Part shown: positions 1 through 64,000 of the stretch, piece after piece
Layout of the letters: the number at the start of each line of letters is the position of its first letter
Position numbering within the stretch: position 1 is the first letter of the stretch
Source of the DNA: a plasmid
Length of the DNA stretch: 64,000 nt
Assembly (NCBI RefSeq): GCF_053078305.1
Contig: NZ_CP166875.1
Direction: 5' to 3' (one strand)
Translations under genes and position numbers: made by a program
The notes under the pieces: model-generated
The model's input: only the letters and a program-made list of their open reading frames with translations
Databases searched by the model: none
Told to the model about the DNA's origin: nothing

Positions 1-546
1 ATGCAGGCACATGATGTCTGCGTAACAACGATGACAACGTTACTGGCTCCCTGGAATATCCGTCCTGCCGTTTTCCGTGACCCGGACAAACTCGCAGATT
101 ATCTGACAGGAGAGATTCTGACGGCTCTGGCTGACTGGTTTTATCTCAACCCGGAATGGCTGAACGGCAGGGTACGTTATCCTTTAAGCCGTGCCGGTGA
201 GTGGCCAGCAACACAGGATGCGTTCTGCCAGCTTATTTCAGCCAGCGATAATGTGGATATTATTCTCTGGCACAGTTTTCCTTTTGCCGGTGTTCATTCA
301 CAGGAATATTGCGGTGTACTGTTCCGCAAGAAAAAAGAAATTAATAAAGCCATCATTTATCCTGTACTTTCTTTATCACCTGTAAGAATGAATAAGGAAA
401 AAGAAAACTGGTTTCACACTGCCCGCAATTTATATGCAAAGACATCCGTCCGGACCGTAACGCTTCGTCCGGCACAGGCAGAATATCTGATGACAGGAAA
501 AATATTACCTGCTGAGTTATTCAGTATACCGTTATTACCCTGGTAA
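1..546 (+). CDS. hypothetical protein, possibly 5'-partial at window edge, upstream of the tra lipoprotein genes
   Basis: Open frame from position 1 to stop at 546; same strand and tight spacing with downstream tra genes; no recognisable motif. Confidence 0.3.
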   Translation: MQAHDVCVTTMTTLLAPWNIRPAVFRDPDKLADYLTGEILTALADWFYLNPEWLNGRVRYPLSRAGEWPATQDAFCQLISASDNVDIILWHSFPFAGVHSQEYCGVLFRKKKEINKAIIYPVLSLSPVRMNKEKENWFHTARNLYAKTSVRTVTLRPAQAEYLMTGKILPAELFSIPLLPW

Positions 547-635
547 TAACGCAGAGAAAAAACCAATAAATTTTTAATGGCACAGTCGTGTCATACCGTT
601 GCTGTACCCAAAACACCTCAAACCAGGAAACTGAA

Positions 636-1838
636 ATGATGATGAATATGCACATTACCCGAACTCTCATCGCATCTGCTGTTTTATTTTCCTTTAATTC
701 AACAGCCGCAACTTCATATTTTGAAGCCCGCAATGATGCAATGGGGGGAACCGGGGTAGCCTCCTCTCACTACGGTGTGGCACCTCTGGCAAACCCGGCC
801 CTGCTGACAAAAGCCGGTCCGGAAGATGACTTCAGTCTTCTGCTTCCGTCCGTTGGTGGGCAATTGTCCGATCCGGGTAATATCAGTGACAACGCAGACA
901 AAATCAGTGATGACTGGAAAGCCTTTGATCGTGCCATCGACAGTCAGAGCAACGTGTCGCAGACTGCTGCACGTCTGAAGACGCGACTTCAGGACTTCCG
1001 TCACACACATGCTGACGCACAGGTGGGAACATCTGCTGTGGCGACTCTTCCCGGTGACACCCTCGCTGCCGCTCTGATGCTGAAAAGCTACGGTACGATC
1101 AGTGTCGACGGTAAAGTCAGTGATGCCGACCTGAACTATCTGGAAAGCATTGCAAACAGTAACGGTCAGGATGTGGATAAAGACAGACTGACCTCTCAGG
1201 CTTTTGCCCGTGCCGCACTGGTCACCGATGTGGGTATTGCTCTGGCTACTGAACTGGAAACGGCCGGACAAAAGTGGTCTCTGGGCTTCACACCAAAATT
1301 CCAGCGTGTTGACCTGTTTAACTACAACGTGCTGGTTAAAAATTACGACAGCAGCGCTTTCAAAGGCGACCGTTACCACAACACCAGAAACGGCATTAAC
1401 GCTGATATCGGGGCCAGCATGGACCTGGATGACAACTGGACACTGGGTCTGGTCGCACAGAACCTGCTCCCCCGCAGTATTGAGACAAAGGAAGTGAACG
1501 GTGTCACAGAAACTTTCAGGATCCGCCCGCAGGTGACTGCCGGTGTCTCCTGGCACAACGACATGTTCACTACAGCACTGGATGTTGACCTGACCCCGGC
1601 CAGTGGCTTCACATCAGACAGTAAACGTCAGTTTGCTGCCATTGGTGCTGAATTTAATGCCTGGAAATGGGCACAGTTACGTGCAGGCTACCGCCAGAAT
1701 CTGGCCAGCAATGATGGCAGTGCGTTCACCGCCGGGCTGGGTATCTCACCATTTGATGTCGTCCATATTGATGTGGCGGGTATAGCAGGCACAGACAACA
1801 ACTACGGTGCCGTTGCACAACTGCAGTTCACATTCTGA
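636..1838 (+). CDS. secreted/outer-membrane protein of the transfer operon (TraF-like by position)
   Basis: ATG at 636 after AGGAAA; N-terminal signal-peptide-like segment (MMMNMHITRTLIASAVLFSFNSTAA); C-terminus ends ...AQLQFTF, typical of a beta-barrel terminal signature. Confidence 0.45.
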   Translation: MMMNMHITRTLIASAVLFSFNSTAATSYFEARNDAMGGTGVASSHYGVAPLANPALLTKAGPEDDFSLLLPSVGGQLSDPGNISDNADKISDDWKAFDRAIDSQSNVSQTAARLKTRLQDFRHTHADAQVGTSAVATLPGDTLAAALMLKSYGTISVDGKVSDADLNYLESIANSNGQDVDKDRLTSQAFARAALVTDVGIALATELETAGQKWSLGFTPKFQRVDLFNYNVLVKNYDSSAFKGDRYHNTRNGINADIGASMDLDDNWTLGLVAQNLLPRSIETKEVNGVTETFRIRPQVTAGVSWHNDMFTTALDVDLTPASGFTSDSKRQFAAIGAEFNAWKWAQLRAGYRQNLASNDGSAFTAGLGISPFDVVHIDVAGIAGTDNNYGAVAQLQFTF

Positions 1839-2196
1839 TCATCTCTGCCCCGGTACTGACCGGGGTATCCAGACCTGCATCCTCGCGTTTTCCGACCATC
1901 AAACGACACAGCCAGACCTGTAGTGCTGCCTCTGATCTGGCTGTTATCTGACATATCATTTTCGCATGAGGAAATGCATGTTTAACAAAAATAAAACGCA
2001 TATCGAAAACAAAGCCTTTATGGTGGAACCGTTCCGGGATCCGACAGCTAACGAATGTAATGTCGTGATAGCAAACGATATTTGTATCCGGGTAGCACTG
2101 TCTCCCTCTGAGGTGCTCCAGCCATTCAGCAAAAACACGAACCAGTAAATCCTCCCCACAACGCTTTCTTCTTTCACTGCTCAGGAAAAATACACC

Positions 2197-2649
2197 ATGA
2201 ACCGTATGATACCTGCGGGATGTCTCGCCGTACTCTGCCTGAACGGCTGCCATCTCCCCCCGGATAATACAGCTCCGACCAGAAAGTATGGTGCTGCCTC
2301 TGATGTCGCCGTCGCCCGGCATGCGCAGTATCAGCTATGGGGGCAGGGAATTTACTCTGCAGCCCTTCCGGAGCGTCAGTCCGGCGGCAGTCTGAAGGCT
2401 CACAGCGACCGTGTTTCCTTTGACTGGGAAGGCGATGCCCTGGAATTGCTCAACGAACTGGCCCGTCTGCGCGGCCAGCAGTTCAGCTACAGCGGCGTCC
2501 GTCTCCCCTTACCCGTCTCACTGCACGTCCGCGACATGACCTTTGCTGATGTCCTTCGTATCACTGAAGCCCAGACTGCCTGGCGGGCAACACTCTCGCA
2601 GTCAGCCGGGCGTTTACATCTGTCTTTTATGACGCCGGAGAAAAAATGA
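2197..2649 (+). CDS. T4SS lipoprotein (TraH/DotD-like)
   Basis: Lipobox LNGC after signal peptide; stop overlaps next start (ATGA); size and order match IncI traH. Confidence 0.5.
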   Translation: MNRMIPAGCLAVLCLNGCHLPPDNTAPTRKYGAASDVAVARHAQYQLWGQGIYSAALPERQSGGSLKAHSDRVSFDWEGDALELLNELARLRGQQFSYSGVRLPLPVSLHVRDMTFADVLRITEAQTAWRATLSQSAGRLHLSFMTPEKK

Positions 2650-3482
2650 AAACACACCTGTGTCTCCTGCTGTCTGCTCTCCTGCTTACAGGCTGTGCCG
2701 GACAGCATCACCGTTCTTCTGCCGTCATGACAGAAAACGCACCGCCCCCGGATATCCGTGCATGGCTGACGCCCTCCGGAAACCAGGATGATGGTATTTC
2801 AGATACCCGTCGTCAGATGCTCACGGATGCCGGCAGAACGCTGGGATTCCGTGGTGGAAAAGCACAGCGCTCATGGGAACTGATTCAGGCACTGAATGCC
2901 CGGGAAAGTACCCTGAATGCCCTGTATGATTTCCGGCCTCTCATCAGCAAGGAAGGCTGGCTGCCTCCTGTTATCGATGAAGCGCAGGATGTTGCACACA
3001 TCAGACCGGACCAGATAAGAACAGCCTCCCGTGTCTGGACCATCCTCCGCCCGGAACGCTTTGTCAGTAATCCACCTGGATGGCGTGACTGGCTGCTGAA
3101 AGGACTCTCAACCACCGCCACACCAGGCACTGAAGGCCGGGTTGTGCCGGAAGACCGGGCACAACGCAGACTATGGGAAAACGCCTTACGTCAGGGATGG
3201 CAGGAAGGGCGCCTCAACGCAGATCTCACACTGGAAGCTAATCAGAAGCGCCTGACCCGTGATTACCGGGGCATGATGCTTTACGCCCTTCTGTGGCGTC
3301 AGGGCATGATCACACGTCCAGATGTCACAGAGCAGATGCAGACGGTTACCGGCAACGGGCAAAAACTCATCACTGGCGATCGCGTCCGCCGCCTGAAAAC
3401 ACATGCTGAATTTACGCTGCAGAAATCGCGCTGGCGCCCTCTTGTCAGCACCGAAGGAGAGAAAAATGATATCACCAGATGA
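2646..3482 (+). CDS. T4SS lipoprotein (TraI/DotC-like)
   Basis: Signal peptide with lipobox LTGC; ATGA coupling to the preceding gene; position immediately before the DotB-like ATPase. Confidence 0.5.
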   Translation: MKTHLCLLLSALLLTGCAGQHHRSSAVMTENAPPPDIRAWLTPSGNQDDGISDTRRQMLTDAGRTLGFRGGKAQRSWELIQALNARESTLNALYDFRPLISKEGWLPPVIDEAQDVAHIRPDQIRTASRVWTILRPERFVSNPPGWRDWLLKGLSTTATPGTEGRVVPEDRAQRRLWENALRQGWQEGRLNADLTLEANQKRLTRDYRGMMLYALLWRQGMITRPDVTEQMQTVTGNGQKLITGDRVRRLKTHAEFTLQKSRWRPLVSTEGEKNDITR

Positions 3483-4614
3483 CTTCGGTACCTTCCCCTT
3501 CTCCCGTTTTACGGCAGAAGAGTTTCGCCATTTTTTTGCCTGGTGTGCCCGCCACCGCGTCAGTGATATTGATCTGACCGGCGGTTCACCGGTATCCGTC
3601 AGTCGCTTTGGACGGCGGGTTCGCTCATCCGTAAATCCCCTTCCGTCTTCCATCATGATGGCACTGAGTGATGAGCTGTTTGGGCGGGAGGTTCTTCCCC
3701 GGGTTCTGTCAGGTCATCCCGTGGATCGTACCATTCAGGTCAGCGGAGATGCCTCCGGCCGCTATGGCCTGCAGCGAGGTCAGCGTGTTCGCCTGCGCTG
3801 CCACCTGATACAGGGAACATCGGCAACAGAAGAAAAAGCCATTTCCGTCACCATGCGGGTGATCCCGTCAGATATTCCGGACATCCTCACTATGAATATT
3901 GAACCGGATCTGCTGGATGCCATGCTCAGAAAAACCGGCCTGGGCTTCATCTGCGGAGAAACCGGCTCCGGGAAATCCACACTGGCGGCGGCACTGTATC
4001 GCCACATTCTGAAAAATTTCCCCGATCGCAAAATAGTGACCTATGAAGATCCGGTGGAATACATTCTGGGCGGAGAGAATGACCTTCTGCCTCCCCATCA
4101 GGCCGAAATCGGGCGCGATGTGGAAAGTTTTGCTGCAGGACTTCGCTCTGCCGTTCGCCGTAATCCGGACATCATTGGTATCGGTGAAATCAGGGATTAT
4201 GAAACAGCAGATGCCGCAGTCCAGGCGGGTAATACCGGACACTTTTGTATCGGCACCATGCACACAAAATCACCCGGAGAAACCTTTGCCCGCCTGCTGG
4301 GATTGTTTCCTCCTGAAATCAGGGATTCGATGGCTGCAGCCACGCTTTCCCTCGTACAGTTCATTCTGGTGCAGGTACTGGTCAGAACAAATGACGGCGG
4401 CAGGCAGGCTGTCCGGGAATACATCGTCATAACTGACGAACTGCGCAATACGCTCTCCGGACAATCCCATGCAACATGGGGACATTACATTGACGAAATC
4501 ATTCGTCAGGAAAAACGGCGGATAAGGGATCAGGTTCTGACCATGTATCAGAACGACCGCATTGAGAAATCAGAAGCAGCGCTCTTCATCCCGGCCGGAG
4601 AGTTCCCCCGATGA
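3466..4614 (+). CDS. traJ: type IVB secretion ATPase, DotB/PilT/VirB11 family (TraJ-like)
   Basis: Walker A GETGSGKST; strong SD AAGGAGAG before ATG 3466; 382 aa; ATGA overlap with next gene. Confidence 0.8.
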   Translation: MISPDDFGTFPFSRFTAEEFRHFFAWCARHRVSDIDLTGGSPVSVSRFGRRVRSSVNPLPSSIMMALSDELFGREVLPRVLSGHPVDRTIQVSGDASGRYGLQRGQRVRLRCHLIQGTSATEEKAISVTMRVIPSDIPDILTMNIEPDLLDAMLRKTGLGFICGETGSGKSTLAAALYRHILKNFPDRKIVTYEDPVEYILGGENDLLPPHQAEIGRDVESFAAGLRSAVRRNPDIIGIGEIRDYETADAAVQAGNTGHFCIGTMHTKSPGETFARLLGLFPPEIRDSMAAATLSLVQFILVQVLVRTNDGGRQAVREYIVITDELRNTLSGQSHATWGHYIDEIIRQEKRRIRDQVLTMYQNDRIEKSEAALFIPAGEFPR

Positions 4615-4901
4615 AACGCGAAGGCTTCTGGCGGGATGTAACACCACCGCTCAACATTTATGGTGTCCCCCTGCCGTTTACCATGATTTACCTGCTGTTG
4701 TTTCCGTATCCGTCAAAAACGACATTCTGGGTGTGCAGCGGCATTCTGCTGTTTTTTATGCTCCTGGGATATTCCGGCTGGACAGTCCGCACCCTCTGTA
4801 TACGTCTGTACAGCCTGCTTCAGGGTAAGCAGGCATCGGGACGTCCCTGGTGGTACCGACACCGCACAGAATTACCCCGTGAATGGCACGGACCAGAATA
4901 G
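4611..4901 (+). CDS. small hydrophobic T4SS inner-membrane protein (TraK/IcmT-like)
   Basis: 96 aa, two hydrophobic segments; translationally coupled to traJ. Confidence 0.5.
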   Translation: MKREGFWRDVTPPLNIYGVPLPFTMIYLLLFPYPSKTTFWVCSGILLFFMLLGYSGWTVRTLCIRLYSLLQGKQASGRPWWYRHRTELPREWHGPE

Positions 4902-4964
4902 CCCTCTTTTGTCCATCATCCCGGCGTATCACAACGCCCTCATATTTAATCCCCGGAGAACGAC

Positions 4965-7900
4965 ATGAAGTCCAGATATCGTACCTGGCTTGCTGTCCCG
5001 CCTGAGGAGACAGAAGCCGTAAAAAATGCAGTCCCCCCGTTAAATGGCCGCAAAGCTGTCGCATGGGATCCAGAAAAAAAACTCTGGTATGCCCGGGCGG
5101 GTACCGAACTTTCACTGCTGGAGCGCTGGTTACCCCGGCCGCAGGAACTGTCGATGGATGCCGGCGATCCGGTCACCGAATTTGCTCAGGTCCTGGAAAA
5201 CGCCGGACTGGTTATTCAGGGATTGCCACAGATGGATGGCGCCATACACAGAGTCGCCACCCGGGATGACAAAAAAGGGGCCAAAAGTGGCGCATACAAG
5301 GCCTATCTTGATGGGCGCCCCGCCGGCTGGTACCGCGACTACCGGAGCGCCGATGACAGTCCCACAAACTGGGTATTTTCCGGCGGAGAACAACACGATC
5401 CTCTGGCCAGACTGCATCTGCGGGCATTCGCTCAGCAACAGCGCGATGATAACGCACGTAAACTGCAGCAACAGTACAACAAACAGGCCCGGTATGCCCG
5501 CTCCTATATTAACCAGTTACCACAGGCAACAGAGCATGAATACCTGACCCGAAAAGGGATCCTTGCCGCACCGGGCGTCCGTCTGAATAACAAGAATGAA
5601 CTCGTCATCCCTTTCAGTAACAGCCGGGGAGAAATACGTTCATACCAGCGTATTCCTGTCACCGGCGGGAAGGATGCCCGCATTCTGAAAGACTCAGAGA
5701 AAACCGGTAACTGGTTCACCTTCGGAACCCCGGAAAATGGCCGTCCCCTGTTATTTGCGGAAGGTTACGCAACTGCAGCCTCCCTGCACGAAGCCACCGG
5801 CCTTCCGGTTCTGATGACAGTTGATGCCGGCAATATGATTGACGTGGCAGAAAATGCCCGCCAAATCTGGACTGACAGCCCCTTTGTCTTCTGTGCCGAC
5901 AACGACCATCAACGGAAAATTAACAAAGGTGTTTCAAGTGCCCAAAAAGCTGCCGCAAGCACGCATGGCGAAGTCATTATTCCGGCCTTTACGGAGGCGG
6001 AAAAAGCACAGGGACTGACCGATTTCAATGACCTGGACGCCAGCAGGGGACGAGACGCCTTTCAGCGAGCCATGAACGCACAGTTAGAATATATCGGTAT
6101 CCCCACGCCCAACAATGACACTACTGACCGCCGTGAAGCTATCGTGATCGGCAACCTGATATTCACACCGGTAAAAGATGAGAAGCCACAAGTGTACCCT
6201 GAAAACAGACAGAGCACAGCCCCTGAACCGGCAGTGTCGGAACAGAATCATCCTTATGACATCCCTGCAGAAGAGACAGACAATCAGGCATATGAAGATG
6301 ACTATGCAGCATATGCATCCCTGCAGTCGGTAACTGCAGGGACAGCCTCCCCGAATGAACCGCAGGTGAATGCTGTTTCTGCCATTGACAGCAACGCAAA
6401 GAATACCTCTGCCGCCACCACTGACGACCGAAATGTATTAGCACAAGAACCCAATGCTGACGCCACAGTTACGACCACGGCTCACGACACCGGCACAGCA
6501 GAAACAGATTCACCTTCTGAACCTGCAGAGATTCAGCCAGTGCAGCAGGCCAGTCCTGAACCATCGGCTAAAGATAAACCACAGGAGAACGTAGTGTCTG
6601 CTACTGATAATGACGCAGAGAACACCTCTTCCGCCACCACTGCCCTCCGGAGTTACGACACACCGGAAACATCCGTCTCCGACGCAACCGGGACACAGCA
6701 CACCGCCACAACGCAACCTGAAGAACCACAGCAGGTCTCCATGGGCAGCGCTGACGACTGGAGCGCATTTGCGGAAGACCTCAATGCTGATGCTCCGGGG
6801 AATGCCACTGTTCACAGCACCGACAACGCGGAGACAAAGACACTTTCTGAACCTGCCGGGATGCAGCCTGTTCAACAGGCAACCCCTGAACCAACGGAAG
6901 AAAATAAACCTCAGGAAGAGGGCGTTATGTCTGCCACTGATACAGGTGAAGAGAGTGCCGCTGCCGCTATCGATGACGACCTGGACACAGTTGCGGAAGA
7001 CCTCAATGCTGATGTTACTGTGATGACCACAGCTCACCACACCGATACAGCAGAAACAGCCTCACCTTCTGAACCTGCAGAAATTCAGCCCGTACAGCAG
7101 GCAACCCCTGAACCAACGGCAGAAGATAAACCGAAGGAAGAGCGTCCAGTGTCTGCCACTGAGACCAGCACAGCGAATGAAACAGCCCGCCCTGAAACAG
7201 CATCGCTTTTCAGCCGCCTGCGCCGTTTTCTGACCGGTGGAAAATCACGTACCGCCGAACCTCCCGTTATTCAGGAGAACAAGCTTACGGAGGCCGAAAC
7301 TGCGACAGAGGCCGCAGCACCACCGTCACCACCTGAAACCAGCCCGGAAGACACATCGTCAGCAGAACCGGACACGATTATCTTTGCGCCCCGCCGGCCC
7401 AACAGTCCGCAGCGGCACAACCTGGACGAGATTATTAAAAATCTTACATACGATGAGTTACCCGACAATACTGCGCTCTGCCGCGTCGACGGCGAACCGG
7501 CATTCCTGGATAAACTCAACCGTCTGGAAATGGTGGATGGTGCCAGCACTGATGACAAAAAGGTCCTGGCTGCCCTTGCTGTGGCCACCAACTTCTATGG
7601 CGGCGTTATCGAGCTGACCGGCAGTGATGCCTTTAAACAAAAAGCCATGCAGCTGATTGTCGAATATGACATCAAGGTTCGCATGAAACTCCCGGTCCAG
7701 AGGGCTGCGCTGGAAAAACTCCGCCAGGAGAAAGGGATGGCGCATGATGCCATCGTCACCCACAGACCCACGCCGGAACTCAACCGCCTGTCACCGGAAG
7801 AGACAACAATGGCACAACCGGCCCCCCCTGTGTCACCGAAAGCAGAAACAGAGCAAACTGCAGGCAGTACGGCTGAAACACCGCATCCGGAAGCGCCGGT

Positions 7901-8981
7901 CACGGCAAAAGCTGAAGCCCCCCGGGCCGGCACACCGGAACAACCAGCCGCCCCGTCATCGTCAGCAGGAAACGTCGCTGTCAGTGCACAGCCACAGCAA
8001 CCCGACACACCGGAGGAAGAGCCCCCCGGCAAACTCAGACCCGGTGAAAGTGTGACTGCCGTCCTGACAAACTACGGAGAAAAAGAGTATGCGCCCGGAA
8101 AAGGGCGCTGCTTTTTTGTGGAGCTCACCAACCGCAGTGGCAAACGGGAATACTGGGGAAACGGCCTGGAAGAACTGGTCAAAAACCACCAGAAAGGCAA
8201 CCCCGTCACACTGACGCTGCAGGCGAGAGAAACATTCCGGCTGTCCGGTGAAACACGGGATCGTATCCGTAATATCTGGGCCATGACTCCTGTCAGTAAC
8301 GGCATTACCGTCGATAATGACCATCCTCATGCTGGTCAGCATATCCTGGATTTTCCGATGGCAACATTCAGCCAGGTGATGTTACAGATGCAACAACACT
8401 GGCCACAGATAATGCAGGAAGTTCGCTCCCCCAAAAATCCTCCCAATAATCTGTACATTGGTGAAGACAGGCAACCTGCATCAGCACCTCAGGATCAATC
8501 AATGCGACTCCCCCTCGCTGGTAATGCCCCCAATGAACTGATACCAGCCATCGCCTCTGCCGATAAGGACAATCGTCAGTTGAATCTTCTGCTGGTCCAC
8601 AGCGCAGATGATCATCTGCAGGGCGTGGTCCGCCTGAACGGCACCCTTTACCCGGCACTGGCCACCCCGTCAGCTGACAACCGTCAGCTGGTCATCAATG
8701 CCCTGACGGATAACGGTCTGCAGTTTGCCGGTTACGGTGAAGCTGTTAACCATGATGAGAATAATCATCAGCGTCCGTCCCCACAAATAATGCAGTTTCA
8801 CCTGAAGCAACAGGACTCCCCGTTGTTTGCCGCCATCCACAAACCGGAAGAGCAACCGGACAAGCTTTTCCGCTCTCTGGGTTTTGAGCAGACCTGGAAA
8901 GAGTGGTCTGACAGCCAAAAGGCGGAGGACAGGCAGGAAAAAACTCTGCAACAGGCACAATCCCACAGCCCCGGCCGATGA
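4965..8981 (+). CDS. Sog-like conjugative DNA primase, multidomain (1338 aa)
   Basis: Toprim-like motifs (FAEGYATAAS ... FVFCADNDHQ) in the N-terminal third; SD GGAGA before ATG; central acidic repetitive region; located between traK-like and traL-like genes as sog is in IncI1. Confidence 0.65.
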   Translation: MKSRYRTWLAVPPEETEAVKNAVPPLNGRKAVAWDPEKKLWYARAGTELSLLERWLPRPQELSMDAGDPVTEFAQVLENAGLVIQGLPQMDGAIHRVATRDDKKGAKSGAYKAYLDGRPAGWYRDYRSADDSPTNWVFSGGEQHDPLARLHLRAFAQQQRDDNARKLQQQYNKQARYARSYINQLPQATEHEYLTRKGILAAPGVRLNNKNELVIPFSNSRGEIRSYQRIPVTGGKDARILKDSEKTGNWFTFGTPENGRPLLFAEGYATAASLHEATGLPVLMTVDAGNMIDVAENARQIWTDSPFVFCADNDHQRKINKGVSSAQKAAASTHGEVIIPAFTEAEKAQGLTDFNDLDASRGRDAFQRAMNAQLEYIGIPTPNNDTTDRREAIVIGNLIFTPVKDEKPQVYPENRQSTAPEPAVSEQNHPYDIPAEETDNQAYEDDYAAYASLQSVTAGTASPNEPQVNAVSAIDSNAKNTSAATTDDRNVLAQEPNADATVTTTAHDTGTAETDSPSEPAEIQPVQQASPEPSAKDKPQENVVSATDNDAENTSSATTALRSYDTPETSVSDATGTQHTATTQPEEPQQVSMGSADDWSAFAEDLNADAPGNATVHSTDNAETKTLSEPAGMQPVQQATPEPTEENKPQEEGVMSATDTGEESAAAAIDDDLDTVAEDLNADVTVMTTAHHTDTAETASPSEPAEIQPVQQATPEPTAEDKPKEERPVSATETSTANETARPETASLFSRLRRFLTGGKSRTAEPPVIQENKLTEAETATEAAAPPSPPETSPEDTSSAEPDTIIFAPRRPNSPQRHNLDEIIKNLTYDELPDNTALCRVDGEPAFLDKLNRLEMVDGASTDDKKVLAALAVATNFYGGVIELTGSDAFKQKAMQLIVEYDIKVRMKLPVQRAALEKLRQEKGMAHDAIVTHRPTPELNRLSPEETTMAQPAPPVSPKAETEQTAGSTAETPHPEAPVTAKAEAPRAGTPEQPAAPSSSAGNVAVSAQPQQPDTPEEEPPGKLRPGESVTAVLTNYGEKEYAPGKGRCFFVELTNRSGKREYWGNGLEELVKNHQKGNPVTLTLQARETFRLSGETRDRIRNIWAMTPVSNGITVDNDHPHAGQHILDFPMATFSQVMLQMQQHWPQIMQEVRSPKNPPNNLYIGEDRQPASAPQDQSMRLPLAGNAPNELIPAIASADKDNRQLNLLLVHSADDHLQGVVRLNGTLYPALATPSADNRQLVINALTDNGLQFAGYGEAVNHDENNHQRPSPQIMQFHLKQQDSPLFAAIHKPEEQPDKLFRSLGFEQTWKEWSDSQKAEDRQEKTLQQAQSHSPGR
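6440..7170 (+). repeat. three imperfect tandem coding repeats inside the primase gene
   Basis: Repeated blocks LNAD...AET..PSEPAEIQPVQQA(T/S)PEPT..(D/N)KPQEE..VSATD beginning near 6445, 6781 and 7002; nucleotide copies about 85-95% identical. Confidence 0.7.
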
Positions 8982-8997
8982 GCCGGTAAGGACGACC

Positions 8998-9348
8998 ATG
9001 AACATGAAAAAAACGCTGCTGGTCATACTGACCGGCATCACCCTGGCATCACCGGTGGCAGGTGCCGCCACCTGCCGGGCGGGGGCCGCTGCCGAAGCCG
9101 GCAGCAAAGCAGCCTGGGAGCGGGCGCGCACAGCCAGCCAGGCATGGTCACAGCGAGAAAACGACGTCGCCTCCTCCCTGCAGTCCTGCCTGTCCCGCAT
9201 TAAGGACGTCAGCATCACTCTTCCGCAATTCCCCAGTCTGGACAAAATCCTTCGCGATCTGGAAAACCAGGTCTGTGATGCCGTCGTGGATCGGGTGAAT
9301 GAACATCTGCCGGGGAATATCGACCCCTGGAAAGACTATAACCTCTGA
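8998..9348 (+). CDS. small secreted protein (TraL-like)
   Basis: ATG 8998 after AAGGA; signal peptide MNMKKTLLVILTGITLASPVAGAA; 116 aa. Confidence 0.4.
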   Translation: MNMKKTLLVILTGITLASPVAGAATCRAGAAAEAGSKAAWERARTASQAWSQRENDVASSLQSCLSRIKDVSITLPQFPSLDKILRDLENQVCDAVVDRVNEHLPGNIDPWKDYNL

Positions 9349-9359
9349 ACAGGAGCCCC

Positions 9360-10055
9360 ATGAGCGAAGCACACCCCACATCCCCTGTCTCTCCGGAAAC
9401 AGATAACAGCGGAGATATTTATAAACAAACGCTCAGTACCATTGCACAGTCAGAACAACGGGCCGCACTGGTTCCCGGACTTGTCAGGGCCTTGCTGTGT
9501 AGCAGCGCAGCTCTCGTCATCAGTCTGACCGGCAATATCATACAGTACTGGCATAACAGCAACGTAACGCGTGAATACTTTGCCACCGACAATGGCCGGC
9601 TGGTCCGCCTGGCCCCCACCAGTCAGCCAGCCTGGAGTCAGAGCGACGTCATGACGTTTGGCAGCATGACGCTGAGCGAAGCTTTTAATCTGGATTTTGT
9701 CCACTACAGGAAACAAATCACGACACTGGCCCCCCGCTTTTCCGAAGCCGGTTTTGCCGGCTATGTGAATGCTCTTCAGGCCTCCAACATTCTGGACACC
9801 ATTAAAAAGGAGAAATTTAACCTCACGGCCACCATCGGGGCCGGCACGCTGGTGAATCAGGGCCAGATGGAAAACGGCATCTGGTTCTGGAAATTCCAGT
9901 ATCCGGTCAGGATGCGTCTGGTCGGTCAGAGCAGCACCCGCCCCGAGCAGGCCTTCACCTTTGAAATCACTGTCCGGCGCGTTGACCCACGAATCAAACC
10001 CGGCGGCATGGAAATCAGCCAGATGGTTTCCCGTAACGCCGCATCAGGAACCTGA
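9360..10055 (+). CDS. T4SS inner-membrane protein, IcmL/DotI family (TraM-like)
   Basis: SD AGGAG before ATG; single N-terminal TM segment then periplasmic domain; size and order match. Confidence 0.5.
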   Translation: MSEAHPTSPVSPETDNSGDIYKQTLSTIAQSEQRAALVPGLVRALLCSSAALVISLTGNIIQYWHNSNVTREYFATDNGRLVRLAPTSQPAWSQSDVMTFGSMTLSEAFNLDFVHYRKQITTLAPRFSEAGFAGYVNALQASNILDTIKKEKFNLTATIGAGTLVNQGQMENGIWFWKFQYPVRMRLVGQSSTRPEQAFTFEITVRRVDPRIKPGGMEISQMVSRNAASGT

Positions 10056-10065
10056 GACTCATATC

Positions 10066-11040
10066 ATGCAAATACATCATCTTCTTGGCGCACTGCTTAT
10101 TGTGTGCGGCACTGTCACGGCTGCAGATAACCCGAGCTGGCAGAACGCACGAACCCCACAGGCTGGCGGAAAGACAGGACAGGCTCCCGGGAACGCCCCC
10201 GCAGGCGGCCCCCCGCCTGCCACACAACTCACAGGCCCCCTGCCGCCACCTGCCTCTCCCCTTGTTCAGGAAGCCGCATCACTGGATTCCCCCCTGAATG
10301 CAGGTGAAATTCGGGAACTGCGGGGACGAATGGCCGATAACGAACGGGCCATCAGCGCACCTGTCACCAGTGTGGTGCCCCGTATCAGCTCCCTCACAGT
10401 AAATCTGTCACCCGGGGCCAGTCTGCCGCTTGTCCGAACCGCACTGCATAACGTCAGCGTGGTAACGTTCACGGACATCAACGGCTCCCCGTGGCCTCAG
10501 TCGGATCCGCCTTATAACGCGGCACCCGGTCACTTTGATGTGCAGTTCAACGGCAATATGGTCTCCGTCACTCCCCTGCGCGCCTGGGCTGCAGGGAATG
10601 TAACGGTCTACCTCAAAGGACTGTCTGTACCGGTCATTCTGAATATCACCAGTGGTGAAACCGACACCAATACCCTGAGTCAGGAGATCGACAGCCGTCT
10701 GGATCTGCGCATTCCCCGTCAGGGACCTGTCAGTCCTGTGGTAGCCGTACCATCAGAGAAGATTGCCCTGCATGATGCCACCCTGCAGGCCTTTCTGGAC
10801 GGTGTTCCTCCCGATGATCCCACCGTGCGTCGGCTGAAATTCTCCGGAAATGTTCCGGACACCACCATCTGGCAGCACGGCGATGATCTGCTCGTGCGAT
10901 CGCGGGCCATGCTGCGGGATGAATTTGAACAGACGCTGGCATCTGCTGACGGTACGCGTCTGTGGAAACTGCCGGTGACTCCCTTACTCACCTTCTCCGT
11001 GAATGGTCAGTCCATTCACGTCACCCCTGAACTGGAGTAA
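10066..11040 (+). CDS. T4SS core protein with Pro-rich linker (TraN-like, DotH/IcmK-like)
   Basis: Signal peptide MQIHHLLGALLIVCGTVTA; proline-rich segment; follows the IcmL-like gene. Confidence 0.45.
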   Translation: MQIHHLLGALLIVCGTVTAADNPSWQNARTPQAGGKTGQAPGNAPAGGPPPATQLTGPLPPPASPLVQEAASLDSPLNAGEIRELRGRMADNERAISAPVTSVVPRISSLTVNLSPGASLPLVRTALHNVSVVTFTDINGSPWPQSDPPYNAAPGHFDVQFNGNMVSVTPLRAWAAGNVTVYLKGLSVPVILNITSGETDTNTLSQEIDSRLDLRIPRQGPVSPVVAVPSEKIALHDATLQAFLDGVPPDDPTVRRLKFSGNVPDTTIWQHGDDLLVRSRAMLRDEFEQTLASADGTRLWKLPVTPLLTFSVNGQSIHVTPELE

Positions 11041-11043
11041 ATC

Positions 11044-12375
11044 ATGAGCGCAGAACAGGACACAGCCGCAAAGTCCGGCAAAAAACTGTCAGCCCTGCTG
11101 GTTCTCGGGGGCGTGATTATCATCGGGGGCGGATACCTGCTGCTCACCTGGCTTTCCCCCGAAAACAGCGCATCGCTCTCGTCAGTCAATATCAACAGCA
11201 CGACAACAGGCAGCGGGCGGACCGTGGTGGAGTCACAGCACTACCGGGATTTACTGCGTGCTGACAATGAGCGCGGGGCCGCAGAAGCATTACGTAATAA
11301 CCAGACGTTCATCGCCAGTCTGCCCAGGGGACTGGATACTGATCACGGAAAGAATCAAAGTAGGGATACTCAGCCTGCTGACCAGGCCGAGGGTTCTGGT
11401 CAACCATCAACGCCCCCTCAGGCAGATCAAACAGCCCGGGAAAAACAGCGGGAAGCGTTACAAAAACTGCTTGCCCGCATCAACACACAGCATCCTGACG
11501 CCCGCCCCCCGGTAGTGGCGGCTGCAATGTGGGGTACCACTGGTGCTCCCGGGATAAGCTCACACGCCTCACCACCCGGTACCGGCACATCACCACAACC
11601 ACGTCTGCAGGAGGCCAGTCTGGCAACCCCGGCAGCTCGTACAGGGATACAGCTGATACCGGCACTGACCCGCGTACCTGCCTTCATTGATACGGAAGTG
11701 GACTCTGACAATGCTGTCTCCCGCGTGGTGGCCTCCGTACCTGCCGGCCCATGGGCCGGGGCAGTCCTCTACAGCCAGGACGCCAGACTCGCCGGCAAGG
11801 GAATGGATATCCACTTTGACCGGATGATGTGGCGGGGCATGTTTCTGAAAGTCAATGCATATGCCCTGAATGAACATACCGGCATGTCATCCGTGGCCAG
11901 CGACGTGAACCACCGCTGGTTTAAGCATATCGTTCTGCCGTCTGTGCTCGGTGGGGTGGGCAGTGTCGGAAGTCTTTACAAAGACGCCAACACACAGGTC
12001 ATTCAGGGAAACTACGGCAGCATTACCGGCAGGGTGGGAATGCCTGATGGCGAGGCGCTGGCTGGCGTCATTGCAGGCGGCATGGCCGAACGGGGCAGTC
12101 AGTTGCTGACCCGCCAGGCGGAGAGCGAACCTTACCGGCAGGTGACAGTGTCACGCGGAGAGGTTGTCTCCATTCTGTTTGTTGAGCCGGTCATGAGCAA
12201 CGATATCAGTCCCCCCTCCTCCGGCACTGCCCCTTCTGTGCCACCGCCCTCCGGACGCCCGCTCACCCAGGAAGAAGCAGAGCGTCAGGCGTCTGACAGG
12301 ATCCAGGCAGCTGTCATGCGTAAACAGAACGAAATGCGGCAACGTTACGGAATACAACAGGAAAGTCATCCATGA
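11044..12375 (+). CDS. T4SS core protein, DotG/IcmE/VirB10-like (TraO-like)
   Basis: N-terminal TM helix, Pro/Gln-rich spacer, C-terminal globular domain; 443 aa; stop overlaps next start. Confidence 0.5.
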   Translation: MSAEQDTAAKSGKKLSALLVLGGVIIIGGGYLLLTWLSPENSASLSSVNINSTTTGSGRTVVESQHYRDLLRADNERGAAEALRNNQTFIASLPRGLDTDHGKNQSRDTQPADQAEGSGQPSTPPQADQTAREKQREALQKLLARINTQHPDARPPVVAAAMWGTTGAPGISSHASPPGTGTSPQPRLQEASLATPAARTGIQLIPALTRVPAFIDTEVDSDNAVSRVVASVPAGPWAGAVLYSQDARLAGKGMDIHFDRMMWRGMFLKVNAYALNEHTGMSSVASDVNHRWFKHIVLPSVLGGVGSVGSLYKDANTQVIQGNYGSITGRVGMPDGEALAGVIAGGMAERGSQLLTRQAESEPYRQVTVSRGEVVSILFVEPVMSNDISPPSSGTAPSVPPPSGRPLTQEEAERQASDRIQAAVMRKQNEMRQRYGIQQESHP

Positions 12376-13085
12376 AAAACGAACATGAAGATCCCGGCAG
12401 TTTTGGCGAAACAACGACACCGGCATCCGGCAAATCCTTCCTGAAACGCCAGTATATGGGATACAGCCTGCCAGTCTGGGCCGGCTGTGTCCTCATCATC
12501 CTGGCCGCAGTCTGGTACAAGTTTCTGCGGACACCCTCAGAGCCCCCTGCAGATGCAGGCTTCGCTGTCACACCGCCCGCAGCCGAAAGCTGGGCAGAGC
12601 CCATGCCCATGACGGAGACCGGGAGCGGAAACACCATGTCCGCGCCTCCTGTCTCCCCACAGGCAGACATGCAGCAGCTTGCCCGTGACCTGAAAGCAGA
12701 GCTGGACAGGCGGGATGAGGAAATCCGACGTACCCTGACCATGCTGAAAGAGAGCATCACAACCCTTGGCGACACCATACGGAAAGATGAGGCCTGGGCA
12801 CAGGAAACCCGTCAGTTGCTTGATGAAACCCGTAAGCAGGTGCATGCCCTGCAGATGCAGGGACCACTGCAAATCCCGACCGGGAATAACGGCCAGTCAA
12901 CGAAAACCCCGCCTTCCCGCCTGCAGGGCATGCAAATCATGTCGGTGGAAAAAGGAATGGCCTGGATCCGCTGGCAGGGTAGCGCCTGGGCAGTACGGGA
13001 AGGTGACAGGCTGGGGAATATCACCATCACCCGGATTGAACCGTCCAGCCGCTCAGTCATCACCTCTGCCGGTACATTACGATGA
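12372..13085 (+). CDS. T4SS membrane protein (TraP-like)
   Basis: Single TM segment (LPVWAGCVLIILAAVWY), coiled-coil-like middle; translational coupling on both sides. Confidence 0.4.
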   Translation: MKNEHEDPGSFGETTTPASGKSFLKRQYMGYSLPVWAGCVLIILAAVWYKFLRTPSEPPADAGFAVTPPAAESWAEPMPMTETGSGNTMSAPPVSPQADMQQLARDLKAELDRRDEEIRRTLTMLKESITTLGDTIRKDEAWAQETRQLLDETRKQVHALQMQGPLQIPTGNNGQSTKTPPSRLQGMQIMSVEKGMAWIRWQGSAWAVREGDRLGNITITRIEPSSRSVITSAGTLR

Positions 13086-13612
13086 TGAGCATTGATGCCC
13101 TGACAGCCATAGAGAACTTTGCCAGCGGTATATTCAGTGCAGGCATGGAGTTTCTCTTCACCTGGGGAGAGCTGCTGGGGATTATCGGCCTGATTGGTCA
13201 TCTGATGCGTGCCCGGGCTGAAGGGCGTCACAGTATGGGACCGGGAAAATTTATCGCCGGTATCGTCATCTGCGGCATGCTGGTCGCCCTGCCATCCTTC
13301 ATCAATGCCGGGGGTACCCAGATGGGATTCAGGGCAGATTCCTTCGGCCCTATCGCTTATGTACAACCAACCACCTTTGGTGCCGCTGCCGGTGCCGCCA
13401 ATGCCATGCTCTCACTGGTAAAACTGGCCGGAGTGGGGTTTGCCATGAACGGCATTTCCATCTGGCGTAAATCCCTGCTGGACGGGCATACCGCCCTGAG
13501 CAGCAGTGAGTCCATCAGCAAAGGAAACGTCAAGTTTGTTGCCGGCGTTCTGCTGGTTTTTATCGATCGCGTCATCGATGCCTCTCTGGCGAGTCTTGGT
13601 CTCGCCTTCTGA
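13082..13612 (+). CDS. polytopic T4SS inner-membrane protein (TraQ-like)
   Basis: Multiple hydrophobic helices; coupled to the preceding gene. Confidence 0.4.
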   Translation: MMSIDALTAIENFASGIFSAGMEFLFTWGELLGIIGLIGHLMRARAEGRHSMGPGKFIAGIVICGMLVALPSFINAGGTQMGFRADSFGPIAYVQPTTFGAAAGAANAMLSLVKLAGVGFAMNGISIWRKSLLDGHTALSSSESISKGNVKFVAGVLLVFIDRVIDASLASLGLAF

Positions 13613-13658
13613 TCCACATCCTTTTTCAGTAATTCAGTCTGTTAGTTAAGGAGACTAT

Positions 13659-14057
13659 ATGTCACGATTCCGTGCCATGGCGGCGCGTCTGTGCGCTGCA
13701 TTTATTTATGTTCAGTTATGCCTGGTGGCCTGCCGTGATCGGCTGATACGCCTGTTACTTCTGCTTCCCGTGATACTGCTGCCCCACACAGCGATGGCAA
13801 ACACCCTATTCGATATGATCAAAACCGTTGGCGATGGTGCAAAAGGCTCCAGCAGTTCATTTGTGGCTATCGGTCAGGTTATTGGCCTGGTGCTCTTTAT
13901 CGGCGGCCTGCTTGGCCTCAAACAAATCGGTAAAAAACCCGGTGCCGGGCTGGCCTGCCTGCTGTCAATTCTGGTCGGCCTCTGCCTTGCCGTCGTACCG
14001 GAACTGATGGGTAGCGGACAGAAAACGCTCGGTCTTTCTCCGGTTTCAATCAGTTAA
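13659..14057 (+). CDS. small T4SS membrane protein (TraR-like); start uncertain
   Basis: Two hydrophobic helices (VIGLVLFIGGLLGL, LACLLSILVGLCLAVV); alternative internal start at MANTLFD. Confidence 0.4.
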   Translation: MSRFRAMAARLCAAFIYVQLCLVACRDRLIRLLLLLPVILLPHTAMANTLFDMIKTVGDGAKGSSSSFVAIGQVIGLVLFIGGLLGLKQIGKKPGAGLACLLSILVGLCLAVVPELMGSGQKTLGLSPVSIS

Positions 14058-14113
14058 TCCGCAAAGGCACCGGGAAACCGGTGCCGTCTTCACACAATGA
14101 GGAGGACCAGACC

Positions 14114-14365
14114 ATGTCCTGTGAGCTGCCCCCTTTCACCCTGCTCAGAACAGAGCACGGCAACGTGATTGCCCGCGACAACCGGGATAATCAGGAGTTT
14201 GTGTTTGCAGAATGTTATTCCACCGCCATCGCAGCACTGATTCTGGCTGCCGTCACCCTGTATACAGAGAGAAAAACGTATGAACAAAACACCGCCACTC
14301 ATCGCCCCGGTCCGGGAACGCTGGCTTTTCCCGCTCCCGCAACCGGACACGGTATTCAGCGGTGA
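14114..14365 (+). CDS. small ORF (TraS-position); overlaps next gene in another frame
   Basis: ATG 14114 preceded by GGAGGA; overlaps 14280-15098 by about 85 nt, so one of the two boundaries is probably wrong. Confidence 0.25.
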   Translation: MSCELPPFTLLRTEHGNVIARDNRDNQEFVFAECYSTAIAALILAAVTLYTERKTYEQNTATHRPGPGTLAFPAPATGHGIQR

Positions 14366-15098
14366 ATCCCTGCTGCCACCACCAGTGCTCTCAACACCCG
14401 GACGCTGTCCCTGCTGTCGCAGGACCGTCACTCACCGCTTCATTCTGGAGGATTCATGGCCATTACAGCAGATGGCTGACACCTGCCGGGATACGGTCGT
14501 CCTGCTGGAAAAAAACCTCACCCGGGTGATGCGCCTGAAAAAACATCCGGTACCGGAAAATGCTGACGAAAAAAAGAAACACACCCGAACCCTGCAGGAT
14601 GCGGAGCGGTCCCTGGCACAGGCCCGCCTGTCGGCCAGGCGACTGGCCCTGCGTCATGTGGAAAAGTCACAAATCGTCACAACAGATGCACTCAGCGAAA
14701 ATGAAAGTGAACTGCTGCAGCCGGAAGGCCCGCCCTTTCATCTCTGTGCCTTCTGCCACGCCTGGCACTGCCTGAACGGCTACGCTGCCGCACAGGGGGT
14801 GATGGTCTGGCTCCCTGATTTGCATCCGGCCTCGGTAGTTGCTCTCAATGCACGGGCACTGAAGGAAATTTTCAGCGATGAGCGTAAGCGAGTCAGACAG
14901 GGACGGGCCGTACTGAATGCCCTGGTACAGAACCGCCTGGCCGTTGAGGAGAAATTTCGCACCTGGCGTCCGGCGGATTTTGCTGATGCACTGCGCCGCT
15001 GGCCGCCGGCACAGCGTAAAACGTTGAGGGAGAAAATGGACGGGGTGGCGCTCATTCTGCTGCCGGATTCGTTTCCTGACAAAAAGTACGTCATGTGA
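14280..15098 (+). CDS. hypothetical transfer-operon protein (TraT-position)
   Basis: 272-aa ORF, Cys-containing (CPCCRR, CAFCHAWHC), basic; same strand as the tra operon. Confidence 0.35.
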   Translation: MNKTPPLIAPVRERWLFPLPQPDTVFSGESLLPPPVLSTPGRCPCCRRTVTHRFILEDSWPLQQMADTCRDTVVLLEKNLTRVMRLKKHPVPENADEKKKHTRTLQDAERSLAQARLSARRLALRHVEKSQIVTTDALSENESELLQPEGPPFHLCAFCHAWHCLNGYAAAQGVMVWLPDLHPASVVALNARALKEIFSDERKRVRQGRAVLNALVQNRLAVEEKFRTWRPADFADALRRWPPAQRKTLREKMDGVALILLPDSFPDKKYVM

Positions 15099-15156
15099 CA
15101 CACACCGGTACCGATGACATTCTGCCGGCACACATTCAACTTACAGAGGAACAAAA

Positions 15157-15516
15157 ATGGATACACACTCTGCCGGATATCAGTTCACTGCAGATTCATT
15201 CCGGCGTTTTATTATACGGACGCTGACTGACAATATTCCGCCTGACGGAGATGAAAAAGAAATTGCCCGGTTCATTCTCCGCCACCCGGCATTTAACGGC
15301 GGCTGGCTGCTCTTTCTGGCTGCAGAAATTCATGAAAGATCCCGTACCCATAAAAGCATCACCGTCACAGTGAGCGTCGATAACTATCTCTCATGGATGG
15401 ATATTGCCGTATCCGGTCTCCCGGAATTACCGGATATGCCCTTCTGTGATTTTTTCATTCGCCGCCAGCAGTTTATCTATCCGGGTGTGCCCCCGACAAA
15501 ATCAGGAGAAGAATGA
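15157..15516 (+). CDS. hypothetical protein
   Basis: 119-aa ORF; stop overlaps next ORF start. Confidence 0.3.
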   Translation: MDTHSAGYQFTADSFRRFIIRTLTDNIPPDGDEKEIARFILRHPAFNGGWLLFLAAEIHERSRTHKSITVTVSVDNYLSWMDIAVSGLPELPDMPFCDFFIRRQQFIYPGVPPTKSGEE

Positions 15517-15896
15517 TGAAAATTCACCGCATATCCCCGGAGATGCTTATAACACTCATCCACGCACACCTGGCCGGAAAAACTGACAGTACCGCCAAAG
15601 AAGAGCACCGGCTACTCCGTCGTTTCCTGCGGGATGATGACGGCAGGCTGGCCGGCGTACTGCTGAATATTGCCGGAATACTTCAGTTCAACAGGGAATT
15701 AAGTGCGCGGCATAATTATCCGGCCACACCCCTGACTGAATTTTCATTAAGGAAACGGGGAAAACAACTTCATCTCTGTCTCTGCAGTCTCCGTTTCTTT
15801 TATATTCCTCCGGTATTTATACAAAACAAAAGAAGAAAATCTATTGTTGTACATCTTAATAAGATCACTTATAAACAAACCCATTCAATACGCTGA
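15513..15896 (+). CDS. hypothetical protein
   Basis: 127-aa ORF coupled to the previous one; C-terminal part runs into an AT-rich segment. Confidence 0.3.
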   Translation: MMKIHRISPEMLITLIHAHLAGKTDSTAKEEHRLLRRFLRDDDGRLAGVLLNIAGILQFNRELSARHNYPATPLTEFSLRKRGKQLHLCLCSLRFFYIPPVFIQNKRRKSIVVHLNKITYKQTHSIR

Positions 15897-16414
15897 CGAA
15901 GTGATTCATACTGATTATACTCATCTTTGCCTATATGTTTTTTAAGCGTATTAACAATATCATATTGAGGATGTCCTGAATTGTCAGTATACAGTGTTGT
16001 TGCAGGAAGGACTGCATAATCTGATATTTCACAACCTGTATACAGTTCTTTGTCAGTTCGGCAGGAATGGCAAAGAGAAAGACATGTATACAGGTCTGTG
16101 TTTTCTGCCTCCTCAGGAGATAACCACGACACATATTGCAAATCATCTGTATCAGGATAACAATTTTCTTCCTGAACCTGAACTCTGAAAATATAGAAAA
16201 ATAATTCATCTTTTGAAAGGCATGCTATTTTATTCCCCCAATGCACCGCATTATCAAGTTGATCCGATAAATAAATCCATCCTGGTGTCGTCTCTAACGA
16301 CCAGCATATAACAGAAGGAGCATCAGTTCTTATTTTCCCATCTTTTATTATTTGCAGACCTCTGCTCATTGTTGTCGCATGAAAAAGATTTAATATTTTA
16401 TTTTCAGCCTTCAC
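15869..16414 (-). CDS. hypothetical protein encoded antisense to the tra operon, AT-rich (181 aa)
   Basis: Long minus-strand ORF in a markedly AT-rich block between GC-rich tra genes; N-terminal motif LFHATT...GLQIIKDGKI. Confidence 0.4.
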   Translation of the reverse strand: MKAENKILNLFHATTMSRGLQIIKDGKIRTDAPSVICWSLETTPGWIYLSDQLDNAVHWGNKIACLSKDELFFYIFRVQVQEENCYPDTDDLQYVSWLSPEEAENTDLYTCLSLCHSCRTDKELYTGCEISDYAVLPATTLYTDNSGHPQYDIVNTLKKHIGKDEYNQYESLRQRIEWVCL

Positions 16415-16483
16415 TCTATTTCCTCATTTCCCAAGAAACATATTAAAAACGGAAAACATTACACATAACCTGGAGGACAAATC

Positions 16484-16576
16484 ATGACTTTAAATTTCCC
16501 TGCCGGGGAAACTACACTATTCTCAGCAAAAAACATCCTGACAGCAATACTCACTCTGCACAACTTACACGCATAG
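16484..16576 (+). CDS. small ORF (30 aa) with strong ribosome-binding site
   Basis: GGAGG 7 nt before ATG 16484; encodes MTLNFPAGETTLFSAKNILTAILTLHNLHA; lies just upstream of traU. Confidence 0.25.
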   Translation: MTLNFPAGETTLFSAKNILTAILTLHNLHA

Positions 16577-16638
16577 CGTTCCCATTTGAATACAGTTGCA
16601 GCCCGCGATTTATTTTGTCTTCCGGAGCCACCTCTGCC

Positions 16639-19600
16639 ATGAATATCAACCGCATTATTTTTGCCATTGAAGACTGTATCAGTACCCTGTCACGGTATTC
16701 CGTTTCCGCATTCTTCCCCGATTACTGTGATCTGCACACCGTCATCGGTCTGGACCAGCAGGACCGCGAACGCCGCCCCTGGCTGAAAGCCCCCTACATT
16801 GCCACCACAAAACAGGGGTATTACCTTTCCGTCTTTGAAATCAGCGGTGCCCTGAAAGAAATGGATGAAAACCCGGACCTGACAGCCCCCGGCACACTGG
16901 AATCACTGATTACAGCGCTGGCAGAGCGAATGAACACTGCCTATAAAAACACCGGTCACAAAATCAGTTTTGTTTTCGAACGCGATCCGGAGCGTGGAAG
17001 GGATGAAATCGAAGCCATGCTCTTACCCCAGCGAAAATCCATCGCACGCACGGGGATCCTGCTTCAGGACGTTCTGGATGAAAAAGTCACCACGCTCACC
17101 CCCTGGCTTGTCCGGGAACGCTGCTGGCTGACCGTCTGGAGCTCTGAAGAACTGCTGAGCCGGACCGATCGCAAGGACCACCAGACCCGTATCAGGAAAC
17201 TCGCTGAACACGCTCCGCCAGCCCGATTTGCGCAGGATCCATGGCGCTGGACACTTTCCGCACTCAAAATACGGCATGACGCCTTTCTGGACACGCTGGA
17301 GCAGGCCCTGACACATGATTCTGATGGTCTGCTGGTTCGCCTGATGGATATTCATGAAGTGGGACGGGAAATCCGCCGTCAACTGGAGCGCAACAGCACA
17401 CCTGCAGTATGGCAGCCTCATCTGCCTGAAGATGCCCGTCCTGCCGGCTGGCGACAGGGCGAGGATACCTCTGTATTCCACGCACCGTCGCTGAATCTGC
17501 AGTTATTCACCACACAGCCTGAAACACACGGCAGCCTGATAAAGGCCGGTGACCTCTGGCACGGTATGGTCGCCATTACCCTGCCACCCCAGAATCTGCG
17601 GACATTCAACCAGCTGGTCAGGGATGTGCCCCGCGCAATCCCCTGGCGTATCCGGATGGATCTGATGCCCGGCGGCATGAAGGCGCTTGGGGTCAAGAAA
17701 ACCCTGCTGACCTACAGCAGCTTTATTTCCCCTCTCCGGCCCATGTATGACTCGGTGATGATGCTGAATGACATCAACAAACATGATCCGGTCTGTATCA
17801 TGACCATTGTTGCCACCACATGGGGAAACAGCCGGGAAGTCTGTACCCGCAACCAGGCTCTCCTGAAATCTGCGCTGGAAGGCTGGGGAGTATGCGGCAC
17901 CACCACCACCTTCGGTGATCCGAGACGTGCCTGGGTGAACACGGTTCTGGCGGCCTCCCACGGTTCCGGTCCAGTCCCCCTTTACCCGCCCCTTTCACAC
18001 GCCCTTTCCCTGTTTCCCCTGAACAGGGCCGGCTCTGTCTGGCGGGGACAGGGAAATCTGATGATGCACACCGAAGACGGCTCTGCATGGGAGGTCGCGC
18101 TGGCATCGTCACAACAGAACAAGCACACGGAACTGACGCCCGGCGCACCCGGTCTGGGCAAATCGGTACTCATCAACGCACTGTCGGAGATCCAGATAGC
18201 CTCAGCCCAGAAGAACCTGCCTTTCATTGCCTATATCGACAAGGGATTCAGTGCACAGGGACTGGTACAGCTTATCCGTGACAGCCTGCCGGAGCAGAGA
18301 AAGGACGAAGCCGTGGGGATCATTCTGAGCAATGATCCGGAACACACCCGTAACCTGTTTGATGTGATGTACGGTGCTAAAAAACCCGCCACCCCGGAAA
18401 AGAACTTCATGGTATCTGTACTCTGCGCACTGTGCGTGGATACCGGCACCGGTCAGCCCTGTAATCCCGGTGACACCCGGCAAATCATAAGCAACCTGGT
18501 GGATCTGGCCTTCAGGGAGTATGGCGAAAACAACCCCAGACTGTACCGTGCAGGAACAGAGCCCCTTGTGGATCTCGCCCTGGAAGAGAGTGGCATCGCA
18601 GAACAACATGACGCTGGATGGTGGAATGCTGCCACCTGGTTTGAAATCAGGGACATGCTGCATATGGCTGGCAATATCCCCGCAGCCCAGCGGGCACACT
18701 ACCAGGCCATGCCCCTGCTGGCTGAAATGTCCGCCCTGCTGGGACAGCCATCCATCCGGGATGTGTTCGGCACAGTTCAGCGCGATAACTCAGCAGAATT
18801 GTTACTGGACTACATCCGCCGTGCCCTCGATCAGGGACACAGTGACTACCCGATGATGTCCGGCTGTACCCAGTTTATGCTCAGCCCCGACACCCGCGTC
18901 GTGGCCGTTGATCTGAACAATGTGGCCGGTGACAAGACACCTGCCGGGCGTCTGCGCACCGGCATCATGTACCTGCTGGCAGGACAAATCGCCGGAGGGG
19001 ATTTTGTCCTGCCGCAGTATCAGGAGGAAATACGGAAAAATCTCGACCCACGCTACCATGAGGTGATTTTCCGCCGCATTGAACAGCTTGATCAGGAGGT
19101 CAAGACCAAAGTCTATGACGAACTGCACAATGCAAAAGGGATCAATTTCATCTGGGAAGCCCTGGACACCCAGGAGCTGGAGCAGCGTAAGTTCGGGATA
19201 CGCACAGTGCTGAGCACCCAGCTATTGCAGGACTATCCACCGGCAGTTCTCAAATCCGCCAACACCCTCTGGTTGCTGCGTTACCGCCCTGACGAAATTC
19301 CGTTTCTGCGGGATAATTTTGGTGTCCCTGAAGTCACCCTGCGGCGCTTCCTGAAAATGCCGGAAGGGGCTGCACCGGATGGCAGCGGTGTCCCGGTACT
19401 GGCGGTGTTCCGTGTAAAAAACGGTACGCTGGCCCGGATCCTGAAATTCACTCTCGGTCCACTGGAGCTGTGGGCACTGAATTCCTCACCCAAAGACAGC
19501 GCCCTGAGACGTGCGCTGACGCAGGAGCTCGGGTCACTGCGGGCACGCCAGATCCTGGCAGAAAACTTTCCCCGTGGTTCAGCCACCTCACTGATAGAAC

Positions 19601-19683
19601 ACCGCGCCCGTACACATGACAGTGAAAACGTCATCCATGATCTGGCTGCGGAACTCATCCGTAAGCAGGGATATCACCTCTGA
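16639..19683 (+). CDS. traU: T4SS ATPase, DotO/IcmB (VirB4-like) family (TraU-like)
   Basis: Walker A PGAPGLGKS; 1014 aa from ATG 16639; stop overlaps next start. Confidence 0.75.
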   Translation: MNINRIIFAIEDCISTLSRYSVSAFFPDYCDLHTVIGLDQQDRERRPWLKAPYIATTKQGYYLSVFEISGALKEMDENPDLTAPGTLESLITALAERMNTAYKNTGHKISFVFERDPERGRDEIEAMLLPQRKSIARTGILLQDVLDEKVTTLTPWLVRERCWLTVWSSEELLSRTDRKDHQTRIRKLAEHAPPARFAQDPWRWTLSALKIRHDAFLDTLEQALTHDSDGLLVRLMDIHEVGREIRRQLERNSTPAVWQPHLPEDARPAGWRQGEDTSVFHAPSLNLQLFTTQPETHGSLIKAGDLWHGMVAITLPPQNLRTFNQLVRDVPRAIPWRIRMDLMPGGMKALGVKKTLLTYSSFISPLRPMYDSVMMLNDINKHDPVCIMTIVATTWGNSREVCTRNQALLKSALEGWGVCGTTTTFGDPRRAWVNTVLAASHGSGPVPLYPPLSHALSLFPLNRAGSVWRGQGNLMMHTEDGSAWEVALASSQQNKHTELTPGAPGLGKSVLINALSEIQIASAQKNLPFIAYIDKGFSAQGLVQLIRDSLPEQRKDEAVGIILSNDPEHTRNLFDVMYGAKKPATPEKNFMVSVLCALCVDTGTGQPCNPGDTRQIISNLVDLAFREYGENNPRLYRAGTEPLVDLALEESGIAEQHDAGWWNAATWFEIRDMLHMAGNIPAAQRAHYQAMPLLAEMSALLGQPSIRDVFGTVQRDNSAELLLDYIRRALDQGHSDYPMMSGCTQFMLSPDTRVVAVDLNNVAGDKTPAGRLRTGIMYLLAGQIAGGDFVLPQYQEEIRKNLDPRYHEVIFRRIEQLDQEVKTKVYDELHNAKGINFIWEALDTQELEQRKFGIRTVLSTQLLQDYPPAVLKSANTLWLLRYRPDEIPFLRDNFGVPEVTLRRFLKMPEGAAPDGSGVPVLAVFRVKNGTLARILKFTLGPLELWALNSSPKDSALRRALTQELGSLRARQILAENFPRGSATSLIEHRARTHDSENVIHDLAAELIRKQGYHL

Positions 19684-20300
19684 TGTACAGCATACACATC
19701 ACTCCCCGCTGCCGGCGTCCTGCACGGGGACAGGTCTTCCTGAAAACGCTGCGCGTGGACGGTGACAGTTTCAGCTTCACCCTGCCGTCCGCCTGCTTCA
19801 CGCTGCGTCCCTCCCCCAATCCCCGGGTCATTTTCGCCAGTGACAGACGGGCTGACGGGGAAATGAGTGGCGTTCGCCTGGCTCTGCCCGGAGAGACAGG
19901 CACGCTGATAACAACGGCCACCTGGCAGGTCAACGTGCCGGAGCGGCCTCCTTTTGATATACAGCATGTCATTCACTGGCTCCTGCCCTCGCCTCTCACG
20001 GCGCTGATGTCCGACAACACCTGGCTGTGGCCGGATAGCCCCGGCACACCGGCACTGACGGCGGGAGACTGGCCGGTAATGGAAACCGATACCCCGACGC
20101 TGAAACGCGTGAAGCGTCGTACCTTCACGCTCATCGATAACCGCAACCGTCAGGGATGGATCACCCGTCGCTTCCAGTGCTTCCCGCTGGCTCCGCTGCC
20201 GGAATCACACAGTCACCGCGTACCAGACATCCTGTATCCCCTGAAAACGGAGAAAAAAGAATGCAAAGACAACCAGCAACCACACTGCTTGCACTCCTGA
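19683..20300 (+). CDS. hypothetical transfer protein (TraV-position)
   Basis: ATG overlapping the traU stop (TGATG); 205 aa. Confidence 0.4.
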   Translation: MYSIHITPRCRRPARGQVFLKTLRVDGDSFSFTLPSACFTLRPSPNPRVIFASDRRADGEMSGVRLALPGETGTLITTATWQVNVPERPPFDIQHVIHWLLPSPLTALMSDNTWLWPDSPGTPALTAGDWPVMETDTPTLKRVKRRTFTLIDNRNRQGWITRRFQCFPLAPLPESHSHRVPDILYPLKTEKKECKDNQQPHCLHS

Positions 20301-21466
20301 TAGGCTGTACGGTTATCCCGTCCACCCACGCCTATCCTGTGACCGTAGTGGCCAGCCAGCCTGTCACCACACAAATCATGCCGGAGCTGGCCGCCATTCA
20401 GGGCGTGATGGCAGAGATGGTCCGTATGCAGACAGCCACCGGCACAGCCATCAACCAGAGTTCAGAGAAGCTGGCCTCTGTCATCGCACAGGATGGGCAG
20501 GCCACCCGTCAGCAGATGATATTCAGTAATGAAACCCGCCGGCTTGAGGAAGCCCGGAAGAGCTTCAGCGTGCCGGACTCCATCTGCAGTGAATCCGCCT
20601 CCGGAGTTGCAGCTGAAAGTCGCCGTGCAGCAGCGTCTGCGGCTGCACGTCTGAGTCAGGGAGGAGGCGTCAGCAGTAAACCCATCCGTGAACGTCTCTC
20701 CCGGGCAGCAGACTCACCAACCCGCGAGGCATATGACAGTGCAGGCATTCATGCCGGTTACTGCACGGAAGCTGAATATGCCCGCTTTGGCGGAACCGAT
20801 GTCTGCCCTGCCGTGGGCGAGCTGCCGGGCGGAGACAGCCAGGTGCGATCGCTCTATCAGGGTGCAGGCACAGCAGATAGCCCTGCCGCCCTCACCTGGG
20901 ATCAGAAACAGATTGATGCTGCCACGGCTTACATGAAAAACACCGCCAGACCGTCAGCGGGTCGTGCCCCGGGGAAAGGTGAAGTGGGAACACAGACCGG
21001 GCGCACGTATGTGGGCCTGCAGAATGAATACAACGGCATCATCGATGCCGCTTCTCATCCGCAACTGTCACTGATAGCTGACAGCACCCCTAATGAGGCC
21101 ACCCGTGGAGCGCTGACTGAAGCCCTGCAGTCACCATCCGCTGCGGCATATTTTGACCGGACCGCATCATCAGAGGCCCGCACCCGTGGTCACATGAGCC
21201 AGCGGGAGTTTGAGGCCTTTGAAGCCGGCAGACGCTATGCAAACACCGACTGGCAGCAGGATCTGCAGGGCATGGAAGGCGATAACCTTCTCCGTGAACT
21301 GCTGCGCACTACCGCCCTGCTGAACTGGCAGATGAACGACCTGAAAGAGCAGATACGCCAGGGTAATGTTATCGCCGGGCAGCAGCTGGCACTGGCGGCA
21401 CGACAGTATTACGGACAGCGTCTCGGTGAACTGTCACAGGCCATGAGCCAGGGGAGCGTAAGATGA
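20261..21466 (+). CDS. T4SS lipoprotein (TraW-like)
   Basis: SD GGAG before ATG 20261; lipobox LLIGC after signal peptide; 401 aa. Confidence 0.5.
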   Translation: MQRQPATTLLALLIGCTVIPSTHAYPVTVVASQPVTTQIMPELAAIQGVMAEMVRMQTATGTAINQSSEKLASVIAQDGQATRQQMIFSNETRRLEEARKSFSVPDSICSESASGVAAESRRAAASAAARLSQGGGVSSKPIRERLSRAADSPTREAYDSAGIHAGYCTEAEYARFGGTDVCPAVGELPGGDSQVRSLYQGAGTADSPAALTWDQKQIDAATAYMKNTARPSAGRAPGKGEVGTQTGRTYVGLQNEYNGIIDAASHPQLSLIADSTPNEATRGALTEALQSPSAAAYFDRTASSEARTRGHMSQREFEAFEAGRRYANTDWQQDLQGMEGDNLLRELLRTTALLNWQMNDLKEQIRQGNVIAGQQLALAARQYYGQRLGELSQAMSQGSVR

Positions 21467-22032
21467 AAGACGACAACAGCACCGACAAAAAAAAACCGGC
21501 CCCCCGTCTCCGCCGCATCGGTGACATCGGGATAAACCTGTTCGCACCACTGGCAGAAACCCGGTGGATGCTGCGCAGCTGCCACCATATGCTGGGCCAG
21601 CATAAAACGCGCCTGAAGCGCCTCATGCCCGACCGGCAACCGGAGAGTCCGGTCTGTATGACCTGGGAAGAAGCCGTCAGGGCCAGCGGCCTTACGGTCA
21701 ACGAACTGGATCGGCGTCTGCGACGTCGCAGGATGTTCTGGCGGACAGGATTCTGGCTGATGATGATACCGGTACTTCTGCTGTGCGGCATGGCCCTTGC
21801 TGCCACAGCGCTTCCGGCCATCACCCTGATACGTATACTGGCCTGCCTGTTACTGATGAGTGCCATTGCAGCACTGTGTGCCTCAAAAACCCTGATTGTG
21901 TCATACCGCCTCTGGCAACTGAATGAACGGCGGGTCAGCGAGGACGAACAGGGCACCTTCCCCGATTACCTGCAGGCCCGGCACGGCTGGAAACAGGCCA
22001 CATGGCTGGCCATTACCCACCGGCAGTACTGA
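21463..22032 (+). CDS. membrane protein (TraX-position)
   Basis: Coupled start (ATGA); two long hydrophobic segments. Confidence 0.4.
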   Translation: MKDDNSTDKKKPAPRLRRIGDIGINLFAPLAETRWMLRSCHHMLGQHKTRLKRLMPDRQPESPVCMTWEEAVRASGLTVNELDRRLRRRRMFWRTGFWLMMIPVLLLCGMALAATALPAITLIRILACLLLMSAIAALCASKTLIVSYRLWQLNERRVSEDEQGTFPDYLQARHGWKQATWLAITHRQY

Positions 22033-22104
22033 CCGTCCGGTCTGCAATTCCTTTTCCTCATTCCGGAGGCTGATGCCCTGCATCCCTTCGGTTCCGGAGT
22101 TATC

Positions 22105-24270
22105 GTGAAAATCATACCCAGAGCACTGAGTGCGGGTCTGGCGCTGGCTGCCGTACCTGCACAGGCATTCGTCACCTATCAGGACATTGTGAGCGCCGCC
22201 ACCAATCCGGATGACCTGTCGCGCCAGGCACTGGTCACCATTTTTGGCGACGTGGTCACAAATCCCCTGACAGCCAGCAGCAACACCATTATCGGCAACC
22301 TGTTCATGGTGTTTAACGCAATTATCGCCATTATGGGGATAGTCTGGTTCCTGTTTATTGGAATCCGCCATGTTGTCCGCACCGGCCACCAGGGCAATGT
22401 CTTTAACAACGGGCGGGACGTCGTCGGAATGCTCAGTATTGTGAGCGGTTTTATGATGATTGTGCCCACCGCTTCCGGCTGGAGCCTGGCACAACTGGTC
22501 ATGCTCTGGGGCGCATCCATCATGGGCATTGGTTCCGCCAATATCATGGTTCAGACGGCTGCAGAAAACATCGCTGAAGGCTATTCAATGACCGTACAGC
22601 CAGTTCATGTCTCCACCCGCACGGCAGCACGGGGAATACTGGAGATGGCGCTGTGCAAACACGCCATGAATGCAGGCCTCGATGACTTTAACCGTACTGC
22701 CCGTTCATCAACGCCCCCCATGAGCGAATCCTCACGGACAGAGAACGGCAGGTATACCATCACCGTTTCAAATGGCAGTGCCACCTGCGGTAGTGTGAGT
22801 CTCTCCGTAAAAGGGAATGGCAGCAACAACCAGTCCGCACTGGACTATTTTTTCAATCCCTTCATTGAAACGGAGTATCAGGGTGTCCTGACGGCACAAC
22901 GCTCCGCCATGGATACCATGCTCCGTGACCTGGACAGCGCAGCACAGGAATTTGTGTCAGCGTACCGGACCCGACGCGACACGGGTAACGGCAACCTGCC
23001 GGATATTGAAAGCCGTATTCAGAAGGCTGCCAACAGGTATGAAGAAACGGTGCAGAAGGCGTTGCCAACAGATAACGCAGAAACTGAGCGCAGGGAGCAG
23101 CTGAAATCCTACCTGACCACCTACGGCTGGGTTGCCCTGGGGGCCTGGTACCAGACCTTTGCCACTGCCAACCAGCGACTGGCAGAACTGGCCGACCGTG
23201 CCCCCACTGTGAGTGGAGTTTCATCGCAGGGCGAAGCAGGGGATACTGAATTCCTGAAGGAAGTAAAAGGAGCTTACCAGGCACAGTTGCAAAACTCACC
23301 ATATACACCTGCACTGGGAACAGCCACCTCCGCCAGTGAATACCAGGCATCTAATACACAGAATCCTCAATCAGCCCTGTTAGAGTTCATAGGGCCAGGG
23401 TTAACTCGATTTTCAAATAAAGTAGCAACCATACATTCAGGAACAGGAACAACGAGTCAGCAGGCAAATCCTCTGCTGAAAATGAAGGACATTGGTGATT
23501 ACACCATGGTCACAACCGAAACCATCTGGGCGGGTTATACCACTGTCAGGGTGCTTTCAACTGCCGGCAGCAACTCCGTTTTTGGCCGACTGGTCAATGC
23601 CGTCAGCGGCTTATCTGATGCCGCAAAGGCTTTTCTGGAAGCCTCCGCACCACCACTCTACTTCCTGCTGTTTTTGCTGTTCTGTGCCGGTTTTTCGTTG
23701 TCCATTTACCTGCCGTTTATCCCGTTTATCTTCTGGATGACCGGCATCGGCAACTGGATAGTCAGCGTACTGATTGGATGCGCCGCCGGCCCCCTGTGGG
23801 CCGCAACCCACCTGGGAACAAGTCAGGACAGAGGAAGTCGGGCCGCTTACGGTTACATCTACCTGATAGACAGCATGATCAGGCCTCTGTTGATGGTGTT
23901 CGGGTTCTTTTTTGCATCGGTCGCCATCGTGGCTGGCGGCACCATACTGAATGCTCTGTACGCTGCAGCACTAATGAATGTCCAGATAAATTCTGTGACG
24001 GGCGTGTTCAGCATGGCGGGATTTTTGATGATTTATGCCCGCGCCTGTACCACACTGGTTGCGGGCGTTTTTGCACTTCAGGCTTATCTGCCAGACCATG
24101 TGATTAATTTTCTGGGCGGACGTGATGGCGTTAATATGCTGGGGAATATGGTTTCTTCCGTCAAAGATATTATTGCCGGCGGAAACACCAATATACGCAG
24201 AACACCTGGCGTTCGTGAAGATAAACTGAAAAATATTAATAGAGATGATAAGGACGGAATAAAACAATAG
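22105..24270 (+). CDS. traY: large polytopic membrane protein, DotA-like (TraY-like)
   Basis: GTG start after GGAG; signal peptide; multiple TM clusters at both ends; 721 aa at the distal end of the tra operon. Confidence 0.6.
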   Translation: MKIIPRALSAGLALAAVPAQAFVTYQDIVSAATNPDDLSRQALVTIFGDVVTNPLTASSNTIIGNLFMVFNAIIAIMGIVWFLFIGIRHVVRTGHQGNVFNNGRDVVGMLSIVSGFMMIVPTASGWSLAQLVMLWGASIMGIGSANIMVQTAAENIAEGYSMTVQPVHVSTRTAARGILEMALCKHAMNAGLDDFNRTARSSTPPMSESSRTENGRYTITVSNGSATCGSVSLSVKGNGSNNQSALDYFFNPFIETEYQGVLTAQRSAMDTMLRDLDSAAQEFVSAYRTRRDTGNGNLPDIESRIQKAANRYEETVQKALPTDNAETERREQLKSYLTTYGWVALGAWYQTFATANQRLAELADRAPTVSGVSSQGEAGDTEFLKEVKGAYQAQLQNSPYTPALGTATSASEYQASNTQNPQSALLEFIGPGLTRFSNKVATIHSGTGTTSQQANPLLKMKDIGDYTMVTTETIWAGYTTVRVLSTAGSNSVFGRLVNAVSGLSDAAKAFLEASAPPLYFLLFLLFCAGFSLSIYLPFIPFIFWMTGIGNWIVSVLIGCAAGPLWAATHLGTSQDRGSRAAYGYIYLIDSMIRPLLMVFGFFFASVAIVAGGTILNALYAAALMNVQINSVTGVFSMAGFLMIYARACTTLVAGVFALQAYLPDHVINFLGGRDGVNMLGNMVSSVKDIIAGGNTNIRRTPGVREDKLKNINRDDKDGIKQ

Positions 24271-24340
24271 AGTACAAAACAGTATTGCCATATTCACCTG
24301 AAGAGTTTAAAATATATTCAGGTGAATATGGAGGTTTATT

Positions 24341-24991
24341 ATGAACAAAACGAAAAGCAGATATCCTTCCTGGTGGGCATATTACCACTTGGCCCGCAAC
24401 GCTTATTTCTTATTAGGAATACCGTGTTTACTTTTATACTCAGCCGCTTATACATCAGATTTATTAGATGATAATCTAAGACATTCAACAAGCCTTTTTA
24501 TTTTGGCATATGGATGTTATTTTCTTCTTTTTATTCCCCCACTCTGGCTATATCTGAGAACTAAGGCAAAGAAAAAGAAAATCCTACAGGTTGTTAAGAA
24601 GATAAAAGAAAGCAGTCCCTTTGCGCCGACCAGCGATTACGAGCAACTGTCATTCTCGAAGAGTTGCTATTTCGGGATCGACATTAAAAACGGCACCATG
24701 CTGTATGTGCGCATTTACCCAAACAATGTCATGGATGTGATTGGTCTGGATATTCACAACTTCACCCGAACAGTTGCTGAAGACGGCAAGCTGGAAATCC
24801 ACACCACCTATGTGAGTCTGCCGATGATCCCTCTTGAAATCTCCGGCATCTCAGCAAGGACGCTGGCCAACACCATGCACACCATGGCTGCACGTGGATA
24901 TGAGTACAAGGAACGTTTCCCACAGATGATCCGGTATCGGGTTAAAGAGTGGGAAAAAGTTGCCGGTGTTCCTGTTGCAGAAGTATTTTGA
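24341..24991 (+). CDS. inner-membrane protein, candidate entry-exclusion protein (ExcA-like by position)
   Basis: GGAGG before ATG; AT-rich; two N-terminal TM helices; immediately follows the traY-like gene. Confidence 0.4.
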   Translation: MNKTKSRYPSWWAYYHLARNAYFLLGIPCLLLYSAAYTSDLLDDNLRHSTSLFILAYGCYFLLFIPPLWLYLRTKAKKKKILQVVKKIKESSPFAPTSDYEQLSFSKSCYFGIDIKNGTMLYVRIYPNNVMDVIGLDIHNFTRTVAEDGKLEIHTTYVSLPMIPLEISGISARTLANTMHTMAARGYEYKERFPQMIRYRVKEWEKVAGVPVAEVF

Positions 24992-25023
24992 GGTAGCTAT
25001 CAACTGTTAGACGATAATCCGTC

Positions 25024-25055
25024 AGCCGGTTTTCTCTGAACCGGCTTTTTCTTTT
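25024..25055 (+). terminator. intrinsic terminator after the tra/exc operon
   Basis: Inverted repeat AGCCGGTT / AACCGGCT followed by a T-run. Confidence 0.5.
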
Positions 25056-25264
25056 CAGGCAGAATGCCTGTCTGCCGTCTATCTCAGGACGCCGCATGGA
25101 GTCTCTATGTTTTCCCCACAAATTCTTAGCACTGTCTTGCCCACTGTAGACAAAATCAATACAATTCTGCATATCAGTTATCTATAAAAGATAACAATAT
25201 CATTATAAATAATTATCATATCCACACACTCAAGGCAGTACCTAGAAAACATAAAGATAAAATC

Positions 25265-26848
25265 ATGTCTACCCGCAGCAATTTTCCAGCACGACATGGT
25301 ACTCCATGGAATACTGAAGAGTTACAGCGTCTTCTCGTATCCATAGCGGAGGGCGTCTCGCTAAAAAAACTTACTCAAACACATCAACGATCGTCCGGGG
25401 GAATACGTGGAGCAATCAAACGCCTGCTTCCTTCTGAGTTTCTTGAGTTCAACGATATAAACACGGTGAATGATCTCAGCAATTACTTCAACAAGATTCC
25501 TCGCCAAGAACACAATAGTATCATCAATAATTTAATATCATTGAGCACTGCAAAAACAATTGCTCATGATAAAGTTGAAATACAAAAGAATAGTTTTAAA
25601 CAAAATACCCCACTCCCCCTCTGCCAACCCAATACAGATTTTAAAGATTATATAGCCGATGAACATGATGTCATTATGCTAATTCATTCTGCTATCGAAA
25701 GTTTATCTAATAAACGACATCAATATATTCTTCTAATGCGACTCGGCACAGATGATTCACCTCATTCTCTGGCAGATATTGCCGTCAAATTAGGAATTTC
25801 CCGTGAAAGGGTAAGACAACTTCAGGAACGAGCCCTTGGCTTACTAGCTGCTAAATCTCGCTATGAAGGGACACCTGGAGCTTGCCTTAAAGCCCTTATT
25901 AACTCAATAGGTAATTCACCATATGATATAGCAGTATGGATTTATCGTATTGTTCATCGGGATTTCGTTACATCCTCTGACTTAGCCGCCAAATTCATTA
26001 TTTTTACCGCAGGCATTCCTAAAGCAAGACGAGATGAAATAAAAAGTTCGCTCTCATTAATATCACAATTACAAAAGCAGAGGTTACGTGAACGAAGAGC
26101 AGAATTAGCACACGCTCGCGCTCAGGAAAGAGCCCGAATCAAGAAAGAAAGAGTTGAGTTCATATTCAGTAAATGGCTAGACAATACACATTGGCCAAAA
26201 TATATCGCACCTCCTCCCCCCGTAGAACAGCTATGTTCACAGAGAGCGGTTAATGATACTGACATATCTGGATTCTTTTACTCTCAAAAATTAGGTCGTA
26301 CAGTCCAGTACGAATCAGGGCTTGAGTTTAAAATAATGAATCTATTAGAATGTTGCGATCAGGTTCTTTTCTATCAAGAACAACCATTTTCTATTCCATA
26401 TTGTTTTAAAAACAAATCAAAAAAATACTATCCAGATTTACTCATTGCGACAGTTGATGGTCGGTGCCTACTTATGGAAGTGAAGCCAACAGACCGAATG
26501 ACCTTGAGTCTCACGAGAATAAAAAGTAATGCAGGTCGCAAATGGGCACATACTCGAGGATGGGGATGGTTGGTCATTAGTGATAGGTTCTCGTTACGTC
26601 AGCTGGAAGAACATGCCATCTCAACAAACACATGGAAACTTATAGAGGCTGAACTGAAAACATCAAGGATTTTAGCATGGCGTGAAATGATGGAGTTACG
26701 TACACGATACGAGATTCATCGTTTAGATCTTATTGCATATATCATTCAGTCTGGTGCTGAAGTGGATAACTTTTATCGAATTACCCCGAAAATATCTAAT
26801 AATACATCTAACCAGAGACAACTAAATGAGAGCGACTGTCATAATTGA
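25265..26848 (+). CDS. fusion protein: sigma-70 region-4-like HTH and C-terminal TnsA-like PD-(D/E)xK endonuclease domain
   Basis: Strongly AT-rich 527-aa ORF; HTH segment SLADIAVKLGISRERVRQLQERALGLL; C-terminal YESGLEF...YYPDLLIATVDGRCLLMEVK resembles the TnsA/restriction-endonuclease fold. Confidence 0.5.
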   Translation: MSTRSNFPARHGTPWNTEELQRLLVSIAEGVSLKKLTQTHQRSSGGIRGAIKRLLPSEFLEFNDINTVNDLSNYFNKIPRQEHNSIINNLISLSTAKTIAHDKVEIQKNSFKQNTPLPLCQPNTDFKDYIADEHDVIMLIHSAIESLSNKRHQYILLMRLGTDDSPHSLADIAVKLGISRERVRQLQERALGLLAAKSRYEGTPGACLKALINSIGNSPYDIAVWIYRIVHRDFVTSSDLAAKFIIFTAGIPKARRDEIKSSLSLISQLQKQRLRERRAELAHARAQERARIKKERVEFIFSKWLDNTHWPKYIAPPPPVEQLCSQRAVNDTDISGFFYSQKLGRTVQYESGLEFKIMNLLECCDQVLFYQEQPFSIPYCFKNKSKKYYPDLLIATVDGRCLLMEVKPTDRMTLSLTRIKSNAGRKWAHTRGWGWLVISDRFSLRQLEEHAISTNTWKLIEAELKTSRILAWREMMELRTRYEIHRLDLIAYIIQSGAEVDNFYRITPKISNNTSNQRQLNESDCHN

Positions 26849-27467
26849 TGACGCACAGGACGGAAAAAATAATAGCTGCCGGACAGCAGCAACCAGCAGT
26901 CGTCCGGTAAAAAAGACAAACAAGGCGCATTGAGGTCAGCCTTCGCAACAATCCGGCGGCAGATTCTCTACCGCCGTGTTGCCCGTTAACGTTTAACTTC
27001 GTAGGCTAACGTTGCCACAAGCACCGTATTTCCCTGCTCGATACGAAATCCGCAAAGCGAATCCCTCACCATCCAGACAAAACACAGTATCGTCACACAG
27101 ACGACGATTAACATCATTAAAAACGTTCGTTGTGGCATCGCAGCCCCTCCATTGCCTTTCGGCCGTCATCGGGCTACTATAATGTTGTTGAGGCATTACA
27201 GTGGGCCCTGGGTTGATTGATAAAAAAATCGCCTGGGGCTTTCTGCTACATGCCGTCCACAAAACGCTTTCGGCATACAGCCTCAAGCGCCCGCCGCTAT
27301 TCTAATCGTTTTCCAGTCCGCCACAATCCTTTTCATGCCACCACGTATTTTGTGTCAGGGACAGAAATAAAGCCGGAAAGTGACTACGTGTGCACACATC
27401 TGTTTTCCGGGCTGCAGGCATCGTGTTATTTTCTGAAATGCAAAATAATAAAAAACAAGGACACATC

Positions 27468-27710
27468 ATGAAGGATGAAATACACAGTACCAGCATTAAC
27501 CCGGATGTTGTTGAGCAGTTTCTGGCCCTTATGAACACACATTGTAAATCCTCAGAAGAGGCACTCGCCATGCTGAGTACGCTTTGTTACAACCTGATGA
27601 TGACATGCGGTATCCATTCCATGGACAGCCAGATGCTCAATGGGCATGGGATATCCATGCAACTTCAGGGGATTGATATTGCCGAAAGGCCAGGCAAGAA
27701 TATTCACTAA
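27468..27710 (+). CDS. hypothetical small protein
   Basis: ATG 27468 preceded by AAGGA; 80 aa. Confidence 0.3.
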   Translation: MKDEIHSTSINPDVVEQFLALMNTHCKSSEEALAMLSTLCYNLMMTCGIHSMDSQMLNGHGISMQLQGIDIAERPGKNIH

Positions 27711-27994
27711 CCTGAACAGGGTCTGAAAACGCTGATTTTTCAGCGTCTCTGCAGGCTAAAACTGATGATGTAATGACAACAAAATTTCTGCGTTTGTACC
27801 CCACCGATGAAAAAGACAAAAACTCACACCGGGCTTCTCATCATTAAAGATAAAACCCGACGTGTCAGCCTCTACGAAACGCCAACGGCATGGTGTATCA
27901 GGGGGCAGGAGTGCTACAGCAAAAGTACAGGACGCCGCTGTGGCAGCCACGACAGTCTGAGCAGACTGCGCCTGGACAGCATTAAGCCTGTTGA

Positions 27995-28378
27995 ATGAGT
28001 GGTGGCACCATGAAAGATAACAACACAACCTCCACCCCAGAAGCCTGGAAAATGCGTTTTCTGGCCAACGGGACATCCGGCACATGGTTTTACACTGACG
28101 ACATTGCAGTCACTGACGCGTGGCTTCGCGCGCACCCGGATGATGTGGAGGTTATCCCTCTCTGCCGGATACAGCCCCGCCAGCATTCCCATGAACAACA
28201 TATTGAAGAACTCCGCGCAGCCCTGGCCCGGATGCTCCATATGCATCATATGATGCTGGAAACCACACATTACCGGGAAAATATCACCGATGCCCGTTGT
28301 ATCCGTGAAATGCATGAAGCGCCATTACAGGCGCTCAATATTCTGTCCAGATACCCGCATAAAAAGGACGAGGTGTGA
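27995..28378 (+). CDS. hypothetical protein (His-rich)
   Basis: 127-aa ORF, first of three tightly linked small ORFs. Confidence 0.3.
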   Translation: MSGGTMKDNNTTSTPEAWKMRFLANGTSGTWFYTDDIAVTDAWLRAHPDDVEVIPLCRIQPRQHSHEQHIEELRAALARMLHMHHMMLETTHYRENITDARCIREMHEAPLQALNILSRYPHKKDEV

Positions 28379-28381
28379 CGC

Positions 28382-28597
28382 ATGTGGCTACTGATTTTCT
28401 GGCTTTCATCGCCCTTTAATGTCTCTTCCGGTGATGCCCGTCAGCCCACACTGGCGGTGCACAGCCAGGCCTTTCATACCGAACGGGCCTGCCGCGATGC
28501 ATTGCGCGCCATTAAAAAGGAGAATGTTGGCGAATTTTCTCTGCGGGGCGTTTGTGTTTCTGACGGAAATACGAAGGAGGAGGCTGAGAGCTCATGA
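28382..28597 (+). CDS. hypothetical small protein
   Basis: 71-aa ORF starting 4 nt after the previous stop; N-terminal hydrophobic segment. Confidence 0.25.
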   Translation: MWLLIFWLSSPFNVSSGDARQPTLAVHSQAFHTERACRDALRAIKKENVGEFSLRGVCVSDGNTKEEAESS

Positions 28598-28845
28598 CGG
28601 ATATTACTGACAGACATACACTTCGCCGTATGTCCTGGTCGGAACTCATCACGGCAGGACAGGAAGCAGAATTTCAGCATGATTACGAGCGTGCCAGAAT
28701 AGTGTGGTCATTCGCCTTACATGTTGCAACAACCACGATTAACAAAAATCTGGCCATAGCTCATATTCGACGCTGCGATACTTTGTTGCATAAATCAAAG
28801 GCTGTACCCGGAAACAACCCGTGTGGTTCCGGTCAGCGAGTCTGA
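28594..28845 (+). CDS. hypothetical small helical protein
   Basis: 83-aa ORF overlapping the previous stop; predicted helical. Confidence 0.3.
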   Translation: MTDITDRHTLRRMSWSELITAGQEAEFQHDYERARIVWSFALHVATTTINKNLAIAHIRRCDTLLHKSKAVPGNNPCGSGQRV

Positions 28846-29475
28846 GACCTCAACATCCCGGGTGATGATTGTCATTCCGGACTGACGCAGCCGCTGCACA
28901 TCTGCGGCAATACGTTGAATACCAAGCCAGAACAGACCATCCAGCGCGGTGACAATTAACCCGCTTTCCAGCGCCAGTTTCAGCCGTGCTGTCGGGGCTT
29001 TAACCTGCCCGGCTATATCAGTGAAACAACGCGTCGTCATGCCATAGCTGTCCGCCCGCCGTATTCGCGTCGCAAGACTGTAACTGAAGCTATCCGGCAC
29101 GCCGGATAAGTCATTCTGCAGACTGTATACACATCCCCGCTGCCGCTCATTGAATACAACTTTTTTCTGGCTGAGCTGCCATTCCCGCCGCACGCTGTCA
29201 ATCATCTGCGGTGTCCGGGTTAACAGCAGACGAAACGGCAGTTCAAAACTGGTCACATAATCAACATTAAGTAAGGCAATCCGCAGCCGCTCCCTGGCTC
29301 CTGCTCCGGTATCACGGCATTCACGCATGACATCTTCCCACTGGCGCATCAGTCGCGGTGACTCATTCCTGGCCCTGAACTGATATTTCTCAATCTGATA
29401 ATCAATATGTTCCTGCATACCGTCACCGGATATCTGTTGCCGTATCATCACGGATATCAGCGTACTGGAATTCAT
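28795..29475 (-). CDS. hypothetical protein with putative C-terminal DNA-binding region
   Basis: 226-aa minus-strand ORF convergent with the small-ORF cluster; C-terminus LDGLFWLGIQRIAADVQRLRQSGMTIITRD looks HTH-like. Confidence 0.35.
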   Translation of the reverse strand: MNSSTLISVMIRQQISGDGMQEHIDYQIEKYQFRARNESPRLMRQWEDVMRECRDTGAGARERLRIALLNVDYVTSFELPFRLLLTRTPQMIDSVRREWQLSQKKVVFNERQRGCVYSLQNDLSGVPDSFSYSLATRIRRADSYGMTTRCFTDIAGQVKAPTARLKLALESGLIVTALDGLFWLGIQRIAADVQRLRQSGMTIITRDVEVSDSLTGTTRVVSGYSL

Positions 29476-29577
29476 GCCCTGCGTGAAGTATCACACTGCC
29501 AAAAAAAACACACCTGAACGTTATTATTTCGCAATATTAATTGCACCTGTTTTCATAAATAAAAAGGAGACGATGAA

Positions 29578-30045
29578 ATGATAAAATATATCTTTTCACT
29601 CACCATTATTTTTTCCGCTTCTCTCTGTGCTGCACAGATTCAGGGGCACGTCATCCGCGTTCTTGATGGTGATACGCTGGAAATATTACAGGACAAAAAG
29701 CCTGTCAGGGTCCGTCTGGCTAATATTGATGCACCGGAAAAGAAACAGCCCTTTGGACGCTGGTCAGCCACTCAGCTGAAGGACCTGGTGGCCGGAAAGC
29801 CCGTAACCGTGCAATACGCGCAGACAGACAGGTATGGCCGTATTCTCGGCCGGGTCTATACCGCTGACGGCACAGAAGCAAATCGCTGGCAGGTCCGTAA
29901 CGGCGCTGCCTGGGTGTACCCGGACTACAATAATGACTATACTCTCCCGCCGCTCCAGCGTGATGCCCGCGCCCTGAAGCGGGGATTATGGGCAGATAAA
30001 AATCCGGTACCACCATGGACCTGGAGAAAACAGAATAAGAAATAA
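29578..30045 (+). CDS. nuc: secreted thermonuclease (staphylococcal nuclease/SNase family)
   Basis: SD AAGGAGA; signal peptide; SNase motifs VIRVLDGDT, RVRLANIDAPE, DRYGRILGRVY. Confidence 0.75.
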   Translation: MIKYIFSLTIIFSASLCAAQIQGHVIRVLDGDTLEILQDKKPVRVRLANIDAPEKKQPFGRWSATQLKDLVAGKPVTVQYAQTDRYGRILGRVYTADGTEANRWQVRNGAAWVYPDYNNDYTLPPLQRDARALKRGLWADKNPVPPWTWRKQNKK

Positions 30046-30385
30046 TTATTTGCTGATATGAAGAAAAAAACCATTTCAAAGAAAATAAATGGCAAAAATA
30101 CAGCATGGAAAAAAATTGCCATTTTTACCGCCGCGTTATTTTTAATATTTGCTGTCTGCTGGTCGTAATAAGCAGAATAACAGAAAGGTGTAAAAATGAA
30201 CCTGGTTGATGCATTTGTCACTAAAGTGATATCCGGACCGTATGAAGAATACGGAAAATGGTGGGTGGATGTAGAATATATTTCCTGGGGAGTTCCGGGT
30301 AAAAGCCGGCTCATGTTTGACTCACGGGAACAGGCACAGGAAGTGCAGGAAGGTTTTCGATTTTTAACCTGAGCATATTTTGTTA

Positions 30386-30415
30386 AAGGGCAGAAGGCGG
30401 TGACCCTCTGCCCTT
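30386..30415. terminator. hairpin after toxin copy 1 (bidirectional)
   Basis: Perfect 9-bp inverted repeat AAGGGCAGA ... TCTGCCCTT. Confidence 0.4.
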
Positions 30416-30434
30416 AAGTACGTTTCCGGGATTA

Positions 30435-30530
30435 TCAGTCAACCAGTTCCCGGATCAGTTCCAGGAGAGCTATCACTGCGTTAGCCACAGCAACAACCGC
30501 CCTGAGAACGATGATTAACAGGTTAATCAT
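30435..30530 (-). CDS. DinQ/TisB-like small hydrophobic toxin peptide, copy 1 (31 aa)
   Basis: Encodes MINLLIIVLRAVVAVANAVIALLELIRELVD; GGAG 8 nt before ATG; the IALLELIR core matches DinQ as I recall it. Confidence 0.4.
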   Translation of the reverse strand: MINLLIIVLRAVVAVANAVIALLELIRELVD

Positions 30531-30845
30531 CCGCTTCTCCATCAATGGAGAAAGAACACCGTGGTTTGCCCTTACATTGCCTGTCGCCACGTTTTCTATA
30601 GTGTCAGTTATAGACAGTTCTTCTCCGGCCAGAGCACCAAAACCAGCACCACCTGATGTTTTGGCCAGGACTTGCAACCTGTTCATCCCGGTGAACGATA
30701 TGCCGGAAAGAACGTGCCTCAAAGCTGACACACCGAGTATATACTTATACTGTGCTTGCAGAAATATTATTTCAGCCGTATTATTTCATAGTCAGTTATA
30801 GGCAGTTATCTTCCGGTCAGGGCTACCAACTTCGATCCGGAATCG

Positions 30846-30876
30846 CAAAAAAACCGGCCTCACCAGTCGGTTTTTT
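30846..30876 (+). terminator. A-tract / hairpin / T-tract terminator, possible 3' end of an antisense sRNA
   Basis: AAAAAAACCG-loop-CGGTTTTTTT; sits at the far end of the toxin leader. Confidence 0.4.
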
Positions 30877-31077
30877 TGCGTCTGTACCTCCTCCCCGGAC
30901 AGCAGTTCTCTCACTCCCGTTGAATATTTCCTGTTGAATTTTACGAAAATACGGCAAATGGGAGATATCGAATATATTTCCTTGGGTGTAGTCGGTAAAA
31001 ACCAGCTCATGTTTGACTCACAGAAACAGGCTCTGGAAGTACAGAAAGTAATCTGTCCGTAGATTATTAAAGGGCAG

Positions 31078-31107
31078 AGGGCGGTGACCCTCTGCCCTTA
31101 AGTACGT
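31078..31107. terminator. hairpin after toxin copy 2
   Basis: Same 9-bp inverted repeat as at 30386. Confidence 0.4.
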
Positions 31108-31118
31108 TTCCGGGATTA

Positions 31119-31214
31119 TCAGTCAACCAGTTCCCGGATCAGTTCCAGGAGAGCTATCACTGCGTTAGCCACAGCAACAACCGCCCTGAGAACGATGATT
31201 AACAGGTTAATCAT
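31119..31214 (-). CDS. DinQ/TisB-like small hydrophobic toxin peptide, copy 2
   Basis: Identical 31-aa peptide and GGAG site to copy 1. Confidence 0.4.
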   Translation of the reverse strand: MINLLIIVLRAVVAVANAVIALLELIRELVD

Positions 31215-31575
31215 CCGTTTCTCCATCAATGGAGGAAATCACTGTTGTTTACTCTTACATTGCCTGTCACAACAGCTCTTTCATTGTTAGCTGAAAAGAG
31301 ACTTCCTCCGGCCAGAGCACCAGACGCAGCACCACCTGTTTGTCCGGCCAGGTCTTTGAATAGCACAGATCCATAGTCCCGATGGATTGATGCGAAGGTA
31401 AGTCTCCAGACAAGGCTAACTTGCTGATTATACTTGTTTCAGGCGATATCGCTACTCCCGGAACAATAGACTGTAACGAACAGATTGCGATCAGGTGAAT
31501 ATAACGATATTCTGGTAACGTTAGTTGAAAAGAGACTTCCCCCGGGCCAGAGCCACCCACTCTCCCTGGGATCGC

Positions 31576-31606
31576 AAAAAAGCCGGCCTCACCAGTCGGC
31601 TTTTTT
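31576..31606 (+). terminator. A-tract / hairpin / T-tract terminator (second copy)
   Basis: AAAAAAGCCG-loop-CGGCTTTTTT; same loop sequence as at 30846. Confidence 0.4.
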
Positions 31607-31750
31607 GTGCCTGTCTCTCACCACCTTCTGCTGTTCCTGTGAAAATGCCCTGCTGAATTCAGCCCTGCCCGGTCATTACCGGCGATTGTTCGCATTAATT
31701 CCACTCAGCCTCATCCCGAAATTTATCTATTTATCGATGGAGGAATCCTC

Positions 31751-33067
31751 GTGTCTTACCAACACTCCCCCACAACAGAAGACCCGATGAACATATGGTA
31801 TATCGTTGGCACCATATGTCTGCTCTTTGCGCTTCTCATCTGGCTCTTTTTACCCGACATCGTCTTTGCCACCTGCCTGATCCTGCACACAATGTGGGGG
31901 ATGACTGACTGGGGGCCTTTTCACCATTTTGCCGCCCCCCGTTACAACCTGCTGGCCATCACTGCTAACAACGCGGCAACCATCACTTTCGGCCAGTGGC
32001 TGGATGTTATGTCCCGGACAGTGGGGATCCTCTGGTTGATTCTGCTTCCCATGACATTCGGCTTTCTGTGGATGTGGTTTCACCATCCGGCCCAGCCCCG
32101 TTTTACCCGCAGGCCACTGAATATCCACACACTGCCCCATATTTTTTCAGCTCTGTCACCGGCGATCGCCCCCGTTCTGGCTGATGGAGACAACAACAGA
32201 CTCTTCCACGGACAAAAACGTCCCGAGCGCCGTGTCGCACTAACCCCCGAAGTCTTTGTGGAGCAGAACAACCTTATCCGCAACATGCAGCTCGATGTTG
32301 CGTCCACACGCCAGTGCTTCATGGCGCAACTGGGGCAACCACTGACCAGCTGGAAAGACATGGCCCCACATGAAAAAGCGCTCTTTGCCATCTTTGGCCT
32401 GCAGTTCTTCCTCGGTGACCGGAAAGCAGCGGTAGCCCTGATGAACAACCTCAATCTCTCCTGCAGGCTCAAAAGTAAACGGGACCAGGGGCGTTTCAGC
32501 ACGCCGGTGTATTCACTGGCCAGAAACGCCTTTATCCGGGTCATCAAAACAGAAGGCGCACAACAGTGGCTCAGGCAGCACCGTTACGTTCGCAGCGGTC
32601 TGGTCTGGCTTTACGCACATGATTTGCGCCTGACGCCTCCGAACTGGCTGTGGCTCAAGGGCGTTGACCGGACGCTCTTCTATGCCCTTCACCGGGCAAA
32701 CACCACAAAAGGCTTCATCGAAGGGGCCGGCGTGGTGGCCGTTGCCCGGGCAGAAAATGAAGCCAGCCGTCTCGGCCTCCCCTGCCCGGAACCCTGTGTG
32801 GAAGAGGCCATTGAAGGGCTTCGACGGGACATGCTGGGGCTGGGCCTGATATGGGACGAACCTCAGCCAGATCGCGATCGTAAACGTCAGATCAGGACCC
32901 GCTGGTCACTCACGGATGACGTGATACCCCGCCGCCATGATAACGACGAAGACACTGACACTGGTGAAACCACCGAAACCACCGAAACCACCGAAACCAC
33001 CGAAACCACCGAAACCACCGAAACCACCGAAAAACAGCATCCCGCCGACAAGGAAAAAGAACAATGA
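31751..33067 (+). CDS. T4SS inner-membrane protein, DotM/IcmP-like (TrbA-like)
   Basis: GTG start after GGAGG; N-terminal TM helices; C-terminal ETT tandem repeat; precedes the trbB/trbC-like genes. Confidence 0.5.
   Translation: MSYQHSPTTEDPMNIWYIVGTICLLFALLIWLFLPDIVFATCLILHTMWGMTDWGPFHHFAAPRYNLLAITANNAATITFGQWLDVMSRTVGILWLILLPMTFGFLWMWFHHPAQPRFTRRPLNIHTLPHIFSALSPAIAPVLADGDNNRLFHGQKRPERRVALTPEVFVEQNNLIRNMQLDVASTRQCFMAQLGQPLTSWKDMAPHEKALFAIFGLQFFLGDRKAAVALMNNLNLSCRLKSKRDQGRFSTPVYSLARNAFIRVIKTEGAQQWLRQHRYVRSGLVWLYAHDLRLTPPNWLWLKGVDRTLFYALHRANTTKGFIEGAGVVAVARAENEASRLGLPCPEPCVEEAIEGLRRDMLGLGLIWDEPQPDRDRKRQIRTRWSLTDDVIPRRHDNDEDTDTGETTETTETTETTETTETTETTEKQHPADKEKEQ
32966..33028 (+). repeat. in-frame tandem 9-bp repeat (gaaaccacc, 6-7 copies)
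   Basis: Perfect tandem units encoding (ETT)n at the TrbA-like C-terminus. Confidence 0.85.
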
Positions 33068-34188
33068 CCATCCACTACACTGCAACACTGAATAATAAAC
33101 ACCTGTCCCTGACCGCCCTGTACCCTGACGGTAATCGGGAGGTGATTGCCATCCTGCCGGTAACAGAACTGGGCGCACTGATTAACCGTAATAACAGGCT
33201 GATGCACCTGTCCTTCAGTTCCCCTTTTCGCGAAATAACCGAAACGGTGCTTGTTGATACCGTTGATGCAGAACGTCCCGGACATCACATCGGCAGAATG
33301 CTCTCAGCGATTGATGCCTGCCTGGATGCCGAATATGCCGGAAAAGGAAAACATCCCTCCCGGAAATATGGCTTCTGGCGGACACTGATGTGTGGCTTTA
33401 TCGCCGGAATTGCTCTGCCGGCGACAGTTGCAGGTTACCACTGGATGAAGGCAGAGCCCCCTTCCACGCTGGCTTACCCTAAATCTCAGGAATGGAGAGC
33501 TGAACCAGTAACCGACACAGAGACACCACGCCCACATACGGAACATCATGTTAACAGCATCCCGGCCCGCCCGGCTCCCACACAGCAGGAACCTTCTTCT
33601 GCCCCCGCCCCGACGGCAGTGACGGAAGAACAACACGTTCAGGCCGCTGAGGCCCGCCGTAATCTGGCCACAGTACTTAAACGCAACGCAGACCGGGGGA
33701 TGTTCACCATTAACCTGTCCACTGGTCATGAACGCACGCTGTACGCCTTCCTTGACCCCGCATGCATCAACTGCCGTCTGCTGGAACCCGCGCTTAAGCA
33801 ACTGGCCCGGGAATTCAGCGTGGTGATTTATCCGGTCTCCGTGATTGGCGGGGAGTCCAGTACAAAGCGGACTGCTCCGCTGCTGTGTGAACCGGACTCA
33901 CAAAAACGGGCGACCGGATGGCATCAGCTGTATTCCGCTGACAGTGGTATGGCCCCCACCGGCGATGCACCGGCCGCACAGGATGGACAGTGTCTGACCG
34001 CCGCACGTGCTGCCATCGATGTCAATAACCAGGCTTTCCGCCAGTTCGGTTTTGGCGGAACCCCCTGGGTGTTATCAGATACCGGCTGGCACCTGCCGTC
34101 CGGCATCCTGAAAGACGCCACTTCCGTTCGCCTCTTCCTGAAAGCAACAGATAGCGAGGAGTATCACAATGAGCCAGCACCACGTTAA
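33064..34188 (+). CDS. thioredoxin-fold protein with CxxC motif (TrbB-like)
   Basis: ATGA coupling; CINC motif in LDPACINCRLL; hydrophobic N-terminal segment. Confidence 0.45.
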   Translation: MTIHYTATLNNKHLSLTALYPDGNREVIAILPVTELGALINRNNRLMHLSFSSPFREITETVLVDTVDAERPGHHIGRMLSAIDACLDAEYAGKGKHPSRKYGFWRTLMCGFIAGIALPATVAGYHWMKAEPPSTLAYPKSQEWRAEPVTDTETPRPHTEHHVNSIPARPAPTQQEPSSAPAPTAVTEEQHVQAAEARRNLATVLKRNADRGMFTINLSTGHERTLYAFLDPACINCRLLEPALKQLAREFSVVIYPVSVIGGESSTKRTAPLLCEPDSQKRATGWHQLYSADSGMAPTGDAPAAQDGQCLTAARAAIDVNNQAFRQFGFGGTPWVLSDTGWHLPSGILKDATSVRLFLKATDSEEYHNEPAPR

Positions 34189-36469
34189 TCCTGACCTCAT
34201 ACACCGCACGGCCTGGGGAAACCCGCTGTGGAATGCACTGCATAACCTGAACATCATTGGTCTGTGTCTGGCCGGCAGTATCATTACGGCCCTGATATGG
34301 CCACTGGCCCTTCCTGTCTGTCTGCTGTTCACCCTGGTCACCTCCGTGATATTCACGCTGCAACGCTGGCGATGCCCCCTGCGTATGCCCATGACGCTCA
34401 GCCTTGATGACCCCTCCCAGGACAGAAAGGTCAGGCGAAGCCTCTTCAGCTTCTGGCCCACCCTGTTTCAGTATGAAGCAGATGAAACATCCCCCGCACG
34501 GGGGATTTTTTATGTCGGTTACCGCCGTATCAATGATATCGGTCGTGAGCTCTGGCTGAGCATGGATGACCTCACCCGGCATGTCATGTTTTTTGCCACC
34601 ACCGGTGGCGGTAAAACAGAAACCACCTTTGCCTGGCTGCTCAACCCGCTCTGCTGGGGAAGAGGCTTTACCTTTGTTGACGGAAAGGCACAGAACGATA
34701 CCACGAGGACAATCTGGTATCTCTCCCGACGTTTTGGCAGGGAGGATGATATCGAGGTCATCAACTTCATGAACGGCGGAAAATCCCGCAGCGAAATCAT
34801 TCAGAGTGGCGATAAATCCCGCCCACAGTCAAACACCTGGAACCCGTTCGCATTCAGCACCGAAGCCTTCACCGCCGAAACCATGCAGTCCATGCTGCCC
34901 CAGAACGTTCAGGGCGGTGAATGGCAGTCACGGGCGATAGCCATGAACAAGGCACTGGTCTTTGGCACAAAATTCTGGTGCGTCCGGGAAGGTAAAACCA
35001 TGTCCCTGCAGATGTTACGGGAACATATGACGCTGGAAGGGATGGCAAAACTCTATTGCCGTGGCCTTGATGACCAGTGGCCGGAAGAAGCCATCGCACC
35101 ACTGCGAAACTACCTGCAGGATGTCCCGGGATTCGATATGTCACTGGTGAGAACGCCGTCAGCCTGGACTGAGGAGCCCCGTAAACAGCATGCTTATCTC
35201 TCCGGTCAGTTCTCGGAAACGTTCACAACCTTTGCCGAAACCTTCGGGGACGTCTTTGCGGCAGATGCCGGCGACATCGATATTCGCGACAGTATTCACA
35301 GCGACCGCATTCTGATTGTGATGATCCCTGCACTGGACACATCGGCCCATACCACGTCGGCACTCGGTCGTATGTTCGTCACCCAGCAGAGCATGATCCT
35401 CGCCCGTGACCTGGGCTACCGCCTGGAAGGCACAGATGCACAGACCCTGGAAGTCAAAAAATACAAAGGCAGCTTCCCCTATATCTGTATCCTTGACGAA
35501 GTCGGTGCCTACTACACAGACCGCATTGCTGTGGAGGCCACCCAGGTACGTTCACTGGAGTTTTCCCTGATAATGATGGCGCAGGATCAGGAGCGAATTG
35601 AAGGGCAGACCTCCGCCACCAACACCGCCACACTGATGCAGAACGCCGGCACCAAATTCGCCGGACGCATTGTCAGTGACGACAAAACGGCAAGAACGGT
35701 GAAAAATGCCGCCGGTGAAGAGGCACGGGCCAGAATGGGCAGCCTGCAGCGCCACGATGGTGTGATGGGTGAGTCCTGGGTGGACGGTAACCAGATCACC
35801 ATCCAGATGGAAAGCAAAATCGACGTGCAGGATTTGATCAGACTGAATGCCGGTGAGTTCTTTACCGTTTTCCAGGGGGATGTGGTGCCGTCAGCCTCTG
35901 TGTATATTCCGGACAGCGAGAAAAGTTGCGACAGTGATCCGGTGGTCATCAACCGCTATATTTCCGTTGAAGCCCCCCGGCTGGAGCGTCTCCGCCGTCT
36001 CGTCCCCAGGACAGTGCAGCGCAGGCTCCCCACACCGGAGCATGTCAGCAGCATCATCGGTGTACTGACAGCAAAACCATCCCGTAAACGTCGTAAAAAC
36101 CGTACAGAGCCTTACCGTATCATTGATACATTCCAGCGCCGGTTGGCAACAGCGCAGACATCACTGGATCTGCTTCCGCAATATGATACAGATATCGAAT
36201 CCCGGGCAAACGAACTGTGGAAAAAGGCTGTGCACACTATCAATAACACAACCTGGGAAGAACGCCGGGTATGTTATATCACACTGAATCGTCCGGAAGA
36301 GGAACACTCCGGTCCTGAAGATATACCTTCAGTAAAGGCGATTCTGAATACCCTGCTCCCCCTGGAGATACTGTTACCGGTCGCTGAAAATAATAAATCG
36401 CAGACAATAAATAATGATCATCCCCAGAAATCATGTGGAGCACAACCAACAACTGACGAAAAATACTGA
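34169..36469 (+). CDS. trbC: type IV coupling protein, DotL/IcmO (VirD4-like) family (TrbC-like)
   Basis: N-terminal TM helices; Walker A FFATTGGGKTET; 766 aa; SD GAGGAG. Confidence 0.7.
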   Translation: MSQHHVNPDLIHRTAWGNPLWNALHNLNIIGLCLAGSIITALIWPLALPVCLLFTLVTSVIFTLQRWRCPLRMPMTLSLDDPSQDRKVRRSLFSFWPTLFQYEADETSPARGIFYVGYRRINDIGRELWLSMDDLTRHVMFFATTGGGKTETTFAWLLNPLCWGRGFTFVDGKAQNDTTRTIWYLSRRFGREDDIEVINFMNGGKSRSEIIQSGDKSRPQSNTWNPFAFSTEAFTAETMQSMLPQNVQGGEWQSRAIAMNKALVFGTKFWCVREGKTMSLQMLREHMTLEGMAKLYCRGLDDQWPEEAIAPLRNYLQDVPGFDMSLVRTPSAWTEEPRKQHAYLSGQFSETFTTFAETFGDVFAADAGDIDIRDSIHSDRILIVMIPALDTSAHTTSALGRMFVTQQSMILARDLGYRLEGTDAQTLEVKKYKGSFPYICILDEVGAYYTDRIAVEATQVRSLEFSLIMMAQDQERIEGQTSATNTATLMQNAGTKFAGRIVSDDKTARTVKNAAGEEARARMGSLQRHDGVMGESWVDGNQITIQMESKIDVQDLIRLNAGEFFTVFQGDVVPSASVYIPDSEKSCDSDPVVINRYISVEAPRLERLRRLVPRTVQRRLPTPEHVSSIIGVLTAKPSRKRRKNRTEPYRIIDTFQRRLATAQTSLDLLPQYDTDIESRANELWKKAVHTINNTTWEERRVCYITLNRPEEEHSGPEDIPSVKAILNTLLPLEILLPVAENNKSQTINNDHPQKSCGAQPTTDEKY

Positions 36470-36558
36470 AGGAATACAAATATTTTCTGGTGACCATATC
36501 TGTCAATCCGACTGTAAAACCCTGTTCACTAAGTCCGGGGTTTTACGGCACACTGGAT

Positions 36559-36580
36559 AAGGGCCGCAGACACGGCCCTT
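36559..36580. terminator. bidirectional hairpin between convergent trbC and nikB
   Basis: AAGGGCCG-cagaca-CGGCCCTT. Confidence 0.45.
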
Positions 36581-36689
36581 AATTCAGAGTTAACCGGGTA
36601 TAAACTCAATTCAGTGACTACTCCCGCCCTTATTGACGAAGGTTCCTGCCGTTTTGGGGCTGAATCTTTGCACCATCACTTATCCGGGC

Positions 36690-39410
36690 TTACATTCCAG
36701 GTGATGGTGGCTCCCATGTTTTCTCCTGCCGTAACGTATAATTATCATCATGGCTCTCCGATAAACGGGTCTGCTGTCTGATATATTCCCGGTAATACTG
36801 CTCACTGCGTTGACGGTGCAAATCCACGTCCGGACGAGTAATGGTGAAGTGTCCGTTTCCGGTTATTCCCGCTGCATTGTGCCAGGCCACCATTTCTGCA
36901 AACACATCATTAAACTGCTGGTATGAACCTTCCGGCTCAAAACCAAGCTTTCCGTTGCGGCTGAACAGAACTGGCGCAATTAAATCAAGCTTCTCTGCCA
37001 GTTCATTTCGGTCCGTGTGATGGTAGAACACAACCCGATCTCCGTAATCCGTACAGACATTTTTTCCTGTCCGCGTATCCCTGAAATGAACACTTCCATT
37101 TTTCTGAAGACGAGCTTCAAGTTTTGCAACATTATTAAAAAGTGGCGTTCCTCCGGGTTCGCAGAGTACGACACAACGATCAGCATTAGTTGTGCGTCTT
37201 TTATCCTTATTACGCGAGCGACGATCACGATAATCCCAGCCACGTAACTGCGATACTGCAGCCCTGTCTCCCTGAGCCGCCTGTTGTTCCACCCACTGCC
37301 GGTAGGACAAAGGATACCACTTACCCTCCGCAATCAGTGACAACCGCTCTTCCTTCACACTCTCCTTCAGCCTGATCAGCGCCTGCATACGCTGCACTTC
37401 CGCAATATGGTAATGCAGCTTACGCAATTGTGGATCCCGGAACTGCACACGGATATACGCCTTGCGCCGACGGCAGGCAGCATGAATTTCCCGTAACCGT
37501 TCTCCGTAACGTAAGTCGGGTTTACGCCAGTGCTCCTTCCATGCAAGATAACGCGCACGCAAATCTTCCCGCGCAGCTGCACGGGCTTCACGGCGCTCAC
37601 GACGAATCTCAGGATCGCGCCGGAAGCCTGGTTCCACTTCATCACTGGCAGCAAGTTCCGGATTGTAACGACATTCAGGCTTCACCCGTTCGAAAATATC
37701 TGCAGCCGCAATTTCAAATGGCCCGGCCTGAGGCTCGGCACGGGATAACGTCAAATCCGGGTGGATACTGCTGGCCTTCACCGGTGTCAGCTCATGATTA
37801 AACGCATCCACAATCACAAGACCATGATGCTGTTTCTGCAGCATAAGCCCTTTACGCGCAAACATCTCATGACATGCCTGCCAGCTGAAATCCCCGCCAG
37901 CTATCATCTCTTCAATCTGGCTCCTGCACTGAATAAGAGCGTATCCCCACAGACTTTCCTTATCGGAAAACAGTTCACGCTTTATAGCCCCCTGCGGACC
38001 TGTGCCCATCCTCATGCGATACCATTCGTAATCACTGACAGGCTGAGAGCCAATACTGTGTCCCCGGAATCGTTCTCCGGGAACGACCTGAGTAAAAATA
38101 TCCTTCGGTACAGGCTGCCATCCACCATCCAGATCCTGCATATAATCCAGCGTCATTAACGGCCACACACTGTCTGCACGTACTGGTGTCTGTTGTTTAT
38201 CAAATCCATCATGCAGTACCAGATGCCCGTGCTGAATCCCCATCCATAATCCCGCCTCTGCCAGAGTACGGTGTACAGCCAGGCAGCTTTTCAGTTCACC
38301 ATTGCGCGCCATTGCCGGTAAGCGTTCGGCAAAATGACGGCAGGCGTACTGTTTCAGACTCTCCGTTTCTGCCACTTTTTCCGGCCGGATATCAACGTTT
38401 ATGGCTTCCGGATCATAACGACCGGGTGTCCCCACCTGACTGAAAATATCTGTCGGTACAGGCTGATATTCCCCCAGTTTCCGCCCCAGTTTTTCAGCCG
38501 TCCATGACGGTCCGAACGAACTGAGTGCAACACCTTCCCGCGCTCTGTCCCAGCCATCCTTCACCACCAGTTCCCCTTCCTGCATCGTGATATACAGACC
38601 ATCGCTGGCCAGCCGTTTATGCAAAGATAACCAGTCCTGTGCAGGCTCTTCACGCAGCCCGGCAATCGACATCTGAGCAATATATTCCCTGAACGTCTGC
38701 TTTTTCCCGCGTCGCCAGGCATTACGGCGCTCACGTACCAGCGCTGTTTTGCGCACAATACGGTTGCCGGGTGCATGCACAAAGCAGCCATTATCCGGCG
38801 CGAATCCGTGCTTAAGTTCAAGTTCACGACATGCACGGCTGAGTTTTTCCTGGCTCCACGGAAGGCAATTGATATAGCCGGTTTCAGGGTGGACACGATT
38901 CACTGCAACATGTACATGCAGGTTATCCGTGTCTGTATGAACGGCTGCCACATACTGATGTTTTGACAGCTCAAGGGATTTCAGGGTGTGACGCACACAG
39001 TCAAAAAGCTGCTCAGAACGCGGACTTTCGTGCGCAGGCCAGGAGAGAATATAGTGAAAAACAGGATCTGTATCATCTTTGGAAAAATGAGCAAGGTCTG
39101 CTGCTTTCTGCATTTCTTCAGCCGCAGATTCAAGAGACAAACAGTTATGAAAGCAGGTCACACCATAGAAATTCACCCACTGACTGCCGTCTTTCATCAC
39201 ATCAATCAGGGAAACAAATTTTTCATTACGCAGACGTGTTGCATAATCAACAAGACGTCTGAAGCGATTCCGGTGCGGAACCTCACCTTTCACTTCCGTG
39301 TCTGGTCTGAGTTCATCTTCCGGCACATCATCCCGCACTGAGGTGTACGCAATCAGGTCTTCAAAAGAAGACTTTCCGTCGCGTCTTTTTTTCGGAATGA
39401 TGGCATTCAT
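36690..39410 (-). CDS. nikB: conjugative relaxase (NikB-like)
   Basis: 906 aa; N-terminal relaxase domain with histidine motif HVHVAVNRVH; adjacent to nikA-like gene and oriT-like site. Confidence 0.8.
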   Translation of the reverse strand: MNAIIPKKRRDGKSSFEDLIAYTSVRDDVPEDELRPDTEVKGEVPHRNRFRRLVDYATRLRNEKFVSLIDVMKDGSQWVNFYGVTCFHNCLSLESAAEEMQKAADLAHFSKDDTDPVFHYILSWPAHESPRSEQLFDCVRHTLKSLELSKHQYVAAVHTDTDNLHVHVAVNRVHPETGYINCLPWSQEKLSRACRELELKHGFAPDNGCFVHAPGNRIVRKTALVRERRNAWRRGKKQTFREYIAQMSIAGLREEPAQDWLSLHKRLASDGLYITMQEGELVVKDGWDRAREGVALSSFGPSWTAEKLGRKLGEYQPVPTDIFSQVGTPGRYDPEAINVDIRPEKVAETESLKQYACRHFAERLPAMARNGELKSCLAVHRTLAEAGLWMGIQHGHLVLHDGFDKQQTPVRADSVWPLMTLDYMQDLDGGWQPVPKDIFTQVVPGERFRGHSIGSQPVSDYEWYRMRMGTGPQGAIKRELFSDKESLWGYALIQCRSQIEEMIAGGDFSWQACHEMFARKGLMLQKQHHGLVIVDAFNHELTPVKASSIHPDLTLSRAEPQAGPFEIAAADIFERVKPECRYNPELAASDEVEPGFRRDPEIRRERREARAAAREDLRARYLAWKEHWRKPDLRYGERLREIHAACRRRKAYIRVQFRDPQLRKLHYHIAEVQRMQALIRLKESVKEERLSLIAEGKWYPLSYRQWVEQQAAQGDRAAVSQLRGWDYRDRRSRNKDKRRTTNADRCVVLCEPGGTPLFNNVAKLEARLQKNGSVHFRDTRTGKNVCTDYGDRVVFYHHTDRNELAEKLDLIAPVLFSRNGKLGFEPEGSYQQFNDVFAEMVAWHNAAGITGNGHFTITRPDVDLHRQRSEQYYREYIRQQTRLSESHDDNYTLRQEKTWEPPSPGM

Positions 39411-39421
39411 CAGCGATTATC

Positions 39422-39754
39422 TCAGCGTCCCATTAAATCTCTTCGCAGAGTATTAGCGAGTTCTGTAATAGCAACGAGAACCTCTGCATACTCTTTATCT
39501 CCCGTGCGTTTTCCTTCCACAAACAGATGCTTCTGCAGGCGACCAAGACGCATCAGCTCTTTCAAAAACTCTTCGTCAATGCGGGCATTTATCTGTTTTC
39601 CCAGCACAGTTTTTCTTATCAGAGTTGAAACTGTCAGTCCGTTTTTTTCTGCCTTTTCTCTAACAATCTCAGCCTCTTCTGGTGAAAAACGAACAGCAAT
39701 GAGGACATTCTTTTGCCGTTTCTCACTGCCACTTCGGGTTTTCTTCTCACTCAT
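39422..39754 (-). CDS. nikA: relaxosome accessory DNA-binding protein (NikA-like)
   Basis: 110 aa, basic; sits directly between relaxase gene and oriT-like inverted repeat. Confidence 0.65.
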   Translation of the reverse strand: MSEKKTRSGSEKRQKNVLIAVRFSPEEAEIVREKAEKNGLTVSTLIRKTVLGKQINARIDEEFLKELMRLGRLQKHLFVEGKRTGDKEYAEVLVAITELANTLRRDLMGR

Positions 39755-39794
39755 GGTCTGCTCCTTACCGGGGTGTCGGGGCTAAGCCCTGACC

Positions 39795-39855
39795 AGGTGG
39801 TAATCGTATAGCCGTGCGTGCGCGGTTATACGATTACACATCCTGTCCCGTTTTT
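39795..39855 (+). other. predicted origin of transfer (oriT): inverted repeat plus nick-region-like motif
   Basis: Inverted repeat GGTAATCGTATA (39799-39810) / TATACGATTAC (39827-39837) followed by ACATCCTGTCCCG, which resembles IncP/IncI-type nick regions. Confidence 0.5.
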
Positions 39856-39986
39856 CGGTCCATTATAGCCTGTTATTTTTGTGCATCATAGTCTTATGCA
39901 GACGGCAGAGGCAGGGCGCAGCCCTGCCAGGAGTCAGTTTTTGATGATAAAATCAGACTTCAACATGAAACGGAGAGAAAGTGCCA

Positions 39987-40322
39987 ATGGCTTCTAAAAA
40001 ATTTTACTCAGATGATGACATCCAGCTGGCAAAAGCTGCTTTATCAGAATTGCCGGACCTCACCGCTCAACGGAAAACATTGCGTGATTTTCTTGATGCC
40101 ATTCGTGATGACATTATTGTCCTGGTAAGGACAAAGGGTTATGCACTGGCAGATGTTCGTGACACGCTCAAAAATGCAGGGTATGAAGTAGGAGAGAAGG
40201 CACTTCGTGACATTATTCGGGAAGCAGAATCGAAAAAACCATCCCGCCGTTCTTCCTCTAAAACAGCACCTAAAAAGACAGATTCAGGCAGGAAAGATGG
40301 CATCGATATGAACAACAATTGA
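39987..40322 (+). CDS. hypothetical basic protein adjacent to oriT
   Basis: SD GGAGAG before ATG 39987; 111 aa; Lys/Arg/Ser-rich C-terminus. Confidence 0.4.
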   Translation: MASKKFYSDDDIQLAKAALSELPDLTAQRKTLRDFLDAIRDDIIVLVRTKGYALADVRDTLKNAGYEVGEKALRDIIREAESKKPSRRSSSKTAPKKTDSGRKDGIDMNNN

Positions 40323-40407
40323 TGTGACAATGTCACATCGTGTTCTGAGATTATGATGATTACAGAAAAAAAAGCCCCGGCATAAATACCAGGGCTTTTC
40401 TGTTTAA

Positions 40408-41259
40408 TCAGACTCGTGGCGGCAATGCACCAGGATAATGCCGTGCAATAATATCATTCAGTTTTTCAACAAGGTCAGAACGCTTAAAGACAATGTGTAC
40501 GGTCCCTTTCTGGTAGCCACGCACCGTAAAATATTCCCCTTCTAACAGCTTACCGACATTGTCGCCGTTCCCGAGAAATTCACCGTACTGCGCCCCGATG
40601 CTGCTCCGGAAGTCAGGAACGTTGCGCCCCTCCAGCAGATAAAACGGACGTACCAGGTCATCCAGTGCCTCCCGTCCGCTGCAGTCCAGCGTCACACGCC
40701 CGTTACTCCAGCGGTACAGCAGGTTTTCAATAATGATTTTCTTACCCAGACGGCAGGGATTATTGGTTCTGTAATCCCATGACAATTTCCGGTAGACATC
40801 AATCAGTCCCTGTTCAAATGTTTGCATCTTACTGGCATTCAGATAGCGAAAAGTTGCCAGTACATTGTCCAGGGTGATTTCAGGACAGGTGTCGCTCATC
40901 AGCTGGCTGTTCCACTCATCACGCTGGCATGAACTCATGAAGGTGTACATGCCAGTATCCGTCATCAGGCGATCCCAGATTTTCCGGTCGGCAAGACGGG
41001 TGATATTCTTTTTTGCTTCTTCCGGTTTATCCATGCATCGAACGGAGTCAGTCACGCAGTCTTCAAACCCGTAGAGAAAAATGTCACCGGAAGCATCGAG
41101 CAGAATCCTGCGCGCTGTCGCCAGGCATTCCATCGCCTGCATGAACAGTGCAATACCTTCGTTACGCTGCGCGATAATGCGGTCGATGGCCACAGACGGA
41201 ATAATATCTGTCGTGCCGGCAGTATTCAGGTCAGCAGTGGGTAAAGTCTGATTCATCAC
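40408..41259 (-). CDS. hypothetical leading-region protein (283 aa)
   Basis: First minus-strand ORF downstream of hairpin element A1. Confidence 0.5.
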   Translation of the reverse strand: MMNQTLPTADLNTAGTTDIIPSVAIDRIIAQRNEGIALFMQAMECLATARRILLDASGDIFLYGFEDCVTDSVRCMDKPEEAKKNITRLADRKIWDRLMTDTGMYTFMSSCQRDEWNSQLMSDTCPEITLDNVLATFRYLNASKMQTFEQGLIDVYRKLSWDYRTNNPCRLGKKIIIENLLYRWSNGRVTLDCSGREALDDLVRPFYLLEGRNVPDFRSSIGAQYGEFLGNGDNVGKLLEGEYFTVRGYQKGTVHIVFKRSDLVEKLNDIIARHYPGALPPRV

Positions 41260-41269
41260 ATTGTCTCCT

Positions 41270-41660
41270 CATCGTCACGACTGCCGGGTCAGCCAGGTCA
41301 TTTCCCGGAGGAGCGAAGCTCCTTCTGCCGTCCGGGTCTTCGGGGATTTCCCCGCAGTGGACCTTTCCGATGGGGGCCCGTTTACCGCCTCACGGGACAG
41401 CTGTCCGGGGGCGGACGCAAAATTTTTAGCCGGGTTCATGGCTAAAAATTTTGTGGCCGGTGCATCTCACCCTGGACAGATGGAACGGGAGGGGGTTACG
41501 TCTGCCCCCTGGAAAGTCCACAGCGGGAAACAGGCCGCAGGGGTGGCGGCAGGAGGGAAGACTGCTGCGCCATCAGGCGCAGTTTCCTCACACACCGTCA
41601 GGTGTGCAGGGAGCGCAGGTCACGGCGCGACTGAAGAAAAACGACGGCACAACAATGGCA
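41270..41660 (-). promoter_or_regulatory. repeated hairpin element, family A copy 1 (Frpo/ssi-like ssDNA promoter candidate)
   Basis: Shares blocks with 44690-45070 and 60050-60420; contains perfect hairpin AAAATTTTTAGCC / GGCTAAAAATTTT. Confidence 0.4.
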
Positions 41661-41734
41661 TGTGGTGGTCACTGGCACACCACTCCCGCACAGGTGAAAA
41701 CAGAGAAAACCGCACGACATTTACAACCAAAAAA

Positions 41735-41820
41735 AAGTGAAATTTCTTCACTTTTTCACGCTTATTTTTCGCGTTGATTTGGTGATTATGATGATAAAAT
41801 AAAGTGAAATTTTTTCACTT
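41735..41820 (+). promoter_or_regulatory. two identical palindromes (AAGTGAA-N5-TTCACTT) flanking a putative promoter
   Basis: Palindromes at 41735-41753 and 41802-41820, AT-rich spacer with TTGATT; just upstream of the HTH gene. Confidence 0.4.
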
Positions 41821-41835
41821 TTTCAAAGGTGTTTT

Positions 41836-42087
41836 ATGACCGGCTGGGAACTGCGAATCTGGCGAAAAAGCATGCTCTGGTCACGCGAAAAAGCGGCCAG
41901 AGAATTTGGCGTGACGCAGAGAACATGGCACGCCTGGGAAAATGCGGAACAGGTGGATGTCACCGTCTGGAGGACCACCCAGGCACTTTCAGTCCGTGAC
42001 CTGCTGCCTCACATGCAGGGGATGCGTAAGGCAGATATCATCAGGCGTCTGGAAAATGAACTGGGGGAAACGGCAGGGAATGTGTGA
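41836..42087 (+). CDS. small HTH DNA-binding regulator (Cro/XRE-like)
   Basis: 83 aa; segment AAREFGVTQRTWHAWEN typical of an HTH; preceded by twin palindromes. Confidence 0.5.
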   Translation: MTGWELRIWRKSMLWSREKAAREFGVTQRTWHAWENAEQVDVTVWRTTQALSVRDLLPHMQGMRKADIIRRLENELGETAGNV

Positions 42088-42117
42088 GCGTGATTCACAG
42101 CCTGGCTGAATGCCAGG

Positions 42118-42324
42118 CTACTGCTCATCAGGAAACAGCTTTTTCAGTTCTTCACCGGAAAGTCCCGTGACCTCCTGAATCCGTTCCGGCGGCCAGCCTA
42201 TATCCCGCAGCCGGCAGGCTATTTCCCGCGCCACTTCAAGAACCCCTTGTTTAAAACCTTCTTTAAAACCTTCTTTAAAACCCTCGTCGAAACCTTTCTG
42301 TATAAGACGTTCTGCAATCGTCAT
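42118..42324 (-). CDS. stand-alone small protein resembling an Rpn C-terminal domain (RpnS-like)
   Basis: SD AGGAG before ATG; resembles the C-terminus of the adjacent Rpn (TIAERL..KG...TGLS.EEL.K); contains KEGF x3 tandem repeat. Confidence 0.45.
   Translation of the reverse strand: MTIAERLIQKGFDEGFKEGFKEGFKQGVLEVAREIACRLRDIGWPPERIQEVTGLSGEELKKLFPDEQ
42249..42287 (-). repeat. 12-bp tandem repeat x3 encoding (GFKE)n
   Basis: ttctttaaaacc repeated three times on the + strand. Confidence 0.8.
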
Positions 42325-42386
42325 GCTGTTTGCTCTGCTCCTGCTGGCAAAAAAGCCCGGGATTTTGCCGGGCTTTGTGGTTCTCA

Positions 42387-43301
42387 TCAGTGAGTGATTT
42401 TCTTCAGTTCGTCATCGGAAAGTCCGGTAGCCTGCTTAATCTGCTCCGGCGTCATCCCCATTTTCTGAAGCTGGCACGCAATAGCCAGGGCTTTTTCAAG
42501 CGCTCCTTCCATGCGTCCTTCCATCCTGCCTTCCTGGCGACCTTTTTGCTCAAGACGTTCTGCGATAGTCATCAGTTTATCCTCATGCTGCGGCAGACGC
42601 TCAGCCAGCGCCCGCATAAATTCCGGTGATACAGAGTCCCCTGCGTTAACGATGTAATGAATCAGAACACGCACCTGTTCATCTGAAATTTCCACCATGA
42701 CCTGCGGGAGTTTGTCCAGCAGCTCCATCATGTCACGATGGCGGATATGCTTCATCAGCAGCGTCAGTGCGGCCATCCGGCGATGGTTCATGATTTCATT
42801 GTCATCAACGACAGTGATATCAACCAGCGGAAACGGCTTTGTGTATATTTTAGCCGCAAGAGCCGGATTCTCAAAACAGCCCAGCCAGTTCATGCTGTAC
42901 GGGTACGGGCTGCGCTCACCGTGATAGAACAGCACCGGAATCACCAGTGGCAACGTTTTGTGCTGCTCCAGATGTCTCTGCATCGCCGCCACACTGTAAC
43001 GTAACATGCGAAAAGGCATGTACAGATTTTCGGTGCTCTGGTGCTCGATGAGCGTATAAACATAGCCGTCTTCACCCCCGGTGGTTTTCACGCTCCAGAG
43101 GATATCGCTGGCGTACTGATGCAGGTCCGGCTCTACAAAGGTGGCGGGTTCCAGCTTCAGCGTGGACAGGTCGCACAACTGCCGGTACTCCGCAGGAAGA
43201 TGCAGTTCCAGAAAATCTCTGGCGACGTCGGGATTCGCCAGGAACGACCGGAACGCGGCATCATGCGGCGTGGGCGTTGTGGTGTTTTTCTTCTTACTCA
43301 C
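42387..43301 (-). CDS. Rpn-family recombination-promoting nuclease (YhgA-like PD-(D/E)xK)
   Basis: 304 aa; N-terminal region typical of YhgA/Rpn proteins; C-terminal repeat domain QEGRMEGRMEG ... TGLSDDELKK. Confidence 0.65.
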   Translation of the reverse strand: MSKKKNTTTPTPHDAAFRSFLANPDVARDFLELHLPAEYRQLCDLSTLKLEPATFVEPDLHQYASDILWSVKTTGGEDGYVYTLIEHQSTENLYMPFRMLRYSVAAMQRHLEQHKTLPLVIPVLFYHGERSPYPYSMNWLGCFENPALAAKIYTKPFPLVDITVVDDNEIMNHRRMAALTLLMKHIRHRDMMELLDKLPQVMVEISDEQVRVLIHYIVNAGDSVSPEFMRALAERLPQHEDKLMTIAERLEQKGRQEGRMEGRMEGALEKALAIACQLQKMGMTPEQIKQATGLSDDELKKITH

Positions 43302-43687
43302 GGTTCCTCCATCAAATCAGCAGCATCGCAGCAATCATCGCCCAAATCCCCACAACCGAGAGGACAGCAATTGCGTTCAAAGCCATGACAACAATAGCCG
43401 CGTTCTGAGTCACGGCGTATTTCTTCAGCAATCTCTTCTGCGGAAAGGTAATCAAACTCCTCACGGGCCAGTTCCAGGACCAGTAGATGTTGTTCTGTCG
43501 GCAATGTGGCCACAAAATTATCAATAGCAGCACTCAAACGTCGCTGATATAGCTCATAAACAAGACCACAACGGGGCATTAGTTCTTCGGATAATAGTTC
43601 CAGTTTTGAGCGAATTCTGTCAGCGTTGAAAGTGACTTCATCAAAAGACATATGAAAAGCTTTGTCAGTATCAAAACAAGACTTCAT
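43298..43687 (-). CDS. hypothetical acidic protein with Cys-rich C-terminus
   Basis: SD GGAGG before ATG 43687; C-terminus CCHGFERNCCPLGCGDLGDDCCD. Confidence 0.4.
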   Translation of the reverse strand: MKSCFDTDKAFHMSFDEVTFNADRIRSKLELLSEELMPRCGLVYELYQRRLSAAIDNFVATLPTEQHLLVLELAREEFDYLSAEEIAEEIRRDSERGYCCHGFERNCCPLGCGDLGDDCCDAADLMEEP

Positions 43688-43863
43688 TGTTATCTCCAGC
43701 CCTCCCGGGCCCTGAATGAAAGAGAATCTGTTTCCCTTTTCTGTTTTTTGTGGAGACACCATGCAACACAGACGTCGTGATGTTTTTCATCTTGCTCACG
43801 GTTCCTCCTGGTAAAGTACCTGAACACATCCTGCCACCTGCACAGGCAGACGGCAGGGGTTAA

Positions 43864-44130
43864 TCAGTGACAGACCCGTTCAATTTCAAGCGCGCGGAGC
43901 AGGTGGCCCCATTCGCTGACTTTCATGGCGGGGATACGTACCCGCTTCTGCTCACTGCAGCGTCTGGCGATATGACCGCCCATCGCCAGGACGTCCGGGT
44001 TAATCTCATCCGGTGCCAGTTCCTGGCGTCTGAAGCGGGTATGGCGGTGCAGGGGTTTATTCTCCCGCAGGCACTCTTCACGCAGACGCTTTACATACTC
44101 GGCGGTTGCGAAGATAATTGATGGTCTCAT
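43864..44130 (-). CDS. hypothetical basic protein (88 aa)
   Basis: SD GGAG before ATG 44130. Confidence 0.4.
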   Translation of the reverse strand: MRPSIIFATAEYVKRLREECLRENKPLHRHTRFRRQELAPDEINPDVLAMGGHIARRCSEQKRVRIPAMKVSEWGHLLRALEIERVCH

Positions 44131-44222
44131 GGCATAATCTCCATAGTTAGTGAATGAGATGCCGGACTTCCGTACGGGGAAGCGCCGGCGGAGAGAGGCA
44201 GGGTTTATCGCCCTGCTTTTTT

Positions 44223-44657
44223 TCATTCCGGACAGCGACGCAGTGCCAGCGCGAGCGCTTTCATCTTCCAGCCTTCCGGCGTGCGGTACATCACCTTCCA
44301 GTAGCCGTCGATGAACACATAATGGAAGCGCACCTCTTCAGTGCTTTCCGTGGCGATGGCCTCCCTGAAAGAACGGTACTCACGCGCCTCACTGTCCATC
44401 CGGAAACCACTGTCACGTCCGTAATAAGCCGTCACACCGTCCACCGGGTTCTGAAGCGTATGCCCGGCGGGTTTGTCGCAACGGGGACCGAGGCAACGGA
44501 TATCACCGTGTTCAACCAGGGCTTCGGCCTGCTGACCGGTGGCATAGTGGGTATGCAGGATGCGACCGTTCCAGGTCGGCTCACCGTGCAGGTGGCAGTA
44601 AACGGTACGGAACACCCCGTCGCGGCAAAAAACGGAAATCGTGCTGCTGACTGTCAT
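44223..44657 (-). CDS. hypothetical leading-region protein (144 aa)
   Basis: SD AAGGAGA before ATG 44657; directly downstream of hairpin element A2. Confidence 0.45.
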   Translation of the reverse strand: MTVSSTISVFCRDGVFRTVYCHLHGEPTWNGRILHTHYATGQQAEALVEHGDIRCLGPRCDKPAGHTLQNPVDGVTAYYGRDSGFRMDSEAREYRSFREAIATESTEEVRFHYVFIDGYWKVMYRTPEGWKMKALALALRRCPE

Positions 44658-44689
44658 GAAAACGTCTCCTTCTGCTGAATCAGGTCGCC

Positions 44690-45070
44690 GGGCCGACCGA
44701 TTGCTCCCCCGGAGGGGCGAAAGCCCCTTCTGCCGTCCACTTCTTCGGGGTTTCTCCCCGCAGTGGACCTTTCCGATGGGGCAGCGACAGCCACGGCACG
44801 GGGCAGTTGTCCGGGGGCAGACGCAAAAGTTTTTGACGCTTGCGGCAAAAAGTTTTGTGGCTGGTACATCTCCCCCCTGGACGGCTGACACGTGTTGTGG
44901 CCGCTTCAGCCCCCGGAAAGTCCACAGCGGGAAACAGGCCGCAGGGGTGGCGGCGGAAGGGCAGACAACTGCGCCATCAGGCGCAGTTTCCTTACACACC
45001 GTCAGGTGTGCAGGGAGCGCAGGTCACGGCGCGACAGAGGCGGCGCGACCGGAACGGTCGCTGCAAGCCT
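44690..45070 (-). promoter_or_regulatory. repeated hairpin element, family A copy 2
   Basis: Same ordered blocks as copy 1; hairpin CAAAAGTTTTTG / CAAAAAGTTTTG with TTGACG in the stem. Confidence 0.4.
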
Positions 45071-45388
45071 GGTTTTTCAGACATCGGACCGTAGCGGCAG
45101 CCCGAAACCGCGCCAGCGGGTTCGGCGGAGACTGGCGGGTGCGCCAGCAGCTGCCTGTCGGAGTCGGGCCTGACGACCGGATGCCGCCAGGCAGCCGGGA
45201 GCCGAAGGTGTCCCCGCCTCCGGAAATCAGAACAACAGAAACGACATAACAGAAAAATGCCTCACACCATGACGGGCAGGAAGGGCAGCGCCGCAGGCGC
45301 GGCCCTCCTGCATTTCAGGCAGGCGTAAGCCTGCCAGGGTTTTCCGGCGGCCTGGCAGGCCATACCCCCGCCGGAGCGGGGGAGTAAA

Positions 45389-45889
45389 TCACCGACGGAA
45401 CACATGACCGTCAATAAAGGTGAAGGAGTCCAGGAATAAATCCCGCGCATACGCCTCATAGTCAAAATAGAGCGCCACCGTCTCCGGCACGTCAGCCAGC
45501 AGGCCGGTATCACTGGCGAACTCAACCGCAAAAGCCTCCTCACTGTCAGCCTCGCCCCACCAGGCATCGCGGAAGCTGTCAAAATCCGTCTCACCGGTAT
45601 CATCCACCCAGAGACGATAAGCCTCTTCGCAGCCTTCATCCCGTGCCCGGCGGAAGCCTTCAACCCAGGCCCAGTTGATATGACATTCAGAGGCCATATT
45701 CCCCGGGAATCCCTCATAATCCTGAAACATCAGTTCAGGATCGGCTTCATCCTGGTGAAGAGCACGGCAGGCGGCGAAAAAGTCGCGCTCATCATCAAAC
45801 GTGGTCAGGTCAAACCAGCGTCCGGCGATGCTTCCACAGTTGTATTTGTGCCAGGTTCCAACGTATACAGCAGGTGCAACAACAGACAT
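45389..45889 (-). CDS. ardA: antirestriction protein ArdA (DNA mimic)
   Basis: 166-aa highly acidic protein starting MSVVAPAVYVGTWHKYNCGSIAGRWFDLTTFDDE, recognised as ArdA; SD GGAGGA. Confidence 0.85.
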   Translation of the reverse strand: MSVVAPAVYVGTWHKYNCGSIAGRWFDLTTFDDERDFFAACRALHQDEADPELMFQDYEGFPGNMASECHINWAWVEGFRRARDEGCEEAYRLWVDDTGETDFDSFRDAWWGEADSEEAFAVEFASDTGLLADVPETVALYFDYEAYARDLFLDSFTFIDGHVFRR

Positions 45890-46302
45890 TCCCGAATCCT
45901 CCATAGTCACATGTTCTGCGACACCGGGCGGTGCCGTGCCTCCATCTTTGCCGGGCCTGCAGGGATGCAAGGGCGCAAGGAAAGCCGCAGCCCGACGCGC
46001 ACGGCTGACGGGAGTTGGAGGGTGAGACCGCGAAATCTGAGCGGGTGAACGACCGGAAAATCACGGCAGACGGGAAGGAGGGACCGGGTGACCGCAGCGG
46101 TTCATCTTACCTTGCAACCCGCCCGCAGAAGCCCGGCTACGATGGAGGCACGGCACAGCCCGCACACGACGCTGAGGCCACATAACTGAAAACCCACAAG
46201 GCCATGCCCCGCATGGCCGGGTAAAGCGGAGCCTGCGGCGACATCCTTTTGCTCTTTCCGGGGACCGGCTGGAAAAGGCGGAGATTTTCCCCGCCAGCGT
46301 CA

Positions 46303-47073
46303 TCATTTCCGGATTTTCGCCAGTGCATCCGCCATGCTGCGGATTTCAGTCCGGGCTTCCAGGACCACCTCCCGCAGAATATCCCGGTCAAACCAGCGAC
46401 GGGACGGTTCATCAGGTATACGCAGCACATCGCAGGCCAGCCCACTGGACAGGATATGCTCCACACACTCACTGACCAGATACATTTCCACCGACGAAAA
46501 ACGAGCGCCCCGGTTCAGGATGGCATCGAGCACCACGGGCAGGTTTTCGTCGTCTTCATCGAGCCAGCAGGGGTGATCGCTTTCCTTCACAACCAGACGA
46601 AAGCGGCGCGTCTGGCGGGTCAGCAACGTCTGACCGGTGGTAGTCAACGCCGCACGGATACGCCGCGCATCTTCTGCCACCCGGCAACTGACACTGCATA
46701 CTGCATCGCGCACCGCATCAAGAACTGCCCTGATTTCGTCTTCGGTCAGCCATTCTCCGGCATACGGGAAAGACACCTGCGTTCCGTCTGCCGGAAGTAC
46801 CGGCAGCGACTGCCACTGACTGCCGGACAGAACAAGTTCCGCCCCGGTTCCGGTCAGTTTCTGAATGGCAGAGGCCAGGAGCGGCGGCAGTACGCCGCCG
46901 TGACGGTTGATAAGTAACGTCGCCAGCCGGGGCGCATCCAGCCGCACGTAAATGCTGATCCAGCCCGGATACTTCGGGTTCCGCTGGTCAACATCCGTTT
47001 CTTCCGGCCAGCCCTGCGCCAGCAACAGGTTGCTGGCGTGGCGATAAATCAGTGCATTCAGCGTTTCATTCAT
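46303..47073 (-). CDS. hypothetical leading-region protein (256 aa)
   Basis: SD GGGAG before ATG; same strand as ardA. Confidence 0.5.
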
Positions 47074-47117
47074 AATTCATGAACTCCCTGTATCGCCGCC
47101 CGAAGGCGGCGATAACA

Positions 47118-47552
47118 TCAGTCGTTTTCGTGTGTGTTGTTTTTCAGCAGGGTGCGGGCCTGATTAACCACCTCCTGACGGCGGGTGACGCATTCCGGGA
47201 CGGCGAGGCCATGATCCCGGGCGGCCCATTCACGTTTCCACAATGCCTGCTCAGCGGTCTGAATCAGGGACGCCAGCAGTTCAGCAGGGACGGTCACCTG
47301 GCGGTTTTCGCTCACGTTATTGATGATCTCCATCACCGCAGCGGAAGAAATACCGGACTCAATCCGCTGTTCTTCCGGGATGTCCTCCAGGCGTGCCAGG
47401 ACGGTCCTGATTTCATGACCGGTCAGAGAAATTTCCATACCGTCAGCCAGTGCCTGAATCTCTTCCGGGGACCAGACAACCAGCATCAGCGGCGTGTTCT
47501 CCGTATACTGCGCTGCCAGCTCACGGCAGAGCGTTTCGCATGTTCCGTACAT
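47118..47552 (-). CDS. hypothetical leading-region protein (144 aa)
   Basis: SD AAGGAGA before ATG 47552. Confidence 0.45.
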   Translation of the reverse strand: MYGTCETLCRELAAQYTENTPLMLVVWSPEEIQALADGMEISLTGHEIRTVLARLEDIPEEQRIESGISSAAVMEIINNVSENRQVTVPAELLASLIQTAEQALWKREWAARDHGLAVPECVTRRQEVVNQARTLLKNNTHEND

Positions 47553-47565
47553 TCTCGTCTCCTTC

Positions 47566-47787
47566 TCAATCTTTAAAGCACGCATCCAGTTCCAGAATTT
47601 CGGTATATGCCTCCATCAGGAGGCGGTTTGCGCGAAACAACGTCTGACGCACCAGACGTTCCGGCAGGGTGTCAGCATTAAAGCTGTACCGCCGCTCCAT
47701 CTCATTCATGGTTGTACGCAGGTCGCACATGGCATTGGCCACATCCGCCACTTCGGCGCGAAGTTTTTCGTGTCCGGCATAGTTCAT
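47566..47787 (-). CDS. hypothetical small protein (73 aa)
   Basis: SD GGAGG before ATG; start overlaps the methyltransferase stop. Confidence 0.4.
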   Translation of the reverse strand: MNYAGHEKLRAEVADVANAMCDLRTTMNEMERRYSFNADTLPERLVRQTLFRANRLLMEAYTEILELDACFKD

Positions 47788-48471
47788 TTACGCAGCCTCC
47801 GGCATAAACCAGTCATCATTCGCGGCCCCCTGCTGCATGGCCCGTTGTACGGCGGCAAGGCGTTGCTGCCCGGCACGGTGATACTGCTCAAGCAGCTCGA
47901 TACCGATATACCGGCGTCCGGACTGGAAGGCGGCCACGCAGGTTGAGCCGCTGCCTGCAAACGGGTCCAGCACAATTGCGTTCGGGTGTGTGAAGCTCTC
48001 AATCAGCGGTTGCAGGCTGGTAACGGGCTTTTCCGTCGGGTGATGACGATTGCCTGAATATTTCCAGCCCAGCACGTCCGGCAGCGGGTTTTGTGGCAGA
48101 CGTGGACGGCCTTTTGCCAGGATGTAGGCACATTCGTGGCGATAGCCCACATATGCGGCCTTCGATGTGTAGTTTTTGGTGAAGACCAGGTGACCAACAA
48201 CGCTGAATCCCGCATTTTTCCAGGCAGACATAAAACGATCGACGCGATTCCAGCCATAGAAGCTCACCATTAACGCGTCTTTTTTGAGTACGCGGTACAT
48301 CTCATTACAGGCCGGTTGCAGCCATTCATCGGTTTTATCGCCGGCAATGGTACGCCCCTGACGGTCACGAAAACCGACGAGGTACGGCGGGTCGGTGAGG
48401 ATGAAATCAATGGCGTTATCAGGGATACGGGCCATAACATCGATGCAGTTACCGAGGACAAAACGGGACAT
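47788..48471 (-). CDS. orphan DNA methyltransferase (N6-adenine/N4-cytosine class, DPPY motif)
   Basis: Motif IV FILTDPPYL; C-terminal AdoMet-binding segment VLDPFAGSGSTCVAA; SD GAAGGAG; no adjacent restriction enzyme gene. Confidence 0.7.
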   Translation of the reverse strand: MSRFVLGNCIDVMARIPDNAIDFILTDPPYLVGFRDRQGRTIAGDKTDEWLQPACNEMYRVLKKDALMVSFYGWNRVDRFMSAWKNAGFSVVGHLVFTKNYTSKAAYVGYRHECAYILAKGRPRLPQNPLPDVLGWKYSGNRHHPTEKPVTSLQPLIESFTHPNAIVLDPFAGSGSTCVAAFQSGRRYIGIELLEQYHRAGQQRLAAVQRAMQQGAANDDWFMPEAA

Positions 48472-48485
48472 ACCAAACTCCTTCT

Positions 48486-48830
48486 CTTACAGAGGGCACC
48501 GGGAGGGCCCCCCTGTGGTGCCCGTTCCCCGCTGCCTGTGGGCTGTTCACCGCGTCCGGTAACGGGTCAGGCCGACCGTGGAATACCGCAGCCGTCGTCT
48601 TTTTGACGGCAAGGTTATGCCGCGAAAGCGGCTTGAAGGGCGTTCATCAGAAAAGGGCGACGGGCTGGCGTACACTGTCACCGGTGCCAGCCGGGAGCGG
48701 TAAAAGCGCCCGTCCCGTGCCCGGCCGGACGCGGGACACTGACCACAGGCAGCGTTTATGCCGCGCCGCGTCAGCCGGCGCAGTAAAAAGAGGAGCACGG
48801 CGACATCCTTTGTCGGAAAAGAAACGGGCG
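48486..48830 (-). promoter_or_regulatory. long imperfect-hairpin element, family B copy 1 (Frpo/ssi-like ssDNA promoter candidate)
   Basis: Near-identical to 49800-50115; distal arms complementary (CGCTGCCTGTGG ... CCACAGGCAGCG); contains TTGACGG. Confidence 0.45.
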
Positions 48831-48855
48831 GTTGCCCGCCCGTCTCCGTCATACT

Positions 48856-49782
48856 TCATCCGCCATAATGCGCCACCTTGTCGACTATCCACGCAGGTCC
48901 GGTGACTTCCGGCAGCTCATCGTCATCTGTCGGGGAAGACCATTCCAGTTCCCCCCACAGCACATCAACGAGCTCTCCGCGCTCATACAACTGCCAGCCA
49001 CAGAAATTGCAGCCCTGTTCGGCGTACCAGTGCTCCAGCGTGCAGCCGAAACGGCGGCTTAATTCTGCAACAACGTCGCTTTCCGGCTGACACCACGGCG
49101 TGTCGAAATCTACCTGAATGAAGTTTTCCCCCTGACTGCTGATATTCAGGTCATACCCACAAGGCCACTTCACGCCATACCGTTCTGTATACCAGTGATA
49201 TGCAGAAGGAACACCGTTCAGAACACCGCCGTTAAAGCCATTCACTTCAATATCCAGGCGGGTCGGCAAAACCGTCAGCAGGTCAAACGGCATGGTTTTT
49301 TCCGGCAGTACGTTGTCACACAGACGGTTCCACCACACCGATACATCCTCGTTACCCCAGATGTCACACCAGTCACCTCTTTTTGCGGTGAAATGCACAG
49401 TGATAGTTTCCCTGACATCATCCGGTAACTCTTCCCAGCGACGCTGTCCAGTACCGCTCTGCAGCCAGAGTTCATGCAGCATCAGGCAGTTTTGCTCATC
49501 CAGCAGTACACCGTTCTGCAGGTGTGTCAGCCAGCGGGTGAACGCGATATTTTCCGGTGATACAGCACCACGTCCGGCAGCCGTCACTCCGGGGCACTGC
49601 TCAGAGCGGATATTTTCAGTGATCTGCAGAAGTCCGGCACTTCCGGCCAGAAACAGCTGAATACCTTCATTTGTGGCGCGGCGATAAAACGGTGTGACTG
49701 CACCGCTGGCCAGTCGTTTAATCTCAGCAATCTGTGCCGGTTCACCAGAAAAATACATACGATTCGAGCACCAGTTTGGCAT
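48856..49782 (-). CDS. hypothetical leading-region protein (308 aa), Trp/Cys-rich
   Basis: SD GAGGAG before ATG 49782; directly downstream of element B2. Confidence 0.5.
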   Translation of the reverse strand: MPNWCSNRMYFSGEPAQIAEIKRLASGAVTPFYRRATNEGIQLFLAGSAGLLQITENIRSEQCPGVTAAGRGAVSPENIAFTRWLTHLQNGVLLDEQNCLMLHELWLQSGTGQRRWEELPDDVRETITVHFTAKRGDWCDIWGNEDVSVWWNRLCDNVLPEKTMPFDLLTVLPTRLDIEVNGFNGGVLNGVPSAYHWYTERYGVKWPCGYDLNISSQGENFIQVDFDTPWCQPESDVVAELSRRFGCTLEHWYAEQGCNFCGWQLYERGELVDVLWGELEWSSPTDDDELPEVTGPAWIVDKVAHYGG

Positions 49783-49799
49783 GGGAATTCTCCTCACAG

Positions 49800-50115
49800 G
49801 AGCACCGGGAGGGAGCCCCTGTGGCGCCCGTTCCCCGCTGCCTGTGGGCTGTTCACCGCGTCCGGTAACGGGTCAGGCCGACCGTGGAATACCGCAGCCG
49901 TCGTCTGTTTGACGGCAAGGTTATGCCGCGAAAGCGGCTTGAAGGGCGTTCATCAGAAAAGGGCGACGGGCTGGCGTACACTATCACCGACGCCAGCCGG
50001 GAGCGGTAAAAGCGCCCGTCCCGTGCCCGCCGGACGCGGGACACTGACCACAGGCAGCGTTTATGCCGCGCCGCGTCAGCCGGCGCAGTAAAAAGAGGAG
50101 CACGGCGACATCCTT
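49800..50115 (-). promoter_or_regulatory. long imperfect-hairpin element, family B copy 2
   Basis: About 97% identical by eye to copy 1 over roughly 310 bp. Confidence 0.45.
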
Positions 50116-50159
50116 TTCCCCTGAACATCCGTCAGCCTTTCTCTGCGGCAAGATCAATC

Positions 50160-50385
50160 CTTAACAGAAAAAAAACCAACAAGCACCCACATAAAAAACA
50201 AAAAACCCAAGCAACACCCACACAAACAAAAAAAACACCCAGAAAACACCCAAAGACAAACAACAATAAAGTAATGAAACCCATAAAACACCCAAAAAAA
50301 GACAAAAAAGATTAAATAGCACTTGAACGCCACCAAAAAAATACTATTATGGGTATAGACACCCAAACGACACCCAAAAGAGGAT
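50160..50385 (+). repeat. parC-like centromere: A/C-rich iterons (ACACCCA and variants)
   Basis: At least 8 direct copies of (A)ACACCCA in a C/A-rich tract directly upstream of the ParM-like gene. Confidence 0.45.
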
Positions 50386-50388
50386 TTT

Positions 50389-51360
50389 ATGATTAAGATA
50401 TTCTGTGATGATGGTTCTACAGCGGTTAAGCTGGCATGGTTTGAAAACGGGGAACTAAAAACCCTCATTAGTCACAATTCTTTCAAGGAAGGCTGGAACA
50501 CATCAGGATTTGGCAGTGAGAAAACTTATAATTACTTAGTCGATGGAGAGAAATATGCGTTTGATACACATAACCCATCAGCAATAGTCACAACCAATAT
50601 TGAGTTTCAATATAGTGTAGAAAATCGTCTCGCTGTACATCACGCACTACTACAAACAGGAATGGAGCCTGGGGATGTAGAGCTTTGGGTTACATTACCT
50701 GTATCTGAATATTTCACTACAGATATGCAAGAGAATTCGGATAACATAAGAAAAAAAATAGAAAACCTGAAAAAAGAAATTACACTGAATAAAGGCAGCG
50801 TATTTTCAATCAAGAAAGTTCATGTATTACCCGAGTCTCTACCTGCAGCGTTGACCTCTCTCGAAGAGGATAAAGTCAGTGATCTTGAAACGTCCCTTGT
50901 CGTCGATCTTGGTGGAACAACTCTTGATTGTGGCGCTATAGCTGGCAGATATAAAAATGTAACACAAGTATCCGGAGAACCTGGTCTTGGCGTAACTCTG
51001 GTAACAACGGCGACAATGAATGCCCTGAAACAGGCAGGAACGCATACCAGCTACTATATTGCAGATCAACTGGTTAGAAACAGAAATGCTGATGATTTAT
51101 TCGAAATTGTTGTTAATGACAGCAGTAAAATAGATGATGTGAAATCAGTAATTGAAAACAGTATTACAAGACTTTCAGACAGAGTTATAAATCATTTACA
51201 CTCGTACAAAGGGATAAATCGTATATACATGACTGGTGGTGGTGCGGAACTAATCTACCCTGCAATAAAAAAAGCATTCCCCTTATTAAAGGATAAAGTA
51301 AAAATTTTACCAGATGCGCAATTAGCCCTTGTTATTTCTATTGCTGAAATAAATCGATAA
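50389..51360 (+). CDS. parM: actin-like plasmid segregation ATPase (ParM/StbA family)
   Basis: N-terminal IFCDDGSTAVKLAW and phosphate-2 motif VVDLGGTTLD; overall resemblance to R1 ParM; 323 aa. Confidence 0.75.
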   Translation: MIKIFCDDGSTAVKLAWFENGELKTLISHNSFKEGWNTSGFGSEKTYNYLVDGEKYAFDTHNPSAIVTTNIEFQYSVENRLAVHHALLQTGMEPGDVELWVTLPVSEYFTTDMQENSDNIRKKIENLKKEITLNKGSVFSIKKVHVLPESLPAALTSLEEDKVSDLETSLVVDLGGTTLDCGAIAGRYKNVTQVSGEPGLGVTLVTTATMNALKQAGTHTSYYIADQLVRNRNADDLFEIVVNDSSKIDDVKSVIENSITRLSDRVINHLHSYKGINRIYMTGGGAELIYPAIKKAFPLLKDKVKILPDAQLALVISIAEINR

Positions 51361-51371
51361 TGAGGTACAGG

Positions 51372-51923
51372 ATGAGTGATGAACGTCGTAAATTATGGCT
51401 ATACTTATATCCTGATGAGCCACAGCAAAAATCCGCAATAGAAACCATTGAAGAAATACCTCAAAGACAACGTTCTGATTTCTTCAGAGATAGTATTGTT
51501 GCAGGTATTGCATTATCAAAACTCGATAAACGATTACCTGCACTTGTATCTATGTTACTACAGCAAGATAGTAATATAGATACTCTTGTACGTATTTTAA
51601 AAATACTATTCCCCAAGCTTGATATTGACTCAACGGAAGATAAATCTACACTCTGTGCCGTTGCTTGGCAAAAAAGATGTCGGGATGAATTACAACAAGG
51701 CACACCATGGTCTGCCTGGTTTGCGATTAGTGAGGATGAATATAATCATCATCTTAATCATCCAGAATCAAACAGTCAGGTACGTGCATTATGGGCTTAT
51801 GATGAAAACGAGCAGAAAAAGGATATACAGGATAAAGAGAGAACGCCCTTTCCGGAGGCCAACACCAATACAAGTTCAGAAACATTGAGTAATGCTAAAA
51901 AATTATTTGGTAATTCAAATTAA
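51372..51923 (+). CDS. putative partition adaptor (ParR/StbB-position)
   Basis: Immediately follows the ParM-like gene; no motif recognised, assignment by position only. Confidence 0.35.
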   Translation: MSDERRKLWLYLYPDEPQQKSAIETIEEIPQRQRSDFFRDSIVAGIALSKLDKRLPALVSMLLQQDSNIDTLVRILKILFPKLDIDSTEDKSTLCAVAWQKRCRDELQQGTPWSAWFAISEDEYNHHLNHPESNSQVRALWAYDENEQKKDIQDKERTPFPEANTNTSSETLSNAKKLFGNSN

Positions 51924-51936
51924 TTATTCAAAGAAA

Positions 51937-51958
51937 ATCCCGGTCGAAGGGCCGGGAT
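51937..51958. terminator. bidirectional hairpin between convergent parR-like gene and helicase
   Basis: ATCCCGG-tcgaaggg-CCGGGAT. Confidence 0.45.
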
Positions 51959-52033
51959 GTTTACACGTTAACCACCCTGCAATTCTGCCACTCCTGATGC
52001 GGAATAACAGGACAGGACCGGGAACAGTCAGGC

Positions 52034-53560
52034 TCACTTTTTTCTCCGTCGTCTGCCACGCGCTCTGCTGCCTGTATTTTTTTCCCGGGATGCCGGCTCA
52101 CTCTGCAATGCCGGGGGAGGTACCTGTTTCAGGAGCTGGCGCAGCACACTGTTGAGGATCAGCGTCCGCCGAGCCCGTGTGGCAGCCACATAGAGCAGGT
52201 TGAGTTCATCCCGCAGTTTCTCTTCAAATTCCTGCACATTGTCCGTTCCCGGCTGCTCAAGCTCCTGAAAATCCTCATGCAGCCTCACTGTGTCCCATTC
52301 CAGGCCTTTGGCCCTGTGCACCGTGGTGACAGTCACGGCAGCAGCCTTTTCGTCACGGACCTCATATTTTCGCAGCGTGGCCACATGTTCCGGCAGCGGC
52401 GAAAACTTCTGAATGATAGCCACTGACTGCAGCATTTCCGCGTCCCGGCTTGCCTTTGCCGTCGCCTCATAGTCAGAGAACGACTCCCACGCAGCAAAGC
52501 GAGCCGGCTCCCGGATTTTTTCCGTCATTCCCACAGAAAACCACCACAGATCCAGCAGGCGGGCAACCGGCCAGGCATTCATACCGTTGATCCAGTATGT
52601 TTTCTGCTTCCTCCGGGCCGCGTGAAGCGCAGCACCAATCACGCCCATCACTGTCCGGCACAGCACCGCACAGTGAGGCATATTCCTCTCGGGTTTCAGC
52701 AACAGACGGTCATCACCGCCAAGCCCACAGACTTTTTTCGTCTCCCCGTCCAGAGCCAGCACAGCATTTGCCACATCTGCCACACAGGGACCGAAACGGA
52801 AACTGCCGGTAAGCCACAGCCTGTCTGCCGTGGCCAGAGAGGGGGTATTCAGCGCATCCACGGCACCCCGGAAGCGATAAATCTGCTGATGTGGATCACC
52901 CACCATCACCAGCGTTCCACGGTGGCGCAGGACCAGGTCGGAGATCACCGGACTGGCGTCCTGGGCTTCATCAAACAGGATTTCATCGTACTTTGCGGAC
53001 AGATCCGGCTGCGAAAGCTGGTACAGCTTCAGATACAGATCATGAACGACCGGAAAGTCATCACTGCGGTCGCACATTCTTTGCCAGAGACGCACGGCCA
53101 GCGGCAGCACCTCTGCTGCGCGCAGTGGCGGCCTGGCACGGACATGCACCTCAGACAACGTCGTGTCCGCACTGTTCATGAAAGCCTGTAGGGTTTCCCT
53201 GACGGCCGCAGCCAACGGCCACTGGCGCAGTGAAAGCGCCCCGGCGATATCAGTAATGCCCAGGGAAGGCACGAGACGGTGGGAGTAATGTCGTCCAAAT
53301 TCCGGCCACGCCAGCTGATGTGCAGTCCGGCAACAGACATTCACCGGGAAGCGTGCCTGAGCCTCCTCCCGGACAGACCGGTTGAATGCGATATAGAGCA
53401 TACGGCGTTCAGGCCGGGCCTGCGCATAAGCCACCAGTGTGGCTGTTTTGCCGGTGCCGGCAAAAGCCCTGACAACCAGTCGCTGTCCCTGCCAGTTAAT
53501 GACAGCCTGTTGTTCAGCGGTCGGAGCGTGACGGATTTTCCTGACCGGGTGCTGAGTCAT
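52034..53560 (-). CDS. UvrD/Rep-like superfamily-1 DNA helicase (about 508 aa)
   Basis: Walker A AGTGKTAT, motif II FDEAQD, C-terminal VTTVHRAKGLEWDTV; ATG overlaps the upstream stop (ATGA). Confidence 0.7.
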   Translation of the reverse strand: MTQHPVRKIRHAPTAEQQAVINWQGQRLVVRAFAGTGKTATLVAYAQARPERRMLYIAFNRSVREEAQARFPVNVCCRTAHQLAWPEFGRHYSHRLVPSLGITDIAGALSLRQWPLAAAVRETLQAFMNSADTTLSEVHVRARPPLRAAEVLPLAVRLWQRMCDRSDDFPVVHDLYLKLYQLSQPDLSAKYDEILFDEAQDASPVISDLVLRHRGTLVMVGDPHQQIYRFRGAVDALNTPSLATADRLWLTGSFRFGPCVADVANAVLALDGETKKVCGLGGDDRLLLKPERNMPHCAVLCRTVMGVIGAALHAARRKQKTYWINGMNAWPVARLLDLWWFSVGMTEKIREPARFAAWESFSDYEATAKASRDAEMLQSVAIIQKFSPLPEHVATLRKYEVRDEKAAAVTVTTVHRAKGLEWDTVRLHEDFQELEQPGTDNVQEFEEKLRDELNLLYVAATRARRTLILNSVLRQLLKQVPPPALQSEPASREKNTGSRARGRRRRKK

Positions 53561-54183
53561 TTTGCCGTTGCGTCCTCCCCGTCCGTCATCCCGGCCAGAG
53601 CGACCTGTTTTTTCTCCCACCGTCGGTCCCGGATGGCCAGCCAGCGTTGAGCATTTTTTGCCTCATCCTCAGAAACCAGCCCGGCAGGCTTACCGTCGAG
53701 GTCATAGCGGGTGGCACCGGTGACAGCGGTACGCAACAGATAGACACGGCGGGAGGTGATACAGGATACGGCACAGTCCCATTCATCCCGGGTGAGTCCG
53801 GCTTCAGGGTGCTCAGCCAGCCAGGCAGGAATATCGCGGGAGATACCGACCCTGAGAGGCAGAAAACCGCCGCCTTCAGCGCGAAGATGCGGGAAAATCG
53901 CCTTGACCTTTTCCATGCACTGGTCGGTGAACTCCCGTGTCCAGTGCTCTCTGAGGGGTCTGCGTGGTGGTCTTCCTTTCCTTTTTTTTCCGACGGCAGC
54001 AGGCGCAGGAGACGCATCCTGGATGGGGGCTGGCAGCTGCTCATCAGCAGCAGCCGGTGGTGCCCCCACTTCCGGTACAGGCGAAATGACAGTCTCTGTT
54101 TTATCGACGACAGGTGGTGGTGAAATAACGCGACGTTTTTTCACCACAATGACGGGCGTTTTCTTTTCCTGATTCCTGGCCAT
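53557..54183 (-). CDS. ProQ/FinO-domain RNA-binding protein (FinO-like)
   Basis: Basic/Pro-rich N-terminus; C-terminal domain aligns by eye with FinO (PLRVGISRDI ... GATRYDLDGKP ... EDEAKNAQRWL). Confidence 0.55.
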   Translation of the reverse strand: MARNQEKKTPVIVVKKRRVISPPPVVDKTETVISPVPEVGAPPAAADEQLPAPIQDASPAPAAVGKKRKGRPPRRPLREHWTREFTDQCMEKVKAIFPHLRAEGGGFLPLRVGISRDIPAWLAEHPEAGLTRDEWDCAVSCITSRRVYLLRTAVTGATRYDLDGKPAGLVSEDEAKNAQRWLAIRDRRWEKKQVALAGMTDGEDATAK

Positions 54184-54635
54184 TAATACCCCGACAAGAT
54201 TAAATTCTGGTTAACGATATCATTATACAGCGAATAATATAATTATGGTTCACGTATTATTATCCGTGACTCTTTCCTGGTAACTCCCGCATAATAACTT
54301 CACTTTTCCAGTATTCCAGAAGATGATGTTTTTTCCTCGATAATAAAAATGTGCCAATATGGAAATAAGAAATCGGATTTTTTATCAGCATACGCAAATT
54401 TTCAGATAACAATGAATACAGATGTATTTTATATACACAGATAAAACCGCGCAACAGACATAAATATGACAGTAGCATGAAAAAGCAGAGAGAGACAGGG
54501 TGATACAGAAAAGTAACTATTTTTTTAGCTATAGTATTATTGGTTTTACCTATTTTCGTGATTGTGTTTCTGTATATTGGGGGTTCGCGCCCATTTCCTC
54601 TAAAAGTCTCACCTTGCTTAGGTAATTAATTGAAT

Positions 54636-55217
54636 TTATTTATAAAACGTTGCAATTTTAGCATCATTTTTTATTGTTCTTTTTAACCTGAAGTACGTCG
54701 ATCGAGAGATACCTGTTTTTTCTGTCACACTGCCCAGAGATTCTCCCTGTGATATAAGCTCCAACGCTGTAGGCGTTCGTGGATGCTTCTTCCTGCCAAA
54801 TTTTACGCCTGCGGCAAGTGCCGCTATTCTTCCGTCGTTTGTCCGCTCCAGAATACGCTCACGTTCCGCTTCAGCTACAGCAGCAAGGATTTGGATAACC
54901 ATTTTGCCCATTGTCCCTTCTGTACTGAGACCGTTCTCCAGGAACCGGATGGCGATCCCCTTTTTGTAACAGCTATCAACCACACGAATCATGTCAGCAG
55001 TGTTACGCCCCAGTCGGTCCATTTTTGTACAGATGATTACGTCGTCTTTCTCTGCACGGGCCAACAACCGCTGTAGTCCTTCCCGTTCATCAGTTGCGCC
55101 AGTCATCATATCCGTAAAAATACGATCTTCCCGTACCCCGGCATTTTTTAGCTCCGAGATTTGATGTGTTAGCTTCTGATGACTGGTTGATACCCGTGCA
55201 TACCCCAATAACGCCAT
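54636..55217 (-). CDS. tnpR: serine recombinase (resolvase TnpR)
   Basis: N-terminal LLGYARVSTSHQ catalytic motif; C-terminal HTH. Confidence 0.8.
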   Translation of the reverse strand: MALLGYARVSTSHQKLTHQISELKNAGVREDRIFTDMMTGATDEREGLQRLLARAEKDDVIICTKMDRLGRNTADMIRVVDSCYKKGIAIRFLENGLSTEGTMGKMVIQILAAVAEAERERILERTNDGRIAALAAGVKFGRKKHPRTPTALELISQGESLGSVTEKTGISRSTYFRLKRTIKNDAKIATFYK

Positions 55218-55373
55218 TTTTAGTCTCACTTATCGTTTTTGACACTGCATGGTATCATAATGTACAAAATACGATTTTTGAAACCTGCTTTTATGCTGTT
55301 TTAGACAGGTATCAGATATCTTAATATTTGATACTAGCCATATTTAACAAATATTTAGCATTTTGGTAAATGT
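55218..55373. promoter_or_regulatory. res site region between divergent tnpR and tnpA
   Basis: AT-rich 156-bp divergent intergenic region; subsites not resolved. Confidence 0.4.
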
Positions 55374-58300
55374 ATGCAGAAGTACAAGAAAAGAATTAGT
55401 ATATTAACAAAAAGTGAAATAAATGAATTATATCAAGTCCCCTCTTTTAATCCTGTTGAAAGGGATGAGTTTTTTTCGCTGGATATCAGCCTTAAAAGAG
55501 AAATTGATAAAATAATAAATATAGAAAGCAGGGTGTATCTGATATTAATAACAGGGTATTTCAGATATAAACCTGTGATTCCTGAATTTACATTAAAAGA
55601 CGTAAAAAGGGATGTGAAATATATTATCCAGACATATTATAAAAACGAAAGTACTAATCTCAATTTAAACATACCTAAAAGTACAAAGTACCGCCTTGTT
55701 AAACGAATGCTTTCTACTCTAGGATTTGAACAACTCACCCCATCTATAAAAAATGAGTTAAGTGAACGTCTGAATGATGTTGCTACTATATGTATGGAAC
55801 CAAAATATATTTTTGATGAATTACTTGCTTTTTTAGGACAGCGGCGTATAGCTCTTCCTGGATACAGTACTGTCCAGAACCTCGTTTCAGATGCTTTAAA
55901 CTTTGAAAGGAAAAGGACAATTAATATTTTGTCAAAGAGAATTTATCCTGCCACTGCACAAAAGATTACATCCATCATCCATGATGATGGAATATTAAAT
56001 TCCATCAGGGGATATAATTATAGCACGAGAGACTTCTCAGCATCAGAAATAGAAAATGAATTAAGAACTCACAATGTGATAAGTAGTATTTACTATGAAA
56101 TAAAAGATATAATTAATTCATTAGGTATATCCCAGGGAAACATGGAGTACTATGCAACTATCGTAAAACACAGTACAACATTCAGACTTAAGCGACACCC
56201 TAAATGGCAAGGAATACTTTATTTGTGCTGCTACTTGTACTTCAGATACAGAGAGATAAATGATAAAATAATCACAGCCTTCAGATATTTAGTAAAAAAA
56301 CATAAAGACGCTTCAGTTTTGTTTGCAAAAGCTCGGGCAACAGAGGAAATAGATCTAATAAATAAAAAGCTTAAGTTTGCGAGTAAAATATTTAACTTCT
56401 TCGTTGATAGTAACATTGAAGACAGCATCCCTTTTGGATATGTTCGTGAAAAGGTTTTTTCACTTATATCGAAAGATGATATGCATCTTGTGAGTGAATT
56501 TTTTGACAAAAATAAAATCGATGTAATTGAATATCAATGGCAGTATATTGACAGCCATCACCTTAAGATCGCCAATTCAATCCGAAAGCTTTTTCTGGCT
56601 ATAGATATAGTATATGACAACGAGAAGTCTGTTATTGGCCAGCAAATTACTGCTGCCAAGGATGATCTCAGAGGAAAAGGAAAGCTGGATGCTAAGGATC
56701 TGAGGGTAATTCATCCATCCGAGAAAAATTACATTGTAAAAGAAGGAGAAATTAACACTCAACGATTCGAATTTCATATGTACAGCAGGGTATCTAACCA
56801 TCTGGAAAACGGTGTCTTTTATGCTGCGGAGAGTGAACAAAACAAGAGACTGGAAGATGATCTCATAGAACGAAGTTACTGGCATAAGAATAAATCGATT
56901 TTGATAGAGAAAACAGGCCTTGAACGACTTATCACACCAATAACGCAGACTCTTAATGAGCTGGAGAATACCTTTAGCGATAAACTGGCTCGTATAACCA
57001 TTGGAATAAACTCAGATGCTAATGAGTTTGTGAAAAAACAACCACACTCCAACAGATTACAGTGGAGTCTGGCCAGTAAAAAATGGAAGACCAGCATCGA
57101 TAATCCGATTTACAATCAGATAAAAAATATCGGAATAGTTGACGTAATGAAGTATGTAAACAATGAGACGAATTTTTTGTCTGTGTTTAATGCCATATCA
57201 TCCAGGAAAAATAATCTTGAAGCTGACTATAATGACCTTCTTGCCTGTATATTTGGTAATGGCGCAAATTATGGTGTTCACAGAATGGCATCTGCATCAG
57301 ACCGTAGTATTGGAATACTACGTGATGTGAATGACAAATTCATTCGTCCAGAAACAACAGGAATGGCCAACACAGTAATATCTGATGCAATTGCAAATCT
57401 TTCTGTATATAAATACTGGACGATAAATGAAGATTCTCCATTTGGAAGTGTTGATGGGCAGAAGCACACTTGCAGAATAAATACATTTAAAGCCCGTTAT
57501 TCTGCCAAGTATTTCAGAAAGGGGAAAGGGGTTTCTGCGATGACACTGGTATCTAATCATGTGCCATTATCAACTGTGGTAATTTCTCCAAATGAATATG
57601 AAGGTCATTTTGCATTTGACTTGTTATATAACAACACCAGTGAAATACAACCAAAGTCATTAGCGACTGACAATCATGGTATAAACAACGTTAATTTTGC
57701 GATTCTTGACATTTTTGGCTATCAGTTTTCACCACGTTATGCAAAATTCAAGAAAATATTTAATGAATTATTTGATGTTATACTGGAGAGTGATAAACTC
57801 ATTATAAAACTTAAAAAACAATTTAACTTTAAGCTCATTGAACATGAATGGGAAAACATCCAACATATTATTTGTTCTTTAAGCAGAAAAACAACCATTC
57901 AAAGTACGGTTGTTAAGAAGTTATCTAATACAAAGCGTAGCAACAAGACATTAGCAGCACTTCGGGAGTATGACCGAGTTATAAAATGCATATATGTCCT
58001 GGATTATGCTGACAATAAAACCTTAAGGCAATTTGTGCAACAAGCACTGAACAGAGGTGAAGCTTATCATCAACTAAGAAGAGCAATAGCATCAGTAAAT
58101 GGAAATCAATTTCGCGGTGGTAATGACTACCAAATAGATCAATGGAACGACTGTGCGAGGTTAATAGCTAATTGTGTAATCTATTATAATTCAGCAATAT
58201 TATCCAGGCTGGTCGAGAAATTTGAAAAAGAAAATAATAAAAAAGCGATAGATGTTCTGGCTAACTTATCCCCAGTAGCATGGAGACACATTCTCCTTGG

Positions 58301-58412
58301 AGGGAATTATTCTTTTGAAGATCAAGTTGCGATCACAAATTTGGACAGTCTTTTGGAGGGAGTAGACCCACTAAGTGATATCGGAGATATTGAGTCCGAA
58401 TATGACGGTTAA
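55374..58412 (+). CDS. tnpA: Tn3-family transposase TnpA (1012 aa)
   Basis: Size, N-terminal region and position inside the IR-bounded element. Confidence 0.8.
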   Translation: MQKYKKRISILTKSEINELYQVPSFNPVERDEFFSLDISLKREIDKIINIESRVYLILITGYFRYKPVIPEFTLKDVKRDVKYIIQTYYKNESTNLNLNIPKSTKYRLVKRMLSTLGFEQLTPSIKNELSERLNDVATICMEPKYIFDELLAFLGQRRIALPGYSTVQNLVSDALNFERKRTINILSKRIYPATAQKITSIIHDDGILNSIRGYNYSTRDFSASEIENELRTHNVISSIYYEIKDIINSLGISQGNMEYYATIVKHSTTFRLKRHPKWQGILYLCCYLYFRYREINDKIITAFRYLVKKHKDASVLFAKARATEEIDLINKKLKFASKIFNFFVDSNIEDSIPFGYVREKVFSLISKDDMHLVSEFFDKNKIDVIEYQWQYIDSHHLKIANSIRKLFLAIDIVYDNEKSVIGQQITAAKDDLRGKGKLDAKDLRVIHPSEKNYIVKEGEINTQRFEFHMYSRVSNHLENGVFYAAESEQNKRLEDDLIERSYWHKNKSILIEKTGLERLITPITQTLNELENTFSDKLARITIGINSDANEFVKKQPHSNRLQWSLASKKWKTSIDNPIYNQIKNIGIVDVMKYVNNETNFLSVFNAISSRKNNLEADYNDLLACIFGNGANYGVHRMASASDRSIGILRDVNDKFIRPETTGMANTVISDAIANLSVYKYWTINEDSPFGSVDGQKHTCRINTFKARYSAKYFRKGKGVSAMTLVSNHVPLSTVVISPNEYEGHFAFDLLYNNTSEIQPKSLATDNHGINNVNFAILDIFGYQFSPRYAKFKKIFNELFDVILESDKLIIKLKKQFNFKLIEHEWENIQHIICSLSRKTTIQSTVVKKLSNTKRSNKTLAALREYDRVIKCIYVLDYADNKTLRQFVQQALNRGEAYHQLRRAIASVNGNQFRGGNDYQIDQWNDCARLIANCVIYYNSAILSRLVEKFEKENNKKAIDVLANLSPVAWRHILLGGNYSFEDQVAITNLDSLLEGVDPLSDIGDIESEYDG

Positions 58413-58478
58413 CAACATGATAAATAATGGTTTTTATGCTAAGAGTGAGACTTTTGGAGGAAATGGGCGCAGAACCCC

Positions 58479-58702
58479 TGTATCTGCCGTTCGGTTTTTG
58501 CACGAAGTTTTTCTGAGCTTTTACCGAACTGCATACGTTGCAGTTTCGCAACCAGCGCCTTCAGCCGGTTGATTTCGGAAGCATAAGCCGCCACCCGCTG
58601 TGAGAGCAGGCGGTTGTATTCAGCCATCTGGCGGATGGTGTCCTGTTGCGTCTGCAACAGTGCCCGCAGGCGGGCGTTCTCATGAGCAAGTGAGGTGTCC
58701 AT
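58479..58702 (-). pseudogene. IS66 tnpC 5' fragment
   Basis: Leucine-zipper-like N-terminus (ENARLRALLQ...) ending inside the Tn3-family IR. Confidence 0.5.
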
Positions 58703-58721
58703 ATCCTCACTTTACAACGGG

Positions 58722-59069
58722 TTATATGCGGATTCCAGCGCGTTCCGTTCGTTTCGGGTGCTTCCAGTTGATACCTTCAAGAAGCATGGATAACTGAGCC
58801 GGAGTAAGGTGCACCTTGCCGTCACGGGTGACTGGCCAGACGAAGCGGCCCCGCTCCAGGCGTTTGGTGAAGAGGCACAGTCCGTCACTGTCAGCCCACA
58901 ACACTTTTATCTGGTCACCCCGGCGTCCGCGGAAGATGAACAGGTGTCCGGAGAACGGGTCATCCTTCAGGACGTTCTGAACTTTTGATGCCAGGCCGTT
59001 AAAGCCATTTCGCATATCGGTGATACCTGCAACCAGCCAGATACGCGAACCTGCAGGGAGAGATATCAT
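58722..59069 (-). CDS. IS66-family accessory protein TnpB (orf2)
   Basis: 115 aa with RIWLVAGITDMRNGFNGL motif. Confidence 0.65.
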   Translation of the reverse strand: MISLPAGSRIWLVAGITDMRNGFNGLASKVQNVLKDDPFSGHLFIFRGRRGDQIKVLWADSDGLCLFTKRLERGRFVWPVTRDGKVHLTPAQLSMLLEGINWKHPKRTERAGIRI

Positions 59070-59746
59070 CAGTGGCTGCTCCCTTTTATTTCGCGGATAA
59101 GTGTCTGTAATAACGCCGGCGTCAGTTTACCTTTAAGCCTGAGAGTTCCGGCCGGCAGAACCAGCTCACAACACAGACTGTCGGACGGTGTATTTATCTG
59201 CTCTGGTTCCTGTGCGGGGGCCGGGATTTTATTATCCGGCTCCGGCGTTAACGTCACGGGAAGCAGTGCCGGCATATTTTTTCCGGAAGGCAGCAGGCCA
59301 CCTTTCCGGTATTGATGGCGCCAGTTGAAGAGCAGGTTATCGTTGATTCCGTTTTCCCGGGCGATCTGCGCCACACAGGCTCCGGGCTGCAGTGACTGCT
59401 CCACTAAGGCGATTTTAAACTCATAAGGGAAGTTGGGCCGCCGGGGACGTTTTTTTACCACGGGGGCTTCGGATATAACGGTGCTTTCAGGACGTACGAC
59501 TGGTACCGTGGAAAATTGTCCGTAAAGGCAGGCATCAAGTTCCTGCTCCGACATGCCTGCGGGCAAAGGCCACGAAAGGCCAGCTCTCCGAAAGCGCACG
59601 AACATACTACAAACTGTTGATTTTGGTACACCCAGGCGACGCCCGGCCACAACCCGGGGTAAATGTTCTTCAAAGTGAAGACGTAAAGCTTCAGTGATCC
59701 AGGTCCGGTGTTTCATACGATAGTGTCCATTAAAAATGATGGACAT
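59069..59746 (-). CDS. IS66-family orf1 (HTH transposase accessory protein); true start may be 59716
   Basis: C-terminal half FPYEFKIALVEQSLQPGACVAQIARENGINDNLLFNWRHQYR typical of IS66 orf1; stop overlaps tnpB start. Confidence 0.6.
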   Translation of the reverse strand: MSIIFNGHYRMKHRTWITEALRLHFEEHLPRVVAGRRLGVPKSTVCSMFVRFRRAGLSWPLPAGMSEQELDACLYGQFSTVPVVRPESTVISEAPVVKKRPRRPNFPYEFKIALVEQSLQPGACVAQIARENGINDNLLFNWRHQYRKGGLLPSGKNMPALLPVTLTPEPDNKIPAPAQEPEQINTPSDSLCCELVLPAGTLRLKGKLTPALLQTLIREIKGSSH

Positions 59747-59798
59747 TATTTTTGTAGAGCCGGAGGAAACAGACCAGACGGTTTAAATGAGCCGGTTA

Positions 59799-59964
59799 CA
59801 AACAAATTCGCTTCATAAATTTCATAGTGCAGACCACATCCCCAATGAGCCTGCTTTTCCAGCCTGCTGATCACCACATCAGCCCGGATAACATCAAAGG
59901 GATTGCGGGAATGAATATTACGAATAAAGCCATCGGTACGTGCTGCTGACATATTTCTGCCCAT
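59799..59964 (-). pseudogene. 3'-truncated ORF interrupted by the IS66-family element
   Basis: SD AGAGGTG before ATG 59964; reading frame runs into the IS terminus; directly downstream of hairpin element A3. Confidence 0.3.
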
Positions 59965-60049
59965 CTTTAATACACCTCTGTTTTTTGCCCCCATCATCTG
60001 TTGAGTTTCGGGAGCCGCGGTTTTGACGTTTTGCGGGGACCTGCCTTTT

Positions 60050-60420
60050 GTTCCCTCCGGTATTCACCATCACCTGTTTGAGAACCTTCGCCGCAAGGGG
60101 CATCACTGCCACGGCCGGAAACGACTGTCCGGGGGCAGACCGCAAAAGTTTTTGCCTGCTTTTGGGCAAAAAGTTTTGCGGGATGTGCATTTCACCCCTG
60201 GACTGGCGGAGACGGTTGTGGCTGTCTTTGCCCCCGGCGACAGGGGCTTAAACAGGTGTATGGCACCGGACACAACAACGGGCAGGGACCCGCCGCAACG
60301 ACGAAGAGCGCGTGCGCGAAACGGCGTTGCCCCTTACATCCCGGCGGCCTTTTGCCGGGATGCCAGGAGCGCAGGCCACGGCGCGACAGAGGCGGCGCGA
60401 CCGGAACGGTCGCTGCAAGC
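60050..60420 (-). promoter_or_regulatory. repeated hairpin element, family A copy 3
   Basis: Shares the CAAAAGTTTTTG hairpin and the 60-bp block CGCAGG(T/C)CACGGCGCGACAGAGGCGGCGCGACCGGAACGGTCGCTGCAAGCC with copy 2. Confidence 0.4.
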
Positions 60421-60856
60421 CCGGGGTTTCGCGTCAGGGATGGAAGCCCGCCAGGGCGGAGACAGCTTCGCTGGCTCCGTTCACGACAGCCCGCCCCGCC
60501 TGGGGGACGCCCGGAAAAGGCATAAGCAGGAGAACAACAAAACAGACAATAATCAGGGCAGCAGTAATCAGAGTCAGAACAGGAGGAAAAAGAGAATAAT
60601 CAAAGGGAAGGTGATGTGATTTCCGACAGGTCATAAACAGAGAAGGCGGGGGAAAAGAACGGGCGCCGCAGGCGCGCGTTCATCCCCGTTCCCGGAGGGA
60701 ATCGGCCTTCCTGGCAGTCTGGTTGTTCATGCTGCTGCAATGTCAGCAAGGAGAAAGGGGCCACCGGCGAACCAGCAGCCCCTTTATAAAGGCGCTTCAG
60801 TGCAGTCAGACCAGCATCAGCCCTGAAAAGGCGGGCCTGCGCCCGCCTCCAGGTTG

Positions 60857-61015
60857 CTACTTACCGGATTCGTAAGCCATGAAAGCCGCCACCTCCCTGT
60901 ATCCGTCTCTGTAACGAATCTCGCACAGCGATTTTCGTGTCAGATAAGTAAATATCAACAGTGTGAGACACACAATCAACACACACCAGACAAGAGAGCT
61001 GCGTGGTAGTTTCAT
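60857..61015 (-). CDS. hok: Hok/Gef-family type I toxin
   Basis: Encodes [52 protein letters not shown]. Confidence 0.8.
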
Positions 61016-61072
61016 GGCCTTCTTCTCCTTGCGCAAAGCGCGGTAAGAGGCTATCCTGATGTTGTCAGACAT
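60857..61072 (-). CDS. mok-like overlapping leader frame
   Basis: In-frame upstream extension ([19 protein letters not shown]-) of hok, as in hok/mok/sok loci. Confidence 0.4.
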
Positions 61073-61289
61073 ATGGGATGCCTCGTGGGTTAATGAAAAA
61101 TTAACTACGGGGCTATCTTCTTTCTGCCACACAACACGGTAACAAACCACCTTCACGTCATGAGGCAGAAAGCCTCAAGCGCCGGGCACATCATAGCCCA
61201 TATACCTGCACGCTGACCACACTCACTTTTCCTGAAAATAACCCGCTCATTCAGGCTGTTTACGGGTAATCTGTGTGATTGTTGCCGCA

Positions 61290-62009
61290 TCACGCCGCCT
61301 CCCGGAGTTTGTTCGGCACCATCCACCGCTCCATCTCACGGACAGCGTGACCCGCCTCCCTTGCTGCCATACCTGCCTCTGCGATGACCTGCCAGAATGG
61401 CATATCCTGCCACTGCCAGCGTTCCATCCCGGCCAGTGACGGAAAACGCTCACCCCACTGCCAGAACAGGGTTTCCAGGTCATGCTCTGCCACCCGGTCA
61501 CTCCAGCGTGCATACCAGCTTCCGACTGTTTCCGGTGAATGGAACGCCAGTTCGATTTCAGCCTGAGCGACCAGCGTCTGGTACGCACGGGCTTTCTGCT
61601 CTGCCTCCCGTGCCTGCTGGCGGCTGTACTTCTGCATGACCAGCACGGATTTATGGCGACTGCGTTCCCTGACACGGAACCGCACCGACGGGAACAACCG
61701 CTCTGCTGCATCACCGGGAAGGGGAAGGAGGCAGACCTCGCCCTGTGTTTCAATCAGCACATCGACGGCATACAGCCACTGAGAACGGTTGCCGCGCAGT
61801 TCTTCTGCGGTCAGGGACGGCATGAAAAATCGCAGGTCAGACAGCGAAATCCTGCGGCTTCCGTTCAGACAGCGGAAAAACGCCCCCGCATACGGATATT
61901 CCGCCAGCGTGTTACCCTGGTGGCGGCGTTTTTCTGTCTCCGCCACCGCCCGCCATGCGGCCTGTTGCTCTGTGCTGAGAGGAACCAGTGCCTGTGAACG
62001 TGCGCTCAT
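61290..62009 (-). CDS. psiA: plasmid SOS-inhibition protein PsiA
   Basis: 239 aa starting [22 protein letters not shown]; coupled downstream of psiB. Confidence 0.8.
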
Positions 62010-62440
62010 GCCTGACCTCCTTCCGCCATCAGGATATGGATGATGTCACTGACGCTGTATCCCTGTTCATCCAGTGATGCCGCCAGTGCCAGTGAATGGC
62101 TGACAGCTTCCGGTGCAAACCGCCGCTGCACCTGAACCACCGCAAACGGCTCACCACCGGCATTCACCAGAACCAGCACCCAGACCTGAGAGACATCGCC
62201 CGGTGAACATAACGCCAGGTGAAAACGTTCGTGGGCAGGCGTGAAACGGACCTGGACGGGGAAAAAGCCGCCGAACTCGCTGCCGTACTCGCCATTCATC
62301 GTCCAGTTGTCCGGCGCATCCAGTTCCCGCATCACGGCGTGTGTCAGCTCACGGCGTTCATCACTTCCGGCAGCCCGGATATCTTCATATTCCTGTGCGC
62401 TCATGGTCTGTAATACATTCAGGGTCAGTTCAGTTTTCAT
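62006..62440 (-). CDS. psiB: plasmid SOS-inhibition protein PsiB
   Basis: [41 protein letters not shown]... recognised as PsiB. Confidence 0.9.
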
Positions 62441-62494
62441 CACGGTATCTCCCTTGCTGCCGCCCCGTCTCCGGCGGGGCGGTGTGGTTGTTCA

Positions 62495-64000
62495 TCAGGC
62501 GGCATCAGCCAGGTTATCGGCGCGTTCAGTGGCATCCGTCTGTGGACGTGGTGAACCCATCCAGCCAGGCACCCAGCGGTTGTCTTTCATGTGGAACTCT
62601 GCATGTTCAGCGGCATCGCCTTTCTTCATCTTCTCCGCGTCCCGTGCGGCACCGGACAGTCCGGCATCATTCAGGGCATCGATAATCTGCGGCTTTTTCA
62701 GGTGACCGAAGAAGTTTGCTTTTGTCGGCTGCCACCAGTCACGCATGTGAAAGCCGATGGCGCTCTCCAGCGAGTCCAGCGGACTGCGTGACGTGTGACC
62801 ATACTCGCGGGTCTGAACGCCGTGGATGCTGCACGCGGTGCAGAAACTGAGCAGTGATAACAGCACGTCCTGGCTGAGTGACAGGAACGTCGTCATGTCC
62901 CGTGCCCATCCCTCCGGTAACAGGGCAGCAAGACGGGCTTTTTCTGCCATCATCGCCATGAATGCGGCACCGTCCTTCCCCGATGGCGCATCGCTGGTCA
63001 GCGAATAATGTTTACATTCCAGGCTGATTTGTGCTGGTTTACTGTACGCTCCGCTGCCAAACACATTCAGGCAGAGCGTCCATGCCAGCAGTGCCAGAGA
63101 TTTGTCCGGTTGCTGCATGAGTGCCGCCTGGACTGCCAGCGTGCGTTCGGAAGACATTTTCGTCAGCAGTGGCAGACTGATTTCCTCCACTGACGCTTTC
63201 TCCTGCACCTGTTCCGTGCGGTCAGCGTCGTCAGTCACGTCATCTTCACTGCGCAACTGCACACCACGCTGGACACACACATTACCGTAACGCCAGGACA
63301 CCACCACGCCACTTCCGGCACGCATCTCCGGCGTCCACGCCCTGACCTTCGCCATGCAGTCAATCAGCTTCATTTCTGCTGCCAGCAGGTCAGATTCCTC
63401 ACACTGGTTTTCCAGCGCGTCGTAACGCATCATCAGTTCGTTCAGGCGTTCTTCTTCTGCCTCCGTCAGCACCGCTTCCGGCTCCGGCAGGTTGCGGTAT
63501 GCCCGGGAATCTTCACGGCACTCACCGACAGGCTCCATGCGTCCGGCGCACCATTCCCAGCCTTCGGCTTCCCGAAGGTGTTCAGCGACAGCCTGGAGTT
63601 TTTCCAGCAGGGCGGCATCGAGCGCCACGCAGTCCACATAGCCACCCTCGTCATCGCTGAACAAATCAGTACGCAGTTCGTCAGGTGAGAAAGCATCAGC
63701 CCCCACGAAGCGGAATTTAGTGTTGTCCTTCACCGCCACTTCACTTTCCGTAATCAGATTGCGGATAACCCGCACATCCGGTTTACCGCCCCATCCTGAC
63801 TGGCAGGCCGCTTCAAACACCTGCACCTGACGCGCGGTGTCGTTCTCCAGCGCCAGCGCCTGACAGTGCTCGGTGGTGATGCGGTCTTCTGCCAGCGCAT
63901 CGAGGATGACAGGCGCAAGGTCTGCCAGTTTCAGCATTCGCTGAACGTGGCGGGGCGAATAACCCAGCAAATCACCGATTTGTGCAGGTGTTTTGCCTTC
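62495..64000 (-). CDS. ParB-like nuclease-domain protein of the leading region, 5'-truncated by window end
   Basis: Frame stays open to the window edge; N-terminal visible part has ParB-type HTH (IGDLLGYSPRHVQRMLKL). Confidence 0.55.
   Translation of the reverse strand, partial: EGKTPAQIGDLLGYSPRHVQRMLKLADLAPVILDALAEDRITTEHCQALALENDTARQVQVFEAACQSGWGGKPDVRVIRNLITESEVAVKDNTKFRFVGADAFSPDELRTDLFSDDEGGYVDCVALDAALLEKLQAVAEHLREAEGWEWCAGRMEPVGECREDSRAYRNLPEPEAVLTEAEEERLNELMMRYDALENQCEESDLLAAEMKLIDCMAKVRAWTPEMRAGSGVVVSWRYGNVCVQRGVQLRSEDDVTDDADRTEQVQEKASVEEISLPLLTKMSSERTLAVQAALMQQPDKSLALLAWTLCLNVFGSGAYSKPAQISLECKHYSLTSDAPSGKDGAAFMAMMAEKARLAALLPEGWARDMTTFLSLSQDVLLSLLSFCTACSIHGVQTREYGHTSRSPLDSLESAIGFHMRDWWQPTKANFFGHLKKPQIIDALNDAGLSGAARDAEKMKKGDAAEHAEFHMKDNRWVPGWMGSPRPQTDATERADNLADAA

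Follow-up and report, generated by a model that had tools for sequence, protein, structure and literature searches.

A separately encoded RpnS paralogue downstream of rpnP2 in the leading region of IncI-complex plasmids

The 64-kb window analyzed here, by which the whole stretch of DNA is meant, belongs to an IncI-complex conjugative plasmid of E. coli and carries the gene of an Rpn-type nuclease, followed on the same strand by a small open reading frame (ORF) paralogous to the C-terminal domain of that nuclease. By its sequence the nuclease is identified as RpnP2 (Zhong et al., 2023, PNAS; PMC10400941). The locus probably represents the RpnP2 toxin-antitoxin and anti-phage module of IncI-complex conjugative plasmids, in which the small ORF would be a duplicate of the S domain of the RpnSs type, acting as a second modulator with a specificity unlike that of the intragenic S and not as the primary antidote.

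The arrangement was correctly recognized in a first-pass annotation made from the letters of the sequence, but it is largely known, as RpnP2 and the layout with a separate downstream RpnS gene have both been published. Since such downstream genes, termed RpnSs, have already been described, the succession of rpn and small ORF is not novel, and, the RpnP2 system and its intragenic antitoxin being published as well, the finding adds no new kind of biology. Added here are the conservation of the small ORF under purifying selection, a hairpin in the spacer, a mismatch in repeat number and the location in the leading region downstream of an ssi/Frpo-like element. A literature search for follow-up work on RpnSs proteins found none.

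RpnP2 is found in the leading region of plasmids of the IncI complex (IncI1, B/O, K, Z), which in E. coli and Salmonella are among the main vehicles of resistance genes, those for ESBL included. Specialists may find it useful that the published constructs lack an S-like gene which about 2,000 plasmids have conserved and whose repeat number changes independently of the array in the nuclease. Two questions are thereby raised: whether a second, length-mismatched antitoxin paralogue serves as backup, for tuning, for cross-immunity or as anti-defence, and whether plasmid entry turns the module on.

Table 1: Positions of the rpnP2 locus and neighbouring elements in the window.
Feature	Position	Strand	Basis
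rpnP2 (RpnP2-L), 304-aa Rpn/YhgA-like PD-(D/E)XK nuclease, GTG start	42387-43301	-	ORF list, Pfam, NCBIfam
Intragenic rpnP2-S, 61 aa, internal ATG at 42572 (M244), in frame with rpnP2-L	42387-42572	-	sequence
Candidate sigma-70-like promoter match TTGAGA-16-TAAAAT inside rpn, upstream of the internal start	42847-42874	-	consensus scan, 10/12 matches
Hypervariable 12-nt/4-aa repeat in rpnP2, GRQE-GRME-GRME, 3 units	42507-42542	-	Tandem Repeats Finder, period 12 at 42505-42534
Alternative ATG overlapping the rpn stop (TGATG), 89-aa form, PGAP start	42385-42387	-	ORF list, PGAP
Terminator-like hairpin AAAGCCCGG-CAAAATC-CCGGGCTTT with T-run, between rpn stop and small ORF	42349-42376	-	RNA fold, 9-bp stem
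AGGAG Shine-Dalgarno-like site of the small ORF, 13 nt 5' of ATG	42338-42342	-	sequence
Small ORF, 68 aa, separately encoded RpnS paralogue (RpnSs type; "RpnP2-Ss")	42118-42324	-	similarity to RpnP2 C-terminus
Hypervariable 12-nt/4-aa repeat in the small ORF, GFDE-GFKE-GFKE-GFKQ, 4 units	42247-42294	-	Tandem Repeats Finder
Accessory 129-aa ORF, stop overlaps rpn start (GTGA), in a subset of plasmids only	43298-43687	-	WP_000833767.1
ssi/Frpo-like element, about 330 nt; second copy at 41304-41634	44708-45038	+	direct repeats, 83% identity

The nuclease gene and its intragenic antitoxin

The synthetic RpnP2 gBlock AO591 and the primer AO619 of Zhong et al. (2023) have exact matches in the window, the primer at 42285-42306. 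The 5' end of ECOR13 rpnP2 is matched exactly over 108 nt, the 87 nt upstream of it with two mismatches, and a 399-nt comparison with ECOR13 yielded eight synonymous differences in addition to the engineered ones. Residues 1-133 of the protein are identical to ECOR13 RpnP2, the engineered active-site mutations (four changes) apart; as these four are the sole amino acid differences from the active-site-mutant gBlock AO730 over this stretch, the catalytic residues D14, D66, E86 and Q88 are all present and intact in the window.

Both the nuclease and the small ORF named in the first-pass annotation were recovered from the ORF list. Residues 11-207 of the nuclease match PF04754 (Transposase_31/YhgA-like) with an E-value of 1.2e-77, and TIGR01784 of NCBIfam is matched with 178 bits (cutoff 52.1); identity amounts to 53% with RpnB and 43% with RpnC, and pN/pS in the N-domain of rpn is 0.09. 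PADLOC (2023), which is without an Rpn model, returned noise matches only.

RpnP2-L was described as a toxic nuclease that is blocked by RpnP2-S, produced from an internal start in the same gene; RpnP2-L* is toxic and rescued by S, and the RpnP2-LS pair defends against T-even phages (PMC10400941). The suggestion of a toxic Rpn nuclease in a toxin-antitoxin or defence module thus agrees with published data on toxicity, neutralization by RpnP2-S and anti-phage activity, and by analogy with the ECOR13 orthologue the window RpnP2 is expected to be an active, toxic endonuclease.

The internal start codon of rpnP2-S is preceded by the Shine-Dalgarno sequence GAGGA at 42580-42584, 7 nt 5' of the ATG, and its context CATGAGGATAAACTGATG did not vary among the RpnP2-type plasmid loci compared. 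Zhong et al. obtained RpnP2-L* by mutating the corresponding internal start (PMC10400941), and the non-repeat core of rpnP2-S shows a pN/pS of 0.09. As was shown for ECOR13 RpnP2-S (PMC10400941), the window RpnP2-S may be translated separately and block RpnL toxicity. It had been suggested that the small partner is a separate gene instead of an intragenic product; this did not hold, because internal start and Shine-Dalgarno sequence are intact, so that two S-type products are to be expected and the small ORF is an additional one and not the only antidote. The rpn gene's own start for the same domain (ATG 42572) had been missed in the first-pass annotation.

In the mechanism proposed here, rpnP2 would give rise to the full-length PD-(D/E)XK endonuclease RpnP2-L and to the 61-aa antitoxin RpnP2-S from M244, which would bind the C-terminal domain of L via its long first helix and keep the nuclease inactive. 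The published RpnP2-LS construct extends 101 bp past rpn and ends at position 42285 of the window (AO619), so the small ORF is cut after about 13 codons, and cells carrying it grew like vector controls (PMC10400941). Since this construct with its truncated small ORF was non-toxic, the small ORF is not needed to tame the toxin.

Conservation and start of the downstream small ORF

The small ORF lies on the strand of rpn and begins 62 nt past its stop codon. That it is paralogous to the C-terminal domain of Rpn was confirmed by BLASTP, in which its residues 1-63 align with residues 244-302 of RpnP2, in the last 61 residues of the nuclease (56% identity, E 6e-18). In the DNA, the ATG of the small ORF (42324) is the exact point at which homology to the S domain sets in, and with about 66% nucleotide and 56% amino acid identity to the rpn 3' end the paralogue is old yet still open. 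An identity matrix gave 57-63% to RpnP2-S versus 32-45% to RpnA-, RpnB-, RpnC- and RpnE-S of K-12 and YpaA. In the 100%-identical plasmid pDW54_2 the ORF is named 'RpnC/YadD family protein' by PGAP, a label that was rejected, as the identity of 32% to RpnC-S is the lowest of all comparisons. Many homologues carry the precomputed label PF27070.1. In some species stand-alone RpnS genes are labelled DUF4351 (PF14261) in Pfam; the 89-aa form, when scanned against Pfam, gave no PF14261 and weak unrelated matches only.

Homologues of the small ORF were found in 2,023 PLSDB plasmids, 1,888 of them conjugative, from E. coli, Salmonella, Shigella, Klebsiella, Citrobacter and E. albertii, and homologues are also present in 337 protein clusters. 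The core displays a pN/pS of 0.26 (pS 0.11), and 88 of 94 complete copies are intact, the other six being frameshifted or fused. As judged from these substitution patterns, the small ORF is under purifying selection.

The spacer between rpn and the small ORF contains a terminator-like hairpin, which is followed by 4-7 T in all 29 distinct spacer variants (91 loci), in some with a compensatory G...C insertion. It was not listed by the automatic terminator scan, probably because the stem extends into the T-run. With such a hairpin directly upstream, expression of the small ORF may be low. Nearly all spacers have kept the block CAGCAGGAGCAGAG..AG.ATG; the AGGAG ascribed to the small ORF as its own is present, but its spacing of 13 nt from the ATG is sub-optimal.

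Two readings that deny the 68-aa product have to be weighed against these data. According to the PGAP annotation the true product would be the 89-aa protein, translationally coupled to rpn via TGATG, and indeed in 59 of 91 loci, as in the window, this ATG shares bases with the rpn stop codon and the 21-codon extension is in frame; several PGAP records use this start. In the remaining 32 loci, however, the extension is out of frame or without an ATG; read as codons it has a pN/pS of 0.86 and coincides with the hairpin, and S-domain homology begins precisely at the downstream ATG instead. On account of the pN/pS, the lost frame and the overlap with the hairpin the 89-aa ATG was rejected as a conserved start, which it probably is not, and an 89-aa true product is very improbable.

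It would also be conceivable, though quite improbable, that the rpn 3' end was once duplicated in tandem and that the small ORF is a relic of this copy, untranslated and passively carried along. The analogous K-12 ypaA is labelled a pseudogene in RefSeq, the Shine-Dalgarno spacing is poor and the hairpin lies upstream, six of the 94 copies are damaged, and the published construct was non-toxic without the intact ORF. A relic is hardly reconciled, however, with the low pN/pS of the core at a pS of 0.11, with ORFs intact in 94% of the copies across plasmids of the hosts named above, with a conserved start codon and Shine-Dalgarno block and with a paralogue of this divergence that has stayed open; moreover, the analogous YpaA protein was detected by SPA tagging (PMC10400941).

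Repeat arrays, fold and leading-region location

Tandem Repeats Finder reported a period of 12, 3.2 copies and 96% matches at 42245-42282 in the small ORF. A '(GFKE)3' repeat had been noticed there before; the 4-aa tandem repeat is real, but the triplet is slightly overstated, since two of the four units are exact GFKE. The array of rpnP2 comprises 0-6 units across 80 related loci and that of the small ORF likewise 0-6 (93 copies with countable units), both varying independently in 32 combinations. In only five of the 80 loci was the number in the small ORF equal to that in the adjacent rpn, in 75 it was different, while 11.1 equal pairs are expected by chance; the numbers are, if anything, anti-correlated (Spearman -0.26), with fewer matches than chance at a P of about 0.02 when kinship is ignored. 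In the window three units in RpnP2 are opposed to four in the small ORF, and the units are chemically different, GFKE in the small ORF versus GRME in rpnP2. For RpnC, the sole published test of such a same-number rule for cognate pairing, S blocked its L partner only at equal repeat number, and an S with a different number failed (Fig. 4D, PMC10400941). Taken with this rule, the prevailing mismatch argues against simple redundancy and renders a simple 'antidote' role in cis uncertain. Of the antidote function suggested for the small ORF there remains that it is a paralogue of the C-terminal inhibitor domain.

An AF2 model of the small ORF displays a long helix 1 and two short helices (mean pLDDT 69.8, 55-60 in the repeat region). 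In a Foldseek search against the PDB this medium-confidence model had RpnA-S (7TH0) as its top match (probability 0.96, E 0.45); a PDB sequence search with the small ORF did not find 7TH0, so that the relation emerged by fold search only, and phmmer with full-length RpnP2 against 7TH0 gave an E-value of 1.1. Many antitoxins also act as repressors. In accordance with that, the product could be a small HTH-like DNA-binding dimer which regulates transcription, e.g. of the rpn operon or of the convergent HTH gene, instead of acting on the nuclease protein. The fold matches ranking after 7TH0 are HTH DNA-binding domains (Hin, resolvase, TrpR-like, DeoR), and a relatedness of RpnS to HTH motifs by HHpred was noted by Zhong et al. 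(PMC10400941). These matches, however, are of low probability with E > 2, repeats resembling an operator are not evident beside rpn, and an interface for protein pairing accounts better for the hypervariable repeat of helix 1; a transcriptional regulator is improbable.

With respect to location, the pair of rpn and small ORF belongs to the leading region of the plasmid; its distance from the nikA/oriT side is 2.4-3.5 kb, and it is oriented like ardA, psiB and ssb. In the direction of transcription the ssi/Frpo-like element is situated upstream of orf144, orf88, orf129, rpn and the small ORF; folding of its + strand as ssDNA gives a single long hairpin (z = -9.4), and homologous elements occur two to three times per IncI plasmid and adjoin ssb genes in other plasmids. 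It is this folding and the partial matches next to ssb genes that suggest the ssi/Frpo assignment. On either side of the accessory 129-aa ORF the rpn 5' end is directly repeated over 52 nt (43259-43310 and 43757-43808); the ORF is absent from the ECOR13 sequence and several other loci fetched; family searches with it gave no matches.

Leading regions are enriched in anti-defence genes (PMC11541004) and transcribed early (PMC12672017). The small ORF might on these grounds be a trans-acting decoy or cross-immunity factor, produced early from the leading region, that neutralizes RpnP2-type nucleases of other repeat length, from resident or competing IncI-family plasmids or the recipient, and not the adjacent one. 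Unmatched and, if anything, anti-correlated repeat numbers, two independently hypervariable arrays, the position and orientation shared with ardA, psiB and ssb downstream of the long ssDNA hairpin, and the retention of the small ORF beside a divergent rpn allele are all consistent with this reading. On the other hand, the small ORF is only 32-45% identical to the K-12 chromosomal RpnS domains, which makes chromosomal Rpn proteins unlikely targets, the hairpin immediately before it speaks for low expression, the mismatch statistic ignores kinship, the same-number rule derives from RpnC only, and the text of the early-conjugation transcriptome study (PMC12672017) does not state an induction of the rpn operon. 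We regard such a factor as unlikely, if the least so of the alternatives, and as a shade less likely still in the strict form that the S-like protein is a repeat-length-mismatched decoy, made early after conjugative entry, which disarms the other-length RpnP2-type nucleases of resident IncI-family plasmids or recipients and is no spare antidote. If this were true, the arrays would be a 'lock' (the own nuclease and its S) and a 'pick' (Ss) in plasmid-plasmid or plasmid-host conflict.

Most likely, the small ORF acts via helix-1 pairing as a second modulator and not as the primary antidote. It would be a diverged S-domain duplicate of the RpnSs type (cf. ypaA after rpnE), translated from the ATG at 42324 and not from the 89-aa start, and reached only by transcripts reading through the hairpin after rpn; its protein would use the same helix-1 pairing to modulate an RpnP2-type nuclease with a specificity unlike that of the intragenic S, whereby we infer its translation, its Rpn binding and its target. 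That a real gene is present is indicated by its occurrence in 2,023 plasmids, the contrast in pN/pS between core and extension, the 88 intact copies and the conserved ATG and Shine-Dalgarno block; the kind of protein is suggested by the top fold match, and its secondary role by a non-toxic RpnP2-LS that ends inside the small ORF. The second-modulator reading has to accommodate the rarity of equal repeat numbers together with the failure of different-number S in RpnC, the chemically different repeat units, the wide Shine-Dalgarno spacing below a terminator-like hairpin, and the fact that the same small ORF is also found downstream of a divergent rpn allele whose C-terminal domain is 45% identical to it.

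Comparison with known systems

The leading-region early genes of IncI1 and F plasmids (ardA, psiB, ssb; ssi/Frpo) resemble the rpn pair in location and orientation relative to oriT and in the long hairpin upstream, but ardA, psiB and ssb have anti-defence or establishment functions, whereas RpnP2 is a toxic nuclease with published defence activity.

ECOR13 RpnP2-LS is the same gene; it shares the internal S start with the window copy, and the agreement continues downstream for at least 101 bp beyond the stop codon. Different from it, the window carries the 129-aa ORF as an insertion of about 498 nt directly 5' of rpn, with the duplicated rpn 5' end on its flanks, and the published ECOR13 constructs do not contain the small ORF in full.

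From chromosomes and plasmids alike, RpnS copies encoded separately downstream of rpn ("RpnSs", ypaA among them) are known, and they cluster with their cognate upstream S (PMC10400941). In rpnE-ypaA (RpnE-Ss) and rpnC-rpnC-Ss of E. coli chromosomes, as in the window, the small ORF follows directly downstream of rpn on the same strand, starts with MTIAERL like the internal S, resembles the S domain of its own upstream gene most and has a variable number of 4-aa repeats. However, YpaA is 82% identical to RpnE-S, the window small ORF only 57-63% to RpnP2-S; ypaA begins 12 nt after rpnE with a strong AAGGAG and no hairpin, whereas the plasmid small ORF is preceded by a spacer of 59-63 nt with the conserved terminator-like hairpin, and its repeat units are of another chemical character and in number uncoupled from those of rpn. 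According to the medium-confidence AF2 model, the small ORF would share with RpnA-S (7TH0) the long helix 1 and two short helices (TM-score 0.71 on target, 37% identity); RpnA-S, unlike the small ORF, is devoid of the repeat insert.

The nuclease gene and its intragenic antitoxin

Genes of the rpn type are toxin-antitoxin modules in which full-length RpnL is a toxic endonuclease and the small RpnS, translated from an internal start, its antitoxin, and rpnP2, a plasmid gene of E. coli ECOR13, counters T-even phages (Zhong et al. 2023, PMC10400941). The 304-aa protein of the window, proposed in the first-pass annotation as a YhgA/Rpn-like nuclease, clearly belongs here (PF04754, Pfam, E 1.2e-77; TIGR01784, NCBIfam, 178 bits). 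The synthetic rpnP2 fragment and primers were taken from Dataset S2 of Zhong et al. 2023 (PMC10400941). Both the 5' part of this fragment and primer AO619 (at 42285-42306) match the window exactly, and over 399 nt the active-site-mutant fragment differs from the window only in eight synonymous changes and the engineered D14A, D66A, E86A and Q88K. On these matches the gene is regarded as an RpnP2 allele with intact catalytic site, its identity with RpnP2 being close to certain.

Features of the rpn locus and its surroundings
Feature	Position	Strand	Remarks	Source
rpn	42387..43301	-	304 aa, GTG start	ORF list
Internal start of RpnP2-S (M244)	ATG at 42572	-	GAGGA before it, 7-nt spacing	
Spacer hairpin	42349-42376	-	GC-rich, then T-run	folding
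Small ORF	42118-42324	-	68 aa from ATG at 42324	ORF list, sequence
Longer reading of small ORF		-	89 aa; ATG overlapping rpn stop codon (TGATG)	ORF list
XRE-like HTH gene	41836-42087	+	small; converging on small ORF	
Palindromic motif AAAGTGAAATTTCTTCACTTTTTCA	41729-41758, 41796-41825		30 nt, two copies just upstream of HTH gene	
DUF4942 gene	40408-41259	-	between rpn pair and oriT	
orf129 (WP_000833767.1)	43298-43808 region		129 aa, directly upstream of rpn; stop codon overlaps rpn start (GTGA)	
52-nt direct repeats	43259-43310, 43757-43808		79% identical, around orf129	
ssi/Frpo-like element	44708-45038		~330 nt; upstream of co-oriented orf144-orf88-orf129-rpn-small ORF	folding, repeats
Second copy of element	41304-41634			repeat comparison
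Further such elements	48400-48800, 49788-50105			

The context of M244 was invariant in the RpnP2-type loci examined, and the intragenic antitoxin start is, as read from the DNA, intact in the window gene. The RpnP2-LS construct carried only 101 bp 3' of rpn, and cells with it matched vector controls in growth and gained protection against phage (PMC10400941). At this length the small ORF was cut after about 13 codons, and since the truncated construct was non-toxic, the downstream ORF is not required to neutralise RpnP2-L.

The downstream small ORF

The expected similarity of the small ORF to the Rpn C-terminus was borne out, as its product aligns with nuclease residues 244-302 (56% identity, E 6e-18). 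DNA similarity to rpn sets in precisely at its ATG and runs to shortly beyond its stop codon, and it opens with MTIAERL, the motif of the intragenic S. To judge from these boundaries it duplicates the S unit and nothing more, so that the separate partner gene of the first-pass annotation exists, but adds to an intact intragenic S instead of replacing it. The tandem 12-nt repeat, announced as (GFKE)3, is present, but reads GFDE-GFKE-GFKE-GFKQ, four units of which only two are exactly GFKE; the nuclease carries GRQE-GRME-GRME at the equivalent site. Likewise, the AGGAG site exists, but is poorly spaced (13 nt to the ATG). Of 91 loci only 59 keep the 21 additional codons of the 89-aa form in frame, and pN/pS over this extension is 0.86, which argues for the ATG at 42324 as the conserved start; that the coupled 89-aa form is the true product is highly improbable.

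RefSeq records, pDW54_2 (L001 8319-8588) among them, disagree in how they annotate the small ORF, with long or short start and names such as 'RpnC/YadD family protein', 'hypothetical protein' or 'Rpn family ... transposase'; the analogous K-12 ypaA is marked as a pseudogene though its protein was detected.

By tblastn the small ORF was found in 2,023 of 72,556 PLSDB plasmids (1,888 conjugative) from Escherichia, Salmonella, Shigella, Klebsiella and Citrobacter, and a protein search gave 337 clusters, the best 120 of which were all stand-alone small proteins. Compared were pDW54_2, nine more plasmid loci and 87 metagenomic loci (DNA pattern). The reading frame was intact in 88 of 94 complete copies, with a pN/pS of 0.26 (pS 0.11; 52 non-repeat codons) in comparison to 0.09 for both the RpnS core and the rpn N-domain. 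Judged by these counts it is a real, conserved gene and likely a functional one; an untranslated relic is very unlikely. The rpn and small-ORF cores of ten plasmid loci hint at recombination or faster turnover in the 3' part of the locus. In some plasmids (L008 2438-3926; L083) an IS3-family element sits exactly at the small-ORF end, where it substitutes the stop codon and appends the tail YEPPRVSWRVFYL.

The AlphaFold2 model, of medium confidence (pLDDT 69.8), predicts a long helix 1, with a low-confidence kink in the repeat region, and two short helices after it. Its best PDB match was the crystal structure of RpnA-S, 7TH0 (probability 0.96, target TM-score 0.71, but E 0.45); that the protein is an HTH-like DNA-binding regulator seems quite unlikely.

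Plasmid setting

Over 2 kb the locus shows 100% identity to pDW54_2, a plasmid of E. coli, and some 1,500 E. coli replicons, nearly all of them plasmids, gave matches; related loci belong to IncI1/B/O, IncI-gamma/K1 and IncK2/Z (MOBP/MPF_I). The pair lies in the leading region, 2.4-3.5 kb off the nikA/oriT side, among nikA/nikB (relaxase), the DUF4942 gene, the HTH gene, ardA, psiA, psiB, a parB-like gene and ssb, with ardA, psiB and ssb oriented like the pair. The ssi/Frpo-like element folds as a single long ssDNA hairpin (z = -9.4), and homologues occur two to three times per IncI plasmid and in >5,000 plasmids in all, some next to ssb genes. Single-strand promoters of the ssi/Frpo class drive early expression of leading regions (PMC12672017), and the repeated elements are probably of this type. 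The product of the DUF4942 gene matches PHROG families, one annotated as DNA methyltransferase (E 4e-17); the gene is preceded by an ssi-like element of its own, which makes it a further candidate for an early or anti-restriction function.

The HTH gene adjoins the pair in every plasmid examined, and the paired palindromes before it look like operator sites. The orf129 protein, Cys-rich and acidic at its C-terminus, gave no family hits. Its insert (~498 nt) lies between repeats that copy the Shine-Dalgarno site and opening codons of rpn. Neither the ECOR13 sequence nor about two thirds of the related loci contain orf129.

Repeat numbers, expression and the role of the downstream copy

Among 80 RpnP2-type loci the 4-aa repeat arrays of rpn and small ORF vary independently from 0 to 6 units in 32 combinations. 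Equal numbers occurred in only five loci, where independence would predict 11.1 (P about 0.02 by permutation; Spearman -0.26; shared ancestry ignored), a deficit which is only suggestive as the statistics disregard kinship. In RpnC, L is blocked only by S of the same repeat number (Zhong et al., PMC10400941). If this rule transfers, the small ORF would usually be unmatched to its neighbouring rpn. With such mismatch, a trans-acting decoy or cross-immunity factor against RpnP2 variants of other repeat length may be considered, though we hold it to be unlikely. The small ORF is also kept 3' of another rpn allele, which shares 79% identity overall with RpnP2, carries GIQQ repeats and has a C-terminal domain with only 45% identity to the small ORF; this allele is possibly RpnP1 of Zhong et al. 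Such alleles (GIQQ/GVQQ repeats, different C-terminal domain) occupy the same plasmid position in L006, L020, L021, L024, L054 and L056, chimeric ones with the mixed C-terminus GIQQGIQQGIQKGRMEEKLD... in L036 and L059, and in every case the same small ORF follows.

The spacer from the rpn stop codon to the small ORF measures 59-63 nt. Its hairpin was kept in all 29 spacer variants (91 loci), with a compensatory G...C insertion in one lineage and a loop change adding a base pair in others, and looks like an intrinsic terminator. As there is no promoter room 3' of it, the small ORF could be expressed solely via read-through.

Toxin RpnP2-L and antitoxin RpnP2-S were both shown for the ECOR13 orthologue (PMC10400941). 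We moderately favour a package in which RpnP2-L is the nuclease toxin, RpnP2-S from the internal start its matched antitoxin, and the RpnSs-type 68-aa paralogue a second helix-1-pairing protein of differing specificity, which would be made at low level through terminator read-through. Nuclease, intragenic antitoxin, defence role, repeat hypervariability and separate downstream RpnS copies are already published, so that the first-pass observation was correct but known. The published tests of RpnP2 did not cover the downstream copy, and the repeat mismatch lends its role added interest.

Chromosomes and plasmids can also carry RpnS 'as a separate gene', as in ypaA (RpnE-Ss) after rpnE and RpnC-Ss after rpnC, and such copies cluster with the S of their own upstream gene (PMC10400941). 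The small ORF shares 57-63% identity with RpnP2-S, against 32-45% with YpaA and the S domains of K-12 RpnA, B, C and E, in agreement with the published rule that such copies come from their own upstream gene; the PGAP name 'RpnC/YadD family protein' is unsupported. However, it is far more diverged from RpnP2-S than YpaA from RpnE-S (82% identical), and whereas in K-12 only 12 nt, including a strong Shine-Dalgarno site but no hairpin, lie between rpnE and ypaA, the plasmid pair is separated by its longer, hairpin-bearing spacer.

Follow-up and report, generated by a model that had tools for sequence, protein, structure and literature searches.

The leading-region locus

The window, as the whole analysed stretch of 64,000 nucleotides is called here, represents an IncK2/Z E. 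coli conjugative plasmid and is 100% identical to pDW54_2. Its genes are arranged in the order nikB, nikA, oriT, a yggA-type ORF, DUF4942, HTH, a small Rpn-like ORF, rpn, orf129, orf88, orf144, ardA, psiA/B, and ssb. The last three ORFs before ardA (orf129, orf88, and orf144), together with most of the remaining leading-region genes, are oriented toward oriT. As judged by the strands relative to nikAB and oriT, they lie in the plasmid leading region with the transferred strand as their template. The genes considered here are:

44223-44657, minus strand: orf144 = ygcA (WP_000218862), 144 aa, pI 7.05
43864-44130, minus strand: orf88 = ygdA (WP_001247860), 88 aa, pI 9.90, basic
43298-43687, minus strand: orf129 = CcgAII homologue (WP_000833767), 129 aa, pI 4.38, acidic
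42387..43301, minus strand: Rpn-family PD-(D/E)XK nuclease (ygdB), last gene of the putative operon; TIGR01784 178 bits (cutoff 52), PHROG 3300
42118..42324, minus strand: free-standing RpnS-like small ORF, 68 aa from the ATG at 42324 (annotated as 89 aa from 42387)

A sequence-only reading had placed three ORFs at the first three of these positions and had described orf88 as basic and orf129 as acidic; the placement, which is on the minus strand for all three, and the compositions hold. ORF length by itself is weak evidence for a gene because this GC-rich DNA has many overlapping ORFs of >100 aa in other frames. Each of the three ORFs, however, is preceded by an SD-like GGAG 6-8 nt before its ATG, and homologues of orf144, orf88, and orf129 are numerous. 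Among codons that differ from those of ColIb-P9, pP44, and pEc631_1, the ratio of synonymous to nonsynonymous changes is 6:1, 5:1, and 7:1 for orf144 and 7:3, 5:2, and 10:1 for orf88, respectively, and these two genes are under purifying selection. The constraint on orf129 is more relaxed (9:10). Together, these observations establish all three as real genes. Longer forms of two of them are not supported: a 258-aa version of orf144 conflicts with the invariant N-terminus of its family, and the upstream in-frame extension that would give a 120-aa orf88 is not coding, being broken by indels in ColIb-P9.

Families and database names

The three products had been called unrecognisable, but orf129 is a CcgAII homologue, orf144 is ygcA/PHROG 1987, and orf88 is ygdA. 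The finding is real but not new, because YgcA/'PndC', YgdA, and CcgAII are already catalogued leading-region families; as it stands, it restates a known gap and reveals nothing new. Supplementary Table 1 of Samuel et al. 2024 lists families that are enriched in leading regions and oriented on the T-strand, and their median positions from oriT match the order in the window, where genes were matched to families by name and position:

position 4: RpnB
position 5: CcgAII (family no. 65)
position 6: YdaB/YdfB/YgdA (family 1, the largest leading-region family)
position 7: 'PndC' (YgcA; family no. 23)
position 8: ArdA

A literature search did not find the names ygcA and ygdA in use or any citation of WP_000218862, WP_001247860, or WP_000833767. 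Pfam gives nothing significant for the three ORFs, and NCBIfam has no match for them or for R46 CcgAII, R46 CcgAI, and the IncF relative of YgdA. Searched against PDB sequences, the single sequences, profiles, and the Cys tail on its own yield nothing below E = 0.003, and the one match at that level is a designed repeat protein. Among the three ORFs, PADLOC returns only orf129, matched to PRTase_III-A at 17 bits (E = 5e-4), an identity that was rejected as chance.

The first gene, orf144, is the ygcA of IncI plasmids (2016 plasmid records) and a member of the YgcA/PHROG 1987 family, which is marked by the N-terminal core MSTRS...YCHxDGY. Two profiles of phage proteins listed as having no known function match it nearly end to end, PHROG 1987 (E = 5.3e-21, residues 1-126) and PHROG 23089. 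The family is large, with relatives in T4-like and jumbo phages as well as KVP40-like, cyanophage, and phiCbK-like phages; on phage-like contigs, relatives sit within arrays of small co-oriented ORFs. YgcA is a plasmid branch of a family that large phages carry. Neither orf88 nor orf129 has a match in the phage collection.

Whether YgcA has kept an enzymatic activity bears on how it might work. Of the 23 positions that at least 80% of family members share, the window protein retains 19; the exceptions, T3V, D24H, S54R, and R83S, set the plasmid clade apart from the family. An active enzyme inherited from phage (for example, a modifier of nucleotides, nucleic acids, or small molecules) would fit the family-wide conservation of the polar set T3, H22, D24, S54, H66, R81, D82, and R83, of which H22, H66, R81, and D82 are present in the window protein, and the compact, confidently modelled fold. 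Half of that polar set, however, is substituted in the plasmid clade, and no chemistry is suggested by Pfam, NCBIfam, or relatives of solved structure. An enzyme thus seems unlikely; because four otherwise conserved polar residues are lost, YgcA is more likely a binder. The confident structure model of orf144 has no close neighbour among solved structures, and Foldseek against AFDB50 returns only family members that are uncharacterised or named 'PndC'. Pfam searches with a 50-member YgcA alignment and with 20 longer members give nothing significant, the only hits being single fusions to WYL_2 and gp32-like domains.

The second gene, orf88, carries the name ygdA in the pP44 annotation, encodes a small basic protein, and matches >5000 plasmid records. 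Residues 29-88 are 45% identical to a 76-aa IncF protein, whose gene follows an Frpo copy at a distance of 600 bp. Homology to IncF and IncI members and a location on the T-strand a few ORFs from oriT make orf88 a member of the YdaB/YdfB/YgdA family; its assignment to family 1 of Samuel et al. 2024 is by name and the median position of 6.

The third gene, orf129, is 59% identical over 93 aa to CcgAII of R46 (tblastn, E = 4e-35). A plasmid-wide tblastn finds 55.6% identity over residues 26-106, and the source records name these homologues CcgAII. Alignments show the family core motifs YELYQRRLS, EFDY, and C-x-H-G-x5-CCPxGCGD in orf129. CcgAII occurs in 1319 plasmid records, on IncN, IncF, and IncK2/Z backbones, always near oriT. 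Like the window protein, CcgAII of R46/pKM101 is acidic (pI 4.48 versus 4.38), has the C-x-H-G-x5-CCPLGCGD motif, and is encoded in the leading region downstream of ardA and close to oriT. Unlike most relatives, the window protein has ~25 extra N-terminal residues and a clade-specific tail (DDCCDAADLMEEP), and its gene, apparently coupled to rpn and with no ccgAI upstream, belongs to an operon that appears to be headed by Frpo. CcgAII of IncN R46/pKM101 was reportedly described by Delver and Belogurov in 1997 as a 'CUP-controlled gene'. No CUP repeat or promoter of that ArdK-regulated regulon is found at the window gene: when the cassette is compared with the R46 region by blastn, the similarity is confined to coding sequence, and none is detected in the upstream DNA.

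The sequence-only reading had seen in orf129 a dense C-terminal cysteine cluster and had proposed either a metal-binding or a DNA-mimic module. The protein contains 29 D+E versus 13 K+R, and 7 of its 9 cysteines fall within residues 99-120 (YCCHGFERNCCPLGCGDLGDDCC). Part of this cluster stands up to comparison: C99, H101, C107, C108, and C112 are conserved in 23-24 of 25 diverse CcgAII homologues, and C40 in 21 of the 25. The residues that make the cluster look dense, C100 and the terminal C119/C120, are not conserved in this set, and the rpn ribosome-binding site, at the junction of an insertion (see below), supplies the codons for the final residues DLMEEP. For the design of experiments, it matters that conservation within the apparent cluster extends to just four Cys and one His. 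Structure prediction, which had been proposed as a check, gives an AF2 model of four helices (residues 22-95), a Cys/His knuckle (residues 96-113, pLDDT 82-89), and a disordered clade-specific tail. The conservation of these residues in at least 21 of the 25 homologues makes a metal-binding role for CcgAII plausible, and the conserved Cys3-4/His knuckle at its C-terminus would most likely hold a metal ion in a structural role. Nothing supports DNA mimicry: neither similarity to a known mimic of the ArdA/Ocr type nor a DNA-like acidic array is seen. CcgAII probably works through binding another macromolecule. The table of Samuel et al. 2024 gives it no sequence or structural match to a known anti-restriction or anti-CRISPR protein, and the labels 'antirestriction' and 'prevention of RecA overproduction' appear nowhere but in the tables and text of secondary sources (PMC3817090, PMC3347995, PMC10446048).

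In databases, orf144 is widely labelled 'PndC' and orf129 'CbiX', and the presence of these names in several GenBank and UniProt records is what would speak for a post-segregational killing role of orf144, as PndC, and a cobalamin biosynthesis role of orf129, as CbiX. Both names are almost certainly wrong. PndC is a Mok-like leader ORF coupled to, and overlapping, the hok-family toxin gene pndA, but a pattern search for the Hok motif across the entire window finds no hok-family ORF beside orf144; its only hits are the pndA homologue at ~27.07 kb, ~17 kb away, and a hok homologue at ~60.9 kb. No CbiX (cobaltochelatase) domain is recognised in orf129 either, which matches no NCBIfam model and, with the cutoff relaxed to E<=10, no Pfam family. 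RefSeq itself labels both proteins hypothetical. Thus, for annotation, neither name is to be trusted.

The distribution of these families also bears on whether the genes do anything for the plasmid. As neutral hitchhikers, they would have no role in conjugation or establishment, and several observations are consistent with this: a literature search finds no phenotype or tested function for YgcA, YgdA, or CcgAII, including CcgAII of R46; pO111-CRL115 matched pO26-CRL125 in conjugation under laboratory conditions, although it is without the 9.7-kb leading module (PMC3817090); and no homologue of orf144, orf88, or orf129 was found in the F plasmid. (The absence of all three from F is also the reason why YgeA of F was rejected as a YgcA.) The purifying selection on orf144 and orf88 argues the other way, as do the conservation of position and orientation over thousands of plasmids, the statistically significant enrichment in leading regions, and the recurrence of CcgAII near oriT on unrelated backbones. 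Neutrality is therefore very unlikely. The three genes are among the commonest passengers of the first-entering DNA on IncI-complex, IncF, and IncN resistance plasmids.

The ccgAII cassette and rpn

The block from ardA to nikAB is shared with IncI1/IncI-gamma plasmids (ColIb-P9, R64-type annotation, pP44), in which ardA, Frpo, ygcA, ygdA, rpn, the small ORF, HTH, DUF4942, and nikAB follow in the same order. Upstream of the point at which ccgAII is inserted, the DNA is 95-96% identical to that of the window; identity falls to 87-90% on the rpn side. ColIb-P9 and pP44 are without ccgAII, and the window has instead a 463-bp insertion between ygdA and rpn, with the following features:

43773..43808, minus strand: upstream 36-nt repeat copy, with the rpn ribosome-binding site and first 9 codons; left boundary of the ccgAII insertion
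43671-43799, minus strand: 42-codon uORF that starts in the upstream repeat copy
43311..43772, minus strand: low-GC ccgAII segment, 463 bp by blastn breakpoints, absent from ColIb-P9 and pP44
43275..43310, minus strand: downstream 36-nt repeat copy, functional as ribosome-binding site and start of rpn

The GC content of the segment is 42-46%, versus 57-60% in its flanks. The insertion point of the ccgAII cassette coincides exactly with the ribosome-binding site and start of rpn, which is of practical use for annotation and for planning experiments. The 36-nt rpn-start repeat brackets the insertion, and thus the TGA stop of ccgAII overlaps the GTG start of rpn (GTGA).

This junction raises the question of whether CcgAII is tied to the adjacent nuclease and acts on the RpnL/RpnS toxin-antitoxin and defence module as a chaperone, specificity factor, or further inhibitor, rather than being an independent recipient-directed factor. 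The neighbouring genes do resemble the RpnL/RpnS toxin-antitoxin and antiphage nucleases of Zhong et al. 2023, in that an Rpn nuclease with a C-terminal helix of four-residue repeats is followed by a separate RpnS-like copy. In the window, the RpnS-like ORF is 55.6% identical to the C-terminus of Rpn over 63 aa, the four-residue repeats DEGF/KEGF are visible in it, and NCBIfam Rpn models match it weakly. The likeness, however, concerns the neighbour gene and not the three ORFs, and a CcgAII-like partner does not figure in the passages of Zhong et al. 2023 considered here.

The GTGA overlap suggests translational coupling, ccgAII and rpn are arranged alike in ~500 records (the 2.3-kb query is matched over at least 80% of its length in 504, and CcgAII at an identity of at least 90% is encoded in 512), and Rpn is toxic and tolerated only with RpnS, according to PMC10400941. 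Yet the inspected R46/IncN, IncN-like MOBF/MPF_T, IncF, Proteus, and Vibrio plasmids have no rpn adjacent to ccgAII, and ~800 of the 1319 CcgAII records belong to more distant clades (<80% identity), which are without an adjacent rpn in the inspected contexts. Conversely, ColIb-P9 and pP44 have the same rpn and no ccgAII. The overlap itself is a by-product of insertion at the rpn ribosome-binding site and start, with the repeat on either side. A functional tie to Rpn is therefore improbable.

The Frpo/ssi-type element and the proposed operon

The sequence-only reading had placed orf144 directly behind a hairpin element, A2, and this is indeed its position, with the start of orf144 70 nt downstream of the hairpin. 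The element and the hairpins that punctuate the genes are:

44658..45260, minus strand: Frpo/ssi-type (class 1) single-strand promoter element, 'A2', with the hairpin core at ~44726-44960 on the transferred (+) strand
44198..44223, either strand: hairpin directly after the ygcA stop; minus strand -10.3 kcal/mol with no U tail, + strand -17.2 kcal/mol with a U7 tail
43830..43857, minus strand: 12-bp hairpin after ygdA, -22.5 kcal/mol, no U tract
42349..42373, minus strand: intrinsic-terminator-like hairpin directly after the rpn stop, -14.4 kcal/mol, U6 tail

Folded as DNA, the + strand from 44660 to 45080 forms a long imperfect hairpin of -132.7 kcal/mol (z = -9.6). Over 606 nt, A2 shares 92.6% identity with the element that precedes ygcA in ColIb-P9, and a 68-70-nt core is 93-94% identical to two sites in F. 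An Rfam search of 38-60 kb at the gathering threshold found nothing.

The hairpin after rpn is the only one with a U tract in the direction of the genes. A consensus promoter/terminator scan found no sigma-70-like site between the genes on the minus strand but was of little information overall, since it missed the two visible U-tract hairpins; for this reason these were folded directly. The U-less hairpins after ygcA and ygdA could attenuate read-through or mark processing sites. The most likely arrangement is one operon, running from Frpo through ygcA, ygdA, ccgAII, and rpn to the terminator, that is expressed from the incoming single strand.

PMC12672017 describes ssi1-3 of the IncI1 plasmid pESBL as class 1 single-strand promoters, whose transcription starts have been mapped and whose operons are induced up to ~500-fold at 15 min; transient transcription from single-stranded DNA in new transconjugants has been shown only for the related plasmids pESBL, ColIb-P9, and F. 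By homology, the pESBL and ColIb-P9 results may carry over to the window plasmid. The three ORFs also share several traits with the zygotically induced genes ssb, psiB, and ardA of F, ColIb-P9, and pESBL: an orientation that uses the T-strand as template, a homologous hairpin upstream, and, in the window, a place in one island with ardA, psiAB, and ssb. They differ in that ssb, psiB, and ardA have demonstrated activities (ssDNA binding, SOS inhibition, and antirestriction) and measured induction, whereas the three ORFs are known here from their sequences.

The suggestion that a recipient-directed module lies behind the hairpin is thus supported by its context: the leading region, the transferred strand as template, and the Frpo/ssi-type element upstream. 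We give a probability of roughly 0.6 to the reading that ygcA, ygdA, and the ccgAII homologue, together with rpn, form an oriT-proximal operon of the leading region that is expressed early from the single strand and has recipient-directed products. During conjugation, the + strand of the window would be the first into the recipient. There, the Frpo/ssi-type element upstream of ygcA would fold into a hairpin that serves as a promoter for host RNA polymerase, and transcription toward oriT would follow within minutes of entry, ahead of complementary-strand synthesis, and would stop at the terminator after rpn. The three small proteins would then act on targets in the recipient, probably helping the plasmid to establish itself or countering host defences.

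A bolder version, judged unlikely, goes further. CcgAII would be a metal-dependent inhibitor of a DNA-targeting function of the recipient (for example, restriction, recombination, or an Rpn-type nuclease), and plasmids of the IncN, IncF, and IncI-complex types would share in it a new family of anti-defence proteins. YgcA would descend from an early enzyme of large phages, with its catalysis degenerate and its fold unseen among solved structures, and plasmids would have turned it to use as a decoy or binder. Should any of the three proteins prove to block a host defence, the anti-defence families would gain a new member family, and efforts to limit the spread of plasmids would gain a target.

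The element upstream of ygcA is one of several of its kind in the window, further Frpo/ssi copies being present at 41304-41634 and 60097-60430.

Setting and coding evidence

The three small ORFs under study, orf129, orf88 and orf144, lie on a conjugative plasmid. The 2.3 kb around them matches E. coli plasmid pDW54_2 (NZ_CP038793.1) at 100% identity; that plasmid is typed as IncK2/Z, MOBP, MPF_I and conjugative. The neighborhood is arranged as follows.

~36.7-39.8 kb, minus strand: nikB and nikA, then oriT
After oriT, in order: a yggA-type ORF, a DUF4942 gene, an HTH gene (plus strand), a small Rpn-like ORF, rpn (Rpn-family nuclease)
Beyond rpn, in order: orf129, orf88, orf144, ardA, psiA, psiB, a parB-like gene, ssb
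43298-43687, minus strand: orf129 (129 aa)
43864-44130, minus strand: orf88 (88 aa)
44223-44657, minus strand: orf144 (144 aa)

The three ORFs, at the positions assigned by the sequence-only reading, and most of their neighbors in the stretch run toward oriT on the minus strand. Gene order and orientation relative to nikB, nikA and oriT therefore define this as the leading region. The transferred strand is the plus strand, the template for these ORFs and the other minus-strand genes there. A direct repeat of ~316 nt (48496-48811 and 49802-50116; 97-99% identity, offset by 1306 nt) occupies the start and part of the interior of the ParB-like gene.

Because long ORFs in other frames are abundant in this GC-rich DNA, ORF length alone is no proof of a gene. 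However, all three ATGs have an SD-like GGAG 6-8 nt upstream. When differing codons were counted (synonymous:nonsynonymous) against ColIb-P9, pP44 and pEc631_1, changes were mainly synonymous in orf144 (6:1, 5:1 and 7:1) and in orf88 (7:3, 5:2 and 10:1). In orf129, 9 synonymous codons stand against 10 nonsynonymous, a count that indicates weaker constraint. Given the counts for orf144 and orf88, the idea that the three ORFs are neutral hitchhikers is very improbable. Longer forms given by some databases were rejected: a 251-258-aa "PndC" version of orf144, since M1 is invariant at the family N-terminus, and a 120-aa orf88, whose 5' extension loses its reading frame in ColIb-P9 and shows most of its variation at the first and second codon positions.

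The YgcA and YgdA families

None of the three products had been recognizable at first sight, and a lack of homologues had been considered; instead, each has many, and they correspond to ygcA (orf144), ygdA (orf88) and a homologue of CcgAII (orf129). The computed pIs are 7.05, 9.90 and 4.38, respectively, in keeping with the description of orf88 as basic and orf129 as acidic.

orf144 is 99% identical to a gene named ygcA in pP44 (R64-style annotation), and ColIb-P9 also has ygcA. The gene occurs in 2016 plasmid records, nearly all at least 95% identical. No Pfam or NCBIfam model matches it; its profile matches are to PHROG 1987 and 23089, two families of unknown function. An exhaustive HMMER search collected 1979 representative clusters at E<=1e-3, with the consensus MSTRSxI...YCHxDGY...GDxSxL...H(S/T)F...YGRDRG...EYxY...W. 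Relatives on phage-like contigs sit within arrays of small co-oriented ORFs, and those in phages belong to KVP40-like, cyanomyovirus, GAP32-like jumbo and phiCbK-like groups. YgcA of the window retains 19 of the 23 positions that are most conserved in the family; the four replacements, T3V, D24H, S54R and R83S, hint that activity has been changed or lost. An active enzyme is thus doubtful, and YgcA is most likely, judging from these residues, a degenerate, non-catalytic offshoot of the phage family.

The database name "PndC" for orf144 is wrong: a pndA homologue lies at ~27.07 kb and a hok homologue at ~60.9 kb, and a Hok-motif pattern search gave no match adjoining orf144. In pattern searches, the PndA homologue was on the minus strand (MPQRTFLMMLIVVCVTILCFVWMVRDSLCGFRIEQG...), as was the Hok homologue, which adjoins a third Frpo-like copy (60097-60430).

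orf88 bears the name ygdA in pP44. Searches of Pfam, NCBIfam, PHROG, PDB and cultured phages all gave no match for it. By tblastn it is found in >5000 plasmid records, about 2000 of them at >=95% identity; a second group of about 3000 records is ~45% identical over residues 29-88 and includes a 76-aa IncF protein encoded 600 bp downstream of a Frpo copy in pO26-L. In Supplementary Table 1 of Samuel et al. 2024, the largest leading-region-enriched family is YdaB/YdfB/YgdA, whose 4739 members have T-strand orientation, sit at median position 6 counted from oriT and are labelled uncharacterised.

CcgAII and its insertion at the rpn start

Database relatives of orf129 bear the name CcgAII, which reportedly dates from 1997. 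The product shares 59% identity with R46 CcgAII across 93 residues (E = 4e-35), and the family comprises 1319 plasmid records. The gene is near oriT in three settings: on IncN R46 it follows ardA and ccgAI and precedes stbCBA, on an IncF plasmid it stands two genes ahead of DUF932, SLT and traM, and IncK2/Z plasmids are the third. Proteus and Vibrio plasmids carry the family as well.

Seven of the nine cysteines of orf129 fall within residues 99-120, the dense cluster that had been proposed as a metal-binding or DNA-mimic module. Of 25 sequences, 23-24 keep C99, H101, C107, C108 and C112, and 21 keep C40; C100 alternates with Ser, and C119 and C120 are confined to the IncI-complex clade. The cluster is family-wide only in part and looks denser than average because of clade-specific residues. 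The conserved residues make a structural metal site plausible, and metal binding is somewhat probable on this pattern; a DNA mimic is quite improbable. CcgAII would most likely be a metal-stabilised binding protein. Secondary sources label it "antirestriction" or "prevention of RecA overproduction" (PMC3817090, PMC3347995, PMC10446048), and a search for primary evidence behind these labels led back to secondary sources only. In the leading-region catalogue it is family 65 (715 members, median position 5), with no sequence or structural match to known anti-restriction or anti-CRISPR proteins (Samuel et al. 2024). The name "CbiX" for orf129, which fits no model of Pfam or NCBIfam, is an artefact of annotation; that "PndC" and "CbiX", though carried by the databases, are correct has almost no chance.

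In ColIb-P9 and pP44 the series ardA, Frpo, ygcA, ygdA, rpn is present as in the window, with ccgAII missing. Alignment to them stops at 43773 and resumes at 43310. The inserted 463 bp have 42-46% GC, compared with 57-60% in the flanks, and are bordered by two copies (43773-43808 and 43275-43310) of the 36-nt GGAGGAACCGTGAGyAAGAwGAAAAACAyCACrACG, which comprises the rpn ribosome-binding site and first nine rpn codons. rpn itself starts from the downstream copy, and the GTG of the upstream copy opens a 42-codon uORF (43671-43799, minus strand) that ends 17 nt inside ccgAII. The last CcgAII residues (DLMEEP) and stop codon are read from the rpn ribosome-binding site, producing a GTGA overlap. 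In an IncF plasmid (L010:2790-2826) the 36-nt sequence is an orphan remnant, and an unrelated upstream 80-aa HTH gene likewise ends ...PEEP* on GTGA; such junctions may mark rpn starts as a hotspot of recombination. For a variant of 91% identity (P0005), one database gene call (171 aa) puts the duplicated rpn-start remnant in frame with ccgAII.

The overlap could point to CcgAII as an Rpn accessory factor. Insertion at a repeated rpn start, however, makes the coupling an insertion by-product; it is limited to this clade (about 500 records) and is no family trait of CcgAII. An accessory role is accordingly improbable.

Expression and proposed role

Upstream of orf144, element A2 (plus strand, 44660-45080), a Frpo/ssi-type single-strand promoter element, forms a long, imperfect hairpin when folded as DNA (-132.7 kcal/mol, z = -9.6). 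The 603-nt spacer that contains it has 92.6% identity to the ColIb-P9 spacer upstream of ygcA and shares with two F sites a 68-70-nt core (93-94% identity). Other copies lie at 41304-41634 and 60097-60430 (83% and 68% identity to the ygcA-upstream copy); the former is upstream of the DUF4942 gene, nearest oriT. Three Frpo-like repeats (R1-R3) have been reported in this module of a closely related IncZ plasmid (PMC3817090). For pESBL (IncI1), PMC12672017 describes ssi1-3 as class 1 single-strand promoters with mapped transcription starts, and induction of the operons they drive by up to about 500-fold at 15 min. By homology with such promoters, early expression of ygcA, ygdA and ccgAII is likely.

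The only hairpin with a U tract in the gene direction lies directly 3' of the rpn stop (42349-42373, -14.4 kcal/mol). Hairpins after ygcA and ygdA have no U tract on the minus strand, and no sigma-70-like sites were found between the genes on that strand. These observations are most simply read as one unit running from Frpo through ygcA, ygdA, (uORF) ccgAII and rpn to the terminator. The hairpin between ygcA and ygdA (44198-44223, -17.2 kcal/mol) has a U7 tail on the plus strand only and thus resembles a terminator facing against the operon.

In the proposed mechanism, ygcA, ygdA and ccgAII would be transcribed early from the single-stranded template, and the three small proteins would afterwards act on recipient targets. 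An establishment or anti-defence role for them has a probability of about 0.5.

The account of the IncZ plasmid (PMC3817090) covers these genes, their order and the Frpo repeats, and all three families are in the 2024 catalogue, matched by name and position (Samuel et al. 2024). Added here are the correction of two misleading names, the separation of conserved from non-conserved residues in the Cys cluster, an account of how ccgAII was inserted, and the tie of the YgcA family to large phages, with no neighbor among solved structures.

The Rpn nuclease (42387-43301, minus strand) apparently keeps its PD-(D/E)XK-type residues (ASD...IEHQ) and contains an internal MTIAERLEQKG that resembles the start of RpnS, as in RpnL/RpnS toxin-antitoxin modules (Zhong et al. 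2023). Within the annotated 89-aa ORF after rpn (42118-42387, minus strand), the first 40 nt contain the terminator hairpin of rpn; the true product is probably 68 aa from the ATG at 42324 (MTIAERLIQKGFDEGFKEGFKEGFKQG...). This 68-aa product, an RpnS-like copy encoded separately, shares 55.6% identity with the C-terminus of Rpn but has four-residue repeats of DEGF/KEGF where Rpn has QEGR/MEGR.

What the first reader, a model, noticed from the sequence alone, without database searches (positions are those of the whole stretch)
46303..47787. Three co-directional unknown ORFs between ardA and the orphan methyltransferase
ORFs of 256, 144 and 73 aa, each with a strong ribosome-binding site, sit in an apparent operon with the methyltransferase (the 73-aa start overlaps the methyltransferase stop). 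Co-expression with a protective methylase suggests a shared early-establishment role.
Basis: inference. Interest (0 to 1): 0.5.

Follow-up and report, generated by a model that had tools for sequence, protein, structure and literature searches.

The report
Uncharacterised yubE-yubF-yubG plasmid entry genes
The three ORFs are real, conserved genes (yubE, yubF/DUF1380, yubG/ychA) that follow a single-strand-specific DNA methylase in an operon known to switch on as a conjugative plasmid enters a new cell; the arrangement is already described, but what the three proteins do is still unknown.

Summary
Three minus-strand ORFs of 73, 144 and 256 aa lie at 47566-47787, 47118-47552 and 46303-47073. They sit directly behind a 227-aa methylase that is 94% identical to M.EcoGIX, and ahead of a true ArdA gene.

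They are not new. The block is 90-92% identical to F and pESBL, occurs in at least 5000 PLSDB plasmids, and is found in 3355 of 5426 complete E. coli genomes. The families are YubE (PF27407), DUF1380/YubF/YcgB and YubG/YchA. Samuel et al. 2024 list them as the 11th, 7th and 10th largest leading-region gene families, all marked "uncharacterized".

The operon reading is supported:
- The spacers are 0, 13 and 44 nt.
- No internal promoter is detected.
- A hairpin with a T-run follows yubG.
- The ~320-nt upstream hairpin element is 96-97% identical to the pESBL "class 3" ssDNA promoter, whose start site and zygotic induction were mapped by Wen et al. 2025.

All three genes are under purifying selection but diverge much faster than the methylase. 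YubG gives a confident AlphaFold model with no match to any known fold. YubE is always translationally coupled to the methylase. YubG-like genes also occur without the methylase, next to ArdA or KlcA.

My best guess is that they are transient, non-enzymatic establishment or anti-defence proteins. Function remains untested.

The parts
48472..48860 (+). Single-stranded-DNA promoter element ('class 3' type) upstream of the methylase. It folds on the plus strand, which is the transferred strand and the template for these genes.
   Evidence: The ssDNA fold is -106.9 kcal/mol, z = -6.1 against shuffles. It is 97.1% identical to the element upstream of M.EcoGIX in pESBL and 96.1% identical to the one in F. 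Long invariant blocks persist even in loci whose proteins are only 40-60% identical. The consensus structure has 93 pairs, 19 of them with compensatory changes. The start site was mapped in pESBL by 5' RACE (PMC12672017). A spurious 101-aa ORF (48547-48852) lies over it.
47788..48471 (-). First gene of the operon: an M.EcoGIX-family single-strand-specific m6A DNA methyltransferase (F yubD/yfeA, R64 yfbB).
   Evidence: NCBIfam PRK13699, 500.6 bits. 214/227 residues identical to M.EcoGIX and 213/227 to the F homologue. AAGGAG lies 6 nt before the ATG.
47566..47787 (-). yubE (pESBL Hp9, R64 yfcA): a 73-aa acidic protein, translationally coupled to the methylase.
   Evidence: PHROG 4830, E 5e-34. 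Homologues at 96-97% identity carry Pfam PF27407 'YubE'. The length is 73 aa in 15 of the 16 aligned sequences (72 in P0507), with 15 invariant residues. The stop/start junction is TAAATG, TAATG or TGATG in all 9 loci examined. dN/dS is 0.14-0.30.
47118..47552 (-). yubF / ycgB (pESBL Hp10): a 144-aa DUF1380 protein that is acidic and predicted to be all-helical.
   Evidence: Pfam DUF1380, E 4.5e-52. pI 4.7, net charge -11. The AlphaFold model has low confidence (pLDDT 60.8, seven helices). A paralogue (24-26% identity) sits in the klcA operon of F, pESBL and pDW54_2.
47092..47113 (-). Intercistronic GC-rich hairpin (ATCGCCGCC-TTCG-GGCGGCGAT) between yubF and yubG, with no T-run.
   Evidence: A hairpin with the core GCCGCC/GGCGGC and varying outer pairs is present at the same place in F, pESBL, L010, L013, L015 and L016. 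Its role (mRNA stability, attenuation or an ssDNA structure) is not known.
46303..47073 (-). yubG / ychA (pESBL Hp11, R64 yfdA): the 256-aa last gene of the operon.
46273..46295 (-). Terminator-like hairpin plus T-run, starting 8 nt after the yubG stop codon (TGA followed in frame by a second TGA); the likely 3' end of the operon.
   Evidence: The window has GGCGGGGA-AAA-TCTCCGCC followed by TTTT. F has the same hairpin followed by seven T residues, and pESBL by five. A second terminator-like site at 46213-46195 was flagged by the scan.
45890..46302 (+). 'Class 2'-type ssDNA promoter element that drives ardA. It marks the downstream boundary of the operon.
   Evidence: The ssDNA fold has z = -4.2. 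It is 87-88% identical to the klcA- and ardA-upstream elements of pESBL and F, and 98% identical to both copies in pDW54_2. Class 2 promoters are described in PMC12672017.
45389..45889 (-). ardA (166 aa), a separately transcribed neighbour gene.
   Evidence: Pfam ArdA, E 2.2e-29. pI 4.1, net charge -24.

Best explanation
The three ORFs are yubE, yubF (DUF1380) and yubG (ychA), the distal genes of a four-gene leading-region operon headed by an M.EcoGIX-type ssDNA methyltransferase.

How expression most likely works. The plus strand of the window is the transferred strand. Its 5' end lies near 39.8-40.0 kb, so the operon enters the recipient within seconds. Once the ~320-nt element at 48472-48860 has entered, it folds into a hairpin that RNA polymerase uses as a promoter. 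The four genes are transcribed toward oriT in a short burst. The burst ends when the complementary strand is made and the hairpin is lost. Translation is coupled: the methylase stop abuts the yubE start, and the other spacers are 13 and 44 nt. Transcription probably ends at the hairpin and T-run just after yubG.

What is shown. Identity, operon anatomy and promoter homology are shown here. Zygotic induction is shown experimentally for the near-identical pESBL operon, and for F by RNA-seq.

What is inferred. The three products are small, acidic, cytoplasmic proteins with no enzyme signature. I think they act transiently in the new host by binding other proteins, as establishment or anti-defence factors. 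YubE is most likely a stoichiometric partner or modulator of the methylase. YubG is most likely an autonomous module, because its relatives sit with ArdA or KlcA behind their own hairpin promoters even where no methylase is present.
For: Anatomy.

Homology. The block 45897-48900 is collinear with F (90.0%) and pESBL (92.3%). The promoter element is 96-97% identical to theirs and has a conserved structure.

Transfer orientation. A MobP relaxase lies at 36690-39410 and a 110-aa ORF at the nikA position at 39422-39754. Both are on the same strand as the operon, with the leading genes above 40 kb.

Literature:
- Six ssDNA-promoter operons, including the M.EcoGIX operon, are induced up to ~500-fold at 15 min in pESBL transconjugants, with start sites confirmed by 5' RACE. 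The klcA and M.EcoGIX-homologue operons are also induced in F (PMC12672017).
- M.EcoGIX acts on the entering single strand and protects against restriction (PMC7736820 and PMC4288162).
- The three families rank 7th, 10th and 11th among leading-region-enriched families, at positions 19, 18 and 20 from oriT, on the expressible strand (PMC11541004, supplement).

Protein-level evidence:
- Purifying selection, with dN/dS 0.1-0.5, but much faster divergence than the methylase. YubE, YubF and YubG are 32-63% identical in loci where the methylase is 80-88% identical. This pattern is typical of proteins that engage host targets.
- No enzyme, defence or solved-structure match.

Linkage:
- The order methylase-YubE-DUF1380-YubG is kept down to 40% YubG identity.
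- The methylase/YubE junction is always a 0-nt spacer or a 1-nt overlap.
- Stand-alone YubG-like genes sit beside ArdA or KlcA, behind strongly folding T-strand hairpins.
Against: There is no functional evidence for any of the three proteins.
- pESBL TnSeq scored Hp9, Hp10 and Hp11 as fully non-essential for maintenance and for transfer into E. coli K-12.
- Nothing here shows that any of them binds a defence protein or the methylase.
- M.EcoGIX works when cloned alone, so YubE is not needed for catalysis.
- yubE alleles reassort relative to the methylase. The window's yubE is 97% identical to pESBL's but 75% to F's, while the methylase is 94% identical to both.
- The DUF1380 model is low-confidence.
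- I could not see gene-level RNA-seq values for Hp9-11. The supplement is not held, and the text speaks of operons.
Confidence: 0.55

Rival explanations
1. All three proteins are accessory or regulatory subunits of the methyltransferase. They would target it to the incoming single strand or to DNA polymerase I, or restrain it to limit toxic over-methylation.
For: The four genes are co-transcribed and tightly linked in most plasmids, and yubE is translationally coupled to the methylase. Fomenkov et al. found that M.EcoGIX activity is lost on purification, associates with Pol I, modifies only about 40% of sites, and that over-methylation can be lethal. That leaves room for missing partners.
Against: YubG-like genes occur with no methylase, YubE or DUF1380 nearby (L005, L007). 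A DUF1380 paralogue travels with KlcA instead of a methylase. DUF1380 is absent in L012 and truncated in L016, although the methylase and YubE are intact there. The methylase cloned alone methylates in vivo.
Confidence: 0.15
2. They help process the incoming DNA or reprogramme the host, rather than counter defence. Possible roles include complementary-strand synthesis, circularisation, SOS or replication control, or metabolic adjustment, by analogy with PsiB, plasmid SSB and HerB/YfjB.
For: They share the expression window and neighbourhood of ssb, psiB and the ParB-like HerB, which have such roles. The leading region controls its own ss-to-ds conversion through UvrD.
Against: No DNA-binding, nuclease, helicase or nucleotide-binding motif or fold was detected. 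The proteins are acidic. They were dispensable for transfer and maintenance in standard matings.
Confidence: 0.2
3. They are a toxin-antitoxin or addiction module, or some other selfish cassette, unrelated to plasmid entry.
For: The genes are small, tightly packed and co-transcribed, and toxin-antitoxin genes are enriched in leading regions.
Against: Transposon insertions were tolerated in each of Hp9, Hp10 and Hp11, with 'essential for maintenance' scored 0.00. An antitoxin would not tolerate them. There is no match to any toxin or antitoxin family. Gene content varies, with yubG alone in some loci and no yubF in others.
Confidence: 0.03
4. They are conserved by linkage only, as functionless passengers of a successful backbone.
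For: No phenotype is known, and the taxonomic range is narrow (Enterobacterales plasmids).
Against: dN/dS is well below 1 in every unsaturated comparison (0.1-0.5), and reading frames and lengths are preserved at 40% identity. Residues are invariant across 23-98% identity. The block is retained in about 60% of complete E. coli genomes.
Confidence: 0.07

Closest known systems
M.EcoGIX-Hp9-Hp10-Hp11 operon of IncI1 plasmid pESBL, equivalent to yubD(yfeA)-yubE-yubF-yubG of plasmid F
   Same: Same four genes in the same order, with the same abutting stop/start junction. The DNA is 92% (pESBL) and 90% (F) identical. The upstream hairpin element is 96-97% identical. Both sit in the leading region on the expressible strand.
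   Different: Here the operon is followed directly by ardA rather than klcA. The 256-aa protein is 2 residues shorter at the N-terminus. This plasmid lineage carries a second copy of the promoter element upstream of the DUF1281 gene.
klcA-DUF1380(yubJ)-yubK operon of F and IncI1 plasmids ('class 2' ssDNA promoter)
   Same: It is another zygotically induced leading-region operon that pairs a known anti-restriction function with a DUF1380 protein and a small protein.
   Different: The DUF1380 paralogue is only 24-26% identical. The 63-aa YubK shows no similarity to YubE. This operon is absent from the corresponding position in the window.
Leading-region anti-restriction proteins ArdA, KlcA/ArdB, and the phage DNA mimic Ocr
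   Same: Small, acidic, cytoplasmic, non-enzymatic proteins expressed early from the incoming strand. YubG-like genes are their immediate neighbours in every context examined.
   Different: There is no sequence or profile similarity. Net charges of -3, -11 and -6 are far from ArdA's -24. The YubG model matches no anti-restriction or anti-CRISPR structure above noise.
CesT-like type III secretion chaperones and AcrIF24 (structural resemblance only)

Membership tests
M.EcoGIX-headed zygotic leading-region operon (pESBL / F type) | The first gene is an M.EcoGIX-family ssDNA methyltransferase. | tested here: met
   214/227 residues identical to M.EcoGIX. NCBIfam PRK13699 scores 500.6 bits against a cutoff of 244.
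M.EcoGIX-headed zygotic leading-region operon (pESBL / F type) | A 'class 3' ssDNA hairpin promoter lies immediately upstream. | tested here: met
   97.1% identical to the pESBL element. The fold has z = -6.1. The structure is conserved and covarying across 7 sequences.
M.EcoGIX-headed zygotic leading-region operon (pESBL / F type) | The genes lie in the leading region, with the transferred strand as their template. | tested here: met
   The relaxase and the nikA-position ORF are on the same strand at 36.7-39.75 kb. The operon lies 6.4-8.6 kb beyond the oriT region and is transcribed toward it. The layout is the same as in pESBL and pHN08160-1.
M.EcoGIX-headed zygotic leading-region operon (pESBL / F type) | Transient induction in transconjugants from single-stranded DNA. 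| not testable with these tools
   Shown for pESBL and F by RNA-seq, and for pESBL by 5' RACE (PMC12672017). It is inferred here from 92-97% identity.
Pfam DUF1380 (PF07128) | A significant full-length match to the family model. | tested here: met
   E 4.5e-52, model positions 1-137 of 137.
Pfam YubE (PF27407) | A match to the family model. | tested here: inconclusive
   The local Pfam library lacks this model and returned nothing. Homologues at 96-97% identity, and all 120 listed relatives, carry a precomputed PF27407 hit. That family is named YubE.
YubG / YchA family (no Pfam model) | Full-length similarity to YchA/YubG proteins. | tested here: met
   PHROG 8919, E 2e-135, over residues 2-256. 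93% identical to the F and pESBL proteins. Foldseek TM 0.98 to UniProt YchA.
Known anti-restriction / anti-defence families (ArdA, KlcA/ArdB, anti-CRISPRs) | Sequence or fold similarity to a characterised member. | tested here: not met
Type II toxin-antitoxin module | The antitoxin cannot be disrupted while the toxin is present, and there is a match to a toxin or antitoxin family. | tested here: not met
   No family match. pESBL TnSeq scored 'essential for maintenance' as 0.00 for Hp9, Hp10 and Hp11 (PMC4288162).

The most novel reading that the evidence does not exclude
YubG, which has a confidently predicted fold with no known counterpart, and possibly YubF, could be founding members of new anti-defence protein families that disable recipient immune systems other than classical restriction. 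YubE could be a dedicated partner that times or targets promiscuous ssDNA methylation. If so, part of the restriction-evasion phenotype attributed to M.EcoGIX may belong to them. That phenotype was measured with a gentamicin-cassette replacement of the first gene of the operon, and no complementation is described in the passages I read. These proteins are present in roughly 60% of complete E. coli genomes.
Probability: 0.25. Interest if true: 0.7.

Novelty: already known. Interest (0 to 1): 0.33.

Why it matters
These three genes are among the most common uncharacterised genes on Enterobacterales resistance plasmids. They occur in at least 5000 PLSDB plasmids and in 3355 of 5426 complete E. 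coli genomes. They are expressed in the first minutes after a plasmid enters a new cell, which is when establishment succeeds or fails.

[quoted passage not shown] Knowing what these three do would show how IncF, IncI and IncK plasmids cross host barriers, and could reveal targets for blocking spread.

This window adds no new biology, because it is a near-identical copy of a described operon. The analysis does give four concrete leads:
- YubE is the only obligate companion of the methylase.
- YubG is autonomous and has a fold without a match.
- All three evolve much faster than the methylase.
- The published methylase knockout may be polar on them.

Tried and rejected
Searches that found no functional match:
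- NCBIfam, PADLOC and Pfam gave nothing for YubE and YubG.
- PDB sequence searches with single sequences and with profiles gave only noise.
- Foldseek against AFDB50 returned only the family itself.
- Foldseek against viral structures returned nothing at E <= 0.001.

Dead ends:
- The DUF1380 structure prediction was low-confidence (pLDDT 60.8), so I did not search with it.
- YubE shows no similarity to YubK or to the small ORF behind the second IncF methylase, which is a low-complexity artefact.
- The internal-duplication test on YubG gave only a weak signal (hhalign E 0.003, probability 10%).
- I could not place the -35 and -10 hexamers of the class 3 element by eye, so I left them unassigned.
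- Rfam gave one sub-threshold hit, Erse sRNA, at 25.5 bits against a gathering score of 138.
- Literature searches for DUF1380, yubE/F/G, ychA/ycgB and yfcA/yfcB/yfdA found no functional study.

Rejected readings:
- A toxin-antitoxin module, rejected on the TnSeq data.
- The plus-strand antisense ORFs as genes.
- The 155-aa start for DUF1380.
- The 'hypothetical proteins' annotated over the hairpin elements (for example 48547-48852), which I treat as spurious.

Full report
**What is there.**
On the minus strand the window carries a compact run of genes:
- a 227-aa methyltransferase at 47788-48471;
- a 73-aa ORF at 47566-47787;
- a 144-aa ORF at 47118-47552;
- a 256-aa ORF at 46303-47073;
- after a 413-nt gap, a 166-aa gene at 45389-45889 that is a true ArdA (Pfam E 2.2e-29).

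The methylase stop and the 73-aa start abut (TAA|ATG), with GGAGG 8 nt upstream. The next spacer is 13 nt and contains GAAGGAG. The third spacer is 44 nt. It contains a perfect 9-bp GC hairpin (47092-47113) and a weaker GGGAG, 10 nt before the ATG. The first junction abuts rather than overlaps, and the third ribosome-binding site is only moderate.

**The ORFs are real genes.**
Each has a full-length family match:
- PHROGs 4830, 9024 and 8919 (E 5e-34, 3e-70 and 2e-135).
- The middle ORF is Pfam DUF1380 (E 4.5e-52).
- Relatives of the 73-aa ORF carry PF27407, 'YubE'.

Codon-level comparison with eight other loci gives dN/dS of 0.1-0.5 wherever dS is not saturated. The DUF1380 start at 47552 is preferred over the longer RefSeq start at 47585.

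**They are not new.**
- The 1.7-kb region matches at least 5000 PLSDB plasmids at 90% identity or more. These include IncF, IncI and IncK plasmids of Escherichia, Klebsiella, Salmonella and Shigella. The best match is 100% identical, to the IncK2/Z plasmid pDW54_2.
- 3355 of 5426 complete E. coli genomes carry the block, almost always on plasmids.
- The stretch 45897-48900 is collinear with plasmid F (90.0%) and pESBL (92.3%).
- The genes correspond to yubE, yubF and yubG of F (ycgB and ychA in R100-style naming) and to Hp9, Hp10 and Hp11 of pESBL.
- Samuel et al. 2024 list DUF1380/YcgB, YchA/YubG and the 73-aa family as the 7th, 10th and 11th largest leading-region-enriched families. They sit at positions 19, 18 and 20 from oriT, just after the methylase at position 21. 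All are on the strand that can be expressed from the transferred DNA, and all are marked 'Uncharacterized' (PMC11541004, supplement).

**Operon and expression.**
- No sigma-70-like site lies on the coding strand between the methylase and ardA.
- A hairpin followed by a T-run starts 8 nt after the yubG stop (46273-46295). The same hairpin in F is followed by seven T residues.
- Upstream of the methylase, 48472-48860 folds as single-stranded DNA far better than shuffled sequence (z = -6.1).
- This element is 96-97% identical to those of pESBL and F, which is more conserved than the coding DNA.
- It keeps long invariant blocks in plasmids whose YubE, YubF and YubG proteins are only 32-63% identical to the window's.
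- Its consensus structure has 93 pairs, 19 of them with compensatory changes.

Wen et al. 2025 showed by donor elimination, RNA-seq and 5' RACE that pESBL has six ssDNA-promoter operons induced up to ~500-fold at 15 min. The one in front of M.EcoGIX defines their 'class 3'. The klcA and ardA promoters are 'class 2'. The M.EcoGIX-homologue operon of F is also induced (PMC12672017).

The geometry in the window fits this picture. The MobP relaxase and the nikA-position ORF lie on the same strand at 36.7-39.75 kb, so the plus strand is the transferred strand and the template for these genes. The 413-nt gap before ardA is a class 2-type element (z = -4.2; 87-98% identical to known copies). So ardA is a separate transcription unit.

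**The methylase is not an ordinary orphan enzyme.**
It is 94% identical to M.EcoGIX. M.EcoGIX makes promiscuous m6A in SAY contexts on single strands, is expressed in the recipient from the entering strand, and protects pESBL from EcoGIII and EcoRI restriction (PMC7736820 and PMC4288162).

There is a caveat. The knockout behind that phenotype replaces the first gene of the operon with a gentamicin cassette, and no complementation is described in the passages I read. Polar effects on Hp9-11 are therefore not excluded. The methylase ORF cloned alone does methylate in vivo.

**What the three proteins might do.**
No tool gave a functional match.
- *DUF1380 (YubF).* It is acidic (pI 4.7, charge -11) and predicted helical, but the model is poor.
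- *YubE.* It is 73 aa in 15 of the 16 aligned sequences (72 in one), with 15 invariant residues.

All three evolve much faster than the methylase. They are 32-63% identical in loci where the methylase is 80-88% identical.

**Linkage.**
- The order methylase-YubE-DUF1380-YubG is kept in plasmids whose YubG is only 40-63% identical (L009, L010, L013, L015, L016).
- The methylase/YubE junction is always a 0-nt spacer or a 1-nt overlap.
- DUF1380 is missing in L012 and truncated in L016.
- DUF1380 has a paralogue in the klcA operon.
- YubG-like genes at 26-31% identity stand alone beside ArdA or KlcA, with no methylase. Each sits behind its own strongly folding T-strand hairpin (z = -3.35 and -6.40).

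So YubE is the only obligate companion of the methylase, and YubG behaves as an autonomous leading-region gene.

**Constraints from genetics.**
pESBL TnSeq scored M.EcoGIX, Hp9, Hp10 and Hp11 as non-essential for maintenance and for transfer to a K-12 recipient. As the authors note, that recipient has no Type II restriction enzyme that M.EcoGIX methylation could counter. This excludes a toxin-antitoxin module. It is what one would expect of host-range or anti-defence factors, but it does not demonstrate such a role.

**Verdict.**
The finding is real and correctly read as a methylase-led operon of early-entry genes. It is also a near-identical copy of an arrangement already catalogued and transcriptionally characterised in F and pESBL.

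My best mechanistic guess is that the three products are transient, non-enzymatic, protein-binding establishment or anti-defence factors. YubE would be a methylase partner and YubG an independent module. My overall confidence is about 0.55. It is high for identity and expression, and modest for function.

[quoted passage not shown] I found no functional study of these three families.

Noticed in passing
window 49798-50160 (compare 48472-48860): A second copy of the class 3 ssDNA-promoter element (96-97% identical) sits directly upstream of the DUF1281 gene (48856-49797). It is shared with pDW54_2. In the stretches examined, pESBL, F and the IncK2/Z plasmid pHN08160-1 have only the copy upstream of the methylase. 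It predicts that DUF1281 has become a zygotically induced gene in this lineage.
   Followed up: partly
window 45890-46302, 61290-63970 and 55374-59746: yubG is joined directly to ardA through a class 2 promoter element. The klcA-DUF1380-ssb-parB-psiB-psiA segment found here in pDW54_2, pESBL and F is missing. This is consistent with recombination between the two class 2 copies. psiA, psiB and a long ORF at the ParB-like position (no NCBIfam hit) lie instead at 61.3-64 kb, next to a Tn3-family transposase and an IS66 TnpA. pHN08160-1 has the same yubG-ardA junction.
   Followed up: partly
window 41304-41634, 44708-45038, and weakly 60097-60430: A second repeat family of about 330 nt, whose two main copies are 83% identical to each other. 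It is homologous to three elements in the pESBL leading region, one of them upstream of ssb. These are probably the Frpo/ssi-type 'class 1' ssDNA promoters.
   Followed up: partly
window 48547-48852, 49853-50128, 44223-44999: Long ORFs (101, 91 and 258 aa) lie entirely over the GC-rich hairpin elements. Their counterparts are annotated as 'hypothetical protein' in RefSeq records. Some extended YchA entries (337 aa) are named 'DUF1472', perhaps for the same reason, which I did not check. The ORFs look like annotation artefacts of the promoter elements.
   Followed up: no
window 47092-47113, and the same place in L003, L004, L010, L013, L015, L016: A GC-rich hairpin without a T-run lies between the DUF1380 stop and the yubG start. 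The core GCCGCC/GGCGGC is conserved and the outer pairs vary between plasmids. Similar hairpins follow yubE in L015 and L016. Its function is unknown; it could be an mRNA stabiliser, an attenuator or an ssDNA structure.
   Followed up: partly
window 48509-48705 (+): A sub-threshold Rfam match to the Erse small RNA (RF02757; 25.5 bits against a gathering score of 138, E 6e-4). It spans the whole model, on the transferred-strand orientation of the class 3 element. The two may share a structure, or the match may be chance.
   Followed up: no
window 52034-53620 and 53557-54183 (-): A plasmid-encoded UvrD/Rep-family helicase-like protein and a ProQ/FinO-like protein lie just beyond the leading region. 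This is notable because host UvrD is reported to resolve the ssDNA-promoter roadblock during strand conversion.
   Followed up: no
one search hits P0094-P0110 (417 aa; P0095 seen on 82 contigs): Recurrent ORFs fuse about 94% of YchA/YubG to an SSB domain (PF00436). They are probably in-frame deletions that join yubG to ssb in some plasmids.
   Followed up: no
L005 3608-4078: The 156-aa protein upstream of a stand-alone YubG-like gene shows weak similarity to the N-terminal part of DUF1380 (hhalign probability 48%, E 1.8e-4 in a one-to-one comparison).
   Followed up: partly

Follow-up and report, generated by a model that had tools for sequence, protein, structure and literature searches.

The question raised by this locus is whether a DNA methyltransferase gene that stands without a restriction partner in the leading region of a plasmid serves to protect the plasmid's own DNA as it enters a new cell. 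The window, by which we mean the whole stretch of 64,000 nucleotides that was analysed (NCBI RefSeq assembly GCF_053078305.1, contig NZ_CP166875.1; one strand, 5' to 3'), carries such a gene at 47788-48471. An initial annotation, made from the sequence alone, had placed it behind a hairpin element and considered it consistent with protective self-methylation of incoming DNA. We find that the gene is an ortholog of M.EcoGIX on an IncK2/Z plasmid; the system to which it belongs is already known, and the locus adds no new principle to it. In our judgement its product, a beta-class N6-adenine methyltransferase that stands alone, very probably works while the plasmid is becoming established and protects entering DNA. 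The features on which the argument turns are collected in Table 1.

Table 1. Features of the methylase locus and its surroundings, in window coordinates (the slash marks the nick).
Feature	Position	Strand	Details
nikB relaxase gene	36690-39410	-	
nikA	39422-39754	-	adjoins oriT region
oriT nick region, IncI-type	39800-39850	+	inverted repeat GTAATCGTATA...TATACGATTAC, then ACATCCTG/T
Class-1 hairpin, first copy	41304-41634		
Class-1 hairpin, second copy	44708-45038		83% similar to the first
ardA antirestriction gene	45389-45889	-	166 aa; from translation; annotated ArdA in pDW54_2 and pESBL
Class-2 hairpin, hybrid, single copy in window	45897-46248	+	joins ychA directly to ardA
YchA-like gene (pESBL Hp11 homolog)	46303-47073	-	last in methylase operon
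DUF1380-family gene (pESBL Hp10 homolog)	47118-47585	-	same operon as methylase
73-aa ORF (pESBL Hp9 homolog)	47566-47787	-	ATG abuts methylase TAA (TAAATG)
Orphan beta-class N6-adenine DNA methyltransferase gene, M.EcoGIX ortholog	47788-48471	-	227 aa; from ORF, profiles and identity
AdoMet-binding motif I FAGSGS	47944-47961	-	residues 171-176; C-terminal to motif IV
Catalytic motif IV DPPY	48382-48393	-	residues 27-30
Class-3 hairpin, copy 1 ("family-B" of the initial annotation)	48482-48811	+	330 nt; directly upstream of methylase
DUF1281-family gene (pESBL Hp8 homolog)	48856-49797	-	between the two class-3 hairpins
Class-3 hairpin, copy 2	49788-50119	+	upstream of DUF1281 gene; 96.4% identical to copy 1

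A single ATG-to-TAA open reading frame fills the methylase interval exactly and is intact, with a Shine-Dalgarno sequence (AAGGAG) 7 nt 5' of its ATG. Three profile libraries agree on what it encodes: Pfam N6_N4_Mtase (PF01555) matches residues 21-201 with an E value of 1.8e-38 (model positions 1-219 of 221), the NCBIfam profile PRK13699 "DNA methyltransferase" (NF010253) covers the protein end to end, scoring 500.6 bits where the curated cut-off is 244 bits (positions 1-227 of 226), and the PADLOC model MTase_II (PDLC03228) matches end to end with 473.9 bits. The earlier description of a DPPY-motif methyltransferase is borne out in full. The DPPY motif is followed by HPTEKP (residues 144-149) and by FAGSGS, the last unchanged across all four aligned methylase alleles, and the resulting motif order IV...X-I is the circular permutation of the beta class; the DPPY sequence itself indicates the N6-adenine form of motif IV. 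The nearest PDB matches (CcrM, M.RsrI and DpnA-type enzymes) align only across the C-terminal ~65-70 residues, and structures of N4C enzymes occur among the more distant ones. These distant matches, together with the fact that PF01555 spans both N6A and N4C enzymes, are what might favour regarding the product as an N4-cytosine methyltransferase, or the frame as an inactive relic. We find either scarcely credible, as the frame is intact and has kept its Shine-Dalgarno sequence and start codon, its motif is DPPY and not SPPY, all of its motifs are the same as those of the active M.EcoGIX, and the product of that ortholog is m6A (PMC7736820).

The absence of a cognate restriction endonuclease, which the initial annotation had also remarked upon, withstood a wider search. 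Among the eight neighbouring open reading frames (DUF1281, the 73-aa ORF, DUF1380, the YchA-like protein, ArdA, a 144-aa ORF, ParM and a ParR-like protein) none matched a restriction enzyme or defence model in NCBIfam and PADLOC, and the DUF1281-family gene matched nothing in either library. No restriction endonuclease was found among the 10 open reading frames at 52-64 kb of the window, which were searched with NCBIfam only, and none is annotated over the matching region of the near-identical plasmid pDW54_2. The methylase is a true orphan; with no adjoining restriction gene, membership of a type II restriction-modification system was rejected for it.

The protein is identical to M.EcoGIX of pESBL-EA11, a plasmid of E. 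coli O104:H4 (NC_018659.1, 54782-55465), at 214 of its 227 residues (94%), in an alignment free of gaps, and the two share their length of 227 aa, the motifs DPPY, HPTEKP and FAGSGS, and the lack of a restriction partner. The likeness extends to the locus as a whole, which in both plasmids lies in the leading region in the same orientation with the order DUF1281, hairpin, MTase, Hp9, DUF1380 and YchA; the backbones differ, that of the window being IncK2/Z-like and that of pESBL IncI1. At 100% nucleotide identity the gene is that of WP_021511694.1, annotated as "DNA methylase" on the IncK2/Z plasmid pDW54_2, and homologs of M.EcoGIX had already been recognized on R64 (YfbB, 94% identity) and on F (YfeA, 91% identity) (PMC4288162). 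At least 5000 plasmids in PLSDB carry the gene at 90% nucleotide identity or more; among the PLSDB matches listed, the coding sequence is 90-99% identical and the carriers are Escherichia, Klebsiella, Salmonella and Shigella, with mostly conjugative plasmids.

This identity matters to the question posed above through what is known of M.EcoGIX. When the gene was deleted, recipients with EcoGIII or EcoRI took up the plasmid by conjugation up to 1000-fold less efficiently, and a K. pneumoniae isolate ~9-fold less; plasmid stability and transfer into recipients without a relevant type II restriction enzyme were both unchanged (Yamaichi et al., PMC4288162). The enzyme is promiscuous and modifies only part of its sites, about 40%, placing m6A within SAY on single strands; its activity is killed by changing DPPY to APPA, and it associates with DNA polymerase I (PMC7736820). 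In that work no M.EcoGIX modification was found in the donor, and protection was lost when oriT was inverted, which implies that the enzyme is made in the recipient and there acts on the strand that enters. A 2025 study that combined donor elimination with RNA-seq found the leading-region operons of pESBL, that of M.EcoGIX included, to be induced within 15 min, by ~500-fold at most across genes; it called the hairpin that lies 5' of M.EcoGIX a single-strand promoter, of "class 3", and located the start site by 5' RACE (PMC12672017). More generally, orphan MTases are among the gene families most enriched in leading regions, where all are transcribable from the T-strand (Samuel et al., PMC11541004). 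From the 94%-identical ortholog we infer that the allele in the window would have the same single-strand SAY activity, would protect against restriction, would be induced early and would use the corresponding start site, and the proposal of protective self-methylation thereby gains support by analogy, the gene order being the same in the plasmid where protection was demonstrated experimentally. The remark in the initial annotation that the target specificity is unknown is out of date for the M.EcoGIX family, whose SAY context and single-stranded substrate have been described (PMC7736820). Sites of this context are dense on the plus strand of the window, at about 70 per kb; the methylatable A of CTGCAG, the EcoGIII site, is not obviously covered by SAY.

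If the enzyme acts on the entering strand, the geometry of the locus with respect to oriT becomes important. The oriT nick motif lies at 39840-39846 on the plus strand, and we take the nick itself to be near 39846 by analogy with the ATCCTG/Y consensus of IncP and IncI plasmids. A nick motif on the plus strand makes this the transferred strand, which enters toward higher coordinates and is the template for minus-strand genes, and such genes in the leading region are consequently transcribed back toward oriT. The leading-region genes are all on the minus strand; the methylase lies ~8 kb from oriT, its gene begins ~8.6 kb from the inferred nick, and it thus belongs to the leading region and is read from the transferred strand. 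Both the oriT-nikA region and the leading region are collinear with those of pESBL. Along the direction of transcription the order is hairpin, methylase, 73-aa ORF, DUF1380 and YchA-like gene, and the TAAATG junction suggests translational coupling of the methylase and the 73-aa ORF in one operon.

The placement behind a hairpin in the leading region, as the initial annotation had it, is likewise upheld, and the hairpin can now be given an identity. Over its 330 nt, copy 1 shares 97.3% identity with the element upstream of M.EcoGIX on pESBL, and in the best 5000 PLSDB matches it keeps at least 95% identity, a closer conservation than that of the coding sequence. Folded as single-stranded DNA it gives a single long, imperfect hairpin at -106.9 kcal/mol, where shuffled controls had a mean of -81 kcal/mol (z = -6.1), and copy 2 folds comparably with z = -5.2. 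The complementary strand of copy 1 folds nearly as well (-103.6 kcal/mol, z -5.8); folding therefore does not give the active strand, and the assignment to the plus strand rests on the oriT geometry. A tool scan returned no sigma-70 promoter on the minus strand in or near the hairpin, and a relaxed scan, which allowed spacers of 15-19 and accepted 8 or more matches out of 12, returned no sigma-70-like hexamer pair on either strand of the hairpin region, which fits an element that is silent as duplex. By its homology to the pESBL element, and with no -35 or -10 boxes located, copy 1 is best read as a class-3 single-strand promoter on the plus strand, predicted to transcribe toward lower coordinates.

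Class 3 was described as distinct both from class 1 (Frpo/ssi) and from class 2 (the ardA and klcA hairpins), and F also keeps class-2 and class-3 elements (PMC12672017). The methylase hairpin resembles the class-1 elements of F and ColIb-P9, which are likewise long imperfect T-strand hairpins upstream of leading-region operons and active only before the duplex forms; both that study and our sequence comparison set it apart as the separate class 3. Assignments of copy 1 to the other two classes were tried and rejected: blastn with a word size of 7 detected no similarity either to the two class-1 copies in the window, the first of which is identified by its 95-96% identity to the pDW54_2 element just upstream of ssb, or to the class-2 hairpin. 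No Rfam family was matched at 39-52 kb. We also observe that "hypothetical protein" ORFs are called wholly within both class-3 hairpins, and these are probably spurious.

These observations bear on a more conventional reading, namely that the methylase is a type II enzyme, left over or solitary, that modifies duplex DNA sequence-specifically in the established host, serving Dam- or CcrM-like epigenetic regulation or immunity to a restriction system encoded elsewhere. Generic PADLOC type II MTase models do match it, and its C-terminal AdoMet domain is found also in CcrM and M.RsrI. Yet neither an adjacent restriction gene, nor one in the searched parts of the window, nor a duplex sigma-70 promoter upstream was found, and at least 5000 plasmids hold the gene at the same place and in the same orientation within the leading region. 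Identification with the named duplex enzymes was rejected, the protein scoring far below the equivalog cut-offs both for CcrM (84 against 830 bits) and for the YhdJ type, PRK11524 (79 against 292 bits). Finally, in steady-state cells no SMRT signature is detectable for M.EcoGIX or for the 99%-identical M.EcoMVIII (PMC4659465). We therefore consider a duplex methylase very improbable here.

Taking the gene instead as a methylase of plasmid establishment, we envisage the following sequence of events. NikB would nick oriT near 39846, and the plus strand would pass into the recipient with its 5' end first. Once ~9 kb had entered, copy 1 of the class-3 repeat would fold on the single strand and be taken by host RNA polymerase as a promoter, and the resulting transcript, running toward oriT, would cover the methylase, the 73-aa ORF, DUF1380 and ychA. 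The methylase would then place promiscuous and partial m6A, in SAY context, on plasmid DNA that is still single-stranded or just replicating, possibly while associating with DNA polymerase I. By the time the complementary strand had been made, many restriction sites would already be hemimethylated and so spared from cleavage. Formation of the duplex would at the same time erase the hairpin and switch the methylase off, and established hosts would be expected to be without plasmid-dependent methylation.

The association with DNA polymerase I invites an alternative in which the methylase mainly interferes with, or couples to, PolI-dependent replication, restriction protection being a side effect. 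It might, for instance, handicap co-resident ColE1- or p15A-type plasmids or ssDNA phages, or it might coordinate lagging-strand synthesis for the strand that enters. Besides the association itself, Fomenkov et al. (PMC7736820) offer in favour of this that PolI-dependent replicons fall in copy number, that leading-strand modification is asymmetric solely where the origin depends on PolI, and that growth of M13 is suppressed. The copy-number effects, however, came from artificial constructs with constitutive expression, whereas the only phenotype of a knockout in native context is reduced transfer into R-M-positive recipients, with no defect in stability or in R-M-free recipients (PMC4288162); the methylase also sits amid anti-restriction genes of the ardA and klcA type. 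A primary role in replication is in our view improbable, and we retain protection of the entering DNA as the very probable function.

A practical consequence concerns how such a function should be looked for. The initial annotation had suggested comparing methylomes of plasmid-bearing and plasmid-free cells and would have taken the lack of a plasmid-dependent motif as refutation. By analogy with M.EcoGIX this comparison would probably be negative even if the protective reading is right; the enzyme falls silent when the plasmid becomes duplex, so that a negative outcome is to be expected and would not refute it. Comparing methylomes at steady state is the wrong way to test for this function.

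The window does depart from the pESBL arrangement in two respects that allow some speculation. The first concerns the enzyme: of its 13 substitutions relative to M.EcoGIX, 6 (at 105, 109, 122, 124, 125 and 127) are grouped between motifs VIII and X, residues 105-127 reading A..G..RPRLPQ in the window and S..A..SPARPR in M.EcoGIX. As these six fall in the part of the protein that in beta-class enzymes holds the target-recognition region, the context preference of the window allele could differ somewhat from that of M.EcoGIX. This haplotype is common, and it is found also on a K. pneumoniae IncF plasmid. The second is the duplicated hairpin: copy 2 is present on pDW54_2 and on the IncFIA plasmid p4171-2, and pESBL is without it at that position. 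Since no such hairpin precedes the DUF1281 homolog of pESBL, a DUF1281 unit appears not to be among the six early operons described for that plasmid. It is conceivable, if rather doubtful, that the duplication makes the DUF1281 gene a separate zygotic gene of establishment or anti-defence and that the methylase haplotype also prefers a context other than SAY. If true, a separate early DUF1281 gene or an altered methylase context would be a modest extension of the known system.

Rearrangement is also evident closer to oriT. The window is 99.8-99.9% identical to pDW54_2 and is without a 6.6-kb block of that plasmid that holds klcA, ssb, a parB-like gene, psiB and psiA; the klcA-ssb-psiB segment that in pESBL separates the methylase operon from ardA is likewise missing. 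Class-2 hairpins lie upstream of both klcA and ardA in pESBL, the class being that defined in PMC12672017. By blast the pDW54_2 flanks of the 6.6-kb deletion overlap at the hybrid class-2 hairpin of the window, and ardA now directly follows ychA. The same ychA-ardA junction is found in 26 of the best 5000 PLSDB matches (e.g., in Shigella sonnei plasmids, at 98% identity), which suggests recurrent recombination between the hairpins. With one class-3 copy duplicated and 6.6 kb lost by way of class 2 in a single window, these hairpins appear to act as substrates for recombination and thereby to remodel the leading region. Past 54.6 kb the window holds a serine recombinase, a Tn3-family transposase and IS66 accessory genes, together with an F-like psiA-psiB-parB segment.

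How, then, does this locus compare with other methylases known to guard or mark DNA? A functional analogue is DpnA of Streptococcus pneumoniae, an enzyme of the M.DpnIIB type that places m6A on incoming ssDNA, which then survives host restriction once it has become duplex. The DpnA chains 5hek and 5hfj share the C-terminal AdoMet domain with our methylase (E about 1e-11), an alignment of only ~65 residues. Unlike the plasmid gene, DpnA is chromosomal, lies within a complete R-M cassette, is induced with competence and is specific for GATC. CcrM, M.RsrI and YhdJ belong to the same Pfam family and have the same motif permutation, and they differ in being larger enzymes of duplex DNA with defined sites. 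A second plasmid-borne beta-class m6A methyltransferase characterised as ssDNA-specific, SAY-directed and PolI-associated is M.BceJIII of the Burkholderia cenocepacia plasmid pBCA072 (PMC7736820), which comes from another host and plasmid lineage and is likened here by description. The closest relative by far is M.EcoGIX itself, and the gene can be annotated with confidence as its ortholog, driven by a predicted class-3 ssDNA promoter. The pairing of a single-strand promoter with an ssDNA methylase, which helps resistance plasmids past restriction barriers, is established for M.EcoGIX on plasmids of the IncI1 and IncF groups.

We note that the methylase, an orphan m6A methyltransferase orthologous to M.EcoGIX, carries a central variable block (residues 105-127) that occurs as two haplotypes independent of plasmid type; A105/G109/R122/R124/L125/Q127 is common to the window methylase and a K. 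pneumoniae IncF plasmid, and the alternative S/A/S/A/R/R is common to pESBL (IncI1) and an IncFIA plasmid. Since the haplotypes do not track plasmid type, this comparison suggests that methylase alleles have recombined with one another.

Features of the window discussed here, with coordinates in nucleotides
Feature	Coordinates	Strand	Remark
Class-1 (Frpo/ssi-like) hairpin, full	41304-41634		leading region
Class-1 (Frpo/ssi-like) hairpin, full	44708-45038		leading region
ychA-ardA arrangement	45389-46303		junction 45897-46248
Methylase	47788-48471	-	
Class-3 hairpin, copy 1	48482-48811		
ORF, 101 aa	48547-48852	-	wholly within class-3 hairpin
DUF1281 gene	48856-49797		
Class-3 hairpin, copy 2	49788-50119		
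ORF, 91 aa	49853-50128	-	wholly within other class-3 hairpin
ParM-like actin ATPase (323 aa) and 187-aa partner	50389-51923	+	directly past class-3 copy 2
Serine recombinase	54636-55229		
Tn3-family transposase	55374-58412		
IS66 TnpB and TnpA	58722-59746		
Class-1 match, partial, third	60125-60390		distal F-like segment
psiA, F-like	61290-62009		
psiB, F-like	62006-62443		
parB-like ORF, F-like	62495-63970		

A ychA-like gene is followed directly downstream by ardA, with a single hybrid class-2 (ardA/klcA) hairpin between them. Compared to the near-identical IncK2/Z plasmid pDW54_2, the window is without 6.6 kb (klcA, DUF1380, ssb, DUF905, parB-like, psiB and psiA), apparently lost via recombination between two class-2 hairpins. 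The same junction is present in at least 26 PLSDB records among the 5000 best-matching listed, for instance at 98% in Shigella sonnei NZ_OP038272.1. The two full class-1 hairpins share 83% identity, and one of them is 95-96% identical to the pDW54_2 element upstream of ssb, although ssb itself is missing here.

Collinearity with pDW54_2 stops at 54580. In the distal segment psiA, psiB and the parB-like ORF share their strand with the leading-region genes and are ~87% identical to the I-type genes, and the plasmid looks like a mosaic with F-type SOS-inhibition genes ~22 kb from oriT.

The divergently oriented ParM-like gene and its partner, of lower G+C content, mark the end of the gene block templated by the transferred strand. 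The ORFs within the class-3 (M.EcoGIX-type) hairpins, whose counterparts are labelled "hypothetical protein" in RefSeq, are probably spurious gene calls across a structured DNA element.

The second class-3 copy, 96.4% identical to the first, lies 5' of the DUF1281 gene, and this placement predicts that DUF1281 would be separately induced from single-stranded DNA in backbones carrying both copies. Both are also found in pDW54_2 and in the IncFIA plasmid p4171-2, whereas pESBL has unrelated sequence in place of copy 2.
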